DNA of 64,000 nucleotides from Nitrospinota bacterium (lineage in GTDB: Bacteria > UBA8248), in assembly GCA_030754595.1 (NCBI GenBank), contig JASLZZ010000084.1, forward strand, positions 1 through 64,000, read 5' to 3'. This document shows, piece by piece, positions 1 through 64,000 of the stretch. The notes under the pieces were generated by a model, which was not told the origin of the DNA, made no database searches, and saw nothing but the letters and a program-made list of their open reading frames with translations. Made by a program: the position numbers and the translations under genes. Numbering within the stretch: the first letter of the stretch is position 1; each line of letters starts with the position of its first letter.

Positions 1-190
1 ATGAAGCAAAGGTGCTGGTGGAGCGCTGGCGGCATATCTACAACAGAATCAGGCCGCACAGCTCGCTAGGCTATCGGCCTCCAGCTCCTGAAACAAAAGA
101 ACCATGGCCTCCGGGCTTCGCTCCGCTTCGCCCTTCGTCCATGGTTCCAGGACTCTCATAGGAAATGGTACAACTATCGGGGGCAGGTCA
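1..190 (+). mobile_element. Right end of an IS3-family (IS407-group-like) insertion sequence, cut by the window edge
   Basis: Frame 3 reads EAKVLVERWRHIYNRIRPHSSLGYRPPAPE (typical IS3 transposase C-terminus), stop TAG 159-161; sequence then ends ...GGGGGCAGGTCA at 190 (reverse complement TGACCTGCCCCC, an IS407-type terminal inverted repeat). Confidence 0.9.
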
Positions 191-450
191 ATATGAAACC
201 GGCCCCGCCGAAGAGCGGCCTTTCCGGAGTAAGAGGAAACCGGAAAATTCTTCTCGTGGCCGGCGCTTTTGTTTCCTCTGCCGGCCCCGGTTCGTCTGGC
301 TTCGCTGTCAGCTGCGCTTCCACGTCTCCGCTTTCACTTCATCATCGACGGGCTTTGTTTCGGCTCGATTTTTTTGTTCTCCTTCAGCGACAATAAAATA
401 TTTGCCAGCCATTTCTCGTCGTTTCTCCCGGCATAGTCCGCCCTGAATGA

Positions 451-861
451 TCACGGCGCCTCCGGGCGCGGCATGTCGTCCGGCGGTGAGGCGACGACGA
501 CGAATTCCAGATCGACGTTTCCGGGATTTTCGATTCCGTGCATCACGCCGGGCGGGATGAAGATCACGGCTCCGGGTTCGCATATATGCGCTTTATCGTC
601 CAGGGTGACCCGCGCCGCTCCCTTGAGTATGTAATAGATATTTTCGGCCCGATCATGTTTATGCGCTTCCGCATAGCCGCCGGGCTGATATATCGAAATC
701 CGAAAATCAAAGTGGCGGATCTCCGAGTTTTCGGGGGCGACAAGCATCTTGGAGAGCGCGTTATAGTGGGCGGGAGGCGCCAACCAGGGTTTTTCCTCTT
801 GCCTGAAAATGAGAGCATCCATGAAAAGCTCATGAGTAGGGAAAGATAGATGTTTCTTCAT
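451..861 (-). CDS. Cupin-domain protein
   Basis: Cupin motifs HKHDRAENIYYILKG and GAVIFIPPGVMHGIEN; start taken at MKKHLSF (861), uncertain. Confidence 0.85.
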   Translation of the reverse strand: MKKHLSFPTHELFMDALIFRQEEKPWLAPPAHYNALSKMLVAPENSEIRHFDFRISIYQPGGYAEAHKHDRAENIYYILKGAARVTLDDKAHICEPGAVIFIPPGVMHGIENPGNVDLEFVVVASPPDDMPRPEAP

Positions 862-933
862 TGAACGGCCGTTATTATGATACGTTCCGCAACGCCTGGA
901 AAAGAGCATCCTCTCATATTAAGGAATTGACTC

Positions 934-1602
934 ATGGAAATCGTTCGAAGCCGTGATCTGGGCCTCTTTGCACCCAACTACGATATGGAAGCGGACGAGG
1001 TGGAGGGGTATCTCGAATGGCTCCACGGCGAGCACCTTCCGCGGACGCTGGTCGAGGGGTCGTTTTCGGCCATCTCCCACTACGAGGCGATTGAGGCGCC
1101 AAAACGATTCCAGCTGTTGGAAATCATGCCCTCCTACTCCAGTTTTCACAGCGCCGGAAGGCTGGAGGCGGCAAAACGCCTTCCCGCCAGCGTCGCGGAA
1201 ATGATGGCGCTTCGGCTCGGCCAGGTTCGAAGCCATTACGCCGAGGTGTCGCGGGCGGATGGGCCGGCTGCATCGGGCCCGGGCCTGGCCATCGGGCCGG
1301 CGGTATGTTTACTACGTTTTTCGGTCGCCCTGGAAGCGCGGCCCGATTTTAATGCTTGGCTCGGGCGTGAGCATTTCGGCGAGGCCGCCAATATCGAAGG
1401 GCTGCGCTCTTTCCGCCGCTACCTGGCGGTGGAGGGAGAGCCGAAAAATCTTCTCTTGTACGAGTTCGATTCCGAGGAGGCCCTTCTGGCCGGGAGCGTC
1501 GAGCGGACCTGGACAACCCCATGGGCGGAGAAAATCTCCCCGTCGGTGGTGCACGACGTAAACTCGCGGGTTCTCTACCGCCGGATATGGAGCCAAGGTT
1601 AG
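934..1602 (+). CDS. Two-domain dimeric alpha/beta-barrel protein (EthD/DUF4286-like)
   Basis: Repeated motif YLEWLHGEHLP / FNAWLGREHFG followed by RRY...LLLYE. Confidence 0.6.
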   Translation: MEIVRSRDLGLFAPNYDMEADEVEGYLEWLHGEHLPRTLVEGSFSAISHYEAIEAPKRFQLLEIMPSYSSFHSAGRLEAAKRLPASVAEMMALRLGQVRSHYAEVSRADGPAASGPGLAIGPAVCLLRFSVALEARPDFNAWLGREHFGEAANIEGLRSFRRYLAVEGEPKNLLLYEFDSEEALLAGSVERTWTTPWAEKISPSVVHDVNSRVLYRRIWSQG

Positions 1603-1611
1603 TCCCTTTTT

Positions 1612-3405
1612 TCACTCGATAATCGTCCTTGCTCCGATGGCCGGTTCCCCGTGGCCCAGGCCGGGCAGCTCCCACACCCCCGCGCCAACGGGGTTTCCTT
1701 CACCCTGAATATTCGCGTCGATGACACACGGCGCATTCGCCTTGATGGCATCCTCCACCGCCTCGCCGAGATCTTTCGCTTTCTCGACCCGGACACCGTT
1801 GATACCGGCGCTGCGTGCCATGGCGGCGAAATCGGGATTATAGGGCTCCGATGAGCTCGGGTCCTTGAAATCGGTGACGAGTTCCCGCCCATCGAGATAG
1901 CCGCGCTGCAGGCCGCGGATGGAAGCGTACGCGTAGTTGTTCCATACCACCCAAATAGCGGGAATTTTGTATTCGACCGCTGTGGCGATGACGTTTGCGT
2001 GCATGAGGAAGGCGCCGTCTCCGCACACCGACAGGCAGGGTCTTCCCGGGGCGGCGATAGCGGCCCCCAAAACGCCCGCCACTCCGAAACCCATGGCCCC
2101 GAAACCCATGGACCCGATGAGCGAGAGCGGGTTTTTGGGGGTGCAATACTGGATGAGCCAGTTATGGTGAACGCCCACGTCGCTCACTAGGATGGCGTCG
2201 TCGGGGAGCACTTTATCGATTTCGTGCGCCGCGCGCTGTGGGTGAATCGGGGTGGTGTCCTGCTGGTAGCCGGGAGCGGTCCATTCCTCCCATTCGTTTC
2301 GCCAGCCGTCGATATCGCGGAGCCAGGCCTCCCTGGCTGCGGGAATCTCGTTTTTCGTTTTCCGGGCGTCGAGTTCGTCGAGCACCTGCCCGAGGAAAGT
2401 CCGAACGTCGGCCATGAGGCCGAGGGCAACGGGGTAGTTGCGAGCGATTTCCTCGGGGTCGATATCCACATGAATCAACCGGGTGGGAGGAATATTGAAG
2501 GAATAGCCCGGGAGCCAGCTGCTCGATGTACGGTCGTCGAACCGGACACCGAGGGCCAGCAGGACATCGGCCTGCCGGGCGGCGTGGTTCGCCGGGTAGG
2601 TTCCGTTCCGGGCGATGAGGCCCAGCGATAGCGGATGGTGGGTGTCGATGGCGCCAATGCCGCTCGAGGAGTTCACCACCGGAATCCGGAGCCGCTCGGC
2701 CAGCCGGAGCATATCCGCCGCCGCGCCTCCGTACTTGACCCCCTGACCCACCATGATGACGGGGCGTTCGGCCTCAAGGAGCATATCGACCGCCTTTTTT
2801 ACGCCGTCGGGGTCGGCCCCGCATCGGCACGAGATGTTGGCGTCCCAGTCTTTCGCCTGGGGCATTTCGAGGTCGGTCTCTTCCTTGAAAATATCGAAGG
2901 GGACATCGAGGACCACGGGACCCGGGCGGCCGGTGACCATGGTTTTCCAGGCCTGGCGGGTGAAGAGGGGAACCTGCTCGGCCCGGGTGGGCTGGTACAC
3001 GCGCTTGCAAAAAGGCTTGACGGCCGAGGGAAAATCCGCCTGATAGTGGCGGTAGGCCTCCTGGAAAGCGCCTCTGTTGAACTGATCGGTGGGGATGTTT
3101 CCGGTGATGGCGAGGAAGGGGACCGAATCGAAAAAAGCGTTGGCGAGGCTGATGGGCATATTGGCAGAGCCAGGGCCGCAGGAAGTGAAGGTGGCGGCCG
3201 GGCGGCCGGCGACCCGGTAGTAAACATCCGCCATGAAACCCGAGACGGATTCGTGGCGGACCGAATAGGAGGTGATTTCGTCTGATCGCTCATAGAGCGC
3301 GTCGATGAAACTGATGTTTCCGTGTCCGCAGAGACCGAAAAGGTCGGTAGTCCCTTCCTGAATCAGGTAGTCGGTAATAATTTGACCGCCGTTCATTCGT
3401 GTCAA
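1612..3405 (-). CDS. ThDP-dependent enzyme, acetolactate-synthase-like superfamily (IolD-like GHGN motif)
   Basis: FGLCGHGNI, VRHE, GPGSAN, GRPGPV, ThDP motif GDGAF...NN. Confidence 0.9.
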   Translation of the reverse strand: MTRMNGGQIITDYLIQEGTTDLFGLCGHGNISFIDALYERSDEITSYSVRHESVSGFMADVYYRVAGRPAATFTSCGPGSANMPISLANAFFDSVPFLAITGNIPTDQFNRGAFQEAYRHYQADFPSAVKPFCKRVYQPTRAEQVPLFTRQAWKTMVTGRPGPVVLDVPFDIFKEETDLEMPQAKDWDANISCRCGADPDGVKKAVDMLLEAERPVIMVGQGVKYGGAAADMLRLAERLRIPVVNSSSGIGAIDTHHPLSLGLIARNGTYPANHAARQADVLLALGVRFDDRTSSSWLPGYSFNIPPTRLIHVDIDPEEIARNYPVALGLMADVRTFLGQVLDELDARKTKNEIPAAREAWLRDIDGWRNEWEEWTAPGYQQDTTPIHPQRAAHEIDKVLPDDAILVSDVGVHHNWLIQYCTPKNPLSLIGSMGFGAMGFGVAGVLGAAIAAPGRPCLSVCGDGAFLMHANVIATAVEYKIPAIWVVWNNYAYASIRGLQRGYLDGRELVTDFKDPSSSEPYNPDFAAMARSAGINGVRVEKAKDLGEAVEDAIKANAPCVIDANIQGEGNPVGAGVWELPGLGHGEPAIGARTIIE

Positions 3406-3449
3406 GGTCTCACTCCTTATCGATGTTGATGAAATAAATTTTGTTGATT

Positions 3450-4460
3450 TTATCCGATCCGGGGGAGCACTTCCCGCCCCAACATCTCGATTATCGCGAT
3501 ACGCTCTTCAAGCCTGAAAGGCATGGCCACGAGAAAAGTCTCGACGTTCATTTCCGCCAGCCCCTCGAACCGGCTAACGACATCGGAGGTCGTGCCTACG
3601 ATCCCGAACCGATCGATCATGAAGTCGGTTACATATTTGGCGTTCTCCGTGCCGGGTCCCAGGTCGGTTTCGTCGTAATTCTCGCGGAAAGCCCTCGCCT
3701 CCGGCAGAAATTCCTCGGGAACCGCGTGATAGGCGACGCGGAAGTTCTGGTTCGCGAATGAGGTGATTCGGGACTTGATGGCCCGGCGCACCTTTTCCCG
3801 GTCTTCATCGAAGCTGAGGAGTCCATCGATCCAGACGGGGACGCTGCCCTTCGGCTTTCCGGCGGCGGCCTCCCCCTCGGCCACGCAGCCGCGAACCCAT
3901 TCGATGGTTTCAGGGGAGAGACCGGCGAGCGTGATCAGGCCGTCCGCGAGTTCTCCGCCCAGCGCAAGTGTTTTTGGACCGCCCGCGGCGAGGTAGACCG
4001 GGAGGTCCGGCTTGCGCCAATTGGAGGCGAGGGCTTGCCCCTCAAAATCGACACTTTCTCCGCTCAGGAGTTTTTTTAAAACAGTGAGCGACTCCCGCAT
4101 GGTGCTCAGGCGAACGGCTTTCTTCCCGATGAGGTGGACGGCGGTGTCTCCCGTACCGACTCCCAGGAGCATCCTGCCGCCCGAAATATCGTCGATCGAG
4201 CCGGCGGCGTTCGTGGTTACCGAGAGGTGCCGGGTGAGGGGGTTGGTCACGCATTTTCCGATCGTCGCCTTGGCGGTAATTCGGGAGGCGAGGGCGAGCA
4301 GGGTGTAGGGATCGTGAACATGAAACCGGGACAGGGACACGCTGTCCGCGAACAGGATGGGATCAAATCCCAGACCTTCTGATCTTTTAACGAAGTCCAG
4401 AATTTCGTCAATCGGCCGAAAATCATGCATGGGTCCGATGTGCAGTCCGACGCGCATCAA
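3450..4460 (-). CDS. LLM-class flavin/F420-dependent oxidoreductase (Mer-like)
   Basis: VTNPLTRH, SGGRMLLGVGTGD, PVYLAAGGPKTLALGGELADG. Confidence 0.9.
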   Translation of the reverse strand: MMRVGLHIGPMHDFRPIDEILDFVKRSEGLGFDPILFADSVSLSRFHVHDPYTLLALASRITAKATIGKCVTNPLTRHLSVTTNAAGSIDDISGGRMLLGVGTGDTAVHLIGKKAVRLSTMRESLTVLKKLLSGESVDFEGQALASNWRKPDLPVYLAAGGPKTLALGGELADGLITLAGLSPETIEWVRGCVAEGEAAAGKPKGSVPVWIDGLLSFDEDREKVRRAIKSRITSFANQNFRVAYHAVPEEFLPEARAFRENYDETDLGPGTENAKYVTDFMIDRFGIVGTTSDVVSRFEGLAEMNVETFLVAMPFRLEERIAIIEMLGREVLPRIG

Positions 4461-4764
4461 ATGACTCCAGGAAATTAACTTCGGTGTACCTATCTACTTG
4501 AATTTCGACAGCCTGCGGACCATGCCGGCAATGGCGGCGAAAGAAAGGCCTTTCATTGAACCAGAGAGAATAGCATATCAAATTAGGTGCATCCATAAAC
4601 TTGTGCTTTGATCCTCGGGGCCGCTCCAGTTAGGATGGAAAAGAGGAAATTCGGTGGTCTCTTGGCGGCAACGGGGCAAAATCGGGACCTCGGTCCGATA
4701 CCCTATCCCGGATTTTGCAGGGTGCGACCTTGAGATGCGTCAATAATTCTTAGTATAGGGGATA

Positions 4765-5751
4765 GTGAAGATGGGAATTAGTTTCAGCCTCCACCTGGTT
4801 CCGGACGACATTGGTTTATTGGCGAAGCGGGCGAGATTCGCCGAAGAGAACGGCTTTGATCAGGTTTGGGTGGCGGAAAGCCATCTCACCTGCCGGGACC
4901 ACAATGTCGCCCTCGCCGTTGCGATTCAGAATACAACCAACATCAAAATCGGCCCCGGTGTGACAAACCCGGTCCTTCACGACAACTCGGTCGCGGCGAG
5001 CACAATCGCCACCCTGGACGAGTTGTCGGGAGGCAGGGTCCTTTTCGGCATCGGCTCGGGAGATACCCCCGTTTACACGCTCGGTAAAAAAATGGCCCGC
5101 CTCGCCACCATGCGTACGTCTATTCATCAGATCAGAAGTTTCATCCGGGGCGAGGAGGTTGAGTACGCCGAAGGAGTTAACGTCAAGATATGGAGCCAGC
5201 GCGATATTCCCATCTATACCTCGGCGGAAGGGCCCAAGACTCTTCAGATGTCAGGTGAAATCGCCGATGGCGTGATGGTCGGCTCGGGCGTATACGAGGA
5301 AACGGTTGGCTGGGTGATGAAGCATCTGGGCGCCGGTATCGCCAACAGGGATGCCGGTCTCGGCGTGCTCGATATCATTTTCGGGGCTGTCGTTTCCGTG
5401 GACCGGGACGGTCATGCCGCAAGGGAAAAAGTGAGGTCCCGGGTGGCCAACCGCGCGCATCATAACTTCAGGATGACGCTTGATTCGGTTCCCGAGGAAT
5501 TCCGGACCGAAATCCAAAACCTTCTCGATAACTTCGATGTGAGCAACTGGCGGCACCCAAAGCATGTGCCTCTGATTACCGACTACATTCTTGATCGGTT
5601 CACGATTACGGGGACTCCCGAAGATTGTGTGAAGCGGATCAAGGAAGTGGAGAGTTATGGCGTGAAATCCATCATGATCGATCCGCCTTCGCAGGATTTT
5701 GACGAATCTCTCGAAATGTTTGCGAAAGAAGTATTGCCCCATTGCATTTAA
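4765..5751 (+). CDS. LLM-class flavin/F420-dependent oxidoreductase (Mer-like)
   Basis: GPGVTNP, LDELSGGRVLFGIGSGD, AEGPKTLQMSGEIADG. Confidence 0.9.
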   Translation: MKMGISFSLHLVPDDIGLLAKRARFAEENGFDQVWVAESHLTCRDHNVALAVAIQNTTNIKIGPGVTNPVLHDNSVAASTIATLDELSGGRVLFGIGSGDTPVYTLGKKMARLATMRTSIHQIRSFIRGEEVEYAEGVNVKIWSQRDIPIYTSAEGPKTLQMSGEIADGVMVGSGVYEETVGWVMKHLGAGIANRDAGLGVLDIIFGAVVSVDRDGHAAREKVRSRVANRAHHNFRMTLDSVPEEFRTEIQNLLDNFDVSNWRHPKHVPLITDYILDRFTITGTPEDCVKRIKEVESYGVKSIMIDPPSQDFDESLEMFAKEVLPHCI

Positions 5752-5769
5752 CAGGAGATCGGAAATTCC

Positions 5770-6933
5770 ATGTCAGACCGCAGCCGGTTGAGCCACAAGT
5801 GGATTACCGAGGAGTTTTATAAGGTCCTCGATGTATACGGTTTTCGCGCGACAATGTTTGTCGAGTGGGGGTTTCGCCCGGCCGATGTAAAACGCACGAC
5901 GGAGCGAATCAAGGTGCCCGGCTCGGTGGTCAAGGAGTGGGTGAGAACAGCGGCGCAGGAAGAGGCGTTCGCCCGGGAAGCCGAGGCGGCCGGACACCGG
6001 CCAAGCGCCGCGGAGCTCTATTACCGCGCCGCCCTCTACTATGGCCCCGCTTGCGGCACCCTTCACACGAACAGCTCCCGGAAGCTTGAGCTCTACGGCA
6101 AGATGGTCTCTTGCTACGAAAAATTTATTGGTCTTTTTGACGAGGCGCCTGTAGAGCGGGTGGAGATTCCGTTTGAAAACGGAAAAACCATCCCCGGAAT
6201 TCTCCAGGCCGTCCCCGGCGTCGAAAACGCTCCCTGTATCCTTGTCGTGCCCGGCATGGACACCATCAAGGAATACATGCCCAGCCCATATCACAACCAT
6301 TTCCGCCGGCGCGGTCTGGCCACCCTCAGTATCGACGGCCCCGGGCAGGGAGAGAGCAACACCCGGGAAACCTGGGTGACCCTGGATAACTTCGAGCGCG
6401 CGGGATCGGCCGCGATCGATTATCTGGAGACCCGCCCCGAGGTGGATGCAAACCGCGTGGGCCTCTACGGATGGAGCATGGGGAGCTACTGGGGGCCGCG
6501 CATTGCCGCTCACGACGAACGCCTCAAGGCCTGCGCCGGCGCGATGGGCGTTTATCTTCAGAAAGACACGATTTTCAAGTCCGGAAAGCCCGCTTACCGC
6601 GCAAACTATATGTATATGTCCGACATCCATGACGATGACGAATTCGACGCCATGGCCGAGCAGATGACCCTTGAACCGTTGGCCGGGGAAATACGCTGTC
6701 CAACGCTTCTGGCGATGGGGGAATTTGACGAGCTTTGCCCGCTCGAGGACGCCGAGCGTCTTTTCGATATGCTCCAGTGTCCCAAAGAGCTTTGGATCTA
6801 TGAAAATGAAACGCATACGTTTGGATCGCGGCTTCCCGATTTCTATCTTTCCGTTGCGGACTGGCTTCATGACGCGCTGGAAGGAAAATTCGGGGAAGGC
6901 CATGCGAGAAGGCATTTTATCGAGGCCCGTTGA
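5770..6933 (+). CDS. Alpha/beta hydrolase, FrsA/2,6-dihydroxypseudooxynicotine hydrolase-like
   Basis: PGMDTIKE, DGPGQGE, nucleophile elbow GWSMG, GEFDEL, ETH. Confidence 0.85.
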   Translation: MSDRSRLSHKWITEEFYKVLDVYGFRATMFVEWGFRPADVKRTTERIKVPGSVVKEWVRTAAQEEAFAREAEAAGHRPSAAELYYRAALYYGPACGTLHTNSSRKLELYGKMVSCYEKFIGLFDEAPVERVEIPFENGKTIPGILQAVPGVENAPCILVVPGMDTIKEYMPSPYHNHFRRRGLATLSIDGPGQGESNTRETWVTLDNFERAGSAAIDYLETRPEVDANRVGLYGWSMGSYWGPRIAAHDERLKACAGAMGVYLQKDTIFKSGKPAYRANYMYMSDIHDDDEFDAMAEQMTLEPLAGEIRCPTLLAMGEFDELCPLEDAERLFDMLQCPKELWIYENETHTFGSRLPDFYLSVADWLHDALEGKFGEGHARRHFIEAR

Positions 6934-7016
6934 TGAAGGGGCGGCGAAAATTTGAATTCACATAGGGGAGTTTTTGCACCATTTGCACACCACATTTTGC
7001 AGAAAAGGAGACCAAA

Positions 7017-7322
7017 ATGATGAGGCGAATGGGATGGTTTGGGGTATTGGTGGCTGCTGTATTCATGGTGTCGGGATTTGTTGGCTTGTCCGCCGAAACG
7101 GTTTCCGCTCAGAAGCGAATTACGATGAAAGGCGGTCAGATTCGGGGCGTTTATAACAGATGGACGAGCGCCTATGCCGTCTGTCTGACAAAGGAGCTCG
7201 CCGGAATCCAGGTGTCCTCCGAATCCTCGACTGGAGCTTCCGAAAAAGATCGTTCGGTGAATTCGGGTGCGGTCGAATTGGCGCTCACTTTTTCGAGCGA
7301 ATCGTTTTTAGGTGTTGTTTAG
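7017..7322 (+). pseudogene. N-terminal fragment of a TAXI-family TRAP solute-binding protein
   Basis: Signal peptide, then GGQIRGVY...ESSTGASE...VNSGAVELAL; stops at 101 aa, about a third of the usual length. Confidence 0.75.
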
Positions 7323-7365
7323 CGGCAATGGTAACATAAAAATAAAATAGTTACGAAATAGCTTA

Positions 7366-7764
7366 GTGGCAAAAGCGCGATATGGGAACCCATGGGTTTC
7401 CGATCCCTGGAAGACGGGCTGGATGAGTTTCCGTTTCGCTAAATTGCTCTATGTGATTCCTTTTCTCTTCGCCTATACGCCGATCCTGCTGACCGGTTCC
7501 GTGAAGCTGGCGGTATGGGTCATGGGCGCGGCTGTGGTTGGGACGGTCGCATTCTCTGCGTGGACGATGGGATATTTCCTGCGAAGGACCAGCATCGTAG
7601 AGTGGCTTGCGGTCGGCGCCGCGGCCGCCATGTACTTTATTCCGGGAAACTTCATTCTTCAGGGAGGGATATCGGGGTACGCGGTGAACCTCGCGGGGGC
7701 AGCCTTGCTCGGCGGAGTCTACCTCTGGCAGTGGAGGTCGCCGGTCGCCGCTGCTCCCGCATGA
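7366..7764 (+). pseudogene. C-terminal fragment of a TRAP fused (4TM/12TM) permease
   Basis: SDPWKTGWMSFRFAKLLYVIPFLFAYTPILL followed by TM helices; the N-terminal majority is missing. Confidence 0.75.
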
Positions 7765-7825
7765 TTTTGGTGAATTGGCAGGTGTTTGCATTTTGGGAGT
7801 TGATGAATTTTGGGAGGGGAGCATT

Positions 7826-8548
7826 ATGGAAAATGACTCCGGCAGGATGATTGATAGCTCGGACTTGACGAAGGAAATGAACGAGGCTCTCCATTTGGAA
7901 CCCCGAAAATCCGCCGTGGTGACCATCGATTGTCAGCGCGGGAATTTAGAGCCCGATATCGCTTCGCTCCCTGTGCCCGATTCGGAGTGCGAGCGCGTGA
8001 TTGCTGGGACGAACCGGCTGCTCTCCCTTGCCCGGAAGTTGGGGATCTCCATCATCCATGTTTATACGGTTTACGAAGAGCCGCTTCTCGGCAAGCACCC
8101 TTTCGAGGTGACCATGCTCGAAGCAAGGCAGTCGTTTACACTTCACCGGCAAAGCGATTTCGCGCGCCACAAATCGCCCGGCTCCCCCGAGGGGGAACTC
8201 GTCCCGGACCTGGACGTCCGGCCTAACGACTATCTGATCGACAGCAAACGCACTTTCGATATGTTTTACGGGACCCAATTGGAAAGTCTCTTGCGCGGCC
8301 TGGGTTCCGAGACGCTTTTCATCGCCGGTTGCAATACGAATACCTGTGTCCTTGCCTCGGTGTTCGGGGCGTATTGCCGTGGTTACCGGATGGTAGTTCC
8401 CGAAGATTGCGTCGCATCCGCTTATGGTGAAGACCTGCACCAATTCGCTCTCGCCAATATTCAGCGGCGGCTTGGCTGGGTGCTCACCCTGGATGAACTT
8501 GAGGAAAAATTGGGGGCCTCCGCCGGCACCGGCGGAGCGGCCCGATAG
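7826..8548 (+). CDS. Isochorismatase-family cysteine hydrolase
   Basis: IDCQ, KRTFDMF, GCNTNTCV (Asp-Lys-Cys triad); RBS GGAGGGGAG before ATG 7826. Confidence 0.9.
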   Translation: MENDSGRMIDSSDLTKEMNEALHLEPRKSAVVTIDCQRGNLEPDIASLPVPDSECERVIAGTNRLLSLARKLGISIIHVYTVYEEPLLGKHPFEVTMLEARQSFTLHRQSDFARHKSPGSPEGELVPDLDVRPNDYLIDSKRTFDMFYGTQLESLLRGLGSETLFIAGCNTNTCVLASVFGAYCRGYRMVVPEDCVASAYGEDLHQFALANIQRRLGWVLTLDELEEKLGASAGTGGAAR

Positions 8549-8559
8549 GAGAGACCCGA

Positions 8560-9279
8560 ATGACCAGCACCACCGAACCGGAAGTTCGCTACCAGGTCGC
8601 TCTGGCGGGCCGGATCCTCGACTTCCTGGGCCAGTCGGACGCAATCTTGGGCTTTGTCGGCGCGCGGGCGGCCGACGGCGCCTCGTTCTGGATGAAGCAG
8701 ATGCCCATGGGTCTTGATGAGGTGAATCCCGGGGATCTTCTCCGCCTCGACTACGAGGGAAACGTCGTCGAGGGCGAGGGGCGCAAGCACAACGAATGGG
8801 TCCTTTTCGCGGCAATGTTCAGGGATCATTCCGAAATAGCGGCTGCTGTCCACACTCACGCGCCTTATTGCCTGGCCGTGGCGGCTCAGGGCAAGAGCAT
8901 CGAGCCCTTCGATCAGTTCGGAACCTATTTTTACTCAAACGGCGTCCCTCTCTTCGAGGAGACCCCCGATCGGGTTTACACCTTCGAGCTGGCCGAGGCC
9001 ATTTTGGATCGGATGGGAGATTGCCCCGCATCGATCATCACCTATCACGGCATTTTGACCCATGGCGCGAGTGTCCGGGAGGCGTGTATGCGCGCCGTCT
9101 ATCTGGAGAAGGCCGCTCAGACCCAACTCCTCGCCTACCAGGGCGGCGCGGCGCGGCCGCTCGACGACGTCCTTGCCCGAAAACTCGGGCTGAATGCGCC
9201 CTACGACCTTCTTTACGAATTTTCATGGAATTATTACGAGCGGCAAATCCGCAAGAAGTCTCCCGATTTCGGCGCCTAG
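8560..9279 (+). CDS. Class II aldolase/adducin-family protein
   Basis: AVHTHAPY, HGILTHG, AVYLEKAAQTQL. Confidence 0.85.
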   Translation: MTSTTEPEVRYQVALAGRILDFLGQSDAILGFVGARAADGASFWMKQMPMGLDEVNPGDLLRLDYEGNVVEGEGRKHNEWVLFAAMFRDHSEIAAAVHTHAPYCLAVAAQGKSIEPFDQFGTYFYSNGVPLFEETPDRVYTFELAEAILDRMGDCPASIITYHGILTHGASVREACMRAVYLEKAAQTQLLAYQGGAARPLDDVLARKLGLNAPYDLLYEFSWNYYERQIRKKSPDFGA

Positions 9280-9348
9280 CTTTTCTCCGGGCGCCGCTGC
9301 CTTGTAGAATGCGTCTCCTCGCGCCCCGTTTTTTTTGAAGGAGAAGTA

Positions 9349-10233
9349 ATGCAGGACGAAAGATATCCCCTGTGCCCGGGTCCCGACCCAGACACCAGAA
9401 CGCCTCGGATCAAGGCGCCTCCAGGCGCTTGCGACACGCATGCCCATATTTTCGGCTCCGAGGACAAATACCCCTTGTCCCCGCGGCGTGGCTATACCCC
9501 GCCTCTCTGCCCGATAGAGGATTATTTCAAGCTCCACGAAATCCTCGGGATCGAGCGCGGTGTATTGGTTCAGGCAAGCGCCTACGGCACCGATAACGCG
9601 ATGATCATGGATGCACTCGCCGAAACAGGTGGCCGTCTTCGCGCCGTTGCGGCGGTGAATGGTGCTGTCTCCGACAAAGAGCTTGAGCAAATGAACGATG
9701 CAGGCGTGAGGGGTATTCGCATCAACCTGGCCGATCCGGGCGGCAATCCGTTTTCCGGTTTCGATGAAATCGGAAAAATGGCCGACCGCATCAAGGACCT
9801 CGGCTGGCACATCGAGTTTCTCATTCATGTGAACGATTTCCCGGATCTCGGGAAAACCATCGCGGCTCTGCCGGTGGATTCGGTATTCGGTCATCTGGGC
9901 TACGTGCCCACCTCCGAGGGAATCGACAATCCGGGTTTCCGAGAGTTTCTCGTTCTGGTCCAGGAGGGGCGCACCTGGGTAAAGCTTACGGCGCCGAACC
10001 GGATCACCGGACTGGAGCGTCCCCCATACACCGACGTGGACCCGTTCGGGAGGGCGCTGGTGGAGGCCAATCCAGACAGGATGATATGGGGCTCCGACTG
10101 GCCCCACGTTTATTTCTTCAAATTCACTCCGAACGATGCCGACCTGCTGGACCAGCTGGGCGACTGGGCGCCGGACGAGGTGGTTTTGAAGAAAATTTTG
10201 GTGGACAACCCCGCTTCGTTGTACGGGTTCTAA
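9349..10233 (+). CDS. Amidohydrolase_2 family protein (2-pyrone-4,6-dicarboxylate lactonase LigI-like)
   Basis: PPGACDTHAHIFG, YGTDN, GVRGIRIN, WGSDWPH, DNPASLYGF. Confidence 0.85.
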   Translation: MQDERYPLCPGPDPDTRTPRIKAPPGACDTHAHIFGSEDKYPLSPRRGYTPPLCPIEDYFKLHEILGIERGVLVQASAYGTDNAMIMDALAETGGRLRAVAAVNGAVSDKELEQMNDAGVRGIRINLADPGGNPFSGFDEIGKMADRIKDLGWHIEFLIHVNDFPDLGKTIAALPVDSVFGHLGYVPTSEGIDNPGFREFLVLVQEGRTWVKLTAPNRITGLERPPYTDVDPFGRALVEANPDRMIWGSDWPHVYFFKFTPNDADLLDQLGDWAPDEVVLKKILVDNPASLYGF

Positions 10234-10312
10234 GGGTGATAAGGATGTTAATCCGACCCTAGCCGGTTGACGCGGTAACAATTTAACTTTTTGGAAATAT
10301 TAGGAGAATGAT

Positions 10313-11308
10313 ATGCGGGAAGAAAAAGTGGGTCTGGGAGTCATCGGTGTCGGAAGGTGGGCAGGCATGCTCGCGGGAGCGGTGGATCGCGGCGGCGAGG
10401 CCAGAATCGTCTCCGGGTTTTCGCGGACCAAGGAGACCAGAAAAGCGTTTGAAAAGGATGTGGGTTGCAGGTCGGCCGCAAGTCTCGACGAGCTTCTGAG
10501 TGACGGCGAGGTGGAAGGGGTAATCGTTGCGACGCCCCATTCCACCCATGACGACGTTATTGTTCAGGCCGCCTTGGCCGGAAAACACGTTTTTGTCGAA
10601 AAGCCGTTCACGCTCACCGTGGCCGGCGGAAAGCGCGCGGCGGAAGCGGCCGGGAAAGCCGGCGTCGTTTTGCAGGTGGGCCACCACCGCCGCCGCATGG
10701 GCGCCACCCGGCGCCTCCGCGAGATGATCGATAATAACGAGTTGGGAATGATCCACCAGCTTGAGGCGAATATCGCCAATGCGAATGGCCAGGTTCCGCG
10801 GCAGGGTTGGCGAAACGATCGGGAGGAATGCCCGGTGGGCGGGATGGCCGCCCTCGGGGTTCACAAGCTGGATAATTTTCACTACCTCGCGGGTCCAATC
10901 AAGCGTGTGTTCGCATTCAGCAAAAAGCTTTTCGCGGGTGGAAATCTCGATGACGTTTCGGTCATCGGAATGGAATTCGAAAGCGGCCCTCTAGGGTATC
11001 TTCAGACAAGTATCGTGATTCCTCCGATCATCACGACCGCGGTTTACGGCACCGATGGAAACGCCTGGAGCGAAGAAGACGGGGCAAAGCTATTTCTCCA
11101 GAAAAAAGGAGAAGGATCGCGGAGCGAAATTTCCGTGGAGCAGGGCGATGCTTTGGCGGACGAACTGTTGGAGTTCGCACGGTGCATCCGAGGCAGCGGC
11201 AAGCCCGAAACCGGAGGAGCCGAAGGGTTGGAGGTTGTGGCGGTCCTGGAGGCGATTATTGAGAGCATCAACACCGGAAGGGCGGTGGATGTGTCTGATT
11301 TTCGGTAG
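10313..11308 (+). CDS. Gfo/Idh/MocA-family oxidoreductase
   Basis: GVIGVGRW, ATPHSTH, GKHVFVEKP, GVHKLD. Confidence 0.9.
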   Translation: MREEKVGLGVIGVGRWAGMLAGAVDRGGEARIVSGFSRTKETRKAFEKDVGCRSAASLDELLSDGEVEGVIVATPHSTHDDVIVQAALAGKHVFVEKPFTLTVAGGKRAAEAAGKAGVVLQVGHHRRRMGATRRLREMIDNNELGMIHQLEANIANANGQVPRQGWRNDREECPVGGMAALGVHKLDNFHYLAGPIKRVFAFSKKLFAGGNLDDVSVIGMEFESGPLGYLQTSIVIPPIITTAVYGTDGNAWSEEDGAKLFLQKKGEGSRSEISVEQGDALADELLEFARCIRGSGKPETGGAEGLEVVAVLEAIIESINTGRAVDVSDFR

Positions 11309-11370
11309 CGGCTGATCTTCGAAAGCTTGAAAAAAAAGAAAGATTATTATCTTGAATTCCGCAGGGAATA

Positions 11371-11401
11371 AGGGCTCCGGCTGTTTGCCGGGGCTTTTTT
11401 T
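11371..11401 (+). terminator. Rho-independent terminator
   Basis: Stem GCTCCGGC/GCCGGGGC (one G-U pair), 5-nt loop, T-run, just after the Gfo gene. Confidence 0.7.
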
Positions 11402-11760
11402 CGTTTTGTTTGCCCCGATTGTTGATTGGGTTTGCCGGGAGGGGGGGGTGAATCTTGCGGTTTTGAATGGCCGTGGTCAGAGAGACAAGACAATTGTTAT
11501 TTTGCGGAAAATGCCGAGACAGCGGCAAGATATTTTTTGAAAGGAAATGGGTGAAAAAAAGTACGTAAGATCTTGAAAGACAACGAGTTACCTCATTTGC
11601 ACATCAGGCGGATGGATGAATTATTCATAAAAAAATCCACCATGGAGAATTTACCAAAATCTGTCACTATCCTAACAATCCTATGACAAATTAATCCGCT
11701 GAATCCCCAATATTTTCTTTTGTAATAGAGGATTCCCTACAGGGAATTCCTGGCCCATAT

Positions 11761-11952
11761 GGCCACGCCTCCGCCGTCATCGCTCTGGCGCATGACATGA
11801 AATTTGAGGTTATCGCCGAAGGTGTCGAAACCGAAGAGCAACTTCGCTTCCTCAATGAGCGCGGCTGCCACGCCATGCAGGGGTATTTCGTTTCAAAGCC
11901 GCTTCCCGCGAAGAGTTTCATGGAATGGCTCGCGGTGAATAACCCCAACTGA
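11761..11952 (+). pseudogene. C-terminal remnant of an EAL-domain phosphodiesterase
   Basis: Not in the ORF track; reads AVIALAHDMKFEVIAEGVETEEQLRFLNERGCHAMQGYFVSKPLPA; the upstream frame is closed by TAA near 11692. Confidence 0.85.
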
Positions 11953-12060
11953 ATTAACCCGTCTCGGTGTCCTGGGTCTTTGCCATCACAGCCGGAATCC
12001 TGAAGAGCTTTAAGCCCTCAAACTAATAATTTCCGCCGCCACTTATCGTGAATGGGCTGG

Positions 12061-13275
12061 TCAAAGGCTTAACGCCGCCCTGCTCACTGTAATTTCGGTC
12101 TCTCCGAGCAGCTCGGAAGTGGTGGGCTTTCCGCCCAGAACGTCAATCAACTCTTTATTGAGACGCTCCTCGGCCTCCTTGTAGCTGAGTCCCTTCTCGA
12201 TCACATCACAGAGGTTGACGTCGATATTCTCGGGCATGAGAGCCGCTGTCCTAGGGTTTCCCGTCACCTTGATCGTCGGCGAGATCGGATGGCCAATCGG
12301 ATTTCCGATTCCGGTGGAGAATATTATCGCCTGGGCTCCGCTCGCGGAAAGTGTGGTGATGTTCTCGACCCCGCCGCAGGGCGCGTCGGCAAAGACCGTG
12401 CCCGCCTTGGTGGGCCGCTCGCCCACCCCGACGACCTCGACAATAGGGCCGTTTCCGGCTTTCTTGATGGCGCCCAGGCTTTTTTCCTCGATGGAGGAGA
12501 GGCCGCCCGCGATATTGTCGGCCGTGGGGTTGCTTCCGATGAGATCGACGCCGAGTTCCTCGGTGTACTCGAGGGAGCGGCGAACGCCCGCGAGGATCCT
12601 CCGTTTCGTTTTAGCGTCCGCCGCTTTCCGGGCGAGAAGATGCTCGGCCCCGACGATTTCGAGAGTTTCGGAAAAAATCACGGTTCCGCCCGCGTTCACT
12701 ACCCGGTCCGCGACCAAGCCGGTGACCGGATTCGAGACCAGACCGCAAGTGGTGTCCGAGCCGCCGCACTCCGCGCCGAGAATCAGTTCGTCCAGGCCGC
12801 AGCGCTCCCGGCGGGATGCGGAGAGATGCGCGGCCACTTTTCCGGCGAGTTCGAGTGCGCGCGAGGTGGATTTCAGGGTGCCGCCCACCTCGTGAATCGT
12901 GACGACTTCGATGGGCATCCAGGGCGAGGCCTTGGCCGCGGCCTCTGCGATGGCTCCGGCGGTGATGGGCTCGAGGCCGACGATAATGGCCGCGCCCACG
13001 TTCGGATGGCCGGCCAGGTGGCCCATGACGCGGAAATGCTGTGCCTCGTCCTCGCCCATGAGCGCTCGGCCGAACGATGTGTTTACCGCGATCAGGTCGC
13101 TCCTGAGCGAGCAGATTCGCCTGACGAGGGGATTGGTGTTGTCCATCGCGCTGACGACGGCGAGATGGTTCCGCGCGCCAGGGCCGCCCGAGGGGCGGCG
13201 ATAGCCGAGAAAGCTGTCCCCTGATTTTGATTTTAACACGGAGCGCTTTTTTCGGGGCGGAGCGGATTTGGCCAC
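12061..13275 (-). CDS. UxaA/GarD-family dehydratase large subunit (SuyB-like)
   Basis: GYRRPSG.G.RNH, HPNVG, ECGGSD, N.AGGLSSIEEKSLG, FSTGIGNPIG. Confidence 0.85.
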   Translation of the reverse strand: MAKSAPPRKKRSVLKSKSGDSFLGYRRPSGGPGARNHLAVVSAMDNTNPLVRRICSLRSDLIAVNTSFGRALMGEDEAQHFRVMGHLAGHPNVGAAIIVGLEPITAGAIAEAAAKASPWMPIEVVTIHEVGGTLKSTSRALELAGKVAAHLSASRRERCGLDELILGAECGGSDTTCGLVSNPVTGLVADRVVNAGGTVIFSETLEIVGAEHLLARKAADAKTKRRILAGVRRSLEYTEELGVDLIGSNPTADNIAGGLSSIEEKSLGAIKKAGNGPIVEVVGVGERPTKAGTVFADAPCGGVENITTLSASGAQAIIFSTGIGNPIGHPISPTIKVTGNPRTAALMPENIDVNLCDVIEKGLSYKEAEERLNKELIDVLGGKPTTSELLGETEITVSRAALSL

Positions 13276-13278
13276 GGG

Positions 13279-13551
13279 CTACCTTCTCGAGCTTTTGAGG
13301 TTGTGCACATGAACGTGCGTGCCGGCTTTGATGGCGCGAGTGGCGATGCCGATGGTCTCGCCGTACTTGAGGATTTTCCTACTCGATGGAATCGGGGCAA
13401 GGGCGATCTTGTGGCCGAAGGGAACGGCCTCGGCGGCCTCGATGCGGAGAGAGTCTCCGCCGCCCTCTATATCGACATCATCGCCAGGCTCGACGTCCAT
13501 CAGGACGGTGGCGACGTTGTCTTTTTTGTCCATGCGAATGGCGCGGGCCAT
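13279..13551 (-). CDS. UxaA-family SAF-domain small subunit (SuyA-like)
   Basis: DNVATV, VPFGHKIAL, KYGETIG, GTHVHVHN. Confidence 0.9.
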   Translation of the reverse strand: MARAIRMDKKDNVATVLMDVEPGDDVDIEGGGDSLRIEAAEAVPFGHKIALAPIPSSRKILKYGETIGIATRAIKAGTHVHVHNLKSSRR

Positions 13552-13668
13552 GCCTGAACTCCTTTTGTCGGGGGTGATTCGGCGTCCATATTACCTTGGG
13601 CCGCGCTCGCTATCAACATCGAAAGCCGGCCTCCCCAGCCTTGCACGCCTATGGTATTTTAGCGGGAT

Positions 13669-14223
13669 ATGAACTCGATCAATGGCTCCGAAAGTGCAAA
13701 CGGCTGGCCGGCGGACATTCACCGCGTGTTCCGGTCGGCGGGTATCCGGCAGGTCGGGTATGTTCCCGATTCCGGCCACGCTGAGTTGATCCGTCTGTGC
13801 ACTTCAGACCCGGATATCGCCGCCGTCCCCCTGACGAGCGAGGAGGAAGGAGTGGGCCTGGTGGCTGGCGCCTGGCTCGGGGGGCAGCGGGGAGCGATCC
13901 TCATGCAGAGCAGCGGGGTGGGCAACTGCATGAATATGTTCACCCTGGCGTCCAACTGCCGCTTTCCTGTGCTCCTGCTCGTCACCATGCGCGGGGAGTG
14001 GGAGGAGTTCAATCCCTGGCAGATTCCCATGGGACGCTCGGCGGGCCCGATGATTGAATTGGCCGGGGGCACCGTCTACCGGGCGGAGGACGCAGCCTCG
14101 GCCGGCCCGATGGTCGAGGCTGCCGCGGGCCTCGCCTTCAACACCTCGGGCCTCGTCGCGGTGGCGCTGGCGCAAAAATTAATCGGCGCGAAGGCTTTTG
14201 GGCGGACGACAGGTGAAGAGTAA
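13669..14223 (+). CDS. Sulfopyruvate/phosphonopyruvate decarboxylase alpha subunit (ComD-like)
   Basis: YVPDSGH, EEEGVG..AGAWLGG, LMQSSGVGN, NPWQIPMG. Confidence 0.85.
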   Translation: MNSINGSESANGWPADIHRVFRSAGIRQVGYVPDSGHAELIRLCTSDPDIAAVPLTSEEEGVGLVAGAWLGGQRGAILMQSSGVGNCMNMFTLASNCRFPVLLLVTMRGEWEEFNPWQIPMGRSAGPMIELAGGTVYRAEDAASAGPMVEAAAGLAFNTSGLVAVALAQKLIGAKAFGRTTGEE

Positions 14224-14812
14224 CGGCGGCCGCATTGAAAGATGTCTTGCCGTCCGGGAGTTGCTCGCCGGCCGGGGGGACGAACTCGCCGTCATCGGAC
14301 TGGGTTCGCCGGTGTGGGATTGTACGGCGGTGGAGGATCATACCCTGAATTTCCCCCTCTGGGGTGCGATGGGAAGCGCCGCGATGATCGGACTCGGGCT
14401 GGCGCTGGCCCAGCCGGAGCGGCGCGTTCTCGTCATCACCGGGGACGGCGAATTGTTGATGGGTCTGGGCGCCTTGCCCACCATAGCCGCCCAAAAACCG
14501 AAAAATCTGGCGATAGCCGTTCTCGATAATGAGATTTATGGCGAAACGGGAGGGCAGCCCACCCACACCTCGTTCGGTGTCTCGCTGTCGATGATGGCCA
14601 AGGGCGCGGGTTTCTCGGACGCCCTCACCGCCGCCGACGACGAAGACCTGTCCCGGGCGGTCCAGATGGTGCGCTTCGGGCGAGGGCCCGTTTTGGTCGA
14701 CATCAAGGTGACCCAGGACGCATCGCCGCTCGTGATGCCGCCCCGCGAAGGGACGGCGCTCAAGAACCGGTTCAGGAAGGCGCTGCTCGGTCAGGATGCC
14801 TTGAAGGAATAA
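14213..14812 (+). CDS. Sulfopyruvate/phosphonopyruvate decarboxylase beta subunit (ComE-like)
   Basis: GAMG...GLGLALAQP, GDGELLM, DNEIYGETGGQ; GTG start overlaps the upstream gene. Confidence 0.85.
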   Translation: MKSNGGRIERCLAVRELLAGRGDELAVIGLGSPVWDCTAVEDHTLNFPLWGAMGSAAMIGLGLALAQPERRVLVITGDGELLMGLGALPTIAAQKPKNLAIAVLDNEIYGETGGQPTHTSFGVSLSMMAKGAGFSDALTAADDEDLSRAVQMVRFGRGPVLVDIKVTQDASPLVMPPREGTALKNRFRKALLGQDALKE

Positions 14813-14873
14813 TTCTCCGGATGGACGCCTGAAAAAACCGCGGTCCGTCCGAGACGGATGCGGCGGAGCGACC

Positions 14874-15747
14874 ATGATTAATCCGAAAATGCAGTACGAA
14901 GAAAAGAAAGTCGAGGTATTGGGCAAGAAAATGACCTACGTGGATACGGGCGAGGGGGACCCGCTCGTATTTTTCCACGGGAACATCACATCCTCTTTCA
15001 TGTACCGCAATTTCATGCCCCACCTGGAATCTTTCGCGCGGTGCATCGCCGTGGACAACATCGGACAAGGAGACTCGGATAAACTGGAAGGCTCGATGTA
15101 CCGCCTCAAGGACCACCAAAAATATATCGACGGCTTCATGGAGGCGATGAGTTTAGAGGAAAACGTCACCATCATGGTGCACGACTGGGGGGCGCAGCTC
15201 GGCTTCACCTGGGCGAACAGGAACCGGGAGGCGATGAAGGGGATCGCCCAAATGCAGGGCGTCATCGGAAATTTTGTGTGGAGTAACTGGCCCGAGAAGG
15301 TCCAGATCCTCTTCAAGCGGTTTCGCTCGCCCGAGGGGGAGGAGCTGGTGATGGGGGAAAACTATTTCGCGGAAAATATTCTTCCCGCGATGACTCTCCG
15401 GGACCTTACAGAGGAGGAGATGAACGAGCACCGGAGGCCCTATAAAAACCCCGGCGAAGACCGCAGGCCGACGTTAACCTGGCCAAGGGAGAATTCCCAT
15501 CGAAGGCTATCCCTCCGATGTGCTCAGGGTCATCGAGGAGAACAATGCCTGGCTGAGCGAGAGCCTGCTGCCCAAGTTTTTCATCAATTCGGAACCGGGC
15601 GCGGTTCTCGTCGGCGAACACTGCGAAATGGTGCGAAGCTGGCCGAACTTCACCGAAACGACCGTCCGAGGGCTCCACTACATCCACGAGGACTCACCCG
15701 GCGATATCGGCCGCGCCCTGGCGGACTGGTACAGGTTGCTCGGTTGA
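14874..15747 (+). pseudogene. Haloalkane dehalogenase (LinB/DhaA-like), frameshifted
   Basis: HGN.TSS, HDWG, RRPTLTWPRE; removing one A at 15492-15493 restores IPIEG...GLHYIHEDSP and a 290-aa protein. Confidence 0.85.
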
Positions 15748-15755
15748 CTCTCGGT

Positions 15756-16520
15756 CTAAACCGCGGTCGCCCCGCCGTCGCTGGTGACGATTGCGCCGTT
15801 CATGAAGTCGTTTTCATCGGACACCAAGAAAATAGCGATGCCGGCCATCTCCTCGGAGGAGGCGAAGCGTTTCACCGATATGTTCACCAGCTTCGAATCC
15901 GCGTAGCCGGGCCGGCTGTCGTGAATCTTCTTGACCCGATCGGTCTCGGTTGTGCCGGGAGCGAGGCAGTTCACCCGGATGCCGTGCGGCCCAAGCTCGG
16001 TGGCGAGGGCGCGCGTCATGTTGTGGTTTGCAGCCTTGGTGGTGCAGTAGAGGGCGTTGTTCTCGATCCCGATCATGGCGTGAATCGAACCGATGATGAG
16101 GATTCGCCCGCTTTTTTGGGCCTTCATGATCTTGGCGGCTTCGATAGATGCGCGGAAGGGAGATTTCGCATTGACCTCGAAAAGAAAATCCACATCATCG
16201 GCCGAGAAGTCGGTCATGGGCTTGTGGTTCCGGGCGCCGGCGCAGCTGACGAAAATATCGAGCCCACCGAGAAAATCCCCCCCCTCCCTGATGACGGCCG
16301 CCGCGTTGTTCGAGTCCGAGAGGTCGTAGCATTTCCCCCCGGCATTGACGCCCTCGGCGGTGCAGGCGTCCAGGGTGGCCTTGAGCCCTTCGGCGTTACT
16401 CCCCCCGGCCGTCCAGACCGAGGCGCCCTCGGCGGCGAACCGCTTGGCGATGGCGGCCCCGATGCCCGATGAGGCCCCGGTGACGATGGCGCGTTTTCCT
16501 TCGATTCTCTTGCTCGGCAT
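15756..16520 (-). CDS. Short-chain dehydrogenase/reductase
   Basis: TGASSGIG, YCTTK, IRVNCLAPG, DGG. Confidence 0.92.
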   Translation of the reverse strand: MPSKRIEGKRAIVTGASSGIGAAIAKRFAAEGASVWTAGGSNAEGLKATLDACTAEGVNAGGKCYDLSDSNNAAAVIREGGDFLGGLDIFVSCAGARNHKPMTDFSADDVDFLFEVNAKSPFRASIEAAKIMKAQKSGRILIIGSIHAMIGIENNALYCTTKAANHNMTRALATELGPHGIRVNCLAPGTTETDRVKKIHDSRPGYADSKLVNISVKRFASSEEMAGIAIFLVSDENDFMNGAIVTSDGGATAV

Positions 16521-16561
16521 GATTTTTCCTCGTATGGGTAAATGAAATTTTTTTTTTCGGG

Positions 16562-17593
16562 TTATTGTGCGGTCAATGCCTGAAGATCGTACTCGGAGTC
16601 GGGCACTAGCAGAGGGACGGGTTCACCCTTCAGAAAGCAAAGCAGATTTTCGGCGGCCTGGATCTCCATCCGAAGACGCGAGGAGCGCGAACTCGCCCCC
16701 ATGTGGCAGGTGAGAATGCAATTCTCGATTTGCGTCAGCTCGCCTTCGTAGGGCTCGCGCTCGAATACATCGAGCGCCGCGCCGCCCAACCGGCCAGACC
16801 GCAGGGCCTCGGCCAGCGCTCCCTCGTCGATCAGGCCGCCCCGCGCCGTGTTGATGAGAACAGCGTCCGGTTTCATTGTCGCCAACGCCTCGCGGCTGAC
16901 CACGTTCCTTGTCAGCGGAGTGACCGGAACATGAAGGCAGACAACGTCGGCCTCCCTGAACAGGCGCTCTTTTTCAATCCACTCGATACCGAGTTCCTCT
17001 CCGATGGCTTCGTCGGGCACCAGGTCGTTGGCGATAATTTTTGCGCCGAAGGCGGCGAGGTGCCCCGCCACGAGCTTGCCGATTCGGCCGACCCCGATGA
17101 TCCCGACGGTGAGTTCGTCGAGCGAGCGACCCATGACGCGGACCCAGGCCCCGTCGCGGAGAGAGGTGTCCGATTCCTTGACTCCCCTGATGAGGGAGAG
17201 TACGTGGCCCACGGTCAGTTCCGTTACCGCCACGGCATTGGCGCCGGCGACGTAGGAGACGGGGATCCCCCGTTGGCGCGCGACCAGAAGGTCCACGCTG
17301 TCCAGCCCCACCGAGCACCGCGAGATGAACCTCAATTCAGGCGCGCAATCCATCACCGCGGCCGAGATCGGCTCGGCGCCGCCGATGATTGAATCGCACC
17401 CGGTAATGAGCTCTTTCATGTCCGTTTCATTGAGAAGTCGCCCATGCGGGTTGAAAACGCACTCCACCCCGGACTCCTCGAGCATCCGAACCGGGAACGG
17501 GTCGATTTGGCCGAAACGCTCGGGCGAAATCAGCGTGCGTGTGATCGGCTGATCGGGTCCCGGCGCCGAAACATTCTGATCGTTCATGCACAT
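16562..17593 (-). CDS. D-isomer-specific 2-hydroxyacid dehydrogenase (SerA-like catalytic core)
   Basis: GIIGVGRIG, LHVP, INTARGGLIDE, ALDVFEREP, HMG. Confidence 0.9.
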   Translation of the reverse strand: MCMNDQNVSAPGPDQPITRTLISPERFGQIDPFPVRMLEESGVECVFNPHGRLLNETDMKELITGCDSIIGGAEPISAAVMDCAPELRFISRCSVGLDSVDLLVARQRGIPVSYVAGANAVAVTELTVGHVLSLIRGVKESDTSLRDGAWVRVMGRSLDELTVGIIGVGRIGKLVAGHLAAFGAKIIANDLVPDEAIGEELGIEWIEKERLFREADVVCLHVPVTPLTRNVVSREALATMKPDAVLINTARGGLIDEGALAEALRSGRLGGAALDVFEREPYEGELTQIENCILTCHMGASSRSSRLRMEIQAAENLLCFLKGEPVPLLVPDSEYDLQALTAQ

Positions 17594-17830
17594 TTCTCCG
17601 CTGAGTAACCCCGGCGAAAAATAGGCCGCGGCGTAGACGAACCGAATGAACAGGGGCCTTAAGCTATCGAAAGGGAAGGAATTCTGTCAAGAAGATGAGA
17701 GGGAAATTGCGGTGGCCTCGGGGTCATTCCCTGGAATCCGGGGTGGTCACATGCCGTTTCGGCGCCCGCCCGGTCATTTTCTGAAATTAGGGGGCGGGCG
17801 CACCGTTTATCGATGGAGGTTGAATTCCAG

Positions 17831-18130
17831 CTAGGCGGCCTGTGGCAGCTTTTCCTTCGTCTTTCTCCAGTGCGTTTCGAAACATTTGGCCGTCCGGCTT
17901 TTTTCCTCGAAGGCGAAGTGTTTCAGGGCGAAGAAAAAGAATATCAGGCACCAAAGAGGCAGCCACCAAAACGGCTTGCTGGATTGCATTTCGAAAATAA
18001 AGTTCATGCCGGAGGCTGCCACCCACCCCATCAGGCCCGCCGGAAGGGCGATAAACCCCGTGGAAGCAAGTGCGGCGGCGAATATTCTGGTTCTGGGTGA
18101 AACTCCGAAATCTCCGCGTAAACTGAACAT
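17831..18130 (-). CDS. Hypothetical small membrane protein
   Basis: 99-aa ORF with two hydrophobic segments filling an otherwise empty gap; no recognised family. Confidence 0.4.
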   Translation of the reverse strand: MFSLRGDFGVSPRTRIFAAALASTGFIALPAGLMGWVAASGMNFIFEMQSSKPFWWLPLWCLIFFFFALKHFAFEEKSRTAKCFETHWRKTKEKLPQAA

Positions 18131-18485
18131 GGTGTTTTTACCCCAATTTCTTTTGGCTCATCCTTGAGCTTGCTGCCACAGGGGCGGTGACTTAATCACC
18201 GAGGTCTTTTTTGTCGTTCCACCGGCATCCTTGCCGGCCTATTACTAATATCGGCCTCAGCGGATAAAGGGAGAGTTCGTGGGAAAGAGATACGTGGTCC
18301 AGTTCACTAAAAATCTTGTTAAAGGGCACTAAGTGTCCGTTTGTGAACGTTTTATGCCGATTAACCGGGAGATTCGGGTTGAGAGGGGCCAGTGGAGGGC
18401 GGGTGAAATGGCCCGGTCCGCTCCTTTCCTTTACAATGAGGACATCTGATCAGCCCTGCTTTTCATGACCCCAAAGGAGAAATTC

Positions 18486-18719
18486 ATGGGTGAGGGAGAT
18501 TTTCGGGGGGACGCCGGCCGTCTCGAATCCGAAATCGAGGAGATGGCCCACATCGTATACGGCCTCCCCAAAAACGAGCAGTCTAAGTCGGTCGCCAGGC
18601 AAACAGCGTCTCTTCTTCTCACGCTCTCCGGCGTTAGATTCGAGAAGGAAGAAGAGCCCATTCTTCCCCGGCCGCCTGAGTCGGGTGCATCCGGGCCGGG
18701 AGGGCGCGGCGATGGCTGA
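18486..18719 (+). CDS. Small protein upstream of the amidase (possible AtzG/GatC-like partner)
   Basis: AAGGAG RBS before ATG 18486; 77 aa with EEEP near the C-terminus; stop overlaps the amidase start. Confidence 0.55.
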   Translation: MGEGDFRGDAGRLESEIEEMAHIVYGLPKNEQSKSVARQTASLLLTLSGVRFEKEEEPILPRPPESGASGPGGRGDG

Positions 18720-20076
18720 GCACTGGAGATTGACGCTGAGCGAGGGACTGGCCCGAATCGCGGACGGCGCCCTCACGTCGGCGGAATGGACCCGATCGCT
18801 TCTCGAACGAATAGACGGTTGCGAGGGGTGCGTGAAGGCCTGGGCGCAGGTTGATCGGGGGGGAGCCGTCGCCGCTGCCGAGGAAGCCGACCGCGCACGC
18901 GCCGCCGGCGAAGCGCAGGGGTCCTTCGCGGGAGCCGCCTTCGGCGCCAAGGATATATTTGACATCAAGGGGCTCCGGCGGGAGGCGGGCTCACCCATTT
19001 ACACCGGCTATGTCCCAGAGGATGACGCCGCCTGCGTCGCTCGGCTCCGGGAGGCGGGAGCCATTCCTCTGGGAAAGACGGTGACCACCCAGTTCGCGAA
19101 TGGCGACCCGTCGATCACCCGGAATCCCTGGAGTCTGGAACGGAGCCCGGGTGGATCGAGCAGCGGCTCCGCGGCCGCCGTGGCCGCTGGAATGGTGCCC
19201 GCCGCTCTGGGCAGTCAGACGACCGGCTCGACGCTGCGGCCCGCGGCTTTTTGCGGCGTAGAGGCACTGAAGCCCACCTACGGGCGCATTCCCCGGACCG
19301 GAGTCGTCAAGGTGTCTTGGACCTTCGACCACGTGGGCCTCATCGCCCGCTCTATCGAGGATATCGCCCGGCTCCTCGAGGTCATGTCCGGCCCGGACCC
19401 CGGCGATCACGGGGCCCCCGATGCGGAGGTTGAGGCTTACACCGATGCGTCCGCCCCCTGGCGGCCCGGGCGCGCGCTTTTTTTGAGGGAGGATTTTCTC
19501 CCCCGCTCGAGCGGGGAGGTGGCGGATCATATCTTGAGGGCGGTGGCGCGGCTCGAGGAAAACGGGGTGAAGGTCGATGAGGGGAGGCTGCCCTGCGATT
19601 TCGATGAAATCCACGCCGCGCACTTCGTGGCCCGGTGCGTCGATTCGGCCACCTATCACGAGGACATGTTCATCGAAAACGCGGACGACTATGCCCCCGC
19701 ATGCCGGACCACGGTGACGACGGGGCTCATGGTGCCCGCCGTTCACTACCTCAAGGCGCTGCGTCTGCGCGCGAGGTTCACCGAGAAAATGGACGATATT
19801 TTCGAGCGCTACGATATCGTGATCATGCCGACCCAGGTCGAGGCCCCGCCGCCAAGGGAGGAGTCCACGGGGAACCCGATTTTCAACGAACAACTCACCT
19901 TCTCGGGCCATCCCGCGGTTACCCTGCCCGTCGGGCGCGGGGAGGAGAATATTCCCATCGGAATCCAATTCGGTGGGCGCCGGTTCGGCGAGAGAGGATT
20001 ACTCTCGGCCGCACGGTGGTGCGAGGAGGAGCTTGGTTGGAGGCCCGAGATCGCCGAGCCCGCCGGGCTTGGGTAG
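18712..20076 (+). CDS. Amidase-signature family enzyme
   Basis: KDIFD, GKTVT, TRNPW, PGGSSSGSAAAVAAG, GSQTTGS..RPAAFCG, KPTYG. Confidence 0.92.
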   Translation: MAEHWRLTLSEGLARIADGALTSAEWTRSLLERIDGCEGCVKAWAQVDRGGAVAAAEEADRARAAGEAQGSFAGAAFGAKDIFDIKGLRREAGSPIYTGYVPEDDAACVARLREAGAIPLGKTVTTQFANGDPSITRNPWSLERSPGGSSSGSAAAVAAGMVPAALGSQTTGSTLRPAAFCGVEALKPTYGRIPRTGVVKVSWTFDHVGLIARSIEDIARLLEVMSGPDPGDHGAPDAEVEAYTDASAPWRPGRALFLREDFLPRSSGEVADHILRAVARLEENGVKVDEGRLPCDFDEIHAAHFVARCVDSATYHEDMFIENADDYAPACRTTVTTGLMVPAVHYLKALRLRARFTEKMDDIFERYDIVIMPTQVEAPPPREESTGNPIFNEQLTFSGHPAVTLPVGRGEENIPIGIQFGGRRFGERGLLSAARWCEEELGWRPEIAEPAGLG

Positions 20077-20114
20077 CCCACCGGGCTTCGGTGGCCATGA
20101 CAGGCGAGGGTATC

Positions 20115-21692
20115 TCAGTTCCGGTCTCTGAGCACCCTCCGGAGGATTTTGCCGCTTCCCGATTTTGGTATTTGACTGATGAACTCGACCTCGCGGATCT
20201 CCTTGAAGCCGGCCACCTTTCCGCGCACGAACTCGAGGATCTCTTCGGGCTCGGCGCTCTCGCCATCCTTGAGGACAATAAACGCCTTGGGAATTTCTCC
20301 CGCCTCGGGGTCCGCCTTGGGCACGACGGCAACGTCCGCCACCAGGGGATGGTGATGGAGCAGGGCCTCAAGCTCGGCCGGCGCGACCGAGAAGCCCTTG
20401 TATTTGATCATCTCCTTGAGGCGATCGACGATGTAGACGTATTCGTCCTCGTCGATGCGGACAATATCGCCGGTGTGGAACCAGCCGCCCCGGAGGGCGC
20501 GGGCGGTCTCCTCGGGAGCGTTCCAGTAGCCCTGCATGACCTGGGGGCCTTTCAGAGCGAGTTCGCCCACTTCCCCGGTTTCCAGCTCCTGCTCGCCCGT
20601 TTCCAAATCAACAACCTTTTGCTCGAGATCCGAGACAGGCGGCCCGATGGACTCCTCTCTCACCCACTCCTCCTCGAGCGGATTCATATGGGTGACGGGC
20701 GAGGTCTCGGTCAGCCCGTAGCCCATGAAAGTCAGACACCCCGTTTTTTCCTGCGTCAGCCGCCGTACCTCAGGCGGCAGCGGCGCCGCTCCGCTCATGA
20801 TGTAGCGGAGCGATGAGAGATCGTAATTCTCCGTCTCCGGGTGATGGGCGATTGCGAGTAGGGCGGGCGGGACGGCGTGAAAAAGGGTGAGGTGGTGGCG
20901 CTCGATAAGCAAAAGCGCATCCTCGACATCGAATCGGCGCATCAACACCTGCTTGGCCCCGGCGAGGATGAGGCCGCCCATGATCATGCACCCGTAGATA
21001 TGGTAAAGGGGGAGAAAATTCAGGCCGCCGTCGCTCTCGCCGATCCGGTGGTTTGTGATGAACTGGTGATAATTGCACACCAGATTTCGGTGGGAGAGCA
21101 TCACGCCTTTGGGCCGCCCGGTAGTTCCGCTCGAATAGGGAAGGGCGATGAGGTCTTTGGCCTGATCGATCGAGGGCTCATCGGGCGGTTCGGTGATTTC
21201 GGCCGCAATCCATGCGTCGAAGTTCAGGAATCCAGGCGGCGCATCGCCCTCGGTGACGATGATCTCCTTTAGATTGGGAAGATCGCCGCGAACGCTCTCG
21301 ACGAGGGGCATAAGAGGGGCGTGGACGATCAGGGCCCTCGCGCCCGAGTCCTCGAGCTGGTAGTGGATTTCCTCCTCTTTATAGGCCGGGTTGAGGGAGG
21401 TGAGAATCGCGCCCGCCTTCGACCCGCCGAAGAAGGTGATTTCAAACTCCACCGAGTTGGGAGTGAGGAGGGCGACCCGGTCGCCCTTACGGACCCCGAG
21501 CCGGGTGAGGGCGCGGGCGCAGGCGTTCGAGCGCTCCTCGAGGTCCCGGAAGGTGAGTTCGCGCTCTCCGTCTACGAGCGCTATTTTGTCGGGACACCGT
21601 CCGAAGGTTTGGCGCAACAGCCCGTGCAGAGGATAGCCGGGATATTCCAGAGGCGGCCGGAGGTCAGGCGGCGGCTTCGCGCGGGAGGACAC
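20115..21692 (-). CDS. Acyl-CoA synthetase (4-coumarate-CoA ligase-like)
   Basis: YSSGTTGRPKG, GYGLTE, HTGD, DRLKEMIKYKG, PKSGSGK. Confidence 0.92.
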   Translation of the reverse strand: MSSRAKPPPDLRPPLEYPGYPLHGLLRQTFGRCPDKIALVDGERELTFRDLEERSNACARALTRLGVRKGDRVALLTPNSVEFEITFFGGSKAGAILTSLNPAYKEEEIHYQLEDSGARALIVHAPLMPLVESVRGDLPNLKEIIVTEGDAPPGFLNFDAWIAAEITEPPDEPSIDQAKDLIALPYSSGTTGRPKGVMLSHRNLVCNYHQFITNHRIGESDGGLNFLPLYHIYGCMIMGGLILAGAKQVLMRRFDVEDALLLIERHHLTLFHAVPPALLAIAHHPETENYDLSSLRYIMSGAAPLPPEVRRLTQEKTGCLTFMGYGLTETSPVTHMNPLEEEWVREESIGPPVSDLEQKVVDLETGEQELETGEVGELALKGPQVMQGYWNAPEETARALRGGWFHTGDIVRIDEDEYVYIVDRLKEMIKYKGFSVAPAELEALLHHHPLVADVAVVPKADPEAGEIPKAFIVLKDGESAEPEEILEFVRGKVAGFKEIREVEFISQIPKSGSGKILRRVLRDRN

Positions 21693-21732
21693 GGGGAAGA
21701 TCCCTTGAATAGATGAAAAAGTTCCCTGAATT

Positions 21733-23373
21733 CTACAGCTTCGCCGTCAGGGCCCGAAGCTCTTCTATCAGCACCCGCTCGTTTTCGGAATAATCCACCG
21801 GGACTTCGATGAAATGAACCCCCGGCGAATTGATGCATTTCTTTAAAGTAACAGGAAGCTGGGCAGTCGCCTCGATGCGGTGGCCGCTGGCCCCGTAGCT
21901 TTCCGCGTACTTGACGAAATCCGGGTTTCCGTAGTCGAGGCCGAACTCCTGGAAGCCTGCTCCTGCCTGCTTCCATTTGATCATGCCGTAGGCGTTGTCG
22001 CGGAGGACAAGGACCACCAGGTCCATCCCCAACCGGACGGCGGTCTCTAACTCCTGGGAATTCATCATGAAGCCGCCGTCTCCGGCGATGGCCATTACTT
22101 TTTTGTCCGGACAAACGATTTTTGCGCCCATCGCCGAGGGCAGGCCCGCTCCCATCGTGGCCAGCGCGTTGTCGAGCAGGACGGTGTTGGGGGCGTGCGC
22201 CTTGTAGTTTCGGGCGAACCAGATTTTATAGACTCCGTTGTCGAGAGCGATGATTCCGTCGGAGGGCATCGCCTCCCGGACGGTGGCGACGAGGTGTTGC
22301 GGAATGACGGGAAAGCCCTCGTCCCCGCTTTTGTCCTGAACATGGGTTTCCACCTCAATTTTCACTCGGTCGTAGTAGCTGAAATCCCAGTGTGGATTAC
22401 GCTCGAGGAGCCCGGTCAGGCCCTCGACCGTGCTGGCGATGTCCCCGACGACATCGAGTTGAGGGAAATACACTTCGTCCACGTTTGACGTGAAGTTGTT
22501 GATGTGGATGACCTTTGTTCCGCCAGGGTCCATGAAGAAGGGGGGTTTTTCGATTACGTCGTGCCCGACGTTGATGATCAAATCCGCGCTGTGGATCGCC
22601 CAGTGGAGATAGTCGTGATCGGATAGGGCGGCGGTGCCGAGGAATTTAGGGTGCCGCTCATCAATCACCCCCTTGCCCATCTGGGTGTTGAAAAACGGAA
22701 TTTCCGTTTTGTCCACGAAGGCGGTGAGTGCCCGGCTGGTGCGGTTTCGGTTAGCGGCGGCGCCGATGAGAAGAAGAGGCATTTTCGCCGCATTGATCAT
22801 ATCGGCCGCCTGGGCGACGACCTTGCTGTCCGCGCTCGGCCGGCGGCCCCTGAAGACCTCAAAGGTGGCCGCGTTGCTGTCCTCCGAGGCGATGTCCTCG
22901 GGCAGCTCGATGTGGACGGCTCCGGGGCGCTCCTCCTGGGCGATGCGGATGGCCTCGCGGACGAGGACGGGGACGTTGTTTCCGTTCACCACCTGCTTGG
23001 TGAACTTGGTCAGCGGGCGCATCATTTCGACAATGTCGATGATCTGAAATCGCCCCTGCTTGCTTTTCTTGATCGGTTTCTGACCGGTGATCATCAAGAT
23101 CGGCATGGCGCCCAGCTGGGCGTAGGCAGCGGGGGTGACGAGGTTGGTGGCCCCTGGCCCGAGGGTGGACATGCAAACGCCCGCCTTTCCGGTCAGCCGC
23201 CCATAGGTCGCCGCCATGAATCCGGCGCCTTGTTCGTGGCGGGTGAGGATCAGCTTGATCGATGAATTCCGGAGGGATTCGAGAATATCGAGATTCTCCT
23301 CCCCCGGTATTCCGAAAATGTATTCGACCCCCTCCTGTTCGAGGGCCCGCACAAACAGATCTGATGTCTTCAT
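21733..23373 (-). CDS. Acetolactate synthase large-subunit family (ThDP)
   Basis: FGIPGEEN, TRHEQ, TLGPGATN, GDGGFMMNSQE. Confidence 0.9.
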   Translation of the reverse strand: MKTSDLFVRALEQEGVEYIFGIPGEENLDILESLRNSSIKLILTRHEQGAGFMAATYGRLTGKAGVCMSTLGPGATNLVTPAAYAQLGAMPILMITGQKPIKKSKQGRFQIIDIVEMMRPLTKFTKQVVNGNNVPVLVREAIRIAQEERPGAVHIELPEDIASEDSNAATFEVFRGRRPSADSKVVAQAADMINAAKMPLLLIGAAANRNRTSRALTAFVDKTEIPFFNTQMGKGVIDERHPKFLGTAALSDHDYLHWAIHSADLIINVGHDVIEKPPFFMDPGGTKVIHINNFTSNVDEVYFPQLDVVGDIASTVEGLTGLLERNPHWDFSYYDRVKIEVETHVQDKSGDEGFPVIPQHLVATVREAMPSDGIIALDNGVYKIWFARNYKAHAPNTVLLDNALATMGAGLPSAMGAKIVCPDKKVMAIAGDGGFMMNSQELETAVRLGMDLVVLVLRDNAYGMIKWKQAGAGFQEFGLDYGNPDFVKYAESYGASGHRIEATAQLPVTLKKCINSPGVHFIEVPVDYSENERVLIEELRALTAKL

Positions 23374-23431
23374 CGAACCCTCTCCCAAGGCCGCCGGAGT
23401 TTCAGGGGCGGCTGAATTGAATTCCGTTGTT

Positions 23432-24793
23432 TTAGGCGTTTCCGAACGATTCGCAAATCGCGGCCATGTATTTCGCTCCGTTGATAAGGTGCTCGACCTT
23501 GAGGTTTTCGTTCGCGCTGTGGGTCCGGGCGGTGATGTAGCCCACCCCGGTTCCCACGAGCGGAATCCCCAGGTTCCGGATGACCATCCAGGTGGGCGTG
23601 CTTCCGCTGCCGAAAGGATTGATCACCGCCTCGGCATCATACACGCGGCGCGAGGCCTCTTGGCATGCCTTGACCGTGATGCTCTCGGGGTCGCTTTTCG
23701 CCGGAAGCGATTTGAACAGAAGCTCGACCTCGATATCCTCGAAGCCGTGGCGGTCCAGATGGCGGCGGACGCAGTCGCGGATCTTTTCGGGGTCTTGGTC
23801 CACCACGAGGCGGCAATCGATCTTGGCTCTCGCCCGGCCCGAAACGATGGTCTTGACCCCCTCGCCGGTGTAGCCCGCGTCCATTCCCGCGATGTTGAAG
23901 GAGGGATTCGTCAGGTGCCGCCGGGGAAGTTCCTCGTCGGGAAGATCGAGGGCGAGGCGGCGAAGGTTGAATTTCTTTTTTCGCTCGGCGCCGTCGTAGG
24001 GCTTCATCAGCCTGACGAGCTCTTCCTCTTTTTCGGTCAGGGGGGTCACGTCGTCGTAGAATCCTTCGACAAGTACTTTTTCATCGGAGCCCTTCATCGA
24101 GGCGAGCGCCCAGTTGAGGCGCCAGGCTGCGTTTTCATAAATCTGGGCGTGGCTGCTGTGAAAATCGACGTTCGCGGTGCGGCAGCGCAACTCAAGGTAG
24201 CAAAGCCCCTTGTTGCCCAGCGAGAGGACGGGCACGTCCTCCCGGAAAGTATCCTCCCAGATGCAGCCGTCCACAGAGAGCATGTCCTTGTTCTCGTTGA
24301 TGAAGGGAAGGAGGGAGGGGCTGCCAATCTCCTCTTCGCCCTCGATGATGTACATGACGGAGCAGGGAAGCTCGCCTCGCACGGCGAGAAACGCCTCGAA
24401 CGCGGCGAGGCGGCTGATGATGTTGCCTTTATTATCCGTCGCCCCGCGCGCGACGACGTAGCCGTCCACCACGTTTGCCTCAAAGGGCGGGCTCGTCCAC
24501 TCGTCGAGCGGGTCGGGGGGCTGAACGTCGTAGTGATTGTAGAAAAGAAGGGTCTTCGCTCCCGCTCCGGTTAGACGCCCCGTCACGATGGGGTGTCCCC
24601 CGGTTTTGTGAATTGTGGCTTCGAGACCTGCCCGCTCCAGACGCTCGAGGATGAGCGCGGCCATTTCGTCGATTCCGATATGAGTTGTCGAGATGCTTTT
24701 CTGTCGGCAAAGCTCCTGGAGGTCCGAGACGATCCGATCGGTGTTTTCCTCGATGTGGCTGAGGACGGCATCGAGTTCATCTGAAGCAGGCAT
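23432..24793 (-). CDS. M20-family metallopeptidase/deacylase
   Basis: YNHYDVQP, RGATDNKG, EGEEEIGS, HSANEN. Confidence 0.9.
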   Translation of the reverse strand: MPASDELDAVLSHIEENTDRIVSDLQELCRQKSISTTHIGIDEMAALILERLERAGLEATIHKTGGHPIVTGRLTGAGAKTLLFYNHYDVQPPDPLDEWTSPPFEANVVDGYVVARGATDNKGNIISRLAAFEAFLAVRGELPCSVMYIIEGEEEIGSPSLLPFINENKDMLSVDGCIWEDTFREDVPVLSLGNKGLCYLELRCRTANVDFHSSHAQIYENAAWRLNWALASMKGSDEKVLVEGFYDDVTPLTEKEEELVRLMKPYDGAERKKKFNLRRLALDLPDEELPRRHLTNPSFNIAGMDAGYTGEGVKTIVSGRARAKIDCRLVVDQDPEKIRDCVRRHLDRHGFEDIEVELLFKSLPAKSDPESITVKACQEASRRVYDAEAVINPFGSGSTPTWMVIRNLGIPLVGTGVGYITARTHSANENLKVEHLINGAKYMAAICESFGNA

Positions 24794-24935
24794 GAAAACG
24801 GCTCCTTTTCTGCCAGGGATAATTCGCGCGGAGGGTTTGTGTTTTTTTTTGCCGTGAAGATATGATGCCCTATCGTTTCAATAAATGAAATCGGCGGAAT
24901 ATTCCGGCAAAACCCGATGAAAAGGGGATTATGCA

Positions 24936-26111
24936 ATGGCTGACGCGCCAGCGAGCAACACGTGGTTCACCTACTTTCCCAAGGACTACCGTTGGTCGTC
25001 CGCGATTTGCGGCATGCTGACCGGCGCCCGGTGGGGGGGGACCGAGATCGGAGAGGTCGATCAGGTGGGCCGCCGCCTCGCCAGGAAGATGGGCGACGAT
25101 AACCACTGGTTCCGCGAGTGGGTGCGGATGGCGGACCGGGTGCGGGAGCTTGGCCGCGCGGCCGAGCGAAAGGGGAATAACATCTCCGCCGGGGAGCACT
25201 ATAAGCGCGCCTGCAACTACTACCAGATGGCCGAGCGCTTCCGCACGCCCAAGGACAAAAAAGCCCTCGACGCTTTCCGGAAGGGAGTGAACTGCTTTCA
25301 CCGATTCGCCCGTTTGACCGATCAGCCCAAGATTGAAATCGTGGAGGTTCCCTTCGAGGGAAGAAAAAAACTTCCGGGGTATTTCGTTCACGCCCAGAAC
25401 ACCCGAAAGGCGAAACCGCCCGTCGTCGTCTTTTTTGACGGCCTCGACATCACGAAGGAGCTCCAGTTCATGCGCGGCGTGGAGGGCTTGGTGCGCCGGG
25501 GGATGAGTTGCCTTGTGATGGACGGGCCCGGTACAGGAGAGGCAATCCGGTTCCGCAAGATTTATTTGCGCCCCGATTACGAGACCGCCGGTTCGGCCGC
25601 GCTGGACTACCTTGAAAAGCGGAAGGACGTGAACGCGAAGAAGGCGGGGATCATGGCGGTCAGCCTGGGCGGCTACTACGCCCCGCGGATTGCCAGCCTT
25701 GAGCGGCGCTATAAGGCTTGTGTCGCCTGGGGGGCGATTTGGGACTACTACGCCACCTGGAAAAAGCGCATCGACGAATCTTTCAAAACGGAATTGTCGG
25801 TGCCGGGCCACCATATAGAATGGATTCTGAATGCAAAGACCCTCGATGAGGCTCTCGAAAAGCTTGACGGTTTCCGCCTCGACGGGGTGGTTCAGAAGAT
25901 GCGTTGTCCCTTCCTGCTTACCCACGGGGCGGATGACAAACAGATATCCTTGAAGGACGCCCGCGCGCTCTACAATGCGGTGGGCTCAAAGGACAAGACC
26001 ATGAAAGTGTTCTCCGTGGCCGAGGGCGGAGCCCAGCACTGCCAGCGCGACAACCTCTCCATCGGGACGACGTATATGTTCGATTGGCTCAAAGATAAAC
26101 TGGGGGCCTGA
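24936..26111 (+). CDS. Alpha/beta hydrolase, FrsA/2,6-dihydroxypseudooxynicotine hydrolase-like
   Basis: FDGLDITKE, DGPGTGE, AVSLGGYYAPR, HGADD, GGAQHCQ. Confidence 0.88.
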   Translation: MADAPASNTWFTYFPKDYRWSSAICGMLTGARWGGTEIGEVDQVGRRLARKMGDDNHWFREWVRMADRVRELGRAAERKGNNISAGEHYKRACNYYQMAERFRTPKDKKALDAFRKGVNCFHRFARLTDQPKIEIVEVPFEGRKKLPGYFVHAQNTRKAKPPVVVFFDGLDITKELQFMRGVEGLVRRGMSCLVMDGPGTGEAIRFRKIYLRPDYETAGSAALDYLEKRKDVNAKKAGIMAVSLGGYYAPRIASLERRYKACVAWGAIWDYYATWKKRIDESFKTELSVPGHHIEWILNAKTLDEALEKLDGFRLDGVVQKMRCPFLLTHGADDKQISLKDARALYNAVGSKDKTMKVFSVAEGGAQHCQRDNLSIGTTYMFDWLKDKLGA

Positions 26112-26192
26112 TCCCCCTCGGTTTTTCTATTTGATTCCGTTCGGCGTACGGGGCGCTTCGATGCGCCCCTTCCGAGAAATGGAGAGTATTCA

Positions 26193-27377
26193 ATGGCACG
26201 AAAACCAAAAGCGCTCGCGAAGGCCACCTGGTTCACCTATTTTCCCGACGACTACCGCTGGTCGGCGGCGATCAGCATTTTATGTTCGATGGCCAACTGG
26301 GGCGGCGCCTCGATGGGCGAGATCGACCAGGTGGGCCGGCGGCTGGCGAAAAAAATCGGAGATGACAATCACTGGTTCCGCGAATGGGAGCGGATGGGAG
26401 ATCGCCTGAGGGACCTGGGGCTCGCGTCGGAGCGCAAGAAAAATAACCTGAGCGCCGCCGATTTCCACAAGCGTGCCTGCATGTATTACCAGCTGGGCGA
26501 GCGCTTCAGGACGCCCAAGGACAAGAAGGCGAAAGCCTGCTACCGGAAAGCGCTCGACTGTTTCGCGCGCTTCGCCCGCCTCACCGACCGCGCGCGGATC
26601 GAGCGGGTCGAAATTCCCTATGAAAATGGGAAAAAGCTCCCCGCCTATTTCGTCCATGCCCAGAACACGAAAAAGGCGAAACCGCCGATCGTCGTTTATT
26701 TCGACGGCTTTGACGTCTCGAAGGAGATTCAGTTTGTGTTCGGTGCCGAGGATCTGATTCGCCGCGGCATCAGCGTCCTTCTCGTGGACGCGCCCGGAAA
26801 CGGCGAGTCCATTAGATTCCGGAATCTCTACCTGCGCCACGATCACGAGGTCGCCGGCTCGGCGGCGCTGGACTACCTCGAAAAAAGAAAGGACGTGAAC
26901 GTGAGGCGGGCCGGGGTGATGGCTATCAGCCTGGGCGGCTACTACGCGCCCCGGAACGCCAGCATGGAAAAACGCTTCAAGGCCTGCATCGCCTGGGGCG
27001 CCCAGTGGGACTACCAGAAAATATGGGAGGATCGCATCGCGGCGGCCTACAAGACGGCGCTCTCCGTGCCGGGGCACCATCTCACCTGGATCTTCAACGT
27101 CAAGACGATGGACGAGGCCCTGGTAAAGCTCGAGGGGTTCAAGCTTGGCGGGGTGGTTGAGAAGATGCGGTGTCCCTTCCTGCTCGTGCACGGTGAGGAC
27201 GACCAGCAGATTTCAACGCGCGTGGCGCGTCAGCTATTTAACGCCGTCGGCTCAAAGGACAAGACCTTGAAAGTGTTCACGGGCAAGGAGGGCGGCGCGC
27301 AGCACTGTCAGATGGACAATGTGGCCCTCGCGGTGTCCTATATGTCGGATTGGCTCAAGGAGAAGCTCAAGGCCTAG
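26193..27377 (+). CDS. Alpha/beta hydrolase, tandem paralogue of the upstream gene
   Basis: FDGFDVSKE, AISLGGYYAPR, HGEDD, GGAQHCQ; colinear with 24936-26111. Confidence 0.88.
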   Translation: MARKPKALAKATWFTYFPDDYRWSAAISILCSMANWGGASMGEIDQVGRRLAKKIGDDNHWFREWERMGDRLRDLGLASERKKNNLSAADFHKRACMYYQLGERFRTPKDKKAKACYRKALDCFARFARLTDRARIERVEIPYENGKKLPAYFVHAQNTKKAKPPIVVYFDGFDVSKEIQFVFGAEDLIRRGISVLLVDAPGNGESIRFRNLYLRHDHEVAGSAALDYLEKRKDVNVRRAGVMAISLGGYYAPRNASMEKRFKACIAWGAQWDYQKIWEDRIAAAYKTALSVPGHHLTWIFNVKTMDEALVKLEGFKLGGVVEKMRCPFLLVHGEDDQQISTRVARQLFNAVGSKDKTLKVFTGKEGGAQHCQMDNVALAVSYMSDWLKEKLKA

Positions 27378-27385
27378 GAAAAGGC

Positions 27386-28309
27386 TTACTCGGCGATTCG
27401 TTTCATCCTCGGGTCGAGAACGTCGCGGAGCCAGTCGCCCAAAAGGTTAACGCTCAGGACCGTGAGCATCAGAACGATGCCCGGAAAGAGGGCGATCCAC
27501 CAGGCGGTGTCGAGAAAAGAGCGCCCGTCGGCGAGCATCCCGCCCCAGGTGGGTGTTGGCGGCGGAACGCCCAGCCCGAGGAACGAAAGCGCGGACTCGA
27601 TGATGATCATCCGCCCCAGGTATAGGGTGGCGATGACGATAGTCGTGGATATCACGTTGGGAAACAAGTAGAAGAATAGTATCCGTATCGTGCTGCATCC
27701 CGCCGCCTTCGCGCCGATCACGAACTCGTTTTCCTTCAGCGAGAGCACCTCGCCGCGCACCACGCGCGCATAGACGATCCATGTCCTCAGGGCGATAACC
27801 AGTATGATGTTCTGAAGACTCGGCCCCAGGATGGCGACCAGACTGATGGCCAGTAGAATAAACGGCACCGCCAGCGCCGTATCGACAATCCGGCTGATGA
27901 TGGTGTCCGCCCACCCTCCGAAATAGCCCGCCACAATTCCGATGGTGATTCCGATTATGCCGCTGATGATAACGGCGGTGACTCCCACGATGAGGGAGAT
28001 TCGCGAGCCCCAGATGATGCGGCTGAGAATGTCCCGGCCCTGTTGATCGGTTCCCAAATGGTAGACACGGCCCGCCGTGTCAGTGAATCCGGGCGGCTTG
28101 GTGTAGCGGGTCAGGTCCTGATCGACCGGGTCGAGGGGGGAGAACGCCCCGGGAATGATGGCGAAGGTGATCACGATGACGAGGATGATCAGGCCCAGGA
28201 TGGCCGGCGGGCGCCGCTTGAGCTCGCGTATGGCCAACTGAAACTCGGAGGGCCCGCGCTCATCATCGGCGATAATGTTAGCCATGGACTGGGACTGTTC
28301 GACTGCCAT
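27386..28309 (-). CDS. Peptide/nickel ABC transporter permease (DppC-like)
   Basis: LGTDQQGRDILSR, EAA-type loop EFVIGAKAAG, ESALSFLGLG. Confidence 0.92.
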   Translation of the reverse strand: MAVEQSQSMANIIADDERGPSEFQLAIRELKRRPPAILGLIILVIVITFAIIPGAFSPLDPVDQDLTRYTKPPGFTDTAGRVYHLGTDQQGRDILSRIIWGSRISLIVGVTAVIISGIIGITIGIVAGYFGGWADTIISRIVDTALAVPFILLAISLVAILGPSLQNIILVIALRTWIVYARVVRGEVLSLKENEFVIGAKAAGCSTIRILFFYLFPNVISTTIVIATLYLGRMIIIESALSFLGLGVPPPTPTWGGMLADGRSFLDTAWWIALFPGIVLMLTVLSVNLLGDWLRDVLDPRMKRIAE

Positions 28310-28333
28310 TTCAATCGCTCCCGTACCGGTCGC

Positions 28334-29347
28334 TTAGCTGTACGAAATCCGGGGATCGAGCCAGGCGTAGAGGAGATCCACGACCAGATTCACGAATACG
28401 AATACGAATGCCAACAAGGCCACCGCCGCCTGGACGATGGGGTAGTCCTGGTTGCTGATGGCGTCCACCACCAAAAACCCCACGCCCGGCCAGGCGAATA
28501 CGGCCTCGGTAACGACGGTTCCGCCGAGGAGGATTCCCAATTCCAGCCCCACCAGCGTCACGACGGGGATCGAGGCGTTCTTGAGAGCGTGATGGAGGAT
28601 GACCAGCCATTCGGCCACACCCTTCGATCGGGCGGTGCGGACGTAATCCATCTCGAGGACATCGAGCATCTGCGAGCGCACAAGGCGCGTAATGCGGGCG
28701 GTGGCGTACAGGCCCGCCGTGACCGCCGGAAGGATGATGTAGTACCAGGCCTCGAAGCCCGAGGTGGGAAGCCAGCCGAGATAGACCGAGAAAAATATGA
28801 TGAGCAGGAGGCCCAGCCAAAAATTGGGCATGGACTGCCCGAACATCGATCCCACCGAGCTTGTATGATCGATCCAGGTGTTCTTGAAGGTGGCCGAGAG
28901 CACCCCCGCCGGTATCGAAATCAAAATCGCGATGACCACCGATGTGAATGCGAGGAGGACGGTATTCGGGAAGTGCTCCAGGACAAGGCCCATCGCGGGT
29001 ATTTCGTGGCGGTATGAGAAGCCGAAATCCCCGCGTATGACGCCCAGGGTTTTCACCCGCTCGGCGTTTTCTATATCGACGTCGGAAGTCTTGATATTCT
29101 GAATTTCCCCTTCCAGAAAATAATCGACGGTATCCACCCCGAAGAGGAATTTGGCGAACTGGATGGGGAGCGGCTGGTCGAAGCCCATCTCCTTGGCGAA
29201 GGCGGCCACTTCCTCTTCGGTGGACTCCAGGGGCATCAGAATCGCGGCCGGGCTCCCCGTGATCTGGAGCATCGAAAAAACGATCACCAGAATCGCGGCG
29301 AAAACGATCAGGCTCTGAAGCACTCGGCGAATAATATATGCGCGCAT
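28334..29347 (-). CDS. Peptide/nickel ABC transporter permease (DppB-like)
   Basis: MRAYIIRR, GDFGFS, DYVRTARSKG, TEAVFAWPGVG, LDPRI. Confidence 0.92.
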   Translation of the reverse strand: MRAYIIRRVLQSLIVFAAILVIVFSMLQITGSPAAILMPLESTEEEVAAFAKEMGFDQPLPIQFAKFLFGVDTVDYFLEGEIQNIKTSDVDIENAERVKTLGVIRGDFGFSYRHEIPAMGLVLEHFPNTVLLAFTSVVIAILISIPAGVLSATFKNTWIDHTSSVGSMFGQSMPNFWLGLLLIIFFSVYLGWLPTSGFEAWYYIILPAVTAGLYATARITRLVRSQMLDVLEMDYVRTARSKGVAEWLVILHHALKNASIPVVTLVGLELGILLGGTVVTEAVFAWPGVGFLVVDAISNQDYPIVQAAVALLAFVFVFVNLVVDLLYAWLDPRISYS

Positions 29348-29628
29348 ACGGCCATCCGTGGGCAAGGACAATCGGGAAAAAATATTCCGGACTCTTTTGT
29401 TCCGTTGGCAGCGTAATCCTCGCGTTCTTTTTTGCCGCCGTCAAGGCGGAAAACGGATACGGAGAAGGGCGGCCTCGGAGATTTCCGGGCCCCCGCCGGG
29501 GTGCGCAGGCGGAGCCGCGCACATGGACATCCAGGGAGCGAATCCCGTAGGATACCCTTTGTTCAACCCCAGGTTAAGTGTGGTTTTTATCGAAACTCCG
29601 CTACCACTCGGCGCGGAGGAGAGCGGTC

Positions 29629-29865
29629 ATGTCCGTCCAGGCGAAGCTGGATCATATCGGTCTCAACGTGAGGGATCGCGAGCGTTCGATTCGCCGGTAT
29701 CGTGACGTTCCCGGTTGTCGGCTATCGGATTGCCTCCCCGGTGGAGACACCGGGGAGCCCGCCGTGCCGGACGGAATCAAAATCGAAATATCGCACGGCA
29801 TGAAAACCGTGAACATGGACTACGGCAACCGATACGATATCGCCCGGAAAATCGCGGCCTCCTGA
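29629..29865 (+). pseudogene. VOC/glyoxalase-family gene with an internal deletion
   Basis: GGAGGAG RBS; N-terminal LDHIGLNVRDRERSIRRYRDV lies close to the C-terminal PDGIKIEIS motif; only 78 aa. Confidence 0.6.
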
Positions 29866-29899
29866 AGTCTTCTTTAACCATGCACTTTAGGGAAATCAT

Positions 29900-30883
29900 A
29901 TGAAACTCGCCACCTACCGGAATACGGCCCCCGGCGCGACGGGAGATCGGCTGGGCGCCGTTTTGTCGAACGGAAACATGGCCGATCTCAGGCTCACCTA
30001 TGCGGCCTATCTCGCCCGCGAGGAGGGGGAGGGGCGCCCCTACGCGATGGCGAACGCGCGGATTCCACGCGATATGACCGAATTTCTGGCGGGCGGCGCC
30101 CCCGCCCTCGACGCCGCCAGCGTGGCGGTGGATTTCGCAGAAAGTGACCTCCGCTCCGGAGCCGATCCGGTGGGGCCAAACGGGGAGCTTTGCGCCCTCA
30201 AGCCGAAACACTTCCGCCTTCGCGCCGTGATTCCCCGCCCGGGCAAGTTTCTCCATACCGGCCTCAATTCGAAAAAACACGTTGAGAACACCGGAAACAA
30301 AGCGCCCGAAAACGTCGCCGGCGCGCCCCGGTTCATTTCATCACTCATCGGACACGAGGAGCCGGTGGTCCACCCGAGGCAAACCCAGCGATTCGACTAC
30401 GAGGTGGAGGTGGGCATTGTCATCGGAAAGCGCTGCAAGGACGTCAAGCCCGAGAATGCCTTCGACGCCGTCGTCGGTTACACGATCTACAACGACCTCA
30501 CCGCCCGCGAGGTCCAGCGCTCGCCGGCGCTGGGCGGTGTTTTTCTCGGAAAGAATTTCGACACCACCAATCCAATCGGCCCCTATCTCGTCACCGCCGA
30601 CGAGGTGCCCAGCCCGAACGAGCTTCTGGTGGAGTGCCGCGTGAACGGCGACGTGCGCCAGCACGAGCGGCTGACGGACATGATCTTCGACATCCCGACC
30701 CTGGTTTCATTCTTTAGCCAGATGACACTCGAGCCGGGAGACATCATTTCATCGGGGACCTTCGGCGGAGTCGCCCACGAACAGCCCGACCCCGAGCCTT
30801 ATTTCCTGAAGCCGGGCCACGTCGTCGAGTGCGAGGTCGAGCACCTGGGCATCTTGCGTAATCCCATCGTCGCGGTCGAGTAG
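29900..30883 (+). CDS. Fumarylacetoacetate hydrolase family protein
   Basis: DYEVEVGIVIGK, GYTIYNDLTAR, GKNFD, TLEPGDII. Confidence 0.92.
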   Translation: MKLATYRNTAPGATGDRLGAVLSNGNMADLRLTYAAYLAREEGEGRPYAMANARIPRDMTEFLAGGAPALDAASVAVDFAESDLRSGADPVGPNGELCALKPKHFRLRAVIPRPGKFLHTGLNSKKHVENTGNKAPENVAGAPRFISSLIGHEEPVVHPRQTQRFDYEVEVGIVIGKRCKDVKPENAFDAVVGYTIYNDLTAREVQRSPALGGVFLGKNFDTTNPIGPYLVTADEVPSPNELLVECRVNGDVRQHERLTDMIFDIPTLVSFFSQMTLEPGDIISSGTFGGVAHEQPDPEPYFLKPGHVVECEVEHLGILRNPIVAVE

Positions 30884-30917
30884 TTGCTGCGTGGGCGTCG
30901 CCGGGTTGTAGTCCGCT

Positions 30918-31895
30918 CTAAGCGTAATTCAGCGCTATTCTTGCGGCGGCGGCGATCTTTTCTGTGCTCGGGAGAACGAACGCTTCCATTTTAGGCTGAA
31001 CGGGTATCGGCGCGTTCAGCGCGGCCACCCGTTCGATGGGCGCCTTGAGCGAGCCGAACAACACGGCCTGAAGGGCGGCGGCGATCTCGGCGCCCACTCC
31101 CCCGTGGAGGTGTCCCTCCTCAACCACGACGCATCGCCCCGTCTTGCCCGCGGAGGCCGCCAGCCCCTCGGTGTCGAGCGGTGAGATCGTCCGGGGGTCA
31201 ATCACCTCGGCGCTGATGCCGTCCGCGGCCAGCGCCTCCGCAGCCTCCATGCATTTCGGCACCTGTGAGCCCACGCCGATGAGGGTGATGTCCGAGCCCT
31301 CGCGCTTCACCGCGGCCTTTCCGAACGGAACAGCGACATCCCCCTCCGGCACAGGGCCCTCCAACGGGTAGAGCGAGCGGTACTCGGTGAAGATGACCGG
31401 GTTGTCGTCGCGGATGGCGGTCTTGAGCAGTCCTTTTGCGTCCGCCGCGTCGCTCGGGACGGCCACCTTGAGCCCCGGTATTTTCATGAACCAGCTCTCA
31501 AGGCTCTGGCTGTGCGTCGGGCCGTTCTGGACGCCGCCGCCCTGGGGGGTGCGGATGACGAGGGGAACCGAAACCTGCCCGCCCAGCATGTAGCGAAGTT
31601 TTGGCGCCTGGTTCGCAATGGGGTCGATAGCCACCAGGGTGAAATCCACAAGCCGCATATCCAGAACGGGCCTATAGCCCGCCATCGCGGCCCCGACAGC
31701 GGCGCCCGTGAAGCCGAGTTCGCTGATCGGAGTGTTGCGGACGCGGGCCTTCCCGAACCTATCCGCCAGTTCCGCCGTCAGCGGGGAGACCGATGGGGTC
31801 GATACATCCTCGCCCATCACGAAGACTTTTTCGTCGCGCTCCATCTCCTCGCGGAGCGCCTCGGTAATCGCTTCTGAAAATTTTATGTTCGGCAT
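30918..31895 (-). CDS. 2-oxoacid/acetoin dehydrogenase E1 beta subunit
   Basis: GEDV, NTPISE, HSQSLE, DAKGLLK.AIRDDNPV. Confidence 0.92.
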   Translation of the reverse strand: MPNIKFSEAITEALREEMERDEKVFVMGEDVSTPSVSPLTAELADRFGKARVRNTPISELGFTGAAVGAAMAGYRPVLDMRLVDFTLVAIDPIANQAPKLRYMLGGQVSVPLVIRTPQGGGVQNGPTHSQSLESWFMKIPGLKVAVPSDAADAKGLLKTAIRDDNPVIFTEYRSLYPLEGPVPEGDVAVPFGKAAVKREGSDITLIGVGSQVPKCMEAAEALAADGISAEVIDPRTISPLDTEGLAASAGKTGRCVVVEEGHLHGGVGAEIAAALQAVLFGSLKAPIERVAALNAPIPVQPKMEAFVLPSTEKIAAAARIALNYA

Positions 31896-31951
31896 CGTCG
31901 CCTCTCGGATAACAGCGGTTTGATTAGGAACTCGAGTTGAAAATCGATCGA

Positions 31952-32899
31952 TCAGGCAAAAATATCCTCCAGCGCCATTTCGGGTTCAGGCTCAGGACTC
32001 GCCTCGGCGAACGCCACCGCCTCGGCCAACTCTTTCTCGACCGCCGCCCGGTGGCCCTCGGCCTCCGCTTCGGAGAGCCCGAACAGCCTCCCGGCTACCG
32101 TCAGCGGATCGCGCGCCTTCCACTCGTTCCATTCCTCCTCGTCCCGGTAGGAGCCGAATTTCTTGTCGAGGCGGGAGTGCCCGTAGTAGCGGTAGGTCTT
32201 CGCCTCGATCAGGGAGGGCCCCTCGCCCGCCCGCGCCCGCTTCACCGCCTCGGCCACCGCCTCGTGGACGGCGAGGACGTCCATGCCGTCCACGGTGACG
32301 CCGGGTGCGCCGTAGCCCTGGGCGCGGGTGGAAATGTCTTCGACCGAAGTGGAGTATTCGGCACGGGTGGAGGAGGCGAAATGGTTGTTCTCGCAGAAAA
32401 AAACGACCGGGAGCTTCCAGATGGCGCAAAGGTTCATCGATTCGTGAAACGCACCCTGGTTCGAGGCCCCGTCCCCGAAAAACGGCACCGCCACCTGGCC
32501 TCGGCCGTTGAGCTGGAAGGCGAGGCCAATCCCGGCGGCCATCGGCATGTTCGAGCCCACGATGGAATGCGCTCCGTAGTGGCCCTTCGATACGTCGGCG
32601 ATGTGCATCGAGCCGCCCTTGGCGTGGCAGAGCCCGGCCGTTTTCCCGAAGAGTTCGGCCATCATTTCAGGCAGCCGTGTTCCCTTGGCTATCGAATGGC
32701 CGTGCCCCCTGTGGGTGGTCAGAATTGCATCGTCGTCGTTCAGAGCCGAGCACACACCGACCGAGCAGGCTTCCTGGCCCGCGCTCACGTGGATGCCGCC
32801 CCGGATGATTCCTCCCTTCTCGAAAAGCTCTTGCGCCGTTTCCTCGAAACGGCGTATCCGCACCATCGTGCGGTACATCTCGCCCAGCTTTTCCCTCAT
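31952..32899 (-). CDS. 2-oxoacid/acetoin dehydrogenase E1 alpha subunit
   Basis: GQEA, THRGHGH, KGGSMH, GDGASNQG.FHE, TYRYYGHS. Confidence 0.92.
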   Translation of the reverse strand: MREKLGEMYRTMVRIRRFEETAQELFEKGGIIRGGIHVSAGQEACSVGVCSALNDDDAILTTHRGHGHSIAKGTRLPEMMAELFGKTAGLCHAKGGSMHIADVSKGHYGAHSIVGSNMPMAAGIGLAFQLNGRGQVAVPFFGDGASNQGAFHESMNLCAIWKLPVVFFCENNHFASSTRAEYSTSVEDISTRAQGYGAPGVTVDGMDVLAVHEAVAEAVKRARAGEGPSLIEAKTYRYYGHSRLDKKFGSYRDEEEWNEWKARDPLTVAGRLFGLSEAEAEGHRAAVEKELAEAVAFAEASPEPEPEMALEDIFA

Positions 32900-32969
32900 A
32901 AAAACTCCCTTGGAATCAGGCACGAATATCTCCTCTCGAAAAACCAAAAATTTCGATCATTGGCACAGA

Positions 32970-34148
32970 CTATCCCCCCGTCCCGAAGCGGTCCATCCAC
33001 CAGTCGGCGATCCAGTTGCCGCACATGGAGAGATTGTCGAAACAGCAGTGCTGGCTGCCGCCGTCCTCGACCCGGAAAATCTTGAGTTCTTTTTCGAGCG
33101 AGCCGCAGGCCGCGTAGAGGCGGTGGGCCATATCGACGGGGACAATGTTGTCGTCCTCGCCATGGGTAATGCAGATGGGCATCCGGATATTCTCGGCGAC
33201 GCCGTCGAGGGTGTAGGCCCGGCATTTTTCCATGGCGGCGTCCATGTCGGGCATGCCAAGGACCCAGGGAAGCTGCCAGATGGCCGAGGAGGAGACGGTG
33301 CCGCCGGCCTCAAGGACCTTGCGGCGGTGGAGCCAGACCTCGTGGTAGTCGAAGTGGGCGCCCCAGGTGAGGCAGGCGGCGTAGCGGTGCTCAAAGGCGG
33401 CGATGCGCGGGGCGTAGTAGCCGCCCATGCTCATCGCCATGACGCCGATGCGGGAGGAATCGACCCCCTCTCGGGCGTCGAGGTAATCGAAAGCCGCCGT
33501 ACCGGGGACCTCGTAATCCGGGCGGCTGGGGATTTTGCCGAGACGCAGGGTTTCACCCTGGCCGGGGCCGTCCACGCAGAGCACCCCGATGCCGCGCTCG
33601 CTGAGGAAGCGCCCTCCCCAAAGGACGGTGAATTCCTTCGAGGCGTCGAGGCCGTCGAAGAAGGCGATAGCCGGGTCGTTTCCGGTCGGGTTGAGGGGCG
33701 GTATCCACCAGGCGGGGAGCGGTCCCTCCTCGTAGGGGACTTCGACGCGCTCGAAGCCGGGAGTCTGAAGTTTCATCCCTTTTTCGTAGTGGGGGAGCAT
33801 CTCGCGGTAGGAGGCGGCTTTTCTCGGGTCCTCGGGGTGGACGAAGCGCTCGCAGGTGAAGCGGTAGATGGCGCTCCGGACGTAGGCCCCGGCGGCTGTG
33901 CGAGCGTGGCCCTTTTTCTCTTCGGCCTCGGCGAGGGCGAGGACCTTGTCGGCCATATCGATCCAGGCGTCGTGCCAGGCCTCTCCGTCGCCCACCTTGT
34001 CCTGGAGACGCTTTCCGATCTGATCCACCTCGTAGAAGGAGGTTCCCCCTAACGGGGCGAGGTTGATCTCACTGCACATGATCTGGGACCAGAGGTAGTG
34101 CTCGGGGAAGTATCTGAACCACGATCCTGCGATTTCCTCGGCGCTCAT
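32970..34148 (-). CDS. Alpha/beta hydrolase, FrsA/2,6-dihydroxypseudooxynicotine hydrolase-like
   Basis: FDGLDASKE, DGPGQGE, AMSMGGYYAPR, HGEDD, GGSQHC. Confidence 0.88.
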   Translation of the reverse strand: MSAEEIAGSWFRYFPEHYLWSQIMCSEINLAPLGGTSFYEVDQIGKRLQDKVGDGEAWHDAWIDMADKVLALAEAEEKKGHARTAAGAYVRSAIYRFTCERFVHPEDPRKAASYREMLPHYEKGMKLQTPGFERVEVPYEEGPLPAWWIPPLNPTGNDPAIAFFDGLDASKEFTVLWGGRFLSERGIGVLCVDGPGQGETLRLGKIPSRPDYEVPGTAAFDYLDAREGVDSSRIGVMAMSMGGYYAPRIAAFEHRYAACLTWGAHFDYHEVWLHRRKVLEAGGTVSSSAIWQLPWVLGMPDMDAAMEKCRAYTLDGVAENIRMPICITHGEDDNIVPVDMAHRLYAACGSLEKELKIFRVEDGGSQHCCFDNLSMCGNWIADWWMDRFGTGG

Positions 34149-34381
34149 CGGGTATCTCCTTCAAAATTGGGCTGTTACCGCCGGAGGGGCTCCCCGGTAC
34201 TCCTCTGGAATAATTCGGTCTCTCGATTACTCCGAAATAGATTGTTTTTGATCTTTACATTTAAGGGTGTTACCGTAATACCTAATCTTTATAACTTATG
34301 CCACCTGCAACGGGGAGGTGGACGATGCACCCGGTCTTGGGAACCAAGGCAAATCAACAGGACATATGGGGAGGAAGAGGT

Positions 34382-35920
34382 ATGCGCAGACTGGTCGTTA
34401 TTTTATTGGTTTTGGCGCTGGGCGTCTTCAGCGTTTCCTGGACGGTCGAGGCAGCGTCGAAGGGTTCGGTAACGATCGCCCTGTCGGGCGAGCCGCCCAC
34501 GATGGACCCGCACCGCACGTCGAATTTCGTTGGCGCCATGGTTTGGCGCTGGCCCTATGACACTCTGCTTTCGAGGGAGACGGGCACGGGTAAAATCATT
34601 CCCTGGCTGGCGGAGAAATACGAACTGCTTGAGGGGACAAAGAAGATCAAGTTCTGGCTCCGCAAGGACGCGGTTTTCTCCGACGGCTCTCCCGTCACAT
34701 CGAAGGCGATGGTCTGGTCAATCAGCCGCGTGCTCAAGGCCGCCCGGCAGAAGAAGTATTTCTCCTCGTTCGACCGGATAGAGATCATCGACGATAAGAC
34801 CTTCATCTGGCACAACAAGACGCACGACAACGGCGTCCTGTCCCGGGTCACCCGCTGGGCGGGCCTGATGAGTCTCAACGCCAAGGGCAAGAAAAAGGCC
34901 CATCTTTCGCGGAACACCTACGGCTCGGGCCCCTACGTCCTCAAGTCCTGGACCAAAGGCAACAAGATGGTGTTTGTGGCGAACAAGAAGTGGTGGGGCA
35001 GGAAGCAGTTCCCCGATATGCCGAATACGGTTGTCCTCAGGCGAATCAAGGAAGCGGCGACGCGCGTGAAGGCGCTTGAAGCCGGCGAGGTCGACGTTGC
35101 CTGGGGCGTGCTTCCGCAGTTTGTCAAGGCCCTCCAGAAGAACCCGAAAACGAACGTGAAGGCCGTTCCGGCCGTCCGGATTATGTTCCTGAGCTTCTTC
35201 TCCAAGCACGGCGGCCCGTTCGCGAACCAGAAGGTTCGTCTCGCGGTAAACTATGCCATCGACGATGCGCTCATCCGCAAGACGATCCTGGGCGGGCGTG
35301 CCGATGCCATCGGTGGTCAGCTCCATCCCTGGAACTTCTCGGGCTATAACCCGAAGCGGAAGTGGTGGGGCTACGATGTGGCGAAGGCTAAGAGCCTGCT
35401 GAAAGAGGCCGGCTACGGGAATGGTTTCAAGGCCGAACTCATCGCGACGAACGGCCGCTACCCGGGCGACAAGCCGACCTGCGAGGCCATCGCCGGAATG
35501 CTCAAGAAAATCAAGATCAACGCTACCTGTAACTCACAGCGGTTCCCGCTCTTTAAGAAGTATCACCGCGCCTATCAGGCCGGAAAACGGAAGGGCGCCG
35601 CGATGTACTACATGGGATTTGGCAACGGCGGCGGCGAGCCTGGCCTCTTGTTCTCGGGCACGACAATGTGCGGCGGCGCTTGGAGCGGTCACTGCTTCAA
35701 GGATATCGACGCCCAGGTGATGAAGGCGAATGCCGAGCCCAATCCCAAAAAGCAGCATGCGGAGTATGACAAAGTAACCGGGATGACGAAGGCGAAAGCC
35801 ACGGCCAAGGTCGTGGCGAAGATTCACGACGTGCTCGGGTACAGCAACCGGATCAACTGGACCCCCCGGCACGACGAGACGCTGTATCCCTGGGAAATCA
35901 GCATGAAGGCGACGAACTAG
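34382..35920 (+). CDS. ABC transporter substrate-binding protein, family 5 (DppA/OppA-like)
   Basis: Signal peptide, EPPTMDPH, FSDGSPVT, GSGPY, VRLAVNYAID, AKSLLKEAGY. Confidence 0.9.
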   Translation: MRRLVVILLVLALGVFSVSWTVEAASKGSVTIALSGEPPTMDPHRTSNFVGAMVWRWPYDTLLSRETGTGKIIPWLAEKYELLEGTKKIKFWLRKDAVFSDGSPVTSKAMVWSISRVLKAARQKKYFSSFDRIEIIDDKTFIWHNKTHDNGVLSRVTRWAGLMSLNAKGKKKAHLSRNTYGSGPYVLKSWTKGNKMVFVANKKWWGRKQFPDMPNTVVLRRIKEAATRVKALEAGEVDVAWGVLPQFVKALQKNPKTNVKAVPAVRIMFLSFFSKHGGPFANQKVRLAVNYAIDDALIRKTILGGRADAIGGQLHPWNFSGYNPKRKWWGYDVAKAKSLLKEAGYGNGFKAELIATNGRYPGDKPTCEAIAGMLKKIKINATCNSQRFPLFKKYHRAYQAGKRKGAAMYYMGFGNGGGEPGLLFSGTTMCGGAWSGHCFKDIDAQVMKANAEPNPKKQHAEYDKVTGMTKAKATAKVVAKIHDVLGYSNRINWTPRHDETLYPWEISMKATN

Positions 35921-35943
35921 TCCGCCTCACTAGGGTGTAATCG

Positions 35944-35979
35944 CGCGGGGGGCCGGTTTCGGCCCCCCGCGTTTTTTTT
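35944..35979 (+). terminator. Rho-independent terminator
   Basis: Perfect 12-bp GC stem CGCGGGGGGCCG/CGGCCCCCCGCG, GTTT loop, T8 tail. Confidence 0.9.
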
Positions 35980-36003
35980 GACACTGCGCAAGAGGGAGTC
36001 CGA

Positions 36004-37194
36004 ATGACACTCGAGAAAGATCATCCCCGCCACTCGAAAGAAGAGTATCGCCGCCGCTACCGCGAGATCAGAAAGCGGATGCGCGAACGAAGGCTCGATG
36101 TTCTCGTCATGTACGGCGACTCGGGCAGTCACGGCGGCAACCAGGCCAGCATCAAGTATGTGTCGAACTACAAGGACCCGGTCAGCAGTTTTATCGTCTT
36201 CCCGCTCAAGGGCGATCCCGCTCTTTACATGTCGAACCGCCTTTATCTGCCCTACGCGAAGCAGATGAGCGTCATCCGGCGGACCGAGGCGGTCGACTAC
36301 GACCCCGGCGGCAAGGTCGAGCGGAGGCTCCGCGAACTGGGACTCGAGAAGGCAGCGATCGGGGTTGTCGGCTACCGGGGAATTCTCCAGACCTCGATTC
36401 CCTTCAGCGTGATGGACCACTGGCGGCGCGAACTCAAGGGGGCCTCTTTCATCGAGGCGACCGATCTCCTCCACGAGGTCCGTGCCATCAAGAGCAAGGA
36501 GGAGTTGAAATGGTTCCGCAAGGGCGCCGCCCTGACGGACATGGCATTCGAAGCGCTGGATAAAAAAGCCCGCGAGGGGATGACCGACTACGAACTGGCG
36601 GCGGTGGTGTCGAACGGTTACATGCCCAGCGGCGGCGGACAACAGCTCATCTTCGTCGGCTCCACCTCGATGGCCCGGCCTCACCTGATCTTTCCGAACC
36701 AGTTCCCTACCCACAGAAAGACCCGGAAAGGCGACATCGTTTTGACCGAACTCTCGGCCGACTATTATATGCACTCCGGGCAGGCGCACCGTCCGATCGT
36801 GGTGGGCGCGAAACCCACCCCCATCTATCGAAAGCTCTACGATGTGTCCGTCGAGGCCTACGAACGGATTCTCAGGGCAGTCAAACCAGGCGCGGGTCAC
36901 GAGGATGTGCGCAGGGCGGGCGCGATCATCGGCGAAGAGGGGTTCACCACCTTCGACACCACCTTCCACGGGTGGGGACTACTAATCGAAAATCCCCGGG
37001 TGGACGTTGACGCCACTATTATCAAGCGACCTCAGAACGAAGTCGTATTCAAGGAGGGGATGTTGATGGTGATCCAGCCCAATGTCCTGACGGCGGACGG
37101 CAGGCGCGGCCTCCAGGTGGGAAATCTCGTCGAGGTGACGAAAACCGGTGCGCGCTCGCTTCAGAAATTTCCCATGAAATTCATGCGGATTTAG
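36004..37194 (+). CDS. M24 (creatinase/Xaa-Pro peptidase) fold protein with degenerate metal ligands
   Basis: EEYRRRY, RAIKSKEE, GDIVLTE, FHGWG, GMLMVIQPN. Confidence 0.8.
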   Translation: MTLEKDHPRHSKEEYRRRYREIRKRMRERRLDVLVMYGDSGSHGGNQASIKYVSNYKDPVSSFIVFPLKGDPALYMSNRLYLPYAKQMSVIRRTEAVDYDPGGKVERRLRELGLEKAAIGVVGYRGILQTSIPFSVMDHWRRELKGASFIEATDLLHEVRAIKSKEELKWFRKGAALTDMAFEALDKKAREGMTDYELAAVVSNGYMPSGGGQQLIFVGSTSMARPHLIFPNQFPTHRKTRKGDIVLTELSADYYMHSGQAHRPIVVGAKPTPIYRKLYDVSVEAYERILRAVKPGAGHEDVRRAGAIIGEEGFTTFDTTFHGWGLLIENPRVDVDATIIKRPQNEVVFKEGMLMVIQPNVLTADGRRGLQVGNLVEVTKTGARSLQKFPMKFMRI

Positions 37195-37285
37195 AAAAAA
37201 AGCAGGTTTTACAGTGGGTTTGCAAGCGGGGCCGCAGCGTTTTCGTTCCGTTTGGGGCTGCTCAATGTCATCTCCTTGAAGTTGC

Positions 37286-38689
37286 CTAAATCTTCCAGGC
37301 GACCCCCGCGATTTGCCACCAGAAGAGCGTCGCCGTCAGGGTAGTGGCGAAGGCTATCGCGGTCATGAACATTCCGAACCGGAAGATCTCTCCCGCGGTT
37401 AAATGCCCCCGTTCGTAGACGGCGAGGCTGCTCGGACTCTGCGCCGGGTAGAACAGGATCGAATCTCCCATCAGAAGAACACCGAGGGCGCACACGAGCG
37501 GGTTCAGGCCGCCGCCCTGGCCGATCTCGATGGCAATCGGAATCGTGATGGCGAGGTAGCCGGTGATGTTGGGAACTAGAATCCGCACCGGAACGCTCAC
37601 CGCCAAAATAACGGCGAAGAGGAAATACGGCCGCTCGGCGATGGCCGGGGCCAGTTGCAGCAAAGTGAAGGCCAGCCATTTCGCAGCCCCGGTGTGTACC
37701 ATCGTCCAGCCGAGGGAAAGCGAGGCGCCCAGGAGAAAAAACGTCGCCCATGAAAACCTCGTCTCGAAGTCATTCCATTCGAGCACGCCGACGCCGGGGG
37801 CGAGGAGGAGCGCCCAGGCCATCATCGCCGGCACCGCGGGGTGAAGGCCGTGGATCGGGTCCGAGAGCCAGAGCGCCGAGGCCATGAGAATGATCAGGGC
37901 GGTTCGGATCTCGCCGCTTTTTAAGGGAGTTTTTTCGGCTTCAGGGAGGTCGAGCCGGACGCTCTCGCCGCGCATGTACCAGAGGTAAAGGAATAACGAG
38001 CCGATGAACAGCGTCAGATAGTAGGGAACGCCCAGAAGGAGAAACCACCGGCCCCATCCCATCCCCCCGATCAGCGAGGCGGCCACGATTGAGGTCATTC
38101 CGCCGGTGAGAAGGGCCGAGGAGGCGAGGCGGTTCAGAGAATGAAGCGCCATCATGACGGCGCGGGCGACGGGTGCCCCTTTCTTAACGCCGGTGAGCGT
38201 GAAGGTGCGGTCGAAAACTTCGGCGAGAATGAGAGACCGGCTGTTCGCCGAGGGCATGATCAGCGCCATCGGCGGAAACGAGACCACCATGAACCAGAAT
38301 AGCGGGCCGCTCTTTCCGCCCGAGAGGCGAAGAAAGAAACGGCCGATTCGCTCGGCGAGGCCGACGCGCTCGACGGCGATGGCGATGGTGAATACGCCGA
38401 TGAGGAAAAAAATCACGGGCTGTGAGAAACCGACAAGAGCCTCGCTCACCGACGAGGAGGCCCCCGTCAGAATCAGCAGCAGGATAACCAGCCCGCCGGT
38501 CAGCCCCGCCGGAAGGATTTCGCTTGTCCAGAGGACGACCGCCGCCGCCGCGACGAGCAGCGTCCGGTAGCCCGGCACCGAAAGACCGGTTGGCGGGGGA
38601 AGAAACAGACAGATGAAAAACGCTAAAAGAAGAAGTGGGGGCAGGCGGCCGAAAGCGCCCGCGCGGGCGGTGTGAACCGTTTGGCTCAT
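37286..38689 (-). CDS. DASS/SLC13-family anion transporter
   Basis: LWTSEILP, GLAERIG, MPSANSR, W.TFFLLGASLSLG; many TM segments; start taken at MSQTVH. Confidence 0.8.
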   Translation of the reverse strand: MSQTVHTARAGAFGRLPPLLLLAFFICLFLPPPTGLSVPGYRTLLVAAAAVVLWTSEILPAGLTGGLVILLLILTGASSSVSEALVGFSQPVIFFLIGVFTIAIAVERVGLAERIGRFFLRLSGGKSGPLFWFMVVSFPPMALIMPSANSRSLILAEVFDRTFTLTGVKKGAPVARAVMMALHSLNRLASSALLTGGMTSIVAASLIGGMGWGRWFLLLGVPYYLTLFIGSLFLYLWYMRGESVRLDLPEAEKTPLKSGEIRTALIILMASALWLSDPIHGLHPAVPAMMAWALLLAPGVGVLEWNDFETRFSWATFFLLGASLSLGWTMVHTGAAKWLAFTLLQLAPAIAERPYFLFAVILAVSVPVRILVPNITGYLAITIPIAIEIGQGGGLNPLVCALGVLLMGDSILFYPAQSPSSLAVYERGHLTAGEIFRFGMFMTAIAFATTLTATLFWWQIAGVAWKI

Positions 38690-38944
38690 TTCCGGTTCTC
38701 CGGTAAAAACATAATCTCGCCTCCTTTTCCCTCTGCCGGGGCTTCCGCCGAGGGAAATGGGTTTTGTCGATGAGTCTATTGGGGATTCTAACGCCTTCGA
38801 GCGGGCGAATCGATCCGGCCGCGTAAGAAGCTTCTCCGGAACGGTTGACACGGCGTGGGCGGGCTCGTTCATACTCGGGTTTCGAGTCTTGAGTCTCGGG
38901 CCTTTTCGGACCCGGCCCTATTTCCATGAATTCGGGGAGCGAAT

Positions 38945-39931
38945 ATGCCGTTCGAGCGCGACGAAAGTGACCTCGTCGAAGTGTATTACGAAAAAGGTTG
39001 GACGGACGGGCTTCCCGTCGTGCCCCCGACGCGAGAGAAGGTGGACGCCCTGCTTCGGGCGGGCGGTCTTCCCGCGGACGACGTCCTCGGAGAAATCGCA
39101 CCCAATTACGGCGCCGCCACCGGCGAGAAGGTCGCGATCAACGCTGTGATGGCGGGCTGCGCTCCCGAGCATATGCCCCTTGTCGTCTCGGGCGTCCGTA
39201 TCATGGCGGACAAGGAATTCAACCTTCACGCGATCGGGGGAATGACCGATTCCGCCTCGCCCCTCGTCATCGTCAACGGGCCCGCCCGAGAAGCGGGGGG
39301 CATTAACTGCGGAAACGGGGTTTTCGGGAACGGAACGCGCGGGAACGCCGTCGTCGGCCGAGCGTTGATGCTGGTGCTCGCCAACATCGGGGGTTCGCGG
39401 CCGGGCGGGATTTCCCGGACGATGTTCGGCTCGCCGGCAAGGTACTCCTACTGCATCGGCGAGAACGAGGAGGAAAGCCCCTGGGAGCCGCTTCACGTAG
39501 AGCGCGGGATCGAAGCTGGCCGGGGGGCGGTGACGATGCTCCCCTGCGAGTCGCCCCACGAGATTCGGATCGAGGGGGTGACTAAGGCGGAGGAGATGGC
39601 CGATATCCTGGGGCGCTCGATGTGCAGCGTCTGGTCGGCGAACAAGCATCATATTCACATCAGCGGGGTGATTCTGGCGCTGGGGCCGATGCATGCGGCC
39701 GTGTTCGGAGGCGCGGGCTGGAGCAAGGCTGCTACGCGGAACGTTATTTTTCAGTCTGCGATTATGCCCGACGAGGAAAACGGCTCCCCTTTGCGAAAGT
39801 TTTTGTCGCCCGAGGCTATTACGATAATCGTGGCGGGCGGCGCAGGTGGAATTTACAGCATGCTCTTGCCCGGCATCGCAGACTACATGGGGACGAACAT
39901 GGTCACCCGGCCGGTCGAGCCCGCGGGGTAG
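38945..39931 (+). CDS. Conserved uncharacterised protein of the type found beside UGSC-family genes
   Basis: GWTDGLPVVPPT, EKVAINAVMAGC, RGNAVVGRAL, ENEEESPWEPLHVERG; 55 nt upstream of the UGSC gene; the association is from recall. Confidence 0.75.
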   Translation: MPFERDESDLVEVYYEKGWTDGLPVVPPTREKVDALLRAGGLPADDVLGEIAPNYGAATGEKVAINAVMAGCAPEHMPLVVSGVRIMADKEFNLHAIGGMTDSASPLVIVNGPAREAGGINCGNGVFGNGTRGNAVVGRALMLVLANIGGSRPGGISRTMFGSPARYSYCIGENEEESPWEPLHVERGIEAGRGAVTMLPCESPHEIRIEGVTKAEEMADILGRSMCSVWSANKHHIHISGVILALGPMHAAVFGGAGWSKAATRNVIFQSAIMPDEENGSPLRKFLSPEAITIIVAGGAGGIYSMLLPGIADYMGTNMVTRPVEPAG

Positions 39932-39986
39932 ACAGAAGTCCCCGGAGCGGCAGGCAGGCGCGGATTTTTTTCTGAAGGAGAGGATT

Positions 39987-40517
39987 ATGCCCGAGCTATT
40001 CGATCCGACCGCGAAGCCGAAGCGCCGCGTCGAGAACCTGGCGGTGCGCCCCGGCAGCCTCGCGGGAAAGGTGATTGGCCTTCTGGACATCGGCAAGCCG
40101 AAGGGGGATTGGTTTCTCGAGGCGGTGGGGGAGCTTCTCAGGGAGAACTACGGGGCCCGCGAGACGGTCTACTACCGCAAACCGACGCACGCCAAGCCCG
40201 CGCCCGGTGAGTTGGCCGAGGAGATCGCCCAGCGGTGCGACGCCGTTGTCGAGGCGCTCGCCTACTGAGGAAGCTGCACGACGTGCAGTTTGCACGATGC
40301 GGCCTTTTTCGAGCGCTGGGGAGTGCCGGCGGCGCCGGTGGTGACGCGGGAGTTTCTTCAGGCGGGGGAATTTCAGGCGAAGGCCCTCTTCGGCGGAGAC
40401 TACCCGATCGTTTTCACCCCTCATCCGGTCGCCCACATGGAAAAGGAAGAGTTCTCCCGGCTCGCGCAGGATGCGCTCGAGGGGATCGCCGGCCGGCTCA
40501 TGTCCGCCTCCTCATAA
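39987..40517 (+). CDS. UGSC-family selenoprotein (Sec at codon 94, TGA 40266-40268)
   Basis: AAGGAGAGG RBS; frame continues through TGA as EALAY-U-GSCTTCSLHD, joining two track ORFs into 176 aa. Confidence 0.9.
40273..40303 (+). promoter_or_regulatory. Candidate bacterial SECIS element
   Basis: Lower stem GCUGCA/UGCGGC, internal loop, upper stem CGUGCA/UGCACG, apical loop GUU starting at +20 after UGA. Confidence 0.7.
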
Positions 40518-40544
40518 CCTCGACTTAATGAACTGGAGCCCGGT

Positions 40545-42287
40545 TTGAGCAACTCCGCTTTCCAGGTCCGTAAATGCGATGTGCTCATCCTGGGATCGGG
40601 GGGCGCCGGGCTGCTCGCGGCGCTGGCGGCCTACGAGGCCGACCCCGCCCTCGATATCCTCATCGCCGTCAAGGGCCTGTTCGGGAAAAGTGGGTGCACC
40701 CGCATGGTCCAGGGCGGCTACAACGTCGCCCTCTCCGATAGCGATTCGGTCGAAAACCACTTCATGGACACGGTGCGGGCGGGTGCCTGGCTCAACGACC
40801 AGGACCTCGCATGGGAACTCGTCAGCCGCGCTCCTGGCTGCATCCGCAGGCTCGAGACCGTCTGCGGCGCCTTCTTCGACCGGAGTCCGGACGGCGAGAT
40901 CCACCAGAAGGCCTTCGCCGGCCAGAGTTTCGACCGCACCGTCCACAAAGGCGACCTCACCGGCATCGAACTCACGAACCGCGCCTCCGAGCAGATAATC
41001 CGCCGAGGGATTCCCGTTCTCGAGGAGCGCCGCGCAATCGCTCTCTTGCCCGATTCGGGTGCGGCCGGCCGGGTCGCCGGGTCGATGCTCCTCGATATCC
41101 GGAGCGGTGAGTTCACCGCCGTCAACGCGAAATGCACCCTTCTCGCGACCGGCGGAGGCCCCACATTCTACAAATACTCGGCCTGCGCGCAGGAGCTCGC
41201 CACCGACGGGATGGCGATGGCCTGGGAGGCGGGCGCGGACCTTTGCGACATGGAGATGGTCCAGTTCCATCCGACGGGAATTCTCACGGGCGAGGGACTC
41301 CAGATCACCGGAACCCTGCTGGAGGAGGGGCTGCGCGGCGCGGGTGGCCATCTGCTCAACGGCCGTGGTGAGCGCTACATGGAGCGCTACGACCCCGAGC
41401 GGATGGAGCGCTCAACGCGCGACCTGGTGGCTCGCGCGGGCTACACCGAGATCAAGGAGGGCCGCGGCACCGAGAACGGCGGCGTTTTCATCGACGTAAG
41501 CCATCTCGGGGCGGATTTCGTCCGAAAGAATTTCAGGGGGATGGTGGATCGATGCGCCGATTTGGGCTTCGATCTCGCGGGAGCGCCCGTCGAGGTCTCC
41601 CCGACGGCGCACTACATGATGGGTGGCGCGAAGATAGACACCGGCTGCCGGACGAGTCTCCCAGGCCTTTTCGCGGCGGGCGAGGACGCCGGCGGCACCC
41701 ATGGGGCGAATCGCCTCGGTGGAAACGGGGTAGCGAACTCCACCGTGTTCGGCGAGGTGGCCGGGCGAGAGATGGCGGCCGAGGCCGGCGGCGCTCCGTT
41801 CGAGAGTTTTGATCGCGGCTCGGCTGAAGCGTCGGTTGAGGAAGCGTTGGCAGCCCTCGGCGACGGGGACTCTCCTTATCCCGTCCGCGCCTCGCTCAAG
41901 GAGCTGATGTGGAAAAAAATCGGTCTTCGGCGCAACGGGGCCGACCTGGCTGCGGGCCTCGAGGAAATCGCCTCTCTCGGGGAGCGGGCGGCCCGGGCCC
42001 GCGCCGGTGGAGGCCGGGCCTACAACATCGCCTGGCAGAATGTCCTTGACGTTTGCAACCAGATCGCCGTGGCGGAGTTGATCGCACGGAGCGCCATCGA
42101 GCGCGACGAGAGTCGGGGCAGCCACTACCGGGACGACATTCCCGAGCAAAAACAGGGCGCGCTCTATAACGTTTTCATTTCGAAGCGGGGCGAGAAGGCC
42201 GCCGTCGAACGCCGTCCGGTCCGCTTCACCCGTGTCAAGCCGGGCGAGGAACTCGCCGCCGCCGAGCCCGTCAATTTTATGGATTGA
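40545..42287 (+). CDS. Succinate dehydrogenase/fumarate reductase-like flavoprotein (divergent)
   Basis: GSGGAG, GKSGCTRMVQGG, LATGG, QFHPTG, RD, AHYMMGG, HGANRLGGN, ESRGSH; TTG start with GGAG RBS. Confidence 0.9.
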   Translation: MSNSAFQVRKCDVLILGSGGAGLLAALAAYEADPALDILIAVKGLFGKSGCTRMVQGGYNVALSDSDSVENHFMDTVRAGAWLNDQDLAWELVSRAPGCIRRLETVCGAFFDRSPDGEIHQKAFAGQSFDRTVHKGDLTGIELTNRASEQIIRRGIPVLEERRAIALLPDSGAAGRVAGSMLLDIRSGEFTAVNAKCTLLATGGGPTFYKYSACAQELATDGMAMAWEAGADLCDMEMVQFHPTGILTGEGLQITGTLLEEGLRGAGGHLLNGRGERYMERYDPERMERSTRDLVARAGYTEIKEGRGTENGGVFIDVSHLGADFVRKNFRGMVDRCADLGFDLAGAPVEVSPTAHYMMGGAKIDTGCRTSLPGLFAAGEDAGGTHGANRLGGNGVANSTVFGEVAGREMAAEAGGAPFESFDRGSAEASVEEALAALGDGDSPYPVRASLKELMWKKIGLRRNGADLAAGLEEIASLGERAARARAGGGRAYNIAWQNVLDVCNQIAVAELIARSAIERDESRGSHYRDDIPEQKQGALYNVFISKRGEKAAVERRPVRFTRVKPGEELAAAEPVNFMD

Positions 42288-42318
42288 TGACTGAGAAATC
42301 AGGCATGAGAAAGGAGAT

Positions 42319-42666
42319 GTGATGGCTTCCCTGTCCGGCCCTCCGGCCCGGCCCCCGTTTTGGAATCTTTCGGCGTGGCGGGCCATGTATCCGGGCATGT
42401 GGGCGTGGGTGATTCAGCGCCTCTCGGCTGTGGTGCTGCTCGTTATTTTTCCTTTCCATGTCCTGAATCCCTACAATAAGTGGCTGCGGATTGCCGTGCT
42501 GGCGCTCGTGATTCTTCACGGAATGCACGGCCTCAAGGTGATTTTCACCGATTTCGGGTTTCCCGCGCGGCATCAACGCAAGTTGCTTTGGGTCTTGACG
42601 GCGCTAGGAGCCGCCGCGTTTTTCTGGCTCGCCTATCTCCGAAAGGCCTTTTGGGGATTTTTTTGA
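42319..42666 (+). CDS. Sdh/Frd-type small membrane anchor (cytochrome b-like)
   Basis: WAWVIQRLSA...FH, LHGMHGLKVIFTDF; three hydrophobic helices. Confidence 0.8.
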   Translation: MMASLSGPPARPPFWNLSAWRAMYPGMWAWVIQRLSAVVLLVIFPFHVLNPYNKWLRIAVLALVILHGMHGLKVIFTDFGFPARHQRKLLWVLTALGAAAFFWLAYLRKAFWGFF

Positions 42667-43424
42667 TGGTGGGTGGCGGCGTCATTTTCCGCGTTCGGCG
42701 CGGCGGCGAGGCGGGCGATCCCCAAGAGCGATACCAGACCTACGCCATCACGCCGCGCCCGAGGATGACCGTCCTCGACGTGCTGACCTCCATCCAGAGC
42801 GAACAGGACGCCTCCCTTGTGTTTCGCTATTCCTGCCGGGTGGGAATGTGCGGAACCTGCGCCCTCCGGGTGAACGGGCGGCCCCGCTGGGCCTGCCGGA
42901 CGCTGATCACGGAGCTGGGCGAAAGCGTAACCCTCGAGCCACTGGCGAATTTCCCCCTCATCCGCGATCTGGCCGTGGACATGACGCCCTTCAGCGACGG
43001 CCTGAAACGCGTGCGGGCCTGGGCCGAGCCCACCGAGGCCGCCGCCTCCGCTCCGGCGCGGATCCTTCCCAGCAGTAGAGAGCGGGTCCGGATCGATCCC
43101 CATATCGAGTGCATCACCTGCGGTATCTGCTATTCTGCCTGCTCCATGCTGGGACACGATCCGGCTTTTCTGGGACCCGCGGCGCTCAACCGGGCCTATA
43201 CCCTGGTGTGTGACAGCCGAGACGCGGCGAGCGCGGAGCGGTTGGCCGAGGTGTCCGGGGAGCAGGGCATCTGGCGGTGCCACAGCCAGTTCAACTGCAC
43301 CGAGGCCTGCCCAAAAGGAATCAGTCCGGCCACCGCCATTCAGGGCCTCAAGCGACAGGCGGCGGCGAGCGGGGCGAAATCTTTTGTCTCGTCCATCATC
43401 GGGGGCCGCGCCCCCGGAGCATAA
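42666..43424 (+). CDS. Sdh/Frd iron-sulfur subunit
   Basis: SCRVGMCGTC..C, CITCGICYSAC, CHSQFNCTEACP; TGATG overlap with the anchor gene. Confidence 0.92.
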   Translation: MVGGGVIFRVRRGGEAGDPQERYQTYAITPRPRMTVLDVLTSIQSEQDASLVFRYSCRVGMCGTCALRVNGRPRWACRTLITELGESVTLEPLANFPLIRDLAVDMTPFSDGLKRVRAWAEPTEAAASAPARILPSSRERVRIDPHIECITCGICYSACSMLGHDPAFLGPAALNRAYTLVCDSRDAASAERLAEVSGEQGIWRCHSQFNCTEACPKGISPATAIQGLKRQAAASGAKSFVSSIIGGRAPGA

Positions 43425-43470
43425 TAATAATTATCTCTCCTACAGGAGAGATTTTTAGGAGGATCAGGCG

Positions 43471-44421
43471 ATGCCTACCGCAACCGGCGCCTTCATCGGC
43501 GCCGACCTTACCCGGGAAGTCGCTTTCGAGCTCAACCGACGCGCTGCGATTCACATTCCGGGCGATGTCCGCCAGAGCGTTCGTGGCATGGCCGAGCGCG
43601 AGACCGAGCGGCTGTCGAAATTCGTCCTGCTCGAAATCGTGAACAACTACGAGGTGGCGGACGAGGACCTCCGTCCCATGTGCGCCGACACCGGGCTTCC
43701 GCGCTTTTACGCCAAGGTTGGGAACGAGGCACGCCTTGAGGGCGGTTTCGTCGCTTTCGAGAGGAGCATTCGCGAGGCGACTGCCCGCGCGACGACTGAA
43801 ATTCCCCTTCGCCCGAACCGCGTTCATCCGATCACGCGGTACGATTACAACAACAACGTCGGCATCCACGCGCCGAGCGTGGACTACTCCTGGGAGCCCG
43901 GGGCCGACTGGGTGGAAATGACCGCCTTCCACAAGGGGGGCCTGTTTGGCGGCGACTACCGGATGCTCTTCCCCGGGGACGGAATCGACGGAATCCGCCG
44001 ATTCTACCTCGATGTCATCAGCGAGTTTTTCAAGCGCGGGCTTTCCTGCCAGCCGGCCATCGTCGGCATCGGCATCGGCGGGACGAAGGATACCTGCGTG
44101 AAACTGGCAAAGGAGGCGGCCTGCCTGCGCGTGGTGGGCGACCGGAATCCCGATCCACAGATCGCCGATCTCGAGGACGAGCTCGTCGAACTGGGCAAGC
44201 GATCCACCCTCGGTGCGATGGGCTTCAAGGGCGAAGGCGCGGTGATGGACGCCCACATCGAGGTCGCCTACACTCACACGGGCGGGATGCCCGTTTCCAT
44301 TCACCACCAATGTTTCGCCCTGCGGCGGAGCACCGCGCGGATCCACCCGGACGGGGAGGTCGAGTACCGCGAGGACCCGCGGTGGTTCACCGATTACTAC
44401 CGCCGCGATTCGGTGAGTTGA
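43471..44421 (+). CDS. Class I Fe-S hydro-lyase (fumarate/tartrate type) alpha subunit
   Basis: PMCADTG, PLRPN, CQP..VGIGIGG, LGAMGFKG, QCFA.R. Confidence 0.88.
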   Translation: MPTATGAFIGADLTREVAFELNRRAAIHIPGDVRQSVRGMAERETERLSKFVLLEIVNNYEVADEDLRPMCADTGLPRFYAKVGNEARLEGGFVAFERSIREATARATTEIPLRPNRVHPITRYDYNNNVGIHAPSVDYSWEPGADWVEMTAFHKGGLFGGDYRMLFPGDGIDGIRRFYLDVISEFFKRGLSCQPAIVGIGIGGTKDTCVKLAKEAACLRVVGDRNPDPQIADLEDELVELGKRSTLGAMGFKGEGAVMDAHIEVAYTHTGGMPVSIHHQCFALRRSTARIHPDGEVEYREDPRWFTDYYRRDSVS

Positions 44422-44438
44422 CCGGGGATTTTTTGGCC

Positions 44439-45128
44439 ATGAGCGAAAAGAACACATCGGACCTCCTGATGGACGAGCACCTCCTCGAGACTTCCGTTTC
44501 GCGGGAGGCGCTGGATAAGCTCAGGATAGGCGACATCGTGCGTCTGAACGGCGTGATTTTCACGGGCCGAATCGGGCTTTATAAAAAACTCTTTGACGAG
44601 GAGGCCGAGCCGCCCGTCGATATCGCCGCACTCACGAACGTTACTTTTCATTGCTCCCCCGCGGTGGGCGAAAAAGCGCCCGGCGAGTGGGAGGTCTCAG
44701 CCGTTACGGCGACGGCGAGTTTTCGATTCGAGAAGCATCTGCCTCTGCTCATGGAGCGGCACGGCGTCCGCTGTGTGATTGGCAAAGGGGGAATGTCCCC
44801 CGAGTTCTACCGGGACCATTTCAAGCGCCTCGGCGGGGTGTTCTTGAATACGGTGGGGTACGGCATCGGTGCGCAGTACGGCAGGGGCGTCCAGAGGGTC
44901 GAGGCGGTGCACTGGCTCAAGGAGCTGGGCATTGCCCAGGCGATGTGGGTGCTCCGGGTGAAAAACTTCGGGCCATTCCTCGTCGAGTGCGATACGGAAG
45001 GAAACAGCCTCTACGAGATGGCGATGAAGGAAACCAACGAGAATCTCAAGGGGCTTTACGCCGATCTCCCGCTGCCCACCCTCAAGCGAATGGGCGAGGT
45101 GCATAACCCCGAGGACGAAGTGTTCTGA
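44439..45128 (+). CDS. Class I Fe-S hydro-lyase beta subunit
   Basis: LRIGDIVRLNG.IFTGR, IGKGGM, WLKELGIAQAMW, FGPFLV..DTEGNSLY. Confidence 0.88.
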   Translation: MSEKNTSDLLMDEHLLETSVSREALDKLRIGDIVRLNGVIFTGRIGLYKKLFDEEAEPPVDIAALTNVTFHCSPAVGEKAPGEWEVSAVTATASFRFEKHLPLLMERHGVRCVIGKGGMSPEFYRDHFKRLGGVFLNTVGYGIGAQYGRGVQRVEAVHWLKELGIAQAMWVLRVKNFGPFLVECDTEGNSLYEMAMKETNENLKGLYADLPLPTLKRMGEVHNPEDEVF

Positions 45129-45143
45129 TCCGGGTCGCTCTCA

Positions 45144-46430
45144 ATGGGAAAAATTCGAATGAACCAAAATCAGGTTATACGGGCCAACCGCGCCCGCATG
45201 AAAAAAGAGTTCGACGCGCAGTCGAGGATCGGCCGCCACGGCAAAACCGGGTTGGCGAGAGTCGCCCTCACCCCCGACTACAACCGGGTACGGGAACTCG
45301 TTCGGCGATGGATGGAGTCCGCCGGGCTCAAGACGCGGGTGGACGCCGTGGGGAATCTCATCGGCAGGAAAGAGGGCCGGGTGAAGGGGTTTCCCGCTGT
45401 GATGGCCGGCTCACATCTGGACTCGCAGAATCCGGGAGGGCGCTTCGACGGCCCCGCCGGGGTGCTGTCCGCCCTTGAGGCCGTCCGACGAATCGGCGAG
45501 ACGGGCGCCGCCCACGACCATCCACTGGAGGTCGTCGCCTTCGTCGGAGAAGAATCCACCTGCGGGCTCGTGACGTTCGGGAGCAGTGTCATGGCCGGGC
45601 AGGTGGGAGCCGCTGCGATGAAGGCGGCGGTTCACTCACCGACCGGCAAGTCGGTCTACGAGGCGGTCCGGCTGGCGGGGGGGAATCCTTCGCGGGTGAA
45701 AAGCTGCCGCCTCCCCCGGGATTCGCTGAAGGCGTTTATCGAGCTTCACATCGAGCAGGGACCCGTTCTCGAGGCGGCGGGGGTGCCCGTCGGTGTCGTC
45801 GACACCATCGTCGGTGCGCTCAGGGGGGATATTCACTTCGAGGGCCAGACGGCTCACTCGGGCGGACAGCCCATGCCCTACCGGCGCGACGCGGCCATGG
45901 CCGCCGCGGATTTCATGTTGGAGATGGAGGGCGCGGCGCGGCGGGCGCCCGAGAGCCAACGGATGACGCTGACGTTCGGGGTGATATCGGCCCGGCCGGG
46001 ATGGGTTTCGATTGTGCCGGGCGGAGCGAGCATTTCATTCGATCTGAGAAGCAAAAGCGATAAGGCGTCGGCGGCGATGCTCGGGCGGATGAGGAAAGCG
46101 CTCGGGCGAATTCAAAAAAGACGCGAGGTGAGGGGGCAGCTTAAGCTTAGTGTGAAGTACGCGGCCTGTCCGGCCTCTCGGGGAATCCGCCGGGCGATTG
46201 AGCGGGCGGCCGGTGAGACGGGCCACCCTTCGATGACGCTATCGAGCGGGGGAATTCACGACGCCTGCCGGATCGCCGCCCTGTGTCCGATCGGGATGGT
46301 TTTTGTACCCTCGGTGAAGGGGCTTTCGCATACTCCGGAAGAGTACACGCGGTTTCAAGATATCGCGGTCGGGGCCGAGGTGTTGACCTCGGCGATGTTG
46401 CGGCTGGCCGGACGCCGCGTGAAGGCGTAA
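45144..46430 (+). CDS. Zn-dependent hydrolase, N-carbamoylase/allantoate amidohydrolase family (M20)
   Basis: GSHLDS, GRFDG..G, EE, ELHIEQGPVLE, HDA, GLSHTPEE. Confidence 0.9.
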   Translation: MGKIRMNQNQVIRANRARMKKEFDAQSRIGRHGKTGLARVALTPDYNRVRELVRRWMESAGLKTRVDAVGNLIGRKEGRVKGFPAVMAGSHLDSQNPGGRFDGPAGVLSALEAVRRIGETGAAHDHPLEVVAFVGEESTCGLVTFGSSVMAGQVGAAAMKAAVHSPTGKSVYEAVRLAGGNPSRVKSCRLPRDSLKAFIELHIEQGPVLEAAGVPVGVVDTIVGALRGDIHFEGQTAHSGGQPMPYRRDAAMAAADFMLEMEGAARRAPESQRMTLTFGVISARPGWVSIVPGGASISFDLRSKSDKASAAMLGRMRKALGRIQKRREVRGQLKLSVKYAACPASRGIRRAIERAAGETGHPSMTLSSGGIHDACRIAALCPIGMVFVPSVKGLSHTPEEYTRFQDIAVGAEVLTSAMLRLAGRRVKA

Positions 46431-46448
46431 GGGCCGGCGCCTCTTTTC

Positions 46449-47060
46449 TTATTTTTCCTCGATCCATCTTGCGGCAAAGGGACGGCCGCCGCCGGTGATG
46501 ATCCCGGCGTCGGAGTCCGCCCAGTCGGCGTAGAAAATCAGGGAAGCTTCATAACTCGTGGCGCGGGTGTTGCTAGCCCGCGTGTGAGTGATGACGAGAT
46601 GGGCGAGTTCCATCGCCTTGGGCAGGTCTTTCTCCCAGATTTTATGCGCCCCGTAGACGCCGTGCTGAATTTTCGAGCCGAATTCGGTTTTCCTAGCGGA
46701 CAGGATGCTACCTCCGCTCGGCTGCCCTCCCGGGTCGGGCTCGCTTTCGATGGGTTTTGAAATATCGTGGAGGAGGCAGGCGGCGATGAGCAGGTCGCCG
46801 TCCACGGTGATTCCGTGAATTTTCTCCGCAACCTCGGCCAGGGCGAGGGCCATCCGGGTAACGCCCTGGATATGGCCTATTAGGGGTTCGTGTTTTTCAA
46901 GCGTCAGGTTCTTTGGAATATCCTCGAAGCGCTCCCAGGCGGTCTCGTCGGCGAGTTCGAGCCAAATCTCAACGACCCCCTCTCTAAGGGTCTTGTCCTG
47001 AATCTGGTCCACCTCGGGAAATATTTTTCGGATCCCCTCGGCGTCGATCTGGATGGCCAT
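46449..47060 (-). CDS. HD-domain protein
   Basis: GHIQGV, LLHDISK, HG, H, AD.AD. Confidence 0.8.
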   Translation of the reverse strand: MAIQIDAEGIRKIFPEVDQIQDKTLREGVVEIWLELADETAWERFEDIPKNLTLEKHEPLIGHIQGVTRMALALAEVAEKIHGITVDGDLLIAACLLHDISKPIESEPDPGGQPSGGSILSARKTEFGSKIQHGVYGAHKIWEKDLPKAMELAHLVITHTRASNTRATSYEASLIFYADWADSDAGIITGGGRPFAARWIEEK

Positions 47061-47296
47061 GCGGTATGCCCCCCGGTTTGTGAGAAAAGGAAATAGGGTA
47101 ATGCGTGAGGGTGAGATTTTATGCCGGAGGAGCGCCCGAAACAACGGACAGGGCGCGCGGGGGAAAGGGGTCCCACCATTCGCGGGGAGGGCGGGATAAG
47201 TCCCCCCCGGCTTCAACCAGAGGCGGAATTGGTCTAACATGGCGGGGCGCCACCGCAATTTCGAGGAATTTCGGGGAAATACCCGAGGAGTCCACC

Positions 47297-48439
47297 GTGC
47301 CCATCGCCACCCACCCGGAACTCAACGACGCTCACGCAGCGCTGAAGGAGTTATCGAATTCTTTCGCTAATAGCCGCCTTTTGCCCGGCGCCGCCGAGCG
47401 CGATCGCAGCGGCGAATTTCCCGACGACATTTATAGAGAAGCGGCCGGCCACGGTCTGGTTGGACTGAACATCCCCGAGCGCTTCGGCGGGGGCGGCCTC
47501 GGTCTGACGGAATCGGCGCTCGTTCTTGAGGAACTGGCGTGTGTAGATGGCAGCTTCGCGCTGACGGTGGGCGCCTCGGCCGGTCTCGCGGCGGGGCACA
47601 TCCTGCGGGCGGGGACCGAGGAGCAGGCAGCTCGGTGGCTACCTCTTCTCACGGGCGGCGAACTCGGTGCGTGGGCGCTGACCGAGCCGGGTTCGGGGAG
47701 CGACGCAGCGGCCCTCCGCTGCAGAGCGGAGCGAAAGGGCGGCTCCTACACCCTCAACGGCTCAAAAATGTTCATTTCGCAGGGCAGCCTTTTTTCGGTC
47801 ATGGTCCTCATCGCCCGTACGGGGGAGGGAAGGGGCGGAATCAGCGCTCTCGCGGTCGAGGCTTCCGACGCGGGCCGCGAGAGCCGCCCGATTCCCGGGA
47901 AACTGGGCATGCGGTCGATGGACACCGCCGAGGTCGTGTTCGAGGGTTGCGAAATTCCCGCCGGCCGCCTCCTCGGCGGGGAGGGAGAGGGATTCTCGCA
48001 CGTGGTGGATGTATTGACGGAGGGTAGAATCAGCGTGGGCGCGATCGCCCTCGGTCTCGGGCAGGGGGCGCTCGATGCGGCCCTTGACCATTCTCGAAGC
48101 CGGGAGGCGTTTGGGCGGTCCATCGAGAGATTCACAGGAATCAGGGAGCAGCTTGCCGACTGCGCGATTGCGCTGGCGGCGGGCCGGGGGTTGGTCTACC
48201 GGGCCGCGCGGTATGCCGATTCGGGCAAGGACGCGGGCGTCCTCGCGCCCAAGGCGAAACTCTTTTCCAGCGAGGCGGCCCTGCGCGTCTGTGACCGGAG
48301 CATTCAGATCCACGGTGGTTATGGGTATATCGACGAATACCCCGCGCACCGCTTCTGGCGGGACGCGCGGCTGCTCACCATCGGCGAGGGGACGAGCGAG
48401 ATCCTTCGAGGGTTCATCTCGCGGTCCGAGTTTAAGTAA
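47297..48439 (+). CDS. Acyl-CoA dehydrogenase
   Basis: ALTEPGSGSDA, LNGSKMFIS, KLGMR, QIHGGYGY, IGEGTSEI; GTG start after GAGGAG. Confidence 0.92.
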   Translation: MPIATHPELNDAHAALKELSNSFANSRLLPGAAERDRSGEFPDDIYREAAGHGLVGLNIPERFGGGGLGLTESALVLEELACVDGSFALTVGASAGLAAGHILRAGTEEQAARWLPLLTGGELGAWALTEPGSGSDAAALRCRAERKGGSYTLNGSKMFISQGSLFSVMVLIARTGEGRGGISALAVEASDAGRESRPIPGKLGMRSMDTAEVVFEGCEIPAGRLLGGEGEGFSHVVDVLTEGRISVGAIALGLGQGALDAALDHSRSREAFGRSIERFTGIREQLADCAIALAAGRGLVYRAARYADSGKDAGVLAPKAKLFSSEAALRVCDRSIQIHGGYGYIDEYPAHRFWRDARLLTIGEGTSEILRGFISRSEFK

Positions 48440-48453
48440 TATTGAGGCCGGCG

Positions 48454-49596
48454 ATGGCGGACGATGATATTTTAACCGAAGAGCAGAGCATGGTTCGCGG
48501 GATGGTTCGCGATTTTTGCGAGAGCGAGGCCGCCCCGCGTGCCGCCGAGACGGATGCCGGCCGGTTTCCCCGGGAACTGGCCGGAAGGATGGCGGAGCTC
48601 GGGCTGCTCGGAATGACCGTCCCCGCCAGTGAGGGTGGCGGCGGAATGGATGAAGTTTCCCTTGCGCTCGCGATGGAGGAAATTTCGGCGGTATGTCCCT
48701 CGCTGAGCGTGGTCTTCGCCGTGCAAAATTCCCTGGTCTGCGCTCCACTCCACCATTATGGAAACGGGGAGCAAAAGAGGTACATCCTCCGGCCCTTGAT
48801 TTCAGGTGAAAAACTCGGGTGTTTCGGGCTAAGCGAGCCCTCGGCCGGCTCGGACGCCGCCGCCCTCCGGACGGCGGCAACGCGCACCGGCGGCGGCTGG
48901 CGAATCAACGGGGCCAAGCGTTTTATATCGAACTCGAAAGAGGCCGATCTCTGCATCATTTTCGCCCTGACGGACCGGGAACTTGGCCACAAAGGGATTA
49001 GCGCCTTCATCGCCGATACGGGCGCCTCGGGGTTCGAGGTGGGCCGCCTCGAGGAGAAATTGGGCCTCGGCGGAAGCTCGGCCTGCGACCTGAGATTCGA
49101 GAACCTCGAGGTAGGCGGCGAATGCCTTCTTGGCGAGGAGGGGCAGGGCTTTGAGATCGCGATGACCATCCTCGACGCCGGGCGCATCGAGGTGGCGGCC
49201 CAGGCCGTGGGCTTCTCGAGGACCTGCCTGGACGCCTCCGTCGCCTATGCCCGGGAACGCGAATCCTTCGGACGGCCCATCGCCGGGCACCAGCCGATCA
49301 AGTGGAAAGTCGCCGACATCGCGACGGATATCGACGCCGCCCGGCTCCTCTACCTCCAGGCGGCCCGGCTCAAGGACGCGGGCCGGCCCTTCTCGGCCGA
49401 GGCCGCGATGGCGAAGGTATTCGCCTCGGACATGGCCCAGCGCGCCACGAGCGAGGCCGTCCAAATCCACGGCGGGAACGGCTACATGAGAGACTACCCG
49501 GTCGAGAGATTCTTCCGCGCCGCCAAGGCGACCCAGTTATACGAAGGCACCAACGAGATCCTCCGCCAGCTCATCGCCAAGCACCTCCTCTCCTAG
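48454..49596 (+). CDS. Acyl-CoA dehydrogenase
   Basis: LSEPSAGSDA, INGAKRFIS, QIHGGNGY, YEGTNEI. Confidence 0.92.
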   Translation: MADDDILTEEQSMVRGMVRDFCESEAAPRAAETDAGRFPRELAGRMAELGLLGMTVPASEGGGGMDEVSLALAMEEISAVCPSLSVVFAVQNSLVCAPLHHYGNGEQKRYILRPLISGEKLGCFGLSEPSAGSDAAALRTAATRTGGGWRINGAKRFISNSKEADLCIIFALTDRELGHKGISAFIADTGASGFEVGRLEEKLGLGGSSACDLRFENLEVGGECLLGEEGQGFEIAMTILDAGRIEVAAQAVGFSRTCLDASVAYARERESFGRPIAGHQPIKWKVADIATDIDAARLLYLQAARLKDAGRPFSAEAAMAKVFASDMAQRATSEAVQIHGGNGYMRDYPVERFFRAAKATQLYEGTNEILRQLIAKHLLS

Positions 49597-50219
49597 GCGG
49601 GCCCCCCAGGGCGAAAATTTCGGTCTCGTTCATAACGCCTTTAATAAAAATAGCTTGAATGTGAGTGCCATGCGGCTTGAATCTATAAACTCACGGCTCG
49701 AATCCAAAGGCCCCTCCGCGGGAGGCCCGCCCCGAATCCGTCCAACCGGTTTCAACTACTTTTCTATCAATCTGTTATGGGTGCATGAGCGGTCTTTTCA
49801 GGTGAGGTGTAGGATGGGGTGCCCGCCGGGGCCAGCGGGAGGGGGAGGTCCCCGGCCAGCCCCTCGGACTTCGCCTCTCGCGCTTTTCTCATCCAGAGAT
49901 CGAATTTTCCGGGATCAAGTCAACAATCGGGAAAGTCTTCGTCCCGCGCGCCCGGACCGGCCCCGCCGGGGGAGGACGCGCGGGGTCACAGGCGGTTTTG
50001 TGATCGGAGGGAGATCAATCATTTGCGCCCCAAAATGGAGAAAATCGCTTTTTCATTAGCCGGTTATAGGCTTCCCGGCGGGAGGCGGCGCGGAGGAAGG
50101 AAAATTAGGCCGGATTTTGCTAGATTGAAAACAACGACACATTATTCCGGAAAAGAGCGGTGATGCCGTAATTCCTTTCAACCGGAACCAACATGCAACC
50201 ATTCATAAGGGCTTAAAAC

Positions 50220-51254
50220 ATGGACAAGAAAATCGCGGTGCTCGGCACAGGCGCCATCGGAAGCAGCGTGGCCGCCGACCTCACGAAAGCGGAATACGAT
50301 GTGACCATCGTCGACCAGTGGGCGGAGCACGTCGAGGCGATGAAAAAAAATGGCCTGCACATCGAGCTGCCGGACATGGAACTGAAAGTGCCGGTGAAAG
50401 CCTGCCACCTTTACGAAATGGCCTCGTCGAATCCCGAGTTCGACATCGTATTTCTCTGTGTAAAATCCTACGACAGCCGCTGGATGGTTGAGTTCATCAA
50501 ACCCTATTTAAAGAGCGACGGCGTGCTCGTCGGCCTTCAAAACAGCCTGAACGACGATTCGCACGCCTCCATCCTCGGCCGTGAGCGGGTGGTGGGCTGC
50601 GCCATCGAGCTTTCGGCGGAAATCTTCACACCCGGCCTGGTGCAGCGTAACACCAGCCATGCGGGCACCTGGTTCGGCCTCGGCGAACTCGACGGGTCCG
50701 TTACTCCCCGGGTCAAGGAGCTTCAGGAAATCCTGAGTCACGTAGCCAAAGTGGATATCACCCAAAATATTTACGGGGCAAGGTGGACAAAGCTCCTGGC
50801 CAACTCGATGACGATGGGACCATACGGCCTCCTTGGCATCCAGAACGCCGAGGCTGTGAAGATGGACGGGATGCTTGAAATACAAATGCACCTCGGCAAG
50901 GAATCAATGGAAGTGGGCACCGCGATCGGCCATAGCATAGAACCTGTTTTCGGTCTGAACGCGGACGACTTCGCCGGCTCGGACGATCAGGTGTTGATGA
51001 CGGCGATGAAAACGCTGATGAGTCATGTCGGCACACGCGCTAGAACCGCCCCGATTCAGGATCACATCAAGGGCCGCAGGAGCGAGATGGCGTTCATCAA
51101 CGGCCTGGTGTCGAGCAAGGGACGAGAGGTCGGAATACCGACGCCCTATAACGACGCCGTGACCGAAATCGCCCTCGATATCGACAAGGGCAAACTCAAA
51201 ATGGATAGATCGAACTTTGAAATTCTACAGGCGAAGATAGCCGAGTCTCGTTAG
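50220..51254 (+). CDS. Ketopantoate reductase (PanE/ApbA) family protein
   Basis: LGTGAIG, VKSYD, LQN, WTKLLAN, QD..KGRRSE...ING, PTPYN. Confidence 0.85.
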   Translation: MDKKIAVLGTGAIGSSVAADLTKAEYDVTIVDQWAEHVEAMKKNGLHIELPDMELKVPVKACHLYEMASSNPEFDIVFLCVKSYDSRWMVEFIKPYLKSDGVLVGLQNSLNDDSHASILGRERVVGCAIELSAEIFTPGLVQRNTSHAGTWFGLGELDGSVTPRVKELQEILSHVAKVDITQNIYGARWTKLLANSMTMGPYGLLGIQNAEAVKMDGMLEIQMHLGKESMEVGTAIGHSIEPVFGLNADDFAGSDDQVLMTAMKTLMSHVGTRARTAPIQDHIKGRRSEMAFINGLVSSKGREVGIPTPYNDAVTEIALDIDKGKLKMDRSNFEILQAKIAESR

Positions 51255-51408
51255 GGAGCCTCCAGGAACCGCTTAATTTCCCGGGATACCAAGGGGAGGT
51301 TTCGGACTAACGGAGGAGGGTCGCTCTTCATTTTCCTGCCCGGGCGGCCGGACGTGTCCCGGCATTCCGGCGCGGTTGAATCGCGGAGCGCGGCCCCCGC
51401 CCCTCCTG

Positions 51409-52260
51409 TCAGACGTGAATCCGATCGTTGAGAGAAAAATCGGCCTCTATCGGGGAATGATCGCTCAACCTGTTCACCCTGGCGGCCTCGAGGTAGCGGC
51501 ACCGGACCGCGTTCAGCGAATCCGAGGCGAAAATATGGTCGAACCTTCTTCCCGGGGCCTTAGTTTTCTTTCGAATCGGATACCAGCTGAAATCCCGCGC
51601 CTCCCATCCACGAAGCGCCCGGTACACATCCGGAAGATCGTATTTTCCCAATCCCGCCATGATGTTGCGCTCAGCCGCGTCCCAGCGCGCGCCGTCCCCG
51701 TTCCGGAACCGCTTCCGCGTCACGGCCTCGCCGTCCGACCGTATCCGCTGGGCCCAAGTGACGATCTCTCCCGACGGGTATTCTTCCTGCGGGGCGTTGA
51801 AATCCCCGCATAAAATACGGGGCCGCTTCGTTTTCCTGGAAAGACCCCGGTAAATTCCCTCGAGCGTTTCCACCTTCTTCCATCCATTCGTCGAGCCGGG
51901 CGGAATATAGGCGGCGTGCAAATCGAAAGAAATTTCCGGGCCTTCAATCGAGACGGACAGAAACTTTTCCTTCCACGGAACCCGGAAATTTTTCCGGCGA
52001 ATCAATCCGACGGGATACCTAGAGGCGATCATCACCCCGTACCGCCTCGGCCCCTTTAACAGCGATGAATTCCGGAACGACTCGAAACTGTCATGGATGA
52101 ACGGGAGTCCGATTTCCCGGAAACCTTCGCGAAACAGCGGAACGCTATTGGGGGTCACTTCCTGGAGGGCGATGAGGTCCGGTTTTCTTTTCCGAAGGAA
52201 TTCCACCAGATGGGCGACCCTTCGGGTCCGGGCGTTCGTATTCCAGGAAATCAATCGCAT
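51409..52260 (-). CDS. Endonuclease/exonuclease/phosphatase (EEP) family protein
   Basis: ISWN, LQEV, CGDFN, FDHI, SDH. Confidence 0.88.
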   Translation of the reverse strand: MRLISWNTNARTRRVAHLVEFLRKRKPDLIALQEVTPNSVPLFREGFREIGLPFIHDSFESFRNSSLLKGPRRYGVMIASRYPVGLIRRKNFRVPWKEKFLSVSIEGPEISFDLHAAYIPPGSTNGWKKVETLEGIYRGLSRKTKRPRILCGDFNAPQEEYPSGEIVTWAQRIRSDGEAVTRKRFRNGDGARWDAAERNIMAGLGKYDLPDVYRALRGWEARDFSWYPIRKKTKAPGRRFDHIFASDSLNAVRCRYLEAARVNRLSDHSPIEADFSLNDRIHV

Positions 52261-52519
52261 GAATCGCTCTCTGAAAAACTGACGCGCCGCATCGAAAAGG
52301 CCCGTTTCAAATATCCGGGGTTGTGTTTAAAAACCGGTATTTCCCGAATGGTAGCTTGAATAGCGCCATTCTAGCCTCGAATGGCGTCTTCATGACAAGG
52401 CTTTCAACTGTGCGCCCGAATCGGCCCCGCGCCACCCCACGCCCCCTGCCGGTTTGCTATGATAAATCTCAGTATAGATGGCCCGGCGTTTGGCTGGCCC
52501 GGCTTTTATCCAATAATTC

Positions 52520-52987
52520 ATGGATGAAAACGAAATGCTCCACCTCGCGCTCTACCGCCCCGCGATACCGCAGAACACCGGAAACATCGGCCGCCTCTGC
52601 GTCGGGATGCGGGCGCACCTCCACATCATCCGGCCCACCACTTTCGAACTCTCGGACAAGACGCTGAAGCGGGCGGGGCTCGACTACTGGGGGGACCTCG
52701 AATACACCGTCCACGAGAGCGCCGATCATTTCCTGGGCTGGCTGGGCGGGCGGGAGCCCTGGCTGATTACCAAGCTGGGCGACCTGCGCTACGACAAGGC
52801 CCCGTACGAGGACGGGGACGTGCTCATCCTCGGGAACGAGAACACCGGGCTGCCCGGGGCCTGGCACGAGCGCTGGCCGGGCCGCCGGGTGTTCGTGCCG
52901 ATCATCGGCCCCATCCGCTCCTACAACGTCGCCAACACCGCCGCGATCGTCTTGGCGCAAGGGATGTTGAGCGTGAACGGTGGGTGA
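52520..52987 (+). CDS. trmL: tRNA (cytidine/uridine-34-2'-O)-methyltransferase, SPOUT family
   Basis: PAIPQNTGNIGRLC, LKRAGLDYW, G.E..GLP, RSYNVAN. Confidence 0.9.
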   Translation: MDENEMLHLALYRPAIPQNTGNIGRLCVGMRAHLHIIRPTTFELSDKTLKRAGLDYWGDLEYTVHESADHFLGWLGGREPWLITKLGDLRYDKAPYEDGDVLILGNENTGLPGAWHERWPGRRVFVPIIGPIRSYNVANTAAIVLAQGMLSVNGG

Positions 52988-53045
52988 GGGGAAGATAAGT
53001 TTGAACGGCGGATGTGGCTAGACTGCCGGGGATCGTACCCGTGAC

Positions 53046-54017
53046 TCACTCCCCCGCCATCTCCATCATCTTTCGGGCCATCCCGGCGGTGACGTTTCCG
53101 CCGGTGACGCAGGCGACGGTCTTGCGGCCGGTGTCCACCTTGCCCGCCAAAAACCCGGCGGCGGCGACGGCCCCGGCGGGCTCGGCCATGATCTTCGCGC
53201 GCATGAGCAGCGAGCGGAAGGCGCGGGCGATGTCGGCCTCGGAGACGAGTACAATCCCGTCCAGATATTTCTGGATGTGGCGAAACGGAAACGCCCCGGG
53301 CCGGACGGCGGAGAGTCCGTCGGCGACGGAGTCCCAGTAGTCGATGGCGGTGGGCTCTCCCTTTTGAAGGGAGACGTAGGCGGCGTTCGCCCGCTCGGGC
53401 TGGACGCCGACGACGCGGACGTCCGGAAGCGTCTCCTTGATCGCCGCCCCTACCCCGGCGGCGACTCCGCCGCTGCTCACCGGGACGAGGACGGTCTCCA
53501 CATCCGGCATGTCCTCGGCGATTTCGAGGCCGAGGCTCCCGTGGCCGGTGGTTCCCATCGGCTCCTCCCAGGTGTCGATGGCGGTCATCCCGCGCTCTTC
53601 GGCGATTCGCTCGACGGCGGGCTGGCGGCCGAGGGCGTCCTCGCCGCAAAAAACCACCTCGGCCCCGTAGCCCTTGGTGGCGGCGACCTTGTAGGGGCTG
53701 GTGCGGTCGAGCATGACGACGGTGACCGGCGCCCCCATCAACCCGCCCGCGAAGCCGAAGGCCTGGGCGAAATTTCCGGACGAGGTGAGGACCACCCCCT
53801 TCCGGCGCTCCTCGGGGGAGAGGGCGCCCAGGATCGTGAACGCGGCGCGGACCTTGTAGGCGCCGGTGACCTGGAGGTTCTCGGCCTTGAGGAAAAGTCG
53901 CTCGGCGCCCACATCGGGGGAGTCCGCGGAAAAGGGAATAATGGGGGTCCGCCGGACGGCGGGGGGGAGCGCCGCGCGCGCTTTCTCGATCTCGGCGAGC
54001 GTGACGAACCTGTCCAT
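53046..54017 (-). CDS. PLP-dependent threonine/serine dehydratase family
   Basis: KAENLQVTGAYKVR, SSGNFAQA, EPAGA, GGN. Confidence 0.9.
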   Translation of the reverse strand: MDRFVTLAEIEKARAALPPAVRRTPIIPFSADSPDVGAERLFLKAENLQVTGAYKVRAAFTILGALSPEERRKGVVLTSSGNFAQAFGFAGGLMGAPVTVVMLDRTSPYKVAATKGYGAEVVFCGEDALGRQPAVERIAEERGMTAIDTWEEPMGTTGHGSLGLEIAEDMPDVETVLVPVSSGGVAAGVGAAIKETLPDVRVVGVQPERANAAYVSLQKGEPTAIDYWDSVADGLSAVRPGAFPFRHIQKYLDGIVLVSEADIARAFRSLLMRAKIMAEPAGAVAAAGFLAGKVDTGRKTVACVTGGNVTAGMARKMMEMAGE

Positions 54018-54111
54018 GCGCGGGTCTCCCTGATAGATTATCGAGGGACATTCTAGCAGAACGGCCCATGGACGTGCGCCCCTCGCCCGTGCTCATGGAG
54101 AGGTTGTCGAG

Positions 54112-55026
54112 ATGACTGGTCCTGAGATCGCCCGGCTGGTGGACTCGGTGAGGGAGGATGAACTGAGGCGGTGGGTGGAGCGGCTCTCGTTTCTCCGCCA
54201 CGGCCAGCTGAACCCGGAAGCGCTCGAGGAGGCGGGCCGCATGGTCGAGGAGCGCTTCGCGGAGCTGGGCATGAAGTCCGAGCGGCAGGTGTTCGAGTAC
54301 CGGGGGAGGGCCTTTTTCAACGTCGTGGCCGAGCTGCCGGGGCGGGAGGCGGGGCTTCCCCCGTTTCTCGCCGGGGCGCACTACGACGCGGCCTGGGGCT
54401 CGCCCGGGGCGGACGATAACGCGAGCGCGGTCGCGGCGATGCTGGTGGCGGCCGGAGCGCTGGCCGGGGGGGGCCTGGCCGGGCATGCGCCGCGGAGAAC
54501 GATCCGCTTCGCGGGCTTCAGCATCGAGGAGCCCCAGGACGAGCGCGACCGGCGCTGCCGCCACGGGAGCCGCCACTTCGCCCGGCGCGCGTTTTGGGGG
54601 CGAGAGCGCTACGCGGGGGTTTTCATCCTCGAGTCGGTGGGCTACACCGATCCCGCGCCGGGGAGTCAGCAGGTTCCCCTGAACCTGCCGCTCGCGGTGC
54701 CGGAGGCGGGAACATTCCTCGGGGTGGTGGGAAACCGCCGGGCGAAAAAAATGATGGCACTATTCACTCGCGCGGCACGGGAGTACGCCCCCGATCTCAA
54801 GGTCGTCTCCCACCGCTTTCCGCTGGCCGGGTGGCTGGTCCCCGCTACCCGGATGAGCGACCACGCGCCGTTTTGGGACCGGGGCTACCCTGCGGCGATG
54901 CTGACGGACACGGCGTTCTTGAGGAACCCGAACTATCACCGCGCCTCCGACCGGCCCGAGACGCTCGACTACGCCTTCATGGCGAACGTGACGCGGGCGC
55001 TCGCCGCCGCGATGGCCGAGGGGTGA
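54112..55026 (+). CDS. M28-family peptidase
   Basis: GAHYD, GADDNAS, EE, SDHAPFW, YHR..D. Confidence 0.88.
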   Translation: MTGPEIARLVDSVREDELRRWVERLSFLRHGQLNPEALEEAGRMVEERFAELGMKSERQVFEYRGRAFFNVVAELPGREAGLPPFLAGAHYDAAWGSPGADDNASAVAAMLVAAGALAGGGLAGHAPRRTIRFAGFSIEEPQDERDRRCRHGSRHFARRAFWGRERYAGVFILESVGYTDPAPGSQQVPLNLPLAVPEAGTFLGVVGNRRAKKMMALFTRAAREYAPDLKVVSHRFPLAGWLVPATRMSDHAPFWDRGYPAAMLTDTAFLRNPNYHRASDRPETLDYAFMANVTRALAAAMAEG

Positions 55027-55094
55027 GCCTCGATTGGGGTGAACTCCGCTCCGGGACAGGCTCCGCAACGAGGTAAGGATCTCTAGAGGACGAT

Positions 55095-56669
55095 GTGAAT
55101 TTCACGGGCTGGATGTACGACATCGCGCGGGAGCAATCGCCGGGCGAGGACTATCTGCTCGAATTGATCGGGCGCTCGGCCGGGGCCGGCTATAACGCGG
55201 TGGGCCTTTACCTCGAGCACCGCTTCGCCTACCCCTCGGCCCCCTGGGCGGCAGGGCCGGGCTGCCTGACGCCGGAGACGGCGGGGCGGCTGTCGAAGGC
55301 GGCGCGGGAGTTCGGGGTCCGCCTCATCCCCTTTTTAAATACGCTGGGCCACATGGAGGGATTCATCCGGGCCGAGGGGGGCCAGTGGCTTGCCGAGGCG
55401 CCGGGGCGGGGGGTTTTGCAGATTTGCCCGAGCCGGGAGGAGTGCCGCGAGTTCGCCTCCGGCCTCGTGGCCGACGCGGCGGCGGCCTTTGACGACGAAT
55501 GGATCCACCTGGGCGGGGACGAGACGCATCAACTGGGCGAGTGTCCCCGCTGCCGGGAGCGGGCGGCGGAGATCGGCGAGGTGGGCCTTTATGCCGAGTT
55601 CTATGGGAGACTCTGCCGCGAGGCGATCGCCCTCGGGCGGCGGCCCTGCCTCTGGGGTGACATGCTCGCCAAGTATCCCGATGCGCTCGGCGGGATTCCC
55701 CCCGAGACGGTGATTTTCGACTGGAACTACGAGGAGGCTCCCTCGGAGACGAGCGCGATGTTCCGCGAGCGGGGCTTTGATGTGGTGCTCTCCTCGGCGG
55801 TGCGCTCCTACGACGCGAACTGGTGTTTCCTGGACGATACCCGCCGGGTGATCGACTCCCACCGGGAGGAGGCCCAAAGGGCCGGCGCGGACCAGTCCGG
55901 CACAGAGCAATCCGGCGCCCGCAGGGCCGGGCAGCTTGTTTGCGCCTGGGAGTTTTTCGGGTTCTCCCCGTTCGAGTCGGTCCTGCCGGTGGTGATGGCG
56001 GCGGGCCGGCGGATTTCGGCGGGTGAAGAGTGGGGGGCCGCGCTCGAGGCCGAGGGCGGCGAGGCGTTCGCCCGCGCGGTCGAGATTCTTGGGAGTGAAA
56101 TCCCCCGGCTCTCCCCGTTTCTCGCGCCGGGGGGGTGGCGCTCGCTCCGCGAGCCGCTCATCAAGCAGGGCGACCCTTTTCGCCTCTGGCGGGCCTGGCG
56201 GGAGGACGCCTGCAGTAGAGTGGGCGATAGGGTCCTCGAGGCGCTGGAGGAGGCGGGCGATCTTATCGGGCCGGAGAGCCCCGGGCCGGAAAACCCGCTC
56301 CGCTTCCCGGTGGATTTTCACCGCGCCTGTCTGGAGTGGGTGCGCCTGGTGGAGCGGGCGGCGGAGCGATACGCCGCCGGAAATGTGGAGAGCGCGGCGG
56401 CGCTATTGGGCGAGGGCGCGCGCGTCCTCGTCCGGCTCAGGCCGGGGCTCGAGAGGATCGCGGCGGGCGGGGGCTCCGGGGCCGACCCCCTCCGGCTGGA
56501 CGGCCTCCTCGAGGCGATCGAGCGCGCCCAGGGCAACCTCCGCGCCGCCCCTGAAACCGGCGGCGGCAGGCCCGCCTTCGAGATACTCACCCAGGCGGGA
56601 TACATCCCCGGCGATCAGGCGGGCTGGCCGGCCGAGGGGACGGCCTCGGGCTGGCGGGAGCGCGGCTAG
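55095..56669 (+). CDS. GH20-like glycoside hydrolase (beta-N-acetylhexosaminidase-like)
   Basis: DIAR, IPFLNTLGH, catalytic HLGGDE, WGDM, DWNY. Confidence 0.75.
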   Translation: MNFTGWMYDIAREQSPGEDYLLELIGRSAGAGYNAVGLYLEHRFAYPSAPWAAGPGCLTPETAGRLSKAAREFGVRLIPFLNTLGHMEGFIRAEGGQWLAEAPGRGVLQICPSREECREFASGLVADAAAAFDDEWIHLGGDETHQLGECPRCRERAAEIGEVGLYAEFYGRLCREAIALGRRPCLWGDMLAKYPDALGGIPPETVIFDWNYEEAPSETSAMFRERGFDVVLSSAVRSYDANWCFLDDTRRVIDSHREEAQRAGADQSGTEQSGARRAGQLVCAWEFFGFSPFESVLPVVMAAGRRISAGEEWGAALEAEGGEAFARAVEILGSEIPRLSPFLAPGGWRSLREPLIKQGDPFRLWRAWREDACSRVGDRVLEALEEAGDLIGPESPGPENPLRFPVDFHRACLEWVRLVERAAERYAAGNVESAAALLGEGARVLVRLRPGLERIAAGGGSGADPLRLDGLLEAIERAQGNLRAAPETGGGRPAFEILTQAGYIPGDQAGWPAEGTASGWRERG

Positions 56670-58354
56670 CCCCGCTGTTTCACGGCGTCCTTGCGCCGGG
56701 GCTCGGGGTAGATGTCGGCGTCGATGATCACGTCCACCAGAACGGGCTTGTTCTGCTTCAACGCTTCCGAGTAGACATCCTCCAGCTCGCTCGGGTCCTC
56801 GACCCGGTAGCCGACGGCCCCGAAGGCGCGCGCGTAGTCGTCGAAGCGGGGGTTGCCGATGGCGTCGCCGATGTAGCGCTCGTTATAGAAGTGGTTCTGG
56901 TAGGCCCGCTCGGAGCCCAGGTTGTGGTTGTTGAGGATGATGGTCACGGTGTTGAGCTTCTCGCGGACGGCGGTTTCGAGCTCGGCCCCGTTGAAGAGGA
57001 AGGCGCCGTCCCCGCTGATGGTGACGACGGGGCGGTCTGGGCAGGCGAGCTTCGCCCCCAGCCCGAGGGGGTAGCCGATACCGATGGCGGCCAGGTCCTG
57101 CGGGGCGAGAAAGCTGCGAGGCCGGTCGAACTGGTGGTACTCGTAGACGTAGCCCGCCGCGCTCCCGGCGTCGAGCGTGATAATGGCGTTCTGGGGAATC
57201 ACCTTGGCGAGGGCCATCTGCGCCCGGCGCGGGTCGATGGGCTTGGCGCCGTAGGTCAGGCCTTTTTCACGGTGGGCGCTCTGTGCCGCCATGACCTCAT
57301 CCGCGCGGCGTTTCCAATCCGAACCAGACCCTTCCGCAGCGGAGCTATTGTCTCCCGTGAGGGCGAGCAGCCCTTGCAGTACGAGTCCCGAATCGCCGAT
57401 GAGGCCGACCTCGGCCGGGTAGTGGCGCTCGACGCTTTTCTGATCGTGGGCCGCATGGATCAGTTTCGTCCCCTCGCCGAGGAAAGTGTCCCGCAGGAAG
57501 GTGGTGCTGTGGGCGAGCCGGGTCCCCACGGCCAGGACGACGTCGGCCTCCTTGAAGAGCGCGCCCGCCTCGGGGATGGTGCCGCGCCCGATCGAACCCA
57601 GGAAAAGCGGGTGGGCGGTCGGAACCACGTCGTCCCTGCCCGTCGAGGTCATGATCGGCGCGCCGAGGGCCTCGGCCAGCGCGATGAGATCGTCGGTCGC
57701 CTCGGCCCAGATGACTCCGCCCCCCGCGAGGATGAGGGGCCGCGCCGCTTTTTTTAGCAGCTCGGCCGCCTCGGCGAGCCTCGCCGGGTCGGCCCCGGCC
57801 CGGGGGAGATCGTCTGAGCCGCGGCTGTTCAGCCGGGGGACATCCACATCCTCGAGCATGATGTCGCGCGGGATGTCGAGGTGAACCGGCCCCGGAACGC
57901 CCGAGATTGCCGTGTGATAGGCCTCGCGGACGAGATTGGCCGTCTGCCCGGCCTTCCGCACCTGGATGGTTCGCTTGACGACGGGCGCGAACATCGCCAG
58001 GTGATCGATTTCCTGGGTGGACTCGTAGAACATGTCCTTCGTCATCGGCGCGCCCGTGATGACGACGACCGGGCTCTGCGCCAGCTTGGCGTGGGCCACC
58101 CCGGTGATGAGGTTGGTGGCGCCCGGCCCGTTTGTCGCCATGCAGACGCCGGGGGATCCGGTAAGGCGGCCGTGGGCGCTCGCCATCAGCGCTCCGCTCT
58201 GCTCGTGGCGCACGGTGACGAACCCCAGGTCCTCCCGGCCGTACATGCCGTCGAGAATTTCGACCAGGCACGAACCCGCCATCCCGATGACGTTTCGCAC
58301 CCCCAGTTGAGCAAGCGACTCGGCTACCGCGTATCCCGCAGACATCTTGGCCAT
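56666..58354 (-). CDS. ThDP-dependent enzyme, acetolactate-synthase-like (possibly Xsc-related)
   Basis: GMAGS, VRHEQ, NGPGATN, GPVHLDIPRD, SGDGAF...NN...GSE. Confidence 0.88.
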   Translation of the reverse strand: MAKMSAGYAVAESLAQLGVRNVIGMAGSCLVEILDGMYGREDLGFVTVRHEQSGALMASAHGRLTGSPGVCMATNGPGATNLITGVAHAKLAQSPVVVITGAPMTKDMFYESTQEIDHLAMFAPVVKRTIQVRKAGQTANLVREAYHTAISGVPGPVHLDIPRDIMLEDVDVPRLNSRGSDDLPRAGADPARLAEAAELLKKAARPLILAGGGVIWAEATDDLIALAEALGAPIMTSTGRDDVVPTAHPLFLGSIGRGTIPEAGALFKEADVVLAVGTRLAHSTTFLRDTFLGEGTKLIHAAHDQKSVERHYPAEVGLIGDSGLVLQGLLALTGDNSSAAEGSGSDWKRRADEVMAAQSAHREKGLTYGAKPIDPRRAQMALAKVIPQNAIITLDAGSAAGYVYEYHQFDRPRSFLAPQDLAAIGIGYPLGLGAKLACPDRPVVTISGDGAFLFNGAELETAVREKLNTVTIILNNHNLGSERAYQNHFYNERYIGDAIGNPRFDDYARAFGAVGYRVEDPSELEDVYSEALKQNKPVLVDVIIDADIYPEPRRKDAVKQRG

Positions 58355-58495
58355 CGTATCCTACCGGCTAAATCATGCCGTTGTTTTAAGCCGTTTAAAT
58401 GAAATGAATGGGATTTTGACCCTCGAAACGAGACTAGGCCGCGTCAGGAGGCATGTCAAGGAAGCGGGGCGAAGCGGCGGAGCGGGCTCCTCCGC

Positions 58496-59353
58496 CTACT
58501 TCGGCTTGCAGGCGAAGGGCCAAACAACCTTGGCGCCCTCGGGGACGATTTTTCCGGTGGTCGTTTTGTAGGCGAATTTTACGGATTTTTGATCGTCCGG
58601 CAGGGCTTTTAGCTCGGCTGACTTCGTAGGCCCTCCCTTGTAGAGCGCCATCGGATCCATCCACTCTCCCTTGAGGGGCACGAAAATCCGCTTGGCGATG
58701 TATTTGTTCCCCGGACTGAAAAAGGCGGTGAAGTGAAGATGCGCGTGCCCGAGCGAGCCGTAGTAGCCTCCCTGGGTGCCGGTGTCGCCGGAGGGGGCGA
58801 TGACCTCGCCCATTTCGACCCGCTGGCCGATCTCAAGGTCCGGCATCTCGCGCAGGTGCTTGTACTCGGTATAGGTCCAGACGCCGAGGCCGGTATCCTC
58901 GGGCGAATGCTGGAGCATCATCCCGATCCCGCCGATGCCCTCGCCCTCTTTCTTTTGAATAACCCGCCCGGCAGCGACGGCGAGGATGGGCGTACCCTCC
59001 GGCGCGGGAATGTCCATCCCGCCGTGGTAGCCGTTGTAGTATTTCTGGGTGCGAAAGCTCCCGTCCCCCCGCGAATCGGAGCCGAACGGCGAGTTCATGA
59101 TCAGGCAATCGGCGTTCTTGGGATAAACGGGCACTAGGCCCGTCTCAACAAAGCCCTTCGCCCGCATATGGTCAAGGTCCGCCATCTTGGAAGAGAAGGC
59201 GCCGATGATCTCGGGGCTGGGCCGCCCGCCAGGGCCCTTTCTCTTCATCCCGCCGCCGCCCATTCCTCTTCGGCCCCGCTGGGAGTCCGCGCTATCCACA
59301 GCGGCAAGGCAGATGGCGGCCACCAGCAAAACAAGCAGCGACAAACGTTTCAT
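58496..59353 (-). CDS. Secreted M23-family metallopeptidase
   Basis: Signal peptide; HGGMD (HxxxD), YKHL, HLHF. Confidence 0.85.
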   Translation of the reverse strand: MKRLSLLVLLVAAICLAAVDSADSQRGRRGMGGGGMKRKGPGGRPSPEIIGAFSSKMADLDHMRAKGFVETGLVPVYPKNADCLIMNSPFGSDSRGDGSFRTQKYYNGYHGGMDIPAPEGTPILAVAAGRVIQKKEGEGIGGIGMMLQHSPEDTGLGVWTYTEYKHLREMPDLEIGQRVEMGEVIAPSGDTGTQGGYYGSLGHAHLHFTAFFSPGNKYIAKRIFVPLKGEWMDPMALYKGGPTKSAELKALPDDQKSVKFAYKTTTGKIVPEGAKVVWPFACKPK

Positions 59354-59380
59354 GGCGTCTCTCCTCTTATCCGGAGTTGA

Positions 59381-59986
59381 TCATCCTGGGATGTTCATGT
59401 TCGCCGTGTCATCGGGCTGGAACCCGATCCGCTCGCCCGGAGGCTCGGGCAGAAGGTGAAGCGCCTCGGCGACGCGGTTCGAGCAATTGGTGAACCTGGC
59501 GACGGCGGTGAGGGTGATGATGTCCCTGTCGTCGAAATTGCGGCGCACCGCCCCCCAGGCCGCCTCGTCGGTCTTGGCGGTCATCCTGGTCACGGCCTCG
59601 GCCCAGCCGATGACCGCCTTTTCCCGCTCGTTGAACAGGCCGCTCTCGCGCCACCCGTCTCCCGAGAGCAGTTCGGTGTGTTCGTGCGTGTAACCCAGAG
59701 CCCGACCGAGCTCTTCGTTGTGCGCGTATCAGTGGCTGCAGGCGTTGATGGCGCTCGCCTTGACGATCATCAACTCCTCGAGCTTGACGAACTCGACCTC
59801 GCCGGATTTGAGGCGCTCGAGCCGCAGCCCCTTGTCCTTGGCGAGCCAGGCCCGGACGAAGGCGGGCGCCCGGCCCATGAGCCTGAACAGGTTCGGCACG
59901 CTTCCCCACTGGCGCTTGCTCTCCTCGAAAAGATCGGCCACCTCGGCGGGGGTTTCCACTTCGTCGCAAAACGGTATTCTCGGCAT
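59381..59986 (-). CDS. AhpD/carboxymuconolactone-decarboxylase-like selenoprotein (C-S-H-U, Sec at codon 86)
   Basis: AGGAG RBS; VPNLFRLM...ASAINACSH-U-YAH continues through TGA (59731-59729) into FNEREKAVIGWAEAVT...NRV; 201 aa. Confidence 0.9.
59692..59719 (-). promoter_or_regulatory. Candidate bacterial SECIS element
   Basis: Upper stem AGAGCUC/GGGCUCU, apical loop GGUC starting at +22 after UGA, short lower stem AAC/GUU. Confidence 0.75.
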
Positions 59987-60488
59987 CGGTTCACTCTCCT
60001 CGACTTTACGGGCGGCGCGCCGAAGGATGTAGATGAAGCGGCCCGGTCCGGGGAAAAAAAATTCAAAATTCGTTATTCGGGCAGTACTATCATGAATTAT
60101 GCGGTAATGCTCTCCCTTTTTCAATTCCGGCCAACGCTCGTCGGCCCGGGCCGGCGGCGCCGCGTGTTCAGGAACGGGATTGGTGCGGTCTCGTATGTTT
60201 GGCCGGATTCACTGGGCCCTGAGAGTGTCCCAGGCGACGGGGGCCGGCGTTTCGGATCATGAATGGGATTTGGAGAACATTGTGGATTTAGGCTGAAACC
60301 GACCCGCCGCCCGTAATTGGCATAAATTTTATTATTTAAGGCAGCGCTTTTTTAATTTGCCGGGTGAAATGTTGAAAAATGATCGCCCGGGAAAATGCAT
60401 AATCCCGATTCTTTCACTATAACGGGGCTAACGGCTTTTATTGCCGGGACAGCCCCTTTTTTTATTGACGCCCTGGAATTAATTTGTG

Positions 60489-61350
60489 ATGGAAGAGTCG
60501 AGGAAGTATTTCGAGCGAGCGCTTGTCGAGGTGGACGCCCTGCCTCCCATCTCGAAGGTTTTCCATAAAATCATGGAACTCACCAACGAGGGCGAGGCCG
60601 CGCGCGCGGAGTTGATTCACTGCGTCTCGCTCGATCAGGGAATCGCGTCGAAAGTTTTTCAGACGATCAATTCGGCCTATTTCGGGATACGCCAGGAAAT
60701 TTCCAGTCTCGAGGTGGCGGTGGGCCTGCTGGGCGACAGAGAGATTCGCGACATCGCCATGATATGCGCCTCCTCGGGTCTGCTTCGGTGCAACATCCGT
60801 GGCTACGGAATTCCGGCCGATCAACTCTGGTTTCACTCGGTCGCGGCGGCGGTCGCCGGGCGCCTGATCGCGGCCCGCCTTCTGCCGGATATGAAAGAGG
60901 CCGCGTTCGCGGCGGGCCTGCTCCACGACATCGGCAAGCTGGTGATAGACCGTTTGATCGAGGAGCCGGAGCGGGAAGTTTTCAAGGAGCTGGCCGAGGA
61001 GATTTCCCCGGGGGTATCACTCCACGGAGATGGACCTGTACGGATTCGATCACTGCACCATCGGATTTTTCCTCGCCCGTAAATGGAATTTCTCCGAAGA
61101 GTTGACCGCGGCGATCGCCTTTCACCACTACCCCGATTTCGATGTCGCTCAAAGGGAATTTATCCGGGTGGTCTGCGCCGCCGACCTGATGGCTCATCTG
61201 GCGGAATCGGAGGAACTCGAGCCGGGCCAGGTGGCCTCCCTCAAGGAGGAGGGCAAGATTCCCATCGAACTCTCCCACCCCTAGGTCGAGGAAATTTTCC
61301 AAAACCTGATTGAAGAAATCGACGAATCCCGGTCATATCTGAGGATATAG
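60489..61350 (+). pseudogene. HDOD-domain protein with a frameshift and an in-frame TAG
   Basis: LPPIS, DQGIASKV..INSAYFG, LWFHS, GLLHDIGK; one extra base in CCCCGGGGG (61006-61014), then EMDLYGFDHCTIG..LARKWNF; TAG at 61282 followed by VEEIFQNLIEEIDESRSYLRI. Confidence 0.85.
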
Positions 61351-61664
61351 CTCAACAAATCGGGGCGCTTTCGGGCCAACCCCCCCGGAGGTCCTTTCCG
61401 CCCTCCCATCCGGCCCCCTTCCGAACCCCCTCGAATAGCCGGAAATTCGGATTTTTTCGGGGTTTATGGCTTCGCCCGTCTTGATTCGGGCGGGGACATC
61501 GTGTAAATGACGTTGGACCTGTTCCGCATGTCCACCCGTCCGATTCCTAAACGCCCCGGTGGAGCCAATGTTCACCCGCTTCCCGTAAAGCATCAGAGAA
61601 AAAAAAGGTAAAGATTTATTCATTATATGGGTTTCTGGCTGGAGAAGGCCGCGATTGGAGCGTC

Positions 61665-62639
61665 ATGAAAATTCTGATTACGGGAGGCGCCGGATTCATC
61701 GGCTCTCATCTCGCGTCCGAGCTTTTTGAACGCGGACACGAAATAACCATCATCGACAACTTTTCGACCGGACGAAAGGATAATCTTCGTCACCTCGCGC
61801 CGAACTCCGGGATTCGTGTGGAGGAGGGCAGCATCCTCGACGCAGAGGTCATCGAGCCCCTCGTCGCGGATTGCGACGAGGTCTACCATCTGGCGGCGGC
61901 CGTGGGCGTTCGCCTCATTCTGGAGAATCCCGTCGAGACCATCATGACGAACGTCCGGGGCGCCGAGGTGACCCTGGATCTGTGCCGAAAGCATTCGAAG
62001 AAAATTTTCATCGCTTCGACCTCCGAGGTTTATGGGAAGAACAATAACGGCTCCCTCGGCGAGGATGACGACAGGATTCTGGGAACGACCAAGAAACAAC
62101 GATGGGCCTATGCCAACACGAAGACCCTGGACGAATTCCTCGCTCTGGCCTATCACCAGGCCTACGGCCTCCCCGTGGTGATCGCCCGGTTGTTCAACAC
62201 CGTGGGCCCCCGGCAGACCGGACGCTATGGAATGGTGATTCCGAATTTCGTGCGGGCGGCGCTGGACGGGAAACCCATTTGCGTTTTCGGGTCCGGAAAA
62301 CAGTCGCGCTGCTTCGCCCATGTGAACGATGTGGTGAAAGGCATTATCGGTTTGATGGCGCACCCGGACGCTGTCGGGGATGTTTTCAATGTCGGCAACA
62401 ACGAGGAAATCACCATCGAGGAGCTTGCCCTCCGGGTGAAGAAGCTCTCGGGCTCGTCCTCCGAGATCCAGTATATCCCCTACGAAGAGGCCTACGGGGA
62501 CGGATACGAGGACATGGAGCGGCGCGTCCCCAGTTTGAAGAAAATCAAAGGCCTCATCGGGTACGAGACCCGTGAGCGGCTGGACGACATTCTCCGGTCG
62601 GTGATCGCGTATTTCAGGGAAAACGCCTCGGACAGCTGA
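61665..62639 (+). CDS. NAD-dependent nucleotide-sugar epimerase/dehydratase
   Basis: ITGGAGFIGSHL, HLAAAVGV, STSEVYG, YANTK, FNTVGPRQ. Confidence 0.92.
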   Translation: MKILITGGAGFIGSHLASELFERGHEITIIDNFSTGRKDNLRHLAPNSGIRVEEGSILDAEVIEPLVADCDEVYHLAAAVGVRLILENPVETIMTNVRGAEVTLDLCRKHSKKIFIASTSEVYGKNNNGSLGEDDDRILGTTKKQRWAYANTKTLDEFLALAYHQAYGLPVVIARLFNTVGPRQTGRYGMVIPNFVRAALDGKPICVFGSGKQSRCFAHVNDVVKGIIGLMAHPDAVGDVFNVGNNEEITIEELALRVKKLSGSSSEIQYIPYEEAYGDGYEDMERRVPSLKKIKGLIGYETRERLDDILRSVIAYFRENASDS

Positions 62640-62695
62640 TGGGCGTTGCCGGCGGGTTATCTCGCGGGCGAAATTAGTTATGGAGATGTGTACGC

Positions 62696-63652
62696 ATGGA
62701 TCGTGTATTGGTGACGGGGGGCGGGGGGTTCATCGGCTCCCATCTGGTGCGGGCGCTTCTCGCCGAAGGCTACGCCGTCCGGGTGGTGGACAATTTTTAT
62801 TCCGGCCGGAGGGAAAACCTGAGCGATGTGCTGGGCGACATCGAACTGATCGACGACTCCGACGGAATCGTTTCGGAGAGAATTTGCGGCGAGGCCGTTC
62901 GGGACGTGAAATGTATCCTCCACCAGGGGGCGATACCGTCGGTCCACCGCTCGCTGGAGGATCCTGTCCTCACCAACCGGGTGAACGTCGGGGGGGCGCT
63001 GACTCTTCTCGAGGCGGCGCGAAAGGCCGGGGTCTCGCGGTTCGTTTATGCGTCGTCTTCCTCGATTTACGGGAACGCCGAGGGCGATGTCCGGAGCGAG
63101 GAAGACGCCCCCCAGCCGCTTTCGCCGTACGCGGTCTCGAAGCTGGCCGCCGAGAAATATGCGATGATGTACCACCAGTTGCACGGGCTCGAGACGGTGG
63201 GCCTCCGTTATTTTAATGTGTTCGGACCGCGCCAGGACCCGAATTCTCCGTATTCGGCGGTGATCCCGCTATTCGCGCGGGCTCTCCTGGCCGGGGATTC
63301 TCCCCAAATATTCGGGGACGGCCATCAATCGCGCGACTTTACGTTCATCGACAACGTGGTGGCGGGGAATCTGCTTGCCATGAAGGCCGGCCGCGTGGGC
63401 GGCGAGGTGATCAATCTGGCGGCCGGAAGCAATCATTCGGTGAACGATTTGTTCGGGAAGCTCCGGGGAATCATCGGCGCCGAGGGAATCGAAGCCACCT
63501 ACTCTCCCGCCCGGAAAGGTGACGTATTCCGCTCCCAGGCCGATATCTCGAAAGCGAAAAAACGATTGGGTTATGAGATCAAGGTGTCTTTTGACGAGGG
63601 TCTCAGCCGGACGGTGGATTGGTACCGTTCTTTCTCCGATGGGCATTTATAA
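62696..63652 (+). CDS. NAD-dependent nucleotide-sugar epimerase (WbpP-like)
   Basis: TGGGGFIGS, HQGAIPSV.RS, SSSSIYG, YAVSK, YFNVFGPRQDPNSPYSAVIP. Confidence 0.92.
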   Translation: MDRVLVTGGGGFIGSHLVRALLAEGYAVRVVDNFYSGRRENLSDVLGDIELIDDSDGIVSERICGEAVRDVKCILHQGAIPSVHRSLEDPVLTNRVNVGGALTLLEAARKAGVSRFVYASSSSIYGNAEGDVRSEEDAPQPLSPYAVSKLAAEKYAMMYHQLHGLETVGLRYFNVFGPRQDPNSPYSAVIPLFARALLAGDSPQIFGDGHQSRDFTFIDNVVAGNLLAMKAGRVGGEVINLAAGSNHSVNDLFGKLRGIIGAEGIEATYSPARKGDVFRSQADISKAKKRLGYEIKVSFDEGLSRTVDWYRSFSDGHL

Positions 63653-63816
63653 TGTTTCGCGCGATACTGGGCACCCTCCGGGAACTTTTTGAGTTCATGT
63701 GGGAGAACAAGATCTGGTGGATGGCGCCGATCGTGATCGTGTTGCTGCTCTTTTCGGGCCTGATGTTCATGGCCCAGTCGAGCGCGCTGGCGCCGTTCGT
63801 ATATACGTTGTTCTAG
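63652..63816 (+). CDS. DUF5989/SxtK-like small membrane protein
   Basis: ELFEFMWENKIWWMAPIVIVLLL...SALAPFVYTLF; TAATG overlap with the upstream stop; 54 aa. Confidence 0.8.
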   Translation: MFRAILGTLRELFEFMWENKIWWMAPIVIVLLLFSGLMFMAQSSALAPFVYTLF

Positions 63817-63834
63817 GAGCGCGGGGAGCGGGCG

Positions 63835-64000
63835 ATGCTGAAGAGGCTGTGGGAGGGCTGGAAGCGGCTGGCGAAGTGGATCGCTTGGTTCAACTCGCTC
63901 GTTTTGTGCACGATTCTTTATTTCGTCCTCCTCCCGCTGGTGGCGATACCGTTTCGCCTGTTCAAGGACCCCCTCCGCCTCGACGGCCCGGCCGAGTTCG
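63835..64000 (+). CDS. SxtJ-like membrane protein (partial, runs off the window)
   Basis: GGAG RBS; MLKRLWEGWKRLAKWIAWFNSLVLCTILYFVLLPLVAIPFRLFKDPLRL. Confidence 0.7.
   Translation, partial: MLKRLWEGWKRLAKWIAWFNSLVLCTILYFVLLPLVAIPFRLFKDPLRLDGPAEF

Follow-up and report, generated by a model that had tools for sequence, protein, structure and literature searches.

An accessory complex-II-like and hydro-lyase core adjoins a UGSC selenoprotein pair in one marine genus of Nitrospinota

Introduction

The closest described relatives of the oxidoreductase discussed here are complex II (succinate:quinone oxidoreductase / quinol:fumarate reductase), represented by SdhCDAB (1nek) and FrdABCD (1kf6) of E. 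coli, and the thiol:fumarate reductase TfrAB of methanogens; the accompanying hydro-lyase is closest to the two-subunit class I fumarate hydratase of M. jannaschii (PDB 7xky) and to the L-tartrate dehydratase TtdAB. Enzymes that reduce fumarate typically lack the FAD-linking histidine. A third family is that of the UGSC selenoproteins. The passages of Zhang and Gladyshev (2008) that deal with them give no function and report a fusion to a conserved "Unknown_1" domain (PMC2398784), and the corresponding listing in a 2026 review still has the function as uncharacterised (PMC13188914).

Members of all these families adjoin in a Nitrospinota genome (GenBank assembly GCA_030754595.1), within a window, that is, the whole stretch of DNA analysed, of 64,000 nucleotides (contig JASLZZ010000084.1, positions 1 to 64,000). 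The first-pass annotation had read the locus as distinct from the housekeeping TCA module and as one dedicated route. The former part of that reading was supported and the latter was not: the locus is made of three separately travelling units (a core, a pair and a set of additions), which adjoin only in one marine genus.

Results

Layout of the locus

All nine genes were found at the coordinates first assigned to them, and their strands bear out the claim that a DASS transporter gene diverges from a run of eight co-oriented genes:

37286-38872, minus strand: DASS-family anion transporter (Pfam Na_sulph_symp 128 bits, CitMHS 89 bits)
38945-39931, plus strand: unnamed 328-aa protein, the UGSC partner (no Pfam or NCBIfam family)
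39987-40517, plus strand: UGSC selenoprotein (PF24696 158 bits; NF041046 136, cut-off 125)
40545-42287, plus strand: SdhA/FrdA/TfrA-like flavoprotein (PF00890 243 bits, PF02910 81 bits)
42319-42666, plus strand: single small membrane anchor with three hydrophobic helices (weak Sdh_cyt match, 32.8 bits)
42666-43424, plus strand: SdhB-type iron-sulfur subunit (TIGR00384 209.5 bits, cut-off 88)
43471-44421, plus strand: class I Fe-S hydro-lyase alpha, divergent "type 2" (PF05681 220 bits)
44439-45128, plus strand: class I hydro-lyase beta, divergent "type 2" (PF05683 85.5 bits)
45144-46430, plus strand: M20 amidase, hydantoinase/carbamoylase family (TIGR01879 348, cut-off 204)

From the partner gene to the M20 gene, the intergenic gaps are 55, 27, 31, -1, 46, 17 and 15 nt, within the limit of 55 nt claimed earlier. 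The SdhA-like gene has a TTG start with GGAG 6 nt upstream, and the ATG of SdhB shares one base with the stop codon of the anchor gene. A terminator-like hairpin (46423-46442) lies at the end of the M20 gene, and no such site was found in the gaps scanned between the partner, UGSC and SdhA-like genes. Moreover, the gene order is kept among genomes of the window's own genus (g1) in which these proteins have only 78-84% identity. Thus, the 27-nt spacing between the UGSC and SdhA-like genes, the lack of a terminator-like site and the kept order argue that in g1 the units are at least transcribed together.

For the DASS transporter (TIGR00785 133 bits, below the cut-off of 198.6), orthologues with 78-94% identity were found only in three g1 loci, in alignments that begin at residue 1, 79 or 96. 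Given that orthologues align from residues 79-96, the true start is probably further in than called; the divergent spacer to the partner gene is at least 72 nt and would be about 255 nt if Met62 were the start.

A core with altered active sites

The flavoprotein finds its best NCBIfam model in TfrA (NF004900), with 553 bits against a cut-off of 718. In alignments to 7d6v_A, 1nek_A and 2b76_A, Cys51 replaces the FAD-linking His and Glu260 the active-site Thr, while His242, Arg292, His356 and Arg390 align with the catalytic and dicarboxylate-binding residues of complex II; all six residues are kept in 16 of 16 clade members. SdhB has cysteine patterns for 2Fe-2S, 4Fe-4S and 3Fe-4S clusters, and its translation contains CxxCxxCxxxC and CxxxxxCxxxCP. 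The anchor is conserved in the 18 family loci that we fetched (from seven genera), with His47, His67, His70 and His85 invariant over 19 aligned rows.

The hydro-lyase is altered as well. Its alpha subunit keeps the three cluster cysteines, with CADTG for CQDTG, and falls below the equivalog models (NF004885, 209.5 against 276; TtdA NF006084, 153 against 365). Relative to 7xky_B, the beta subunit has TGRI for TARD and VTATASFRF for GPTTSARM. Over both subunits, the changes remove the CQDTG glutamine, the second TTS threonine and the RD aspartate. Seventeen of the 18 family loci conserve the three altered motifs, locus L127 being broken; across the type-2 group VTATASFRF is strictly conserved, the exceptions being L203, with a single Ala-to-Gly substitution, and the broken L127.

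The core stands beside housekeeping counterparts in the same genome: a second SdhA with the canonical FAD-linking His, adjoining its own SdhB (contig C114), a class II fumarase FumC (C91, 777 bits) and a second class I fumarase (C78, 350 bits against 220 for the window hydro-lyase). These paralogues and the altered active sites support the earlier claim that this is not the housekeeping TCA module; it is an accessory system, and not the only SDH or fumarase of the genome.

One alternative is that the core is no more than a quinol:fumarate reductase, its FAD bound non-covalently, together with a fumarase. The two would serve either fumarate respiration or a reductive branch from oxaloacetate through malate and fumarate to succinate, and the neighbours would be incidental. 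The four kept dicarboxylate-binding and catalytic His/Arg positions, the full cluster motifs of SdhB and a closest curated model that is itself fumarate-reducing favour this alternative, as does the fact that fumarase and fumarate reductase carry out consecutive steps. The core is also conserved in 33 of 41 family genomes, and many metagenome relatives have a hydro-lyase whose fumarase motifs are canonical. Nevertheless, it would give the genome a third fumarase and a second complex II, neither the flavoprotein nor either hydro-lyase subunit reaches an equivalog cut-off, and the Glu for active-site Thr is clade-wide, in addition to the residues lost from the hydro-lyase. Furthermore, 26 of 80 relatives lie beside sulfite-exporter or sulfolactate-type genes, and the dehydrogenase that follows the core in other family loci (see below) belongs to the D-2-hydroxyacid family rather than to the one usual for L-malate dehydrogenases. 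We therefore consider this alternative unlikely as a whole, while plain fumarate as the core's substrate is possible, because the binding His/Arg residues are all kept and the missing FAD-linking His is typical of fumarate reducers.

The UGSC selenoprotein and its partner

The UGSC gene contains an in-frame TGA (40266-40268) within the motif A-Y-U-G-S-C-T-T-C-S, as translated with TGA as U, and a hairpin (CGUGCA-GUU-UGCACG) begins 14 nt 3′ of the UGA. A sequence error at this codon is ruled out, since the genome's two other UGSC genes carry the same TGA, as do 64 of 65 UGSC genes adjoining partner loci elsewhere and contigs of four runs from four studies. The genome also contains both selB and tRNA-Sec.

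The partner protein has no match in Pfam or NCBIfam, and all of its 6813 homologues among 8000 scored candidates are named "hypothetical". In their alignment, DGLPVVPPT, Cys72 and Cys170 are invariant, and the AlphaFold model (pLDDT 81.7) has no clear relative among solved structures. Among 79 partner loci, drawn from many phyla, 59 have UGSC within 1 kb of the partner gene, and UGSC is present in all 41 family genomes, in 2-9 copies each. Thus, the two proteins form a near-universal, widespread unit, and they may be in physical contact.

It had been proposed that this Sec/Cys module serves the oxidoreductase. Yet none of the 79 partner loci contained a real match to SdhA, SdhB, the hydro-lyase, M20 or DASS, the sole SDH-like signal being two 46-bit partial FAD hits, and UGSC is in every family genome as against the 33 that have the flavoprotein. 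Two further sites in the window's genome place the pair in unrelated company: a family III CoA-transferase, an FAA hydrolase and an aminotransferase on contig C109, and an enoyl-CoA hydratase and a Mo-hydroxylase on C116. Since UGSC neighbourhoods vary widely, the locus does not give the family a general metabolic context of the kind first suggested.

Distribution of the units

The SdhA-anchor-SdhB-hydro-lyase core is present in all 18 fetched family loci (fragmented in L127), and in 15 of them neither the pair nor the amidase nor the DASS gene accompanies it. The pair and the DASS, M20, M24 and SBP5 genes lie beside it in only three, all from g1. We also examined 80 metagenome loci of the wider flavoprotein clade, which were retrieved by patterns that include the Cys motif and are therefore unusable for counting it. 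With each cluster labelled from the Pfam hits of a single representative, and with crudely called ORFs, hydro-lyase genes were found in 62 of these loci and SdhB in 39, while UGSC, the partner, M20 and DASS were found in none. The co-occurrence of UGSC with the flavoprotein was thus confirmed for the window and for the three g1 loci with enough flanking sequence, and was not seen outside this genus in the loci examined.

The M20 amidase falls short of the equivalogs NF006771 (373 against 399) and ErtE NF058540 (369 against 520), and among the fetched family loci its gene lies 3′ of the core only in g1. The flanks of four other family loci were scanned, and in three of them a D-2-hydroxyacid dehydrogenase gene was found downstream of the core, immediately after it in two and beyond one inserted gene in the third; the dehydrogenase cluster is represented in 7 of the 18 family loci, and a copy with 61% identity is located elsewhere in the window's genome. 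The M20 gene thus looks like a replacement at the operon end.

These distributions bear directly on the possibility that in g1 all eight genes and the DASS gene form one dedicated route, with import by the transporter, removal of an N-carbamoyl or amide group by M20, desaturation or reduction and hydration by the core, and a UGSC pair that gives electrons or removes a substituent. The co-orientation, the short gaps (-1 to 55 nt) and the position of the sole terminator-like site, behind the M20 gene, are all consistent with such a route, and so are the independent contigs of four runs from four studies that span the UGSC-SdhA junction and the full order (SBP5-M24-DASS / partner-UGSC-core-M20) kept at 73-98% protein identity in the three g1 loci with sufficient flanks. 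Synteny among close kin is, however, weak evidence of shared function, and the association is limited to one genus, being absent from 15 of 18 family loci and from all 80 metagenome and 79 partner loci. With the pair at two other sites of the same genome and an M20 gene in what looks like the position of the dehydrogenase, we regard a single route as quite improbable.

Discussion

The reading that we put first, with about an even chance of being correct, is that three units with separate histories have come to lie side by side in this genus. The core (40545-45128) would be an accessory version of the chemistry that leads from succinate through fumarate to malate, in which a membrane-bound, quinone-linked complex-II-like enzyme and a [4Fe-4S] hydro-lyase act on a succinate-like acid, X-CH2-CH2-COO-. 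The acid would be desaturated to an enoate and the enoate hydrated to a 2-hydroxy acid, or the same steps would run in reverse; where the D-2-hydroxyacid dehydrogenase follows the core, it would add a 2-oxo-acid step. The pair (38945-40517) is most likely a selenol/thiol redox enzyme with a substrate of its own, placed directly upstream of the core in g1, and the M20 amidase and divergent DASS transporter are additions of this genus that may deliver or trim a substrate.

X is more likely to be something other than a carboxylate, and the company kept by the wider clade makes a sulfonate, as in 3-sulfopropanoate, the leading candidate. At least one of TauE (16 loci), a SuyB-like GD_AH gene (10) and Ldh_2 (15) was found in the 26 metagenome loci mentioned above, and TctC in 20 of the 80. 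For instance, L205, whose hydro-lyase is of type 2, has the order TctC-TctA-TauE-SdhB-anchor-SdhA-HLalpha-HLbeta. The TauE, SuyB-like and Ldh_2 genes hint at a succinate analogue such as 3-sulfopropanoate, for which a route through sulfoacrylate to sulfolactate is mentioned, with reference to a thesis, in a passage of PMC11489063. Given that none of these three genes was found within about 7 kb in the 18 family loci, the sulfonate reading lacks local support in the window's family.

Comparison with known systems

The core resembles complex II, for which the best solved match is M. smegmatis Sdh1 (7d6v), in its FAD_binding_2 and Succ_DH_flav_C domains, its SdhB with three cluster motifs and its anchor gene. 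It departs from complex II in the Cys and Glu that stand where the FAD-linking His and the active-site Thr would be, in a lone anchor of 115 aa where complex II has two subunits or a five-helix cytochrome b, and in the gene order A-anchor-B in an operon shared with a hydro-lyase; for all complex II equivalog models it scores below cut-off. In the comparison with TfrAB (NF004900/NF004898), the flavoprotein covers positions 4-540 of the 546 of the TfrA model. Of the 488 positions in the TfrB model, in contrast, the iron-sulfur subunit covers only 15-221, so that the thiol-oxidising C-terminal half is absent, and the core has a membrane anchor.

The hydro-lyase shares with class I fumarate hydratase and TtdAB both Pfam domains and the three cluster cysteines, and with 7xky the LRPN arginine, the HT histidine, the first TTS threonine, the following Arg and GKGG, but is set apart by CADTG, TGRI and TATASFRF and by the equivalog cut-offs it misses. 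Finally, the UGSC protein, which scores above both family cut-offs (PF24696 and NF041046) and has Sec in the U-G-S-C motif, is no different from its family; only its place, immediately 5′ of an SDH-like operon, is unusual.

Gene layout of the locus

The first-pass annotation proposed that eight genes form a single operon serving one pathway, with a DASS transporter gene divergent from them. When positions, families, and gaps were rechecked, its gene-by-gene description proved right in every item.

Genes of the locus, with coordinates, strand, product, and the matches that describe it
37286-38872, minus strand: DASS-type carrier (Pfam Na_sulph_symp; TIGR00785 below its cut-off)
38945-39931, plus strand: partner, an unnamed 328-aa protein (0 Pfam or NCBIfam model matches)
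39987-40517, plus strand: UGSC selenoprotein (PF24696, NF041046)
40545-42287, plus strand: SdhA-like flavoprotein (FAD_binding_2 and Succ_DH_flav_C)
42319-42666, plus strand: membrane protein of 115 aa (anchor)
42666-43424, plus strand: SdhB-type protein (TIGR00384, three cluster motifs)
43471-44421, plus strand: class I Fe-S hydro-lyase, alpha subunit (Pfam Fumerase)
44439-45128, plus strand: class I Fe-S hydro-lyase, beta subunit (Pfam Fumerase_C)
45144-46430, plus strand: M20 amidase, hydantoinase/carbamoylase family (TIGR01879)

From the partner gene through the M20 gene, the intergenic gaps are 55, 27, 31, -1, 46, 17, and 15 nt, and a terminator-like hairpin lies at 46423-46442. The G+C content of the window is around 63%. 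No Rfam family reached its gathering threshold anywhere in the window, and no curated SECIS or riboswitch was found; a sigma-70 scan, which is uninformative for this organism, returned no promoter sites in 37000-47500. At 42635-42658, a 10-pair hairpin trailed by a T run could be either an attenuator or a chance occurrence; it falls inside the anchor gene, at its 3' end, and immediately precedes the SdhB start that overlaps this gene. Elsewhere in the window there are four FrsA-like/S9-type serine hydrolase paralogues (5770-6933, 24936-26111, 26193-27377 (+), and 32970-34148 (-)), close to amidase, M20, M24, peptide-type ABC transporter, and acyl-CoA dehydrogenase genes, in a region rich in catabolic genes.

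The M20 amidase matches its family model (TIGR01879, 348 versus 204) and falls below the more specific equivalogs (NF006771, 373 versus 399; ErtE, 369 versus 520), so it is assigned at family level. The DASS carrier matches Pfam Na_sulph_symp (128 versus 27), and its TIGR00785 score of 133 is under the cut-off of 198.6.

The oxidoreductase and hydro-lyase core

The five genes from the flavoprotein to the hydro-lyase beta subunit are a conserved unit of their own. Across the phylum, 34 of 51 genomes have an orthologue of the flavoprotein (E 1e-100 or better); within the window's family the count is 33 of 41, against 0 of 10 for genomes beyond it. For 18 of these orthologues, drawn from seven genera, we fetched some 15 kb of surrounding DNA and called ORFs with a crude longest-ORF and GC3 rule; the order SdhA, anchor, SdhB, hydro-lyase alpha, hydro-lyase beta was present in all 18, one copy being fragmented, although counts within the family come from kin and are not independent. 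In the fragmented copy (L127, G029:C24, 6576-11207), which belongs to the family's one 8-Mb genome, the flavoprotein and hydro-lyase beta genes match in pieces only, a sign of either a broken copy or poor assembly. The partner, UGSC, DASS, M20, M24, and SBP5 genes accompany the core in only 3 of the 18 loci, each of them belonging to the genus of the window; the flavoprotein is also encoded in a fourth genome of this genus, where the contig ends too soon for its flanks to be judged.

In other genera, a D-isomer 2-hydroxyacid dehydrogenase gene was found downstream of the core in three of the four loci scanned: in L120 and L122 it is the next gene, and in L125 an inserted methylase gene intervenes. 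The insertion in L125 (2901-4151, genome G035) encodes a DNA methylase with an HNH nuclease domain and separates the hydro-lyase beta gene from the dehydrogenase gene. By cluster count, the dehydrogenase is present in 7 of the 18 family loci, and the window's genome carries a 61%-identical copy of it on contig C56.

The first-pass annotation also held that this is not the housekeeping TCA module and suggested looking for a separate succinate dehydrogenase and fumarase, and the rest of the genome bears this out. Ten full-length FAD_binding_2 matches were found, only two of which adjoin SdhB, and the second of these, on contig C114, reads R-R-A-H-S, with the canonical His. Other contigs encode a class II fumarase (777 bits) and a further class I fumarase, which fits the Pfam model better than that of the core does (350 versus 220 bits). 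Six further full-length FAD_binding_2 flavoproteins, on C96, C107, C46, C109, C137, and C58, lack QFHPTG, the His/Arg fumarate reductase signature, and an adjoining SdhB.

The flavoprotein has the complex II domains FAD_binding_2 and Succ_DH_flav_C, and alignment with E. coli SdhA and FrdA and M. smegmatis Sdh1 showed that it retains the His/Arg substrate-site residues His242, Arg292, His356, and Arg390. The covalent-FAD His is absent, as Cys51 occupies its position in E. coli SdhA and FrdA, and the active-site loop reads L-E-E-G where the others have x-T-E-G (V-T-E-G); the Thr of this loop is an active-site residue. Neither change varies among the clade members recovered by homology search down to 55% identity (16 of 16). 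The flavoprotein does not reach the SdhA/FrdA equivalog (TIGR01812, 420 versus 567) and is also below the cut-offs of all other equivalogs. Its best curated model is TfrA of thiol:fumarate reductase (553 bits, under the cut-off of 718), while the TfrB model is matched only at 15-221 of 488, which makes the Fe-S subunit of the core a plain SdhB without the thiol-oxidising C-terminal half; the core falls outside TfrAB. We found no paper in a literature search on TfrA and covalent FAD. The Fe-S subunit itself scores 209.5 with TIGR00384 (cut-off 88) and has all three cluster motifs, and the anchor consists of one three-helix protein, in which four histidines are invariant across 19 aligned rows.

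The hydro-lyase matches Pfam Fumerase (220 bits) and Fumerase_C (85.5 bits). It shares with the class I fumarase of M. jannaschii (7xky) several substrate-site residues and the three cluster cysteines, aligned to 7xky_A, but differs from it in having C-A-D-T-G for C-Q-D-T-G, T-G-R-I for T-A-R-D, and T-A-T-A-S-F-R for G-P-T-T-S-A-R, changes that are conserved across the window's family. CQDTG, RD, and TTSxR are the canonical substrate-site motifs, with residue roles from the Leishmania fumarase. Neither the fumarate hydratase equivalogs (NF004885, 209.5 versus 276; NF004708, 117.8 versus 269) nor those of L(+)-tartrate dehydratase TtdAB (NF006084, 153 versus 365; NF006082, 115.7 versus 264) are reached.

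Plain fumarate reduction together with a fumarase is a serious rival reading of this core, to be weighed with the retained His and Arg residues on one side and with L-E-E-G and the altered hydro-lyase motifs on the other. A role as the reverse-TCA fumarate reductase of Nitrospina gracilis was dropped because the architecture of the core matches neither the type B nor the type E enzyme described in the portion of the genome paper that we draw on (PMC3578206), and because the proteins closest to those of the window bear varied source names (Nitrospinaceae, Nitrospinota, Tectomicrobia), which do not place its lineage in Nitrospina.

The UGSC selenoprotein

The UGSC selenoprotein is real. Reading the TGA at 40266-40268 as selenocysteine opens a protein of 176 residues with the motif A-Y-U-G-S-C-T-T-C-S, and its scores exceed the curated cut-offs of PF24696 (158.2 versus 25 bits) and NF041046 (136.4 versus 125). 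The genome encodes the machinery for selenocysteine, including selB (364 bits, cut-off 242) and a tRNA-SeC with anticodon TCA on contig C102, and in each of its two further UGSC genes a single TGA stands at this position. In DNA contigs from four runs of four studies, the letters of the Sec codon are identical and the junction between UGSC and SdhA is bridged. Among the 65 UGSC genes found at loci of partner relatives, 64 have a TGA in the same place. The sole Cys form (C-G-S-C) comes from a contig of the haloarchaeon Natrialba asiatica (L071, 5713-6357), where the UGSC gene lies upstream of its partner gene.

A 6-bp hairpin, CGUGCA-GUU-UGCACG, with a GUU loop, begins 14 nt past the UGA and recurs in homologues, which makes it a candidate of the SECIS type. 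Its energy is only modestly better than that of shuffled sequences (z -0.78 in the window), and in the homologues, with mononucleotide shuffles, the median z is -1.16 and 34 of 65 are below -1. In the window (40279-40297) and in the homologues, the hairpin is composed of the codons for the conserved T-C-S-x-H-D; thus, there may be mutual constraint between RNA structure and protein motif.

The partner protein and its pairing with UGSC

No Pfam or NCBIfam model matched the partner. Among 8000 scored candidates, 6813 were significant relatives, and all of the named ones are labelled "hypothetical". An alignment of 16 shows D-G-L-P-V-V-x-P, Cys72, and Cys170 to be invariant. In one relative of 468 aa (P0018), the N-terminal part is a ferredoxin:thioredoxin reductase catalytic-chain domain (PF02943), with CPC, CPC, and CHC motifs in succession, a fusion that hints at a disulfide reductase feeding the partner.

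The AlphaFold model of the partner is confident (pLDDT 81.7), and as a model it has no clear solved relative. Foldseek candidates were rejected, as all of the matches listed have low TM scores; for instance, the match to the class I fumarase alpha subunit 7xky_A (E 6.4e-5) has a TM of 0.29-0.33 and an rmsd of 16 A, and that to the "Toblerone" cyclic amide hydrolases is weaker. The best VIA-align match was a chorismate-mutase-like chain (Z 6.5, 95 residues). A sequence search of the PDB found no relative, its best match (E 0.078) being an unrelated 100-aa protein, and chains of the glycine/D-proline reductase type (GrdE/PrdA) were absent both from that search and from the fold matches listed. 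In the ESM Atlas, the partner matched unnamed clusters only, save for one automatic name, "thiol-disulfide oxidoreductase family"; in one cluster, PF24696 occurs in 16% of the members. We treat these ESM Atlas matches as leads only.

The partner and UGSC are a pair. The 79 partner loci that we collected span many phyla, with Binatia, Methylomirabilota, Chloroflexota, Acidimicrobiales, Proteobacteria, and a single haloarchaeon among them, and in 59 of these loci a UGSC gene lies within 1 kb of the partner gene (48 downstream and 11 upstream); at least 5 of the other 20 are too short of DNA on one side to judge. The loci with no UGSC gene inside 1 kb include L004, L006-L009, and L015. In L009, the partner adjoins LeuC/LeuD-like aconitase-family genes and mreB, and a TPR gene lies downstream. 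The available part of a 2008 ocean survey describes UGSC fused to an unknown domain (PMC2398784).

The first-pass annotation had also proposed checking whether UGSC and its partner co-occur with the flavoprotein elsewhere, and here the counts went against such a link. Within around 10 kb of the partner, no SdhA, SdhB, hydro-lyase, M20, or DASS gene was found in any of the 79 loci, two 46-bit partial FAD matches excepted, and only loci of the window's genus join the pair to the flavoprotein. No conserved third gene stands beside the pair across the 79 loci; the commonest real neighbour clusters, family III CoA-transferase and short-chain dehydrogenase, reach nine loci each. The pair, therefore, does not travel with the oxidoreductase and moves independently of its neighbours.

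The window's genome itself holds other copies. A second pair site, on C109, has TPR, CoA-transferase, FAA-hydrolase, and aminotransferase genes alongside. The third (L002, G000:C116, 4683-11899, minus strand) has tandem partner paralogues at 8670-9737, 9741-10763, and 10805-11899, all on the minus strand, and a xanthine-dehydrogenase-type Mo-cofactor (Mo-hydroxylase) gene on the opposite strand, with Pfam domains at around 6300-8290; its UGSC Pfam match covers around 5511-6014, and past the true stop of that gene an enoyl-CoA hydratase gene follows in the same frame. A lone partner copy lies on C50. UGSC genes are present in all 41 genomes of the window's family, with two to nine in each, and in the complete genomes of the family tens of kilobases or more separate them from the core.

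The wider flavoprotein clade and the sulfonate lead

The clade that includes the flavoprotein is large and multi-phylum; its members are complex-II look-alikes, are accompanied by a fumarase look-alike, and have Cys in place of the FAD-His and Glu in place of the Thr. We fetched 80 metagenome loci with clade patterns, one of which was the Cys motif, so that this motif is not countable on them. Hydro-lyase genes adjoin the flavoprotein in 62 of these loci, SdhB is present in 39, and UGSC, partner, M20, and DASS genes are found in none of the 80. The hydro-lyases are of two types, with either canonical fumarase motifs or those of the window (13 of 80 loci). Neighbouring ORFs were clustered, and by cluster names taken from a scan of one representative each, TauE is a neighbour in 16 loci, SuyB-like GD_AH in 10, Ldh_2 in 15, and TctC in 20, with at least one of the first three in 26 of the 80. 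For example, one locus with the window's hydro-lyase type reads TctC-TctA-TauE-SdhB-anchor-SdhA-HLalpha-HLbeta, the last two being the hydro-lyase subunits.

A literature search on the genes of this Cys/Glu clade returned no paper describing them; the only relevant text, in the part available, is a 2024 paper citing a thesis for the conversion of 3-sulfopropanoate to sulfolactate via sulfoacrylate in Roseovarius (PMC11489063). For the wider clade, this conversion is a lead with partial support. TauE, SuyB-like GD_AH, and Ldh_2 are beside the core in none of the 18 family loci, and the lead is thus without local support in the window's family. Genome-wide there are 4 GD_AH and 11 TauE-family genes, none adjacent to the locus, and therefore nothing decisive comes from them; no Xsc above the cut-off was found (best 362 versus 676). 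The window has a SuyB/altronate-dehydratase-type GD_AH gene at 12061-13275 (-) and three ThDP enzymes, at 1612-3405 (-), 21733-23388 (-), and 56666-58354 (-), the last of which is the genome's best sulfoacetaldehyde acetyltransferase match, with its 362 far under 676. Should the clade act on succinate analogues, 3-sulfopropanoate for example, it would close a gap in the marine turnover of organosulfur compounds, and the family of the window would represent a second variant of it, with a different hydratase.

A proposed composite locus

The simplest account of all these counts is that the locus is a composite of three parts: the core would be an accessory "succinate-to-malate-like" module whose active site has been modified, the selenoprotein pair ahead of it would be an independent unit, and the amidase and carrier would be additions made in one genus. 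Close spacing and a gene order maintained inside the genus speak for joint transcription of the three units there, whereas their wider distributions argue against an obligatory link between them. UGSC gains no general metabolic context from this locus, its neighbourhoods being so varied, but the locus adds a clean case of a partner/UGSC pair fused into an apparent operon.

A bolder reading, which we consider very improbable as a whole, is that, within the window's genus, recruitment of the UGSC pair gave the operon its first chemical step, feeding the core. The DASS carrier would import an N-carbamoyl precursor, such as N-carbamoyl-aspartate or a sulfonated analogue, from which the M20 enzyme would free the amino acid; the partner and UGSC would then strip its amino (or thio) group reductively to give a succinate-like acid, with oxidation of this product by the Cys-type complex II and its hydration by the modified hydro-lyase to follow. 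If true, it would provide the first substrate class for the orphan UGSC family, and the selenium-dependent reductive cleavage that it assigns to the pair would be comparable to that of glycine or proline reductase.
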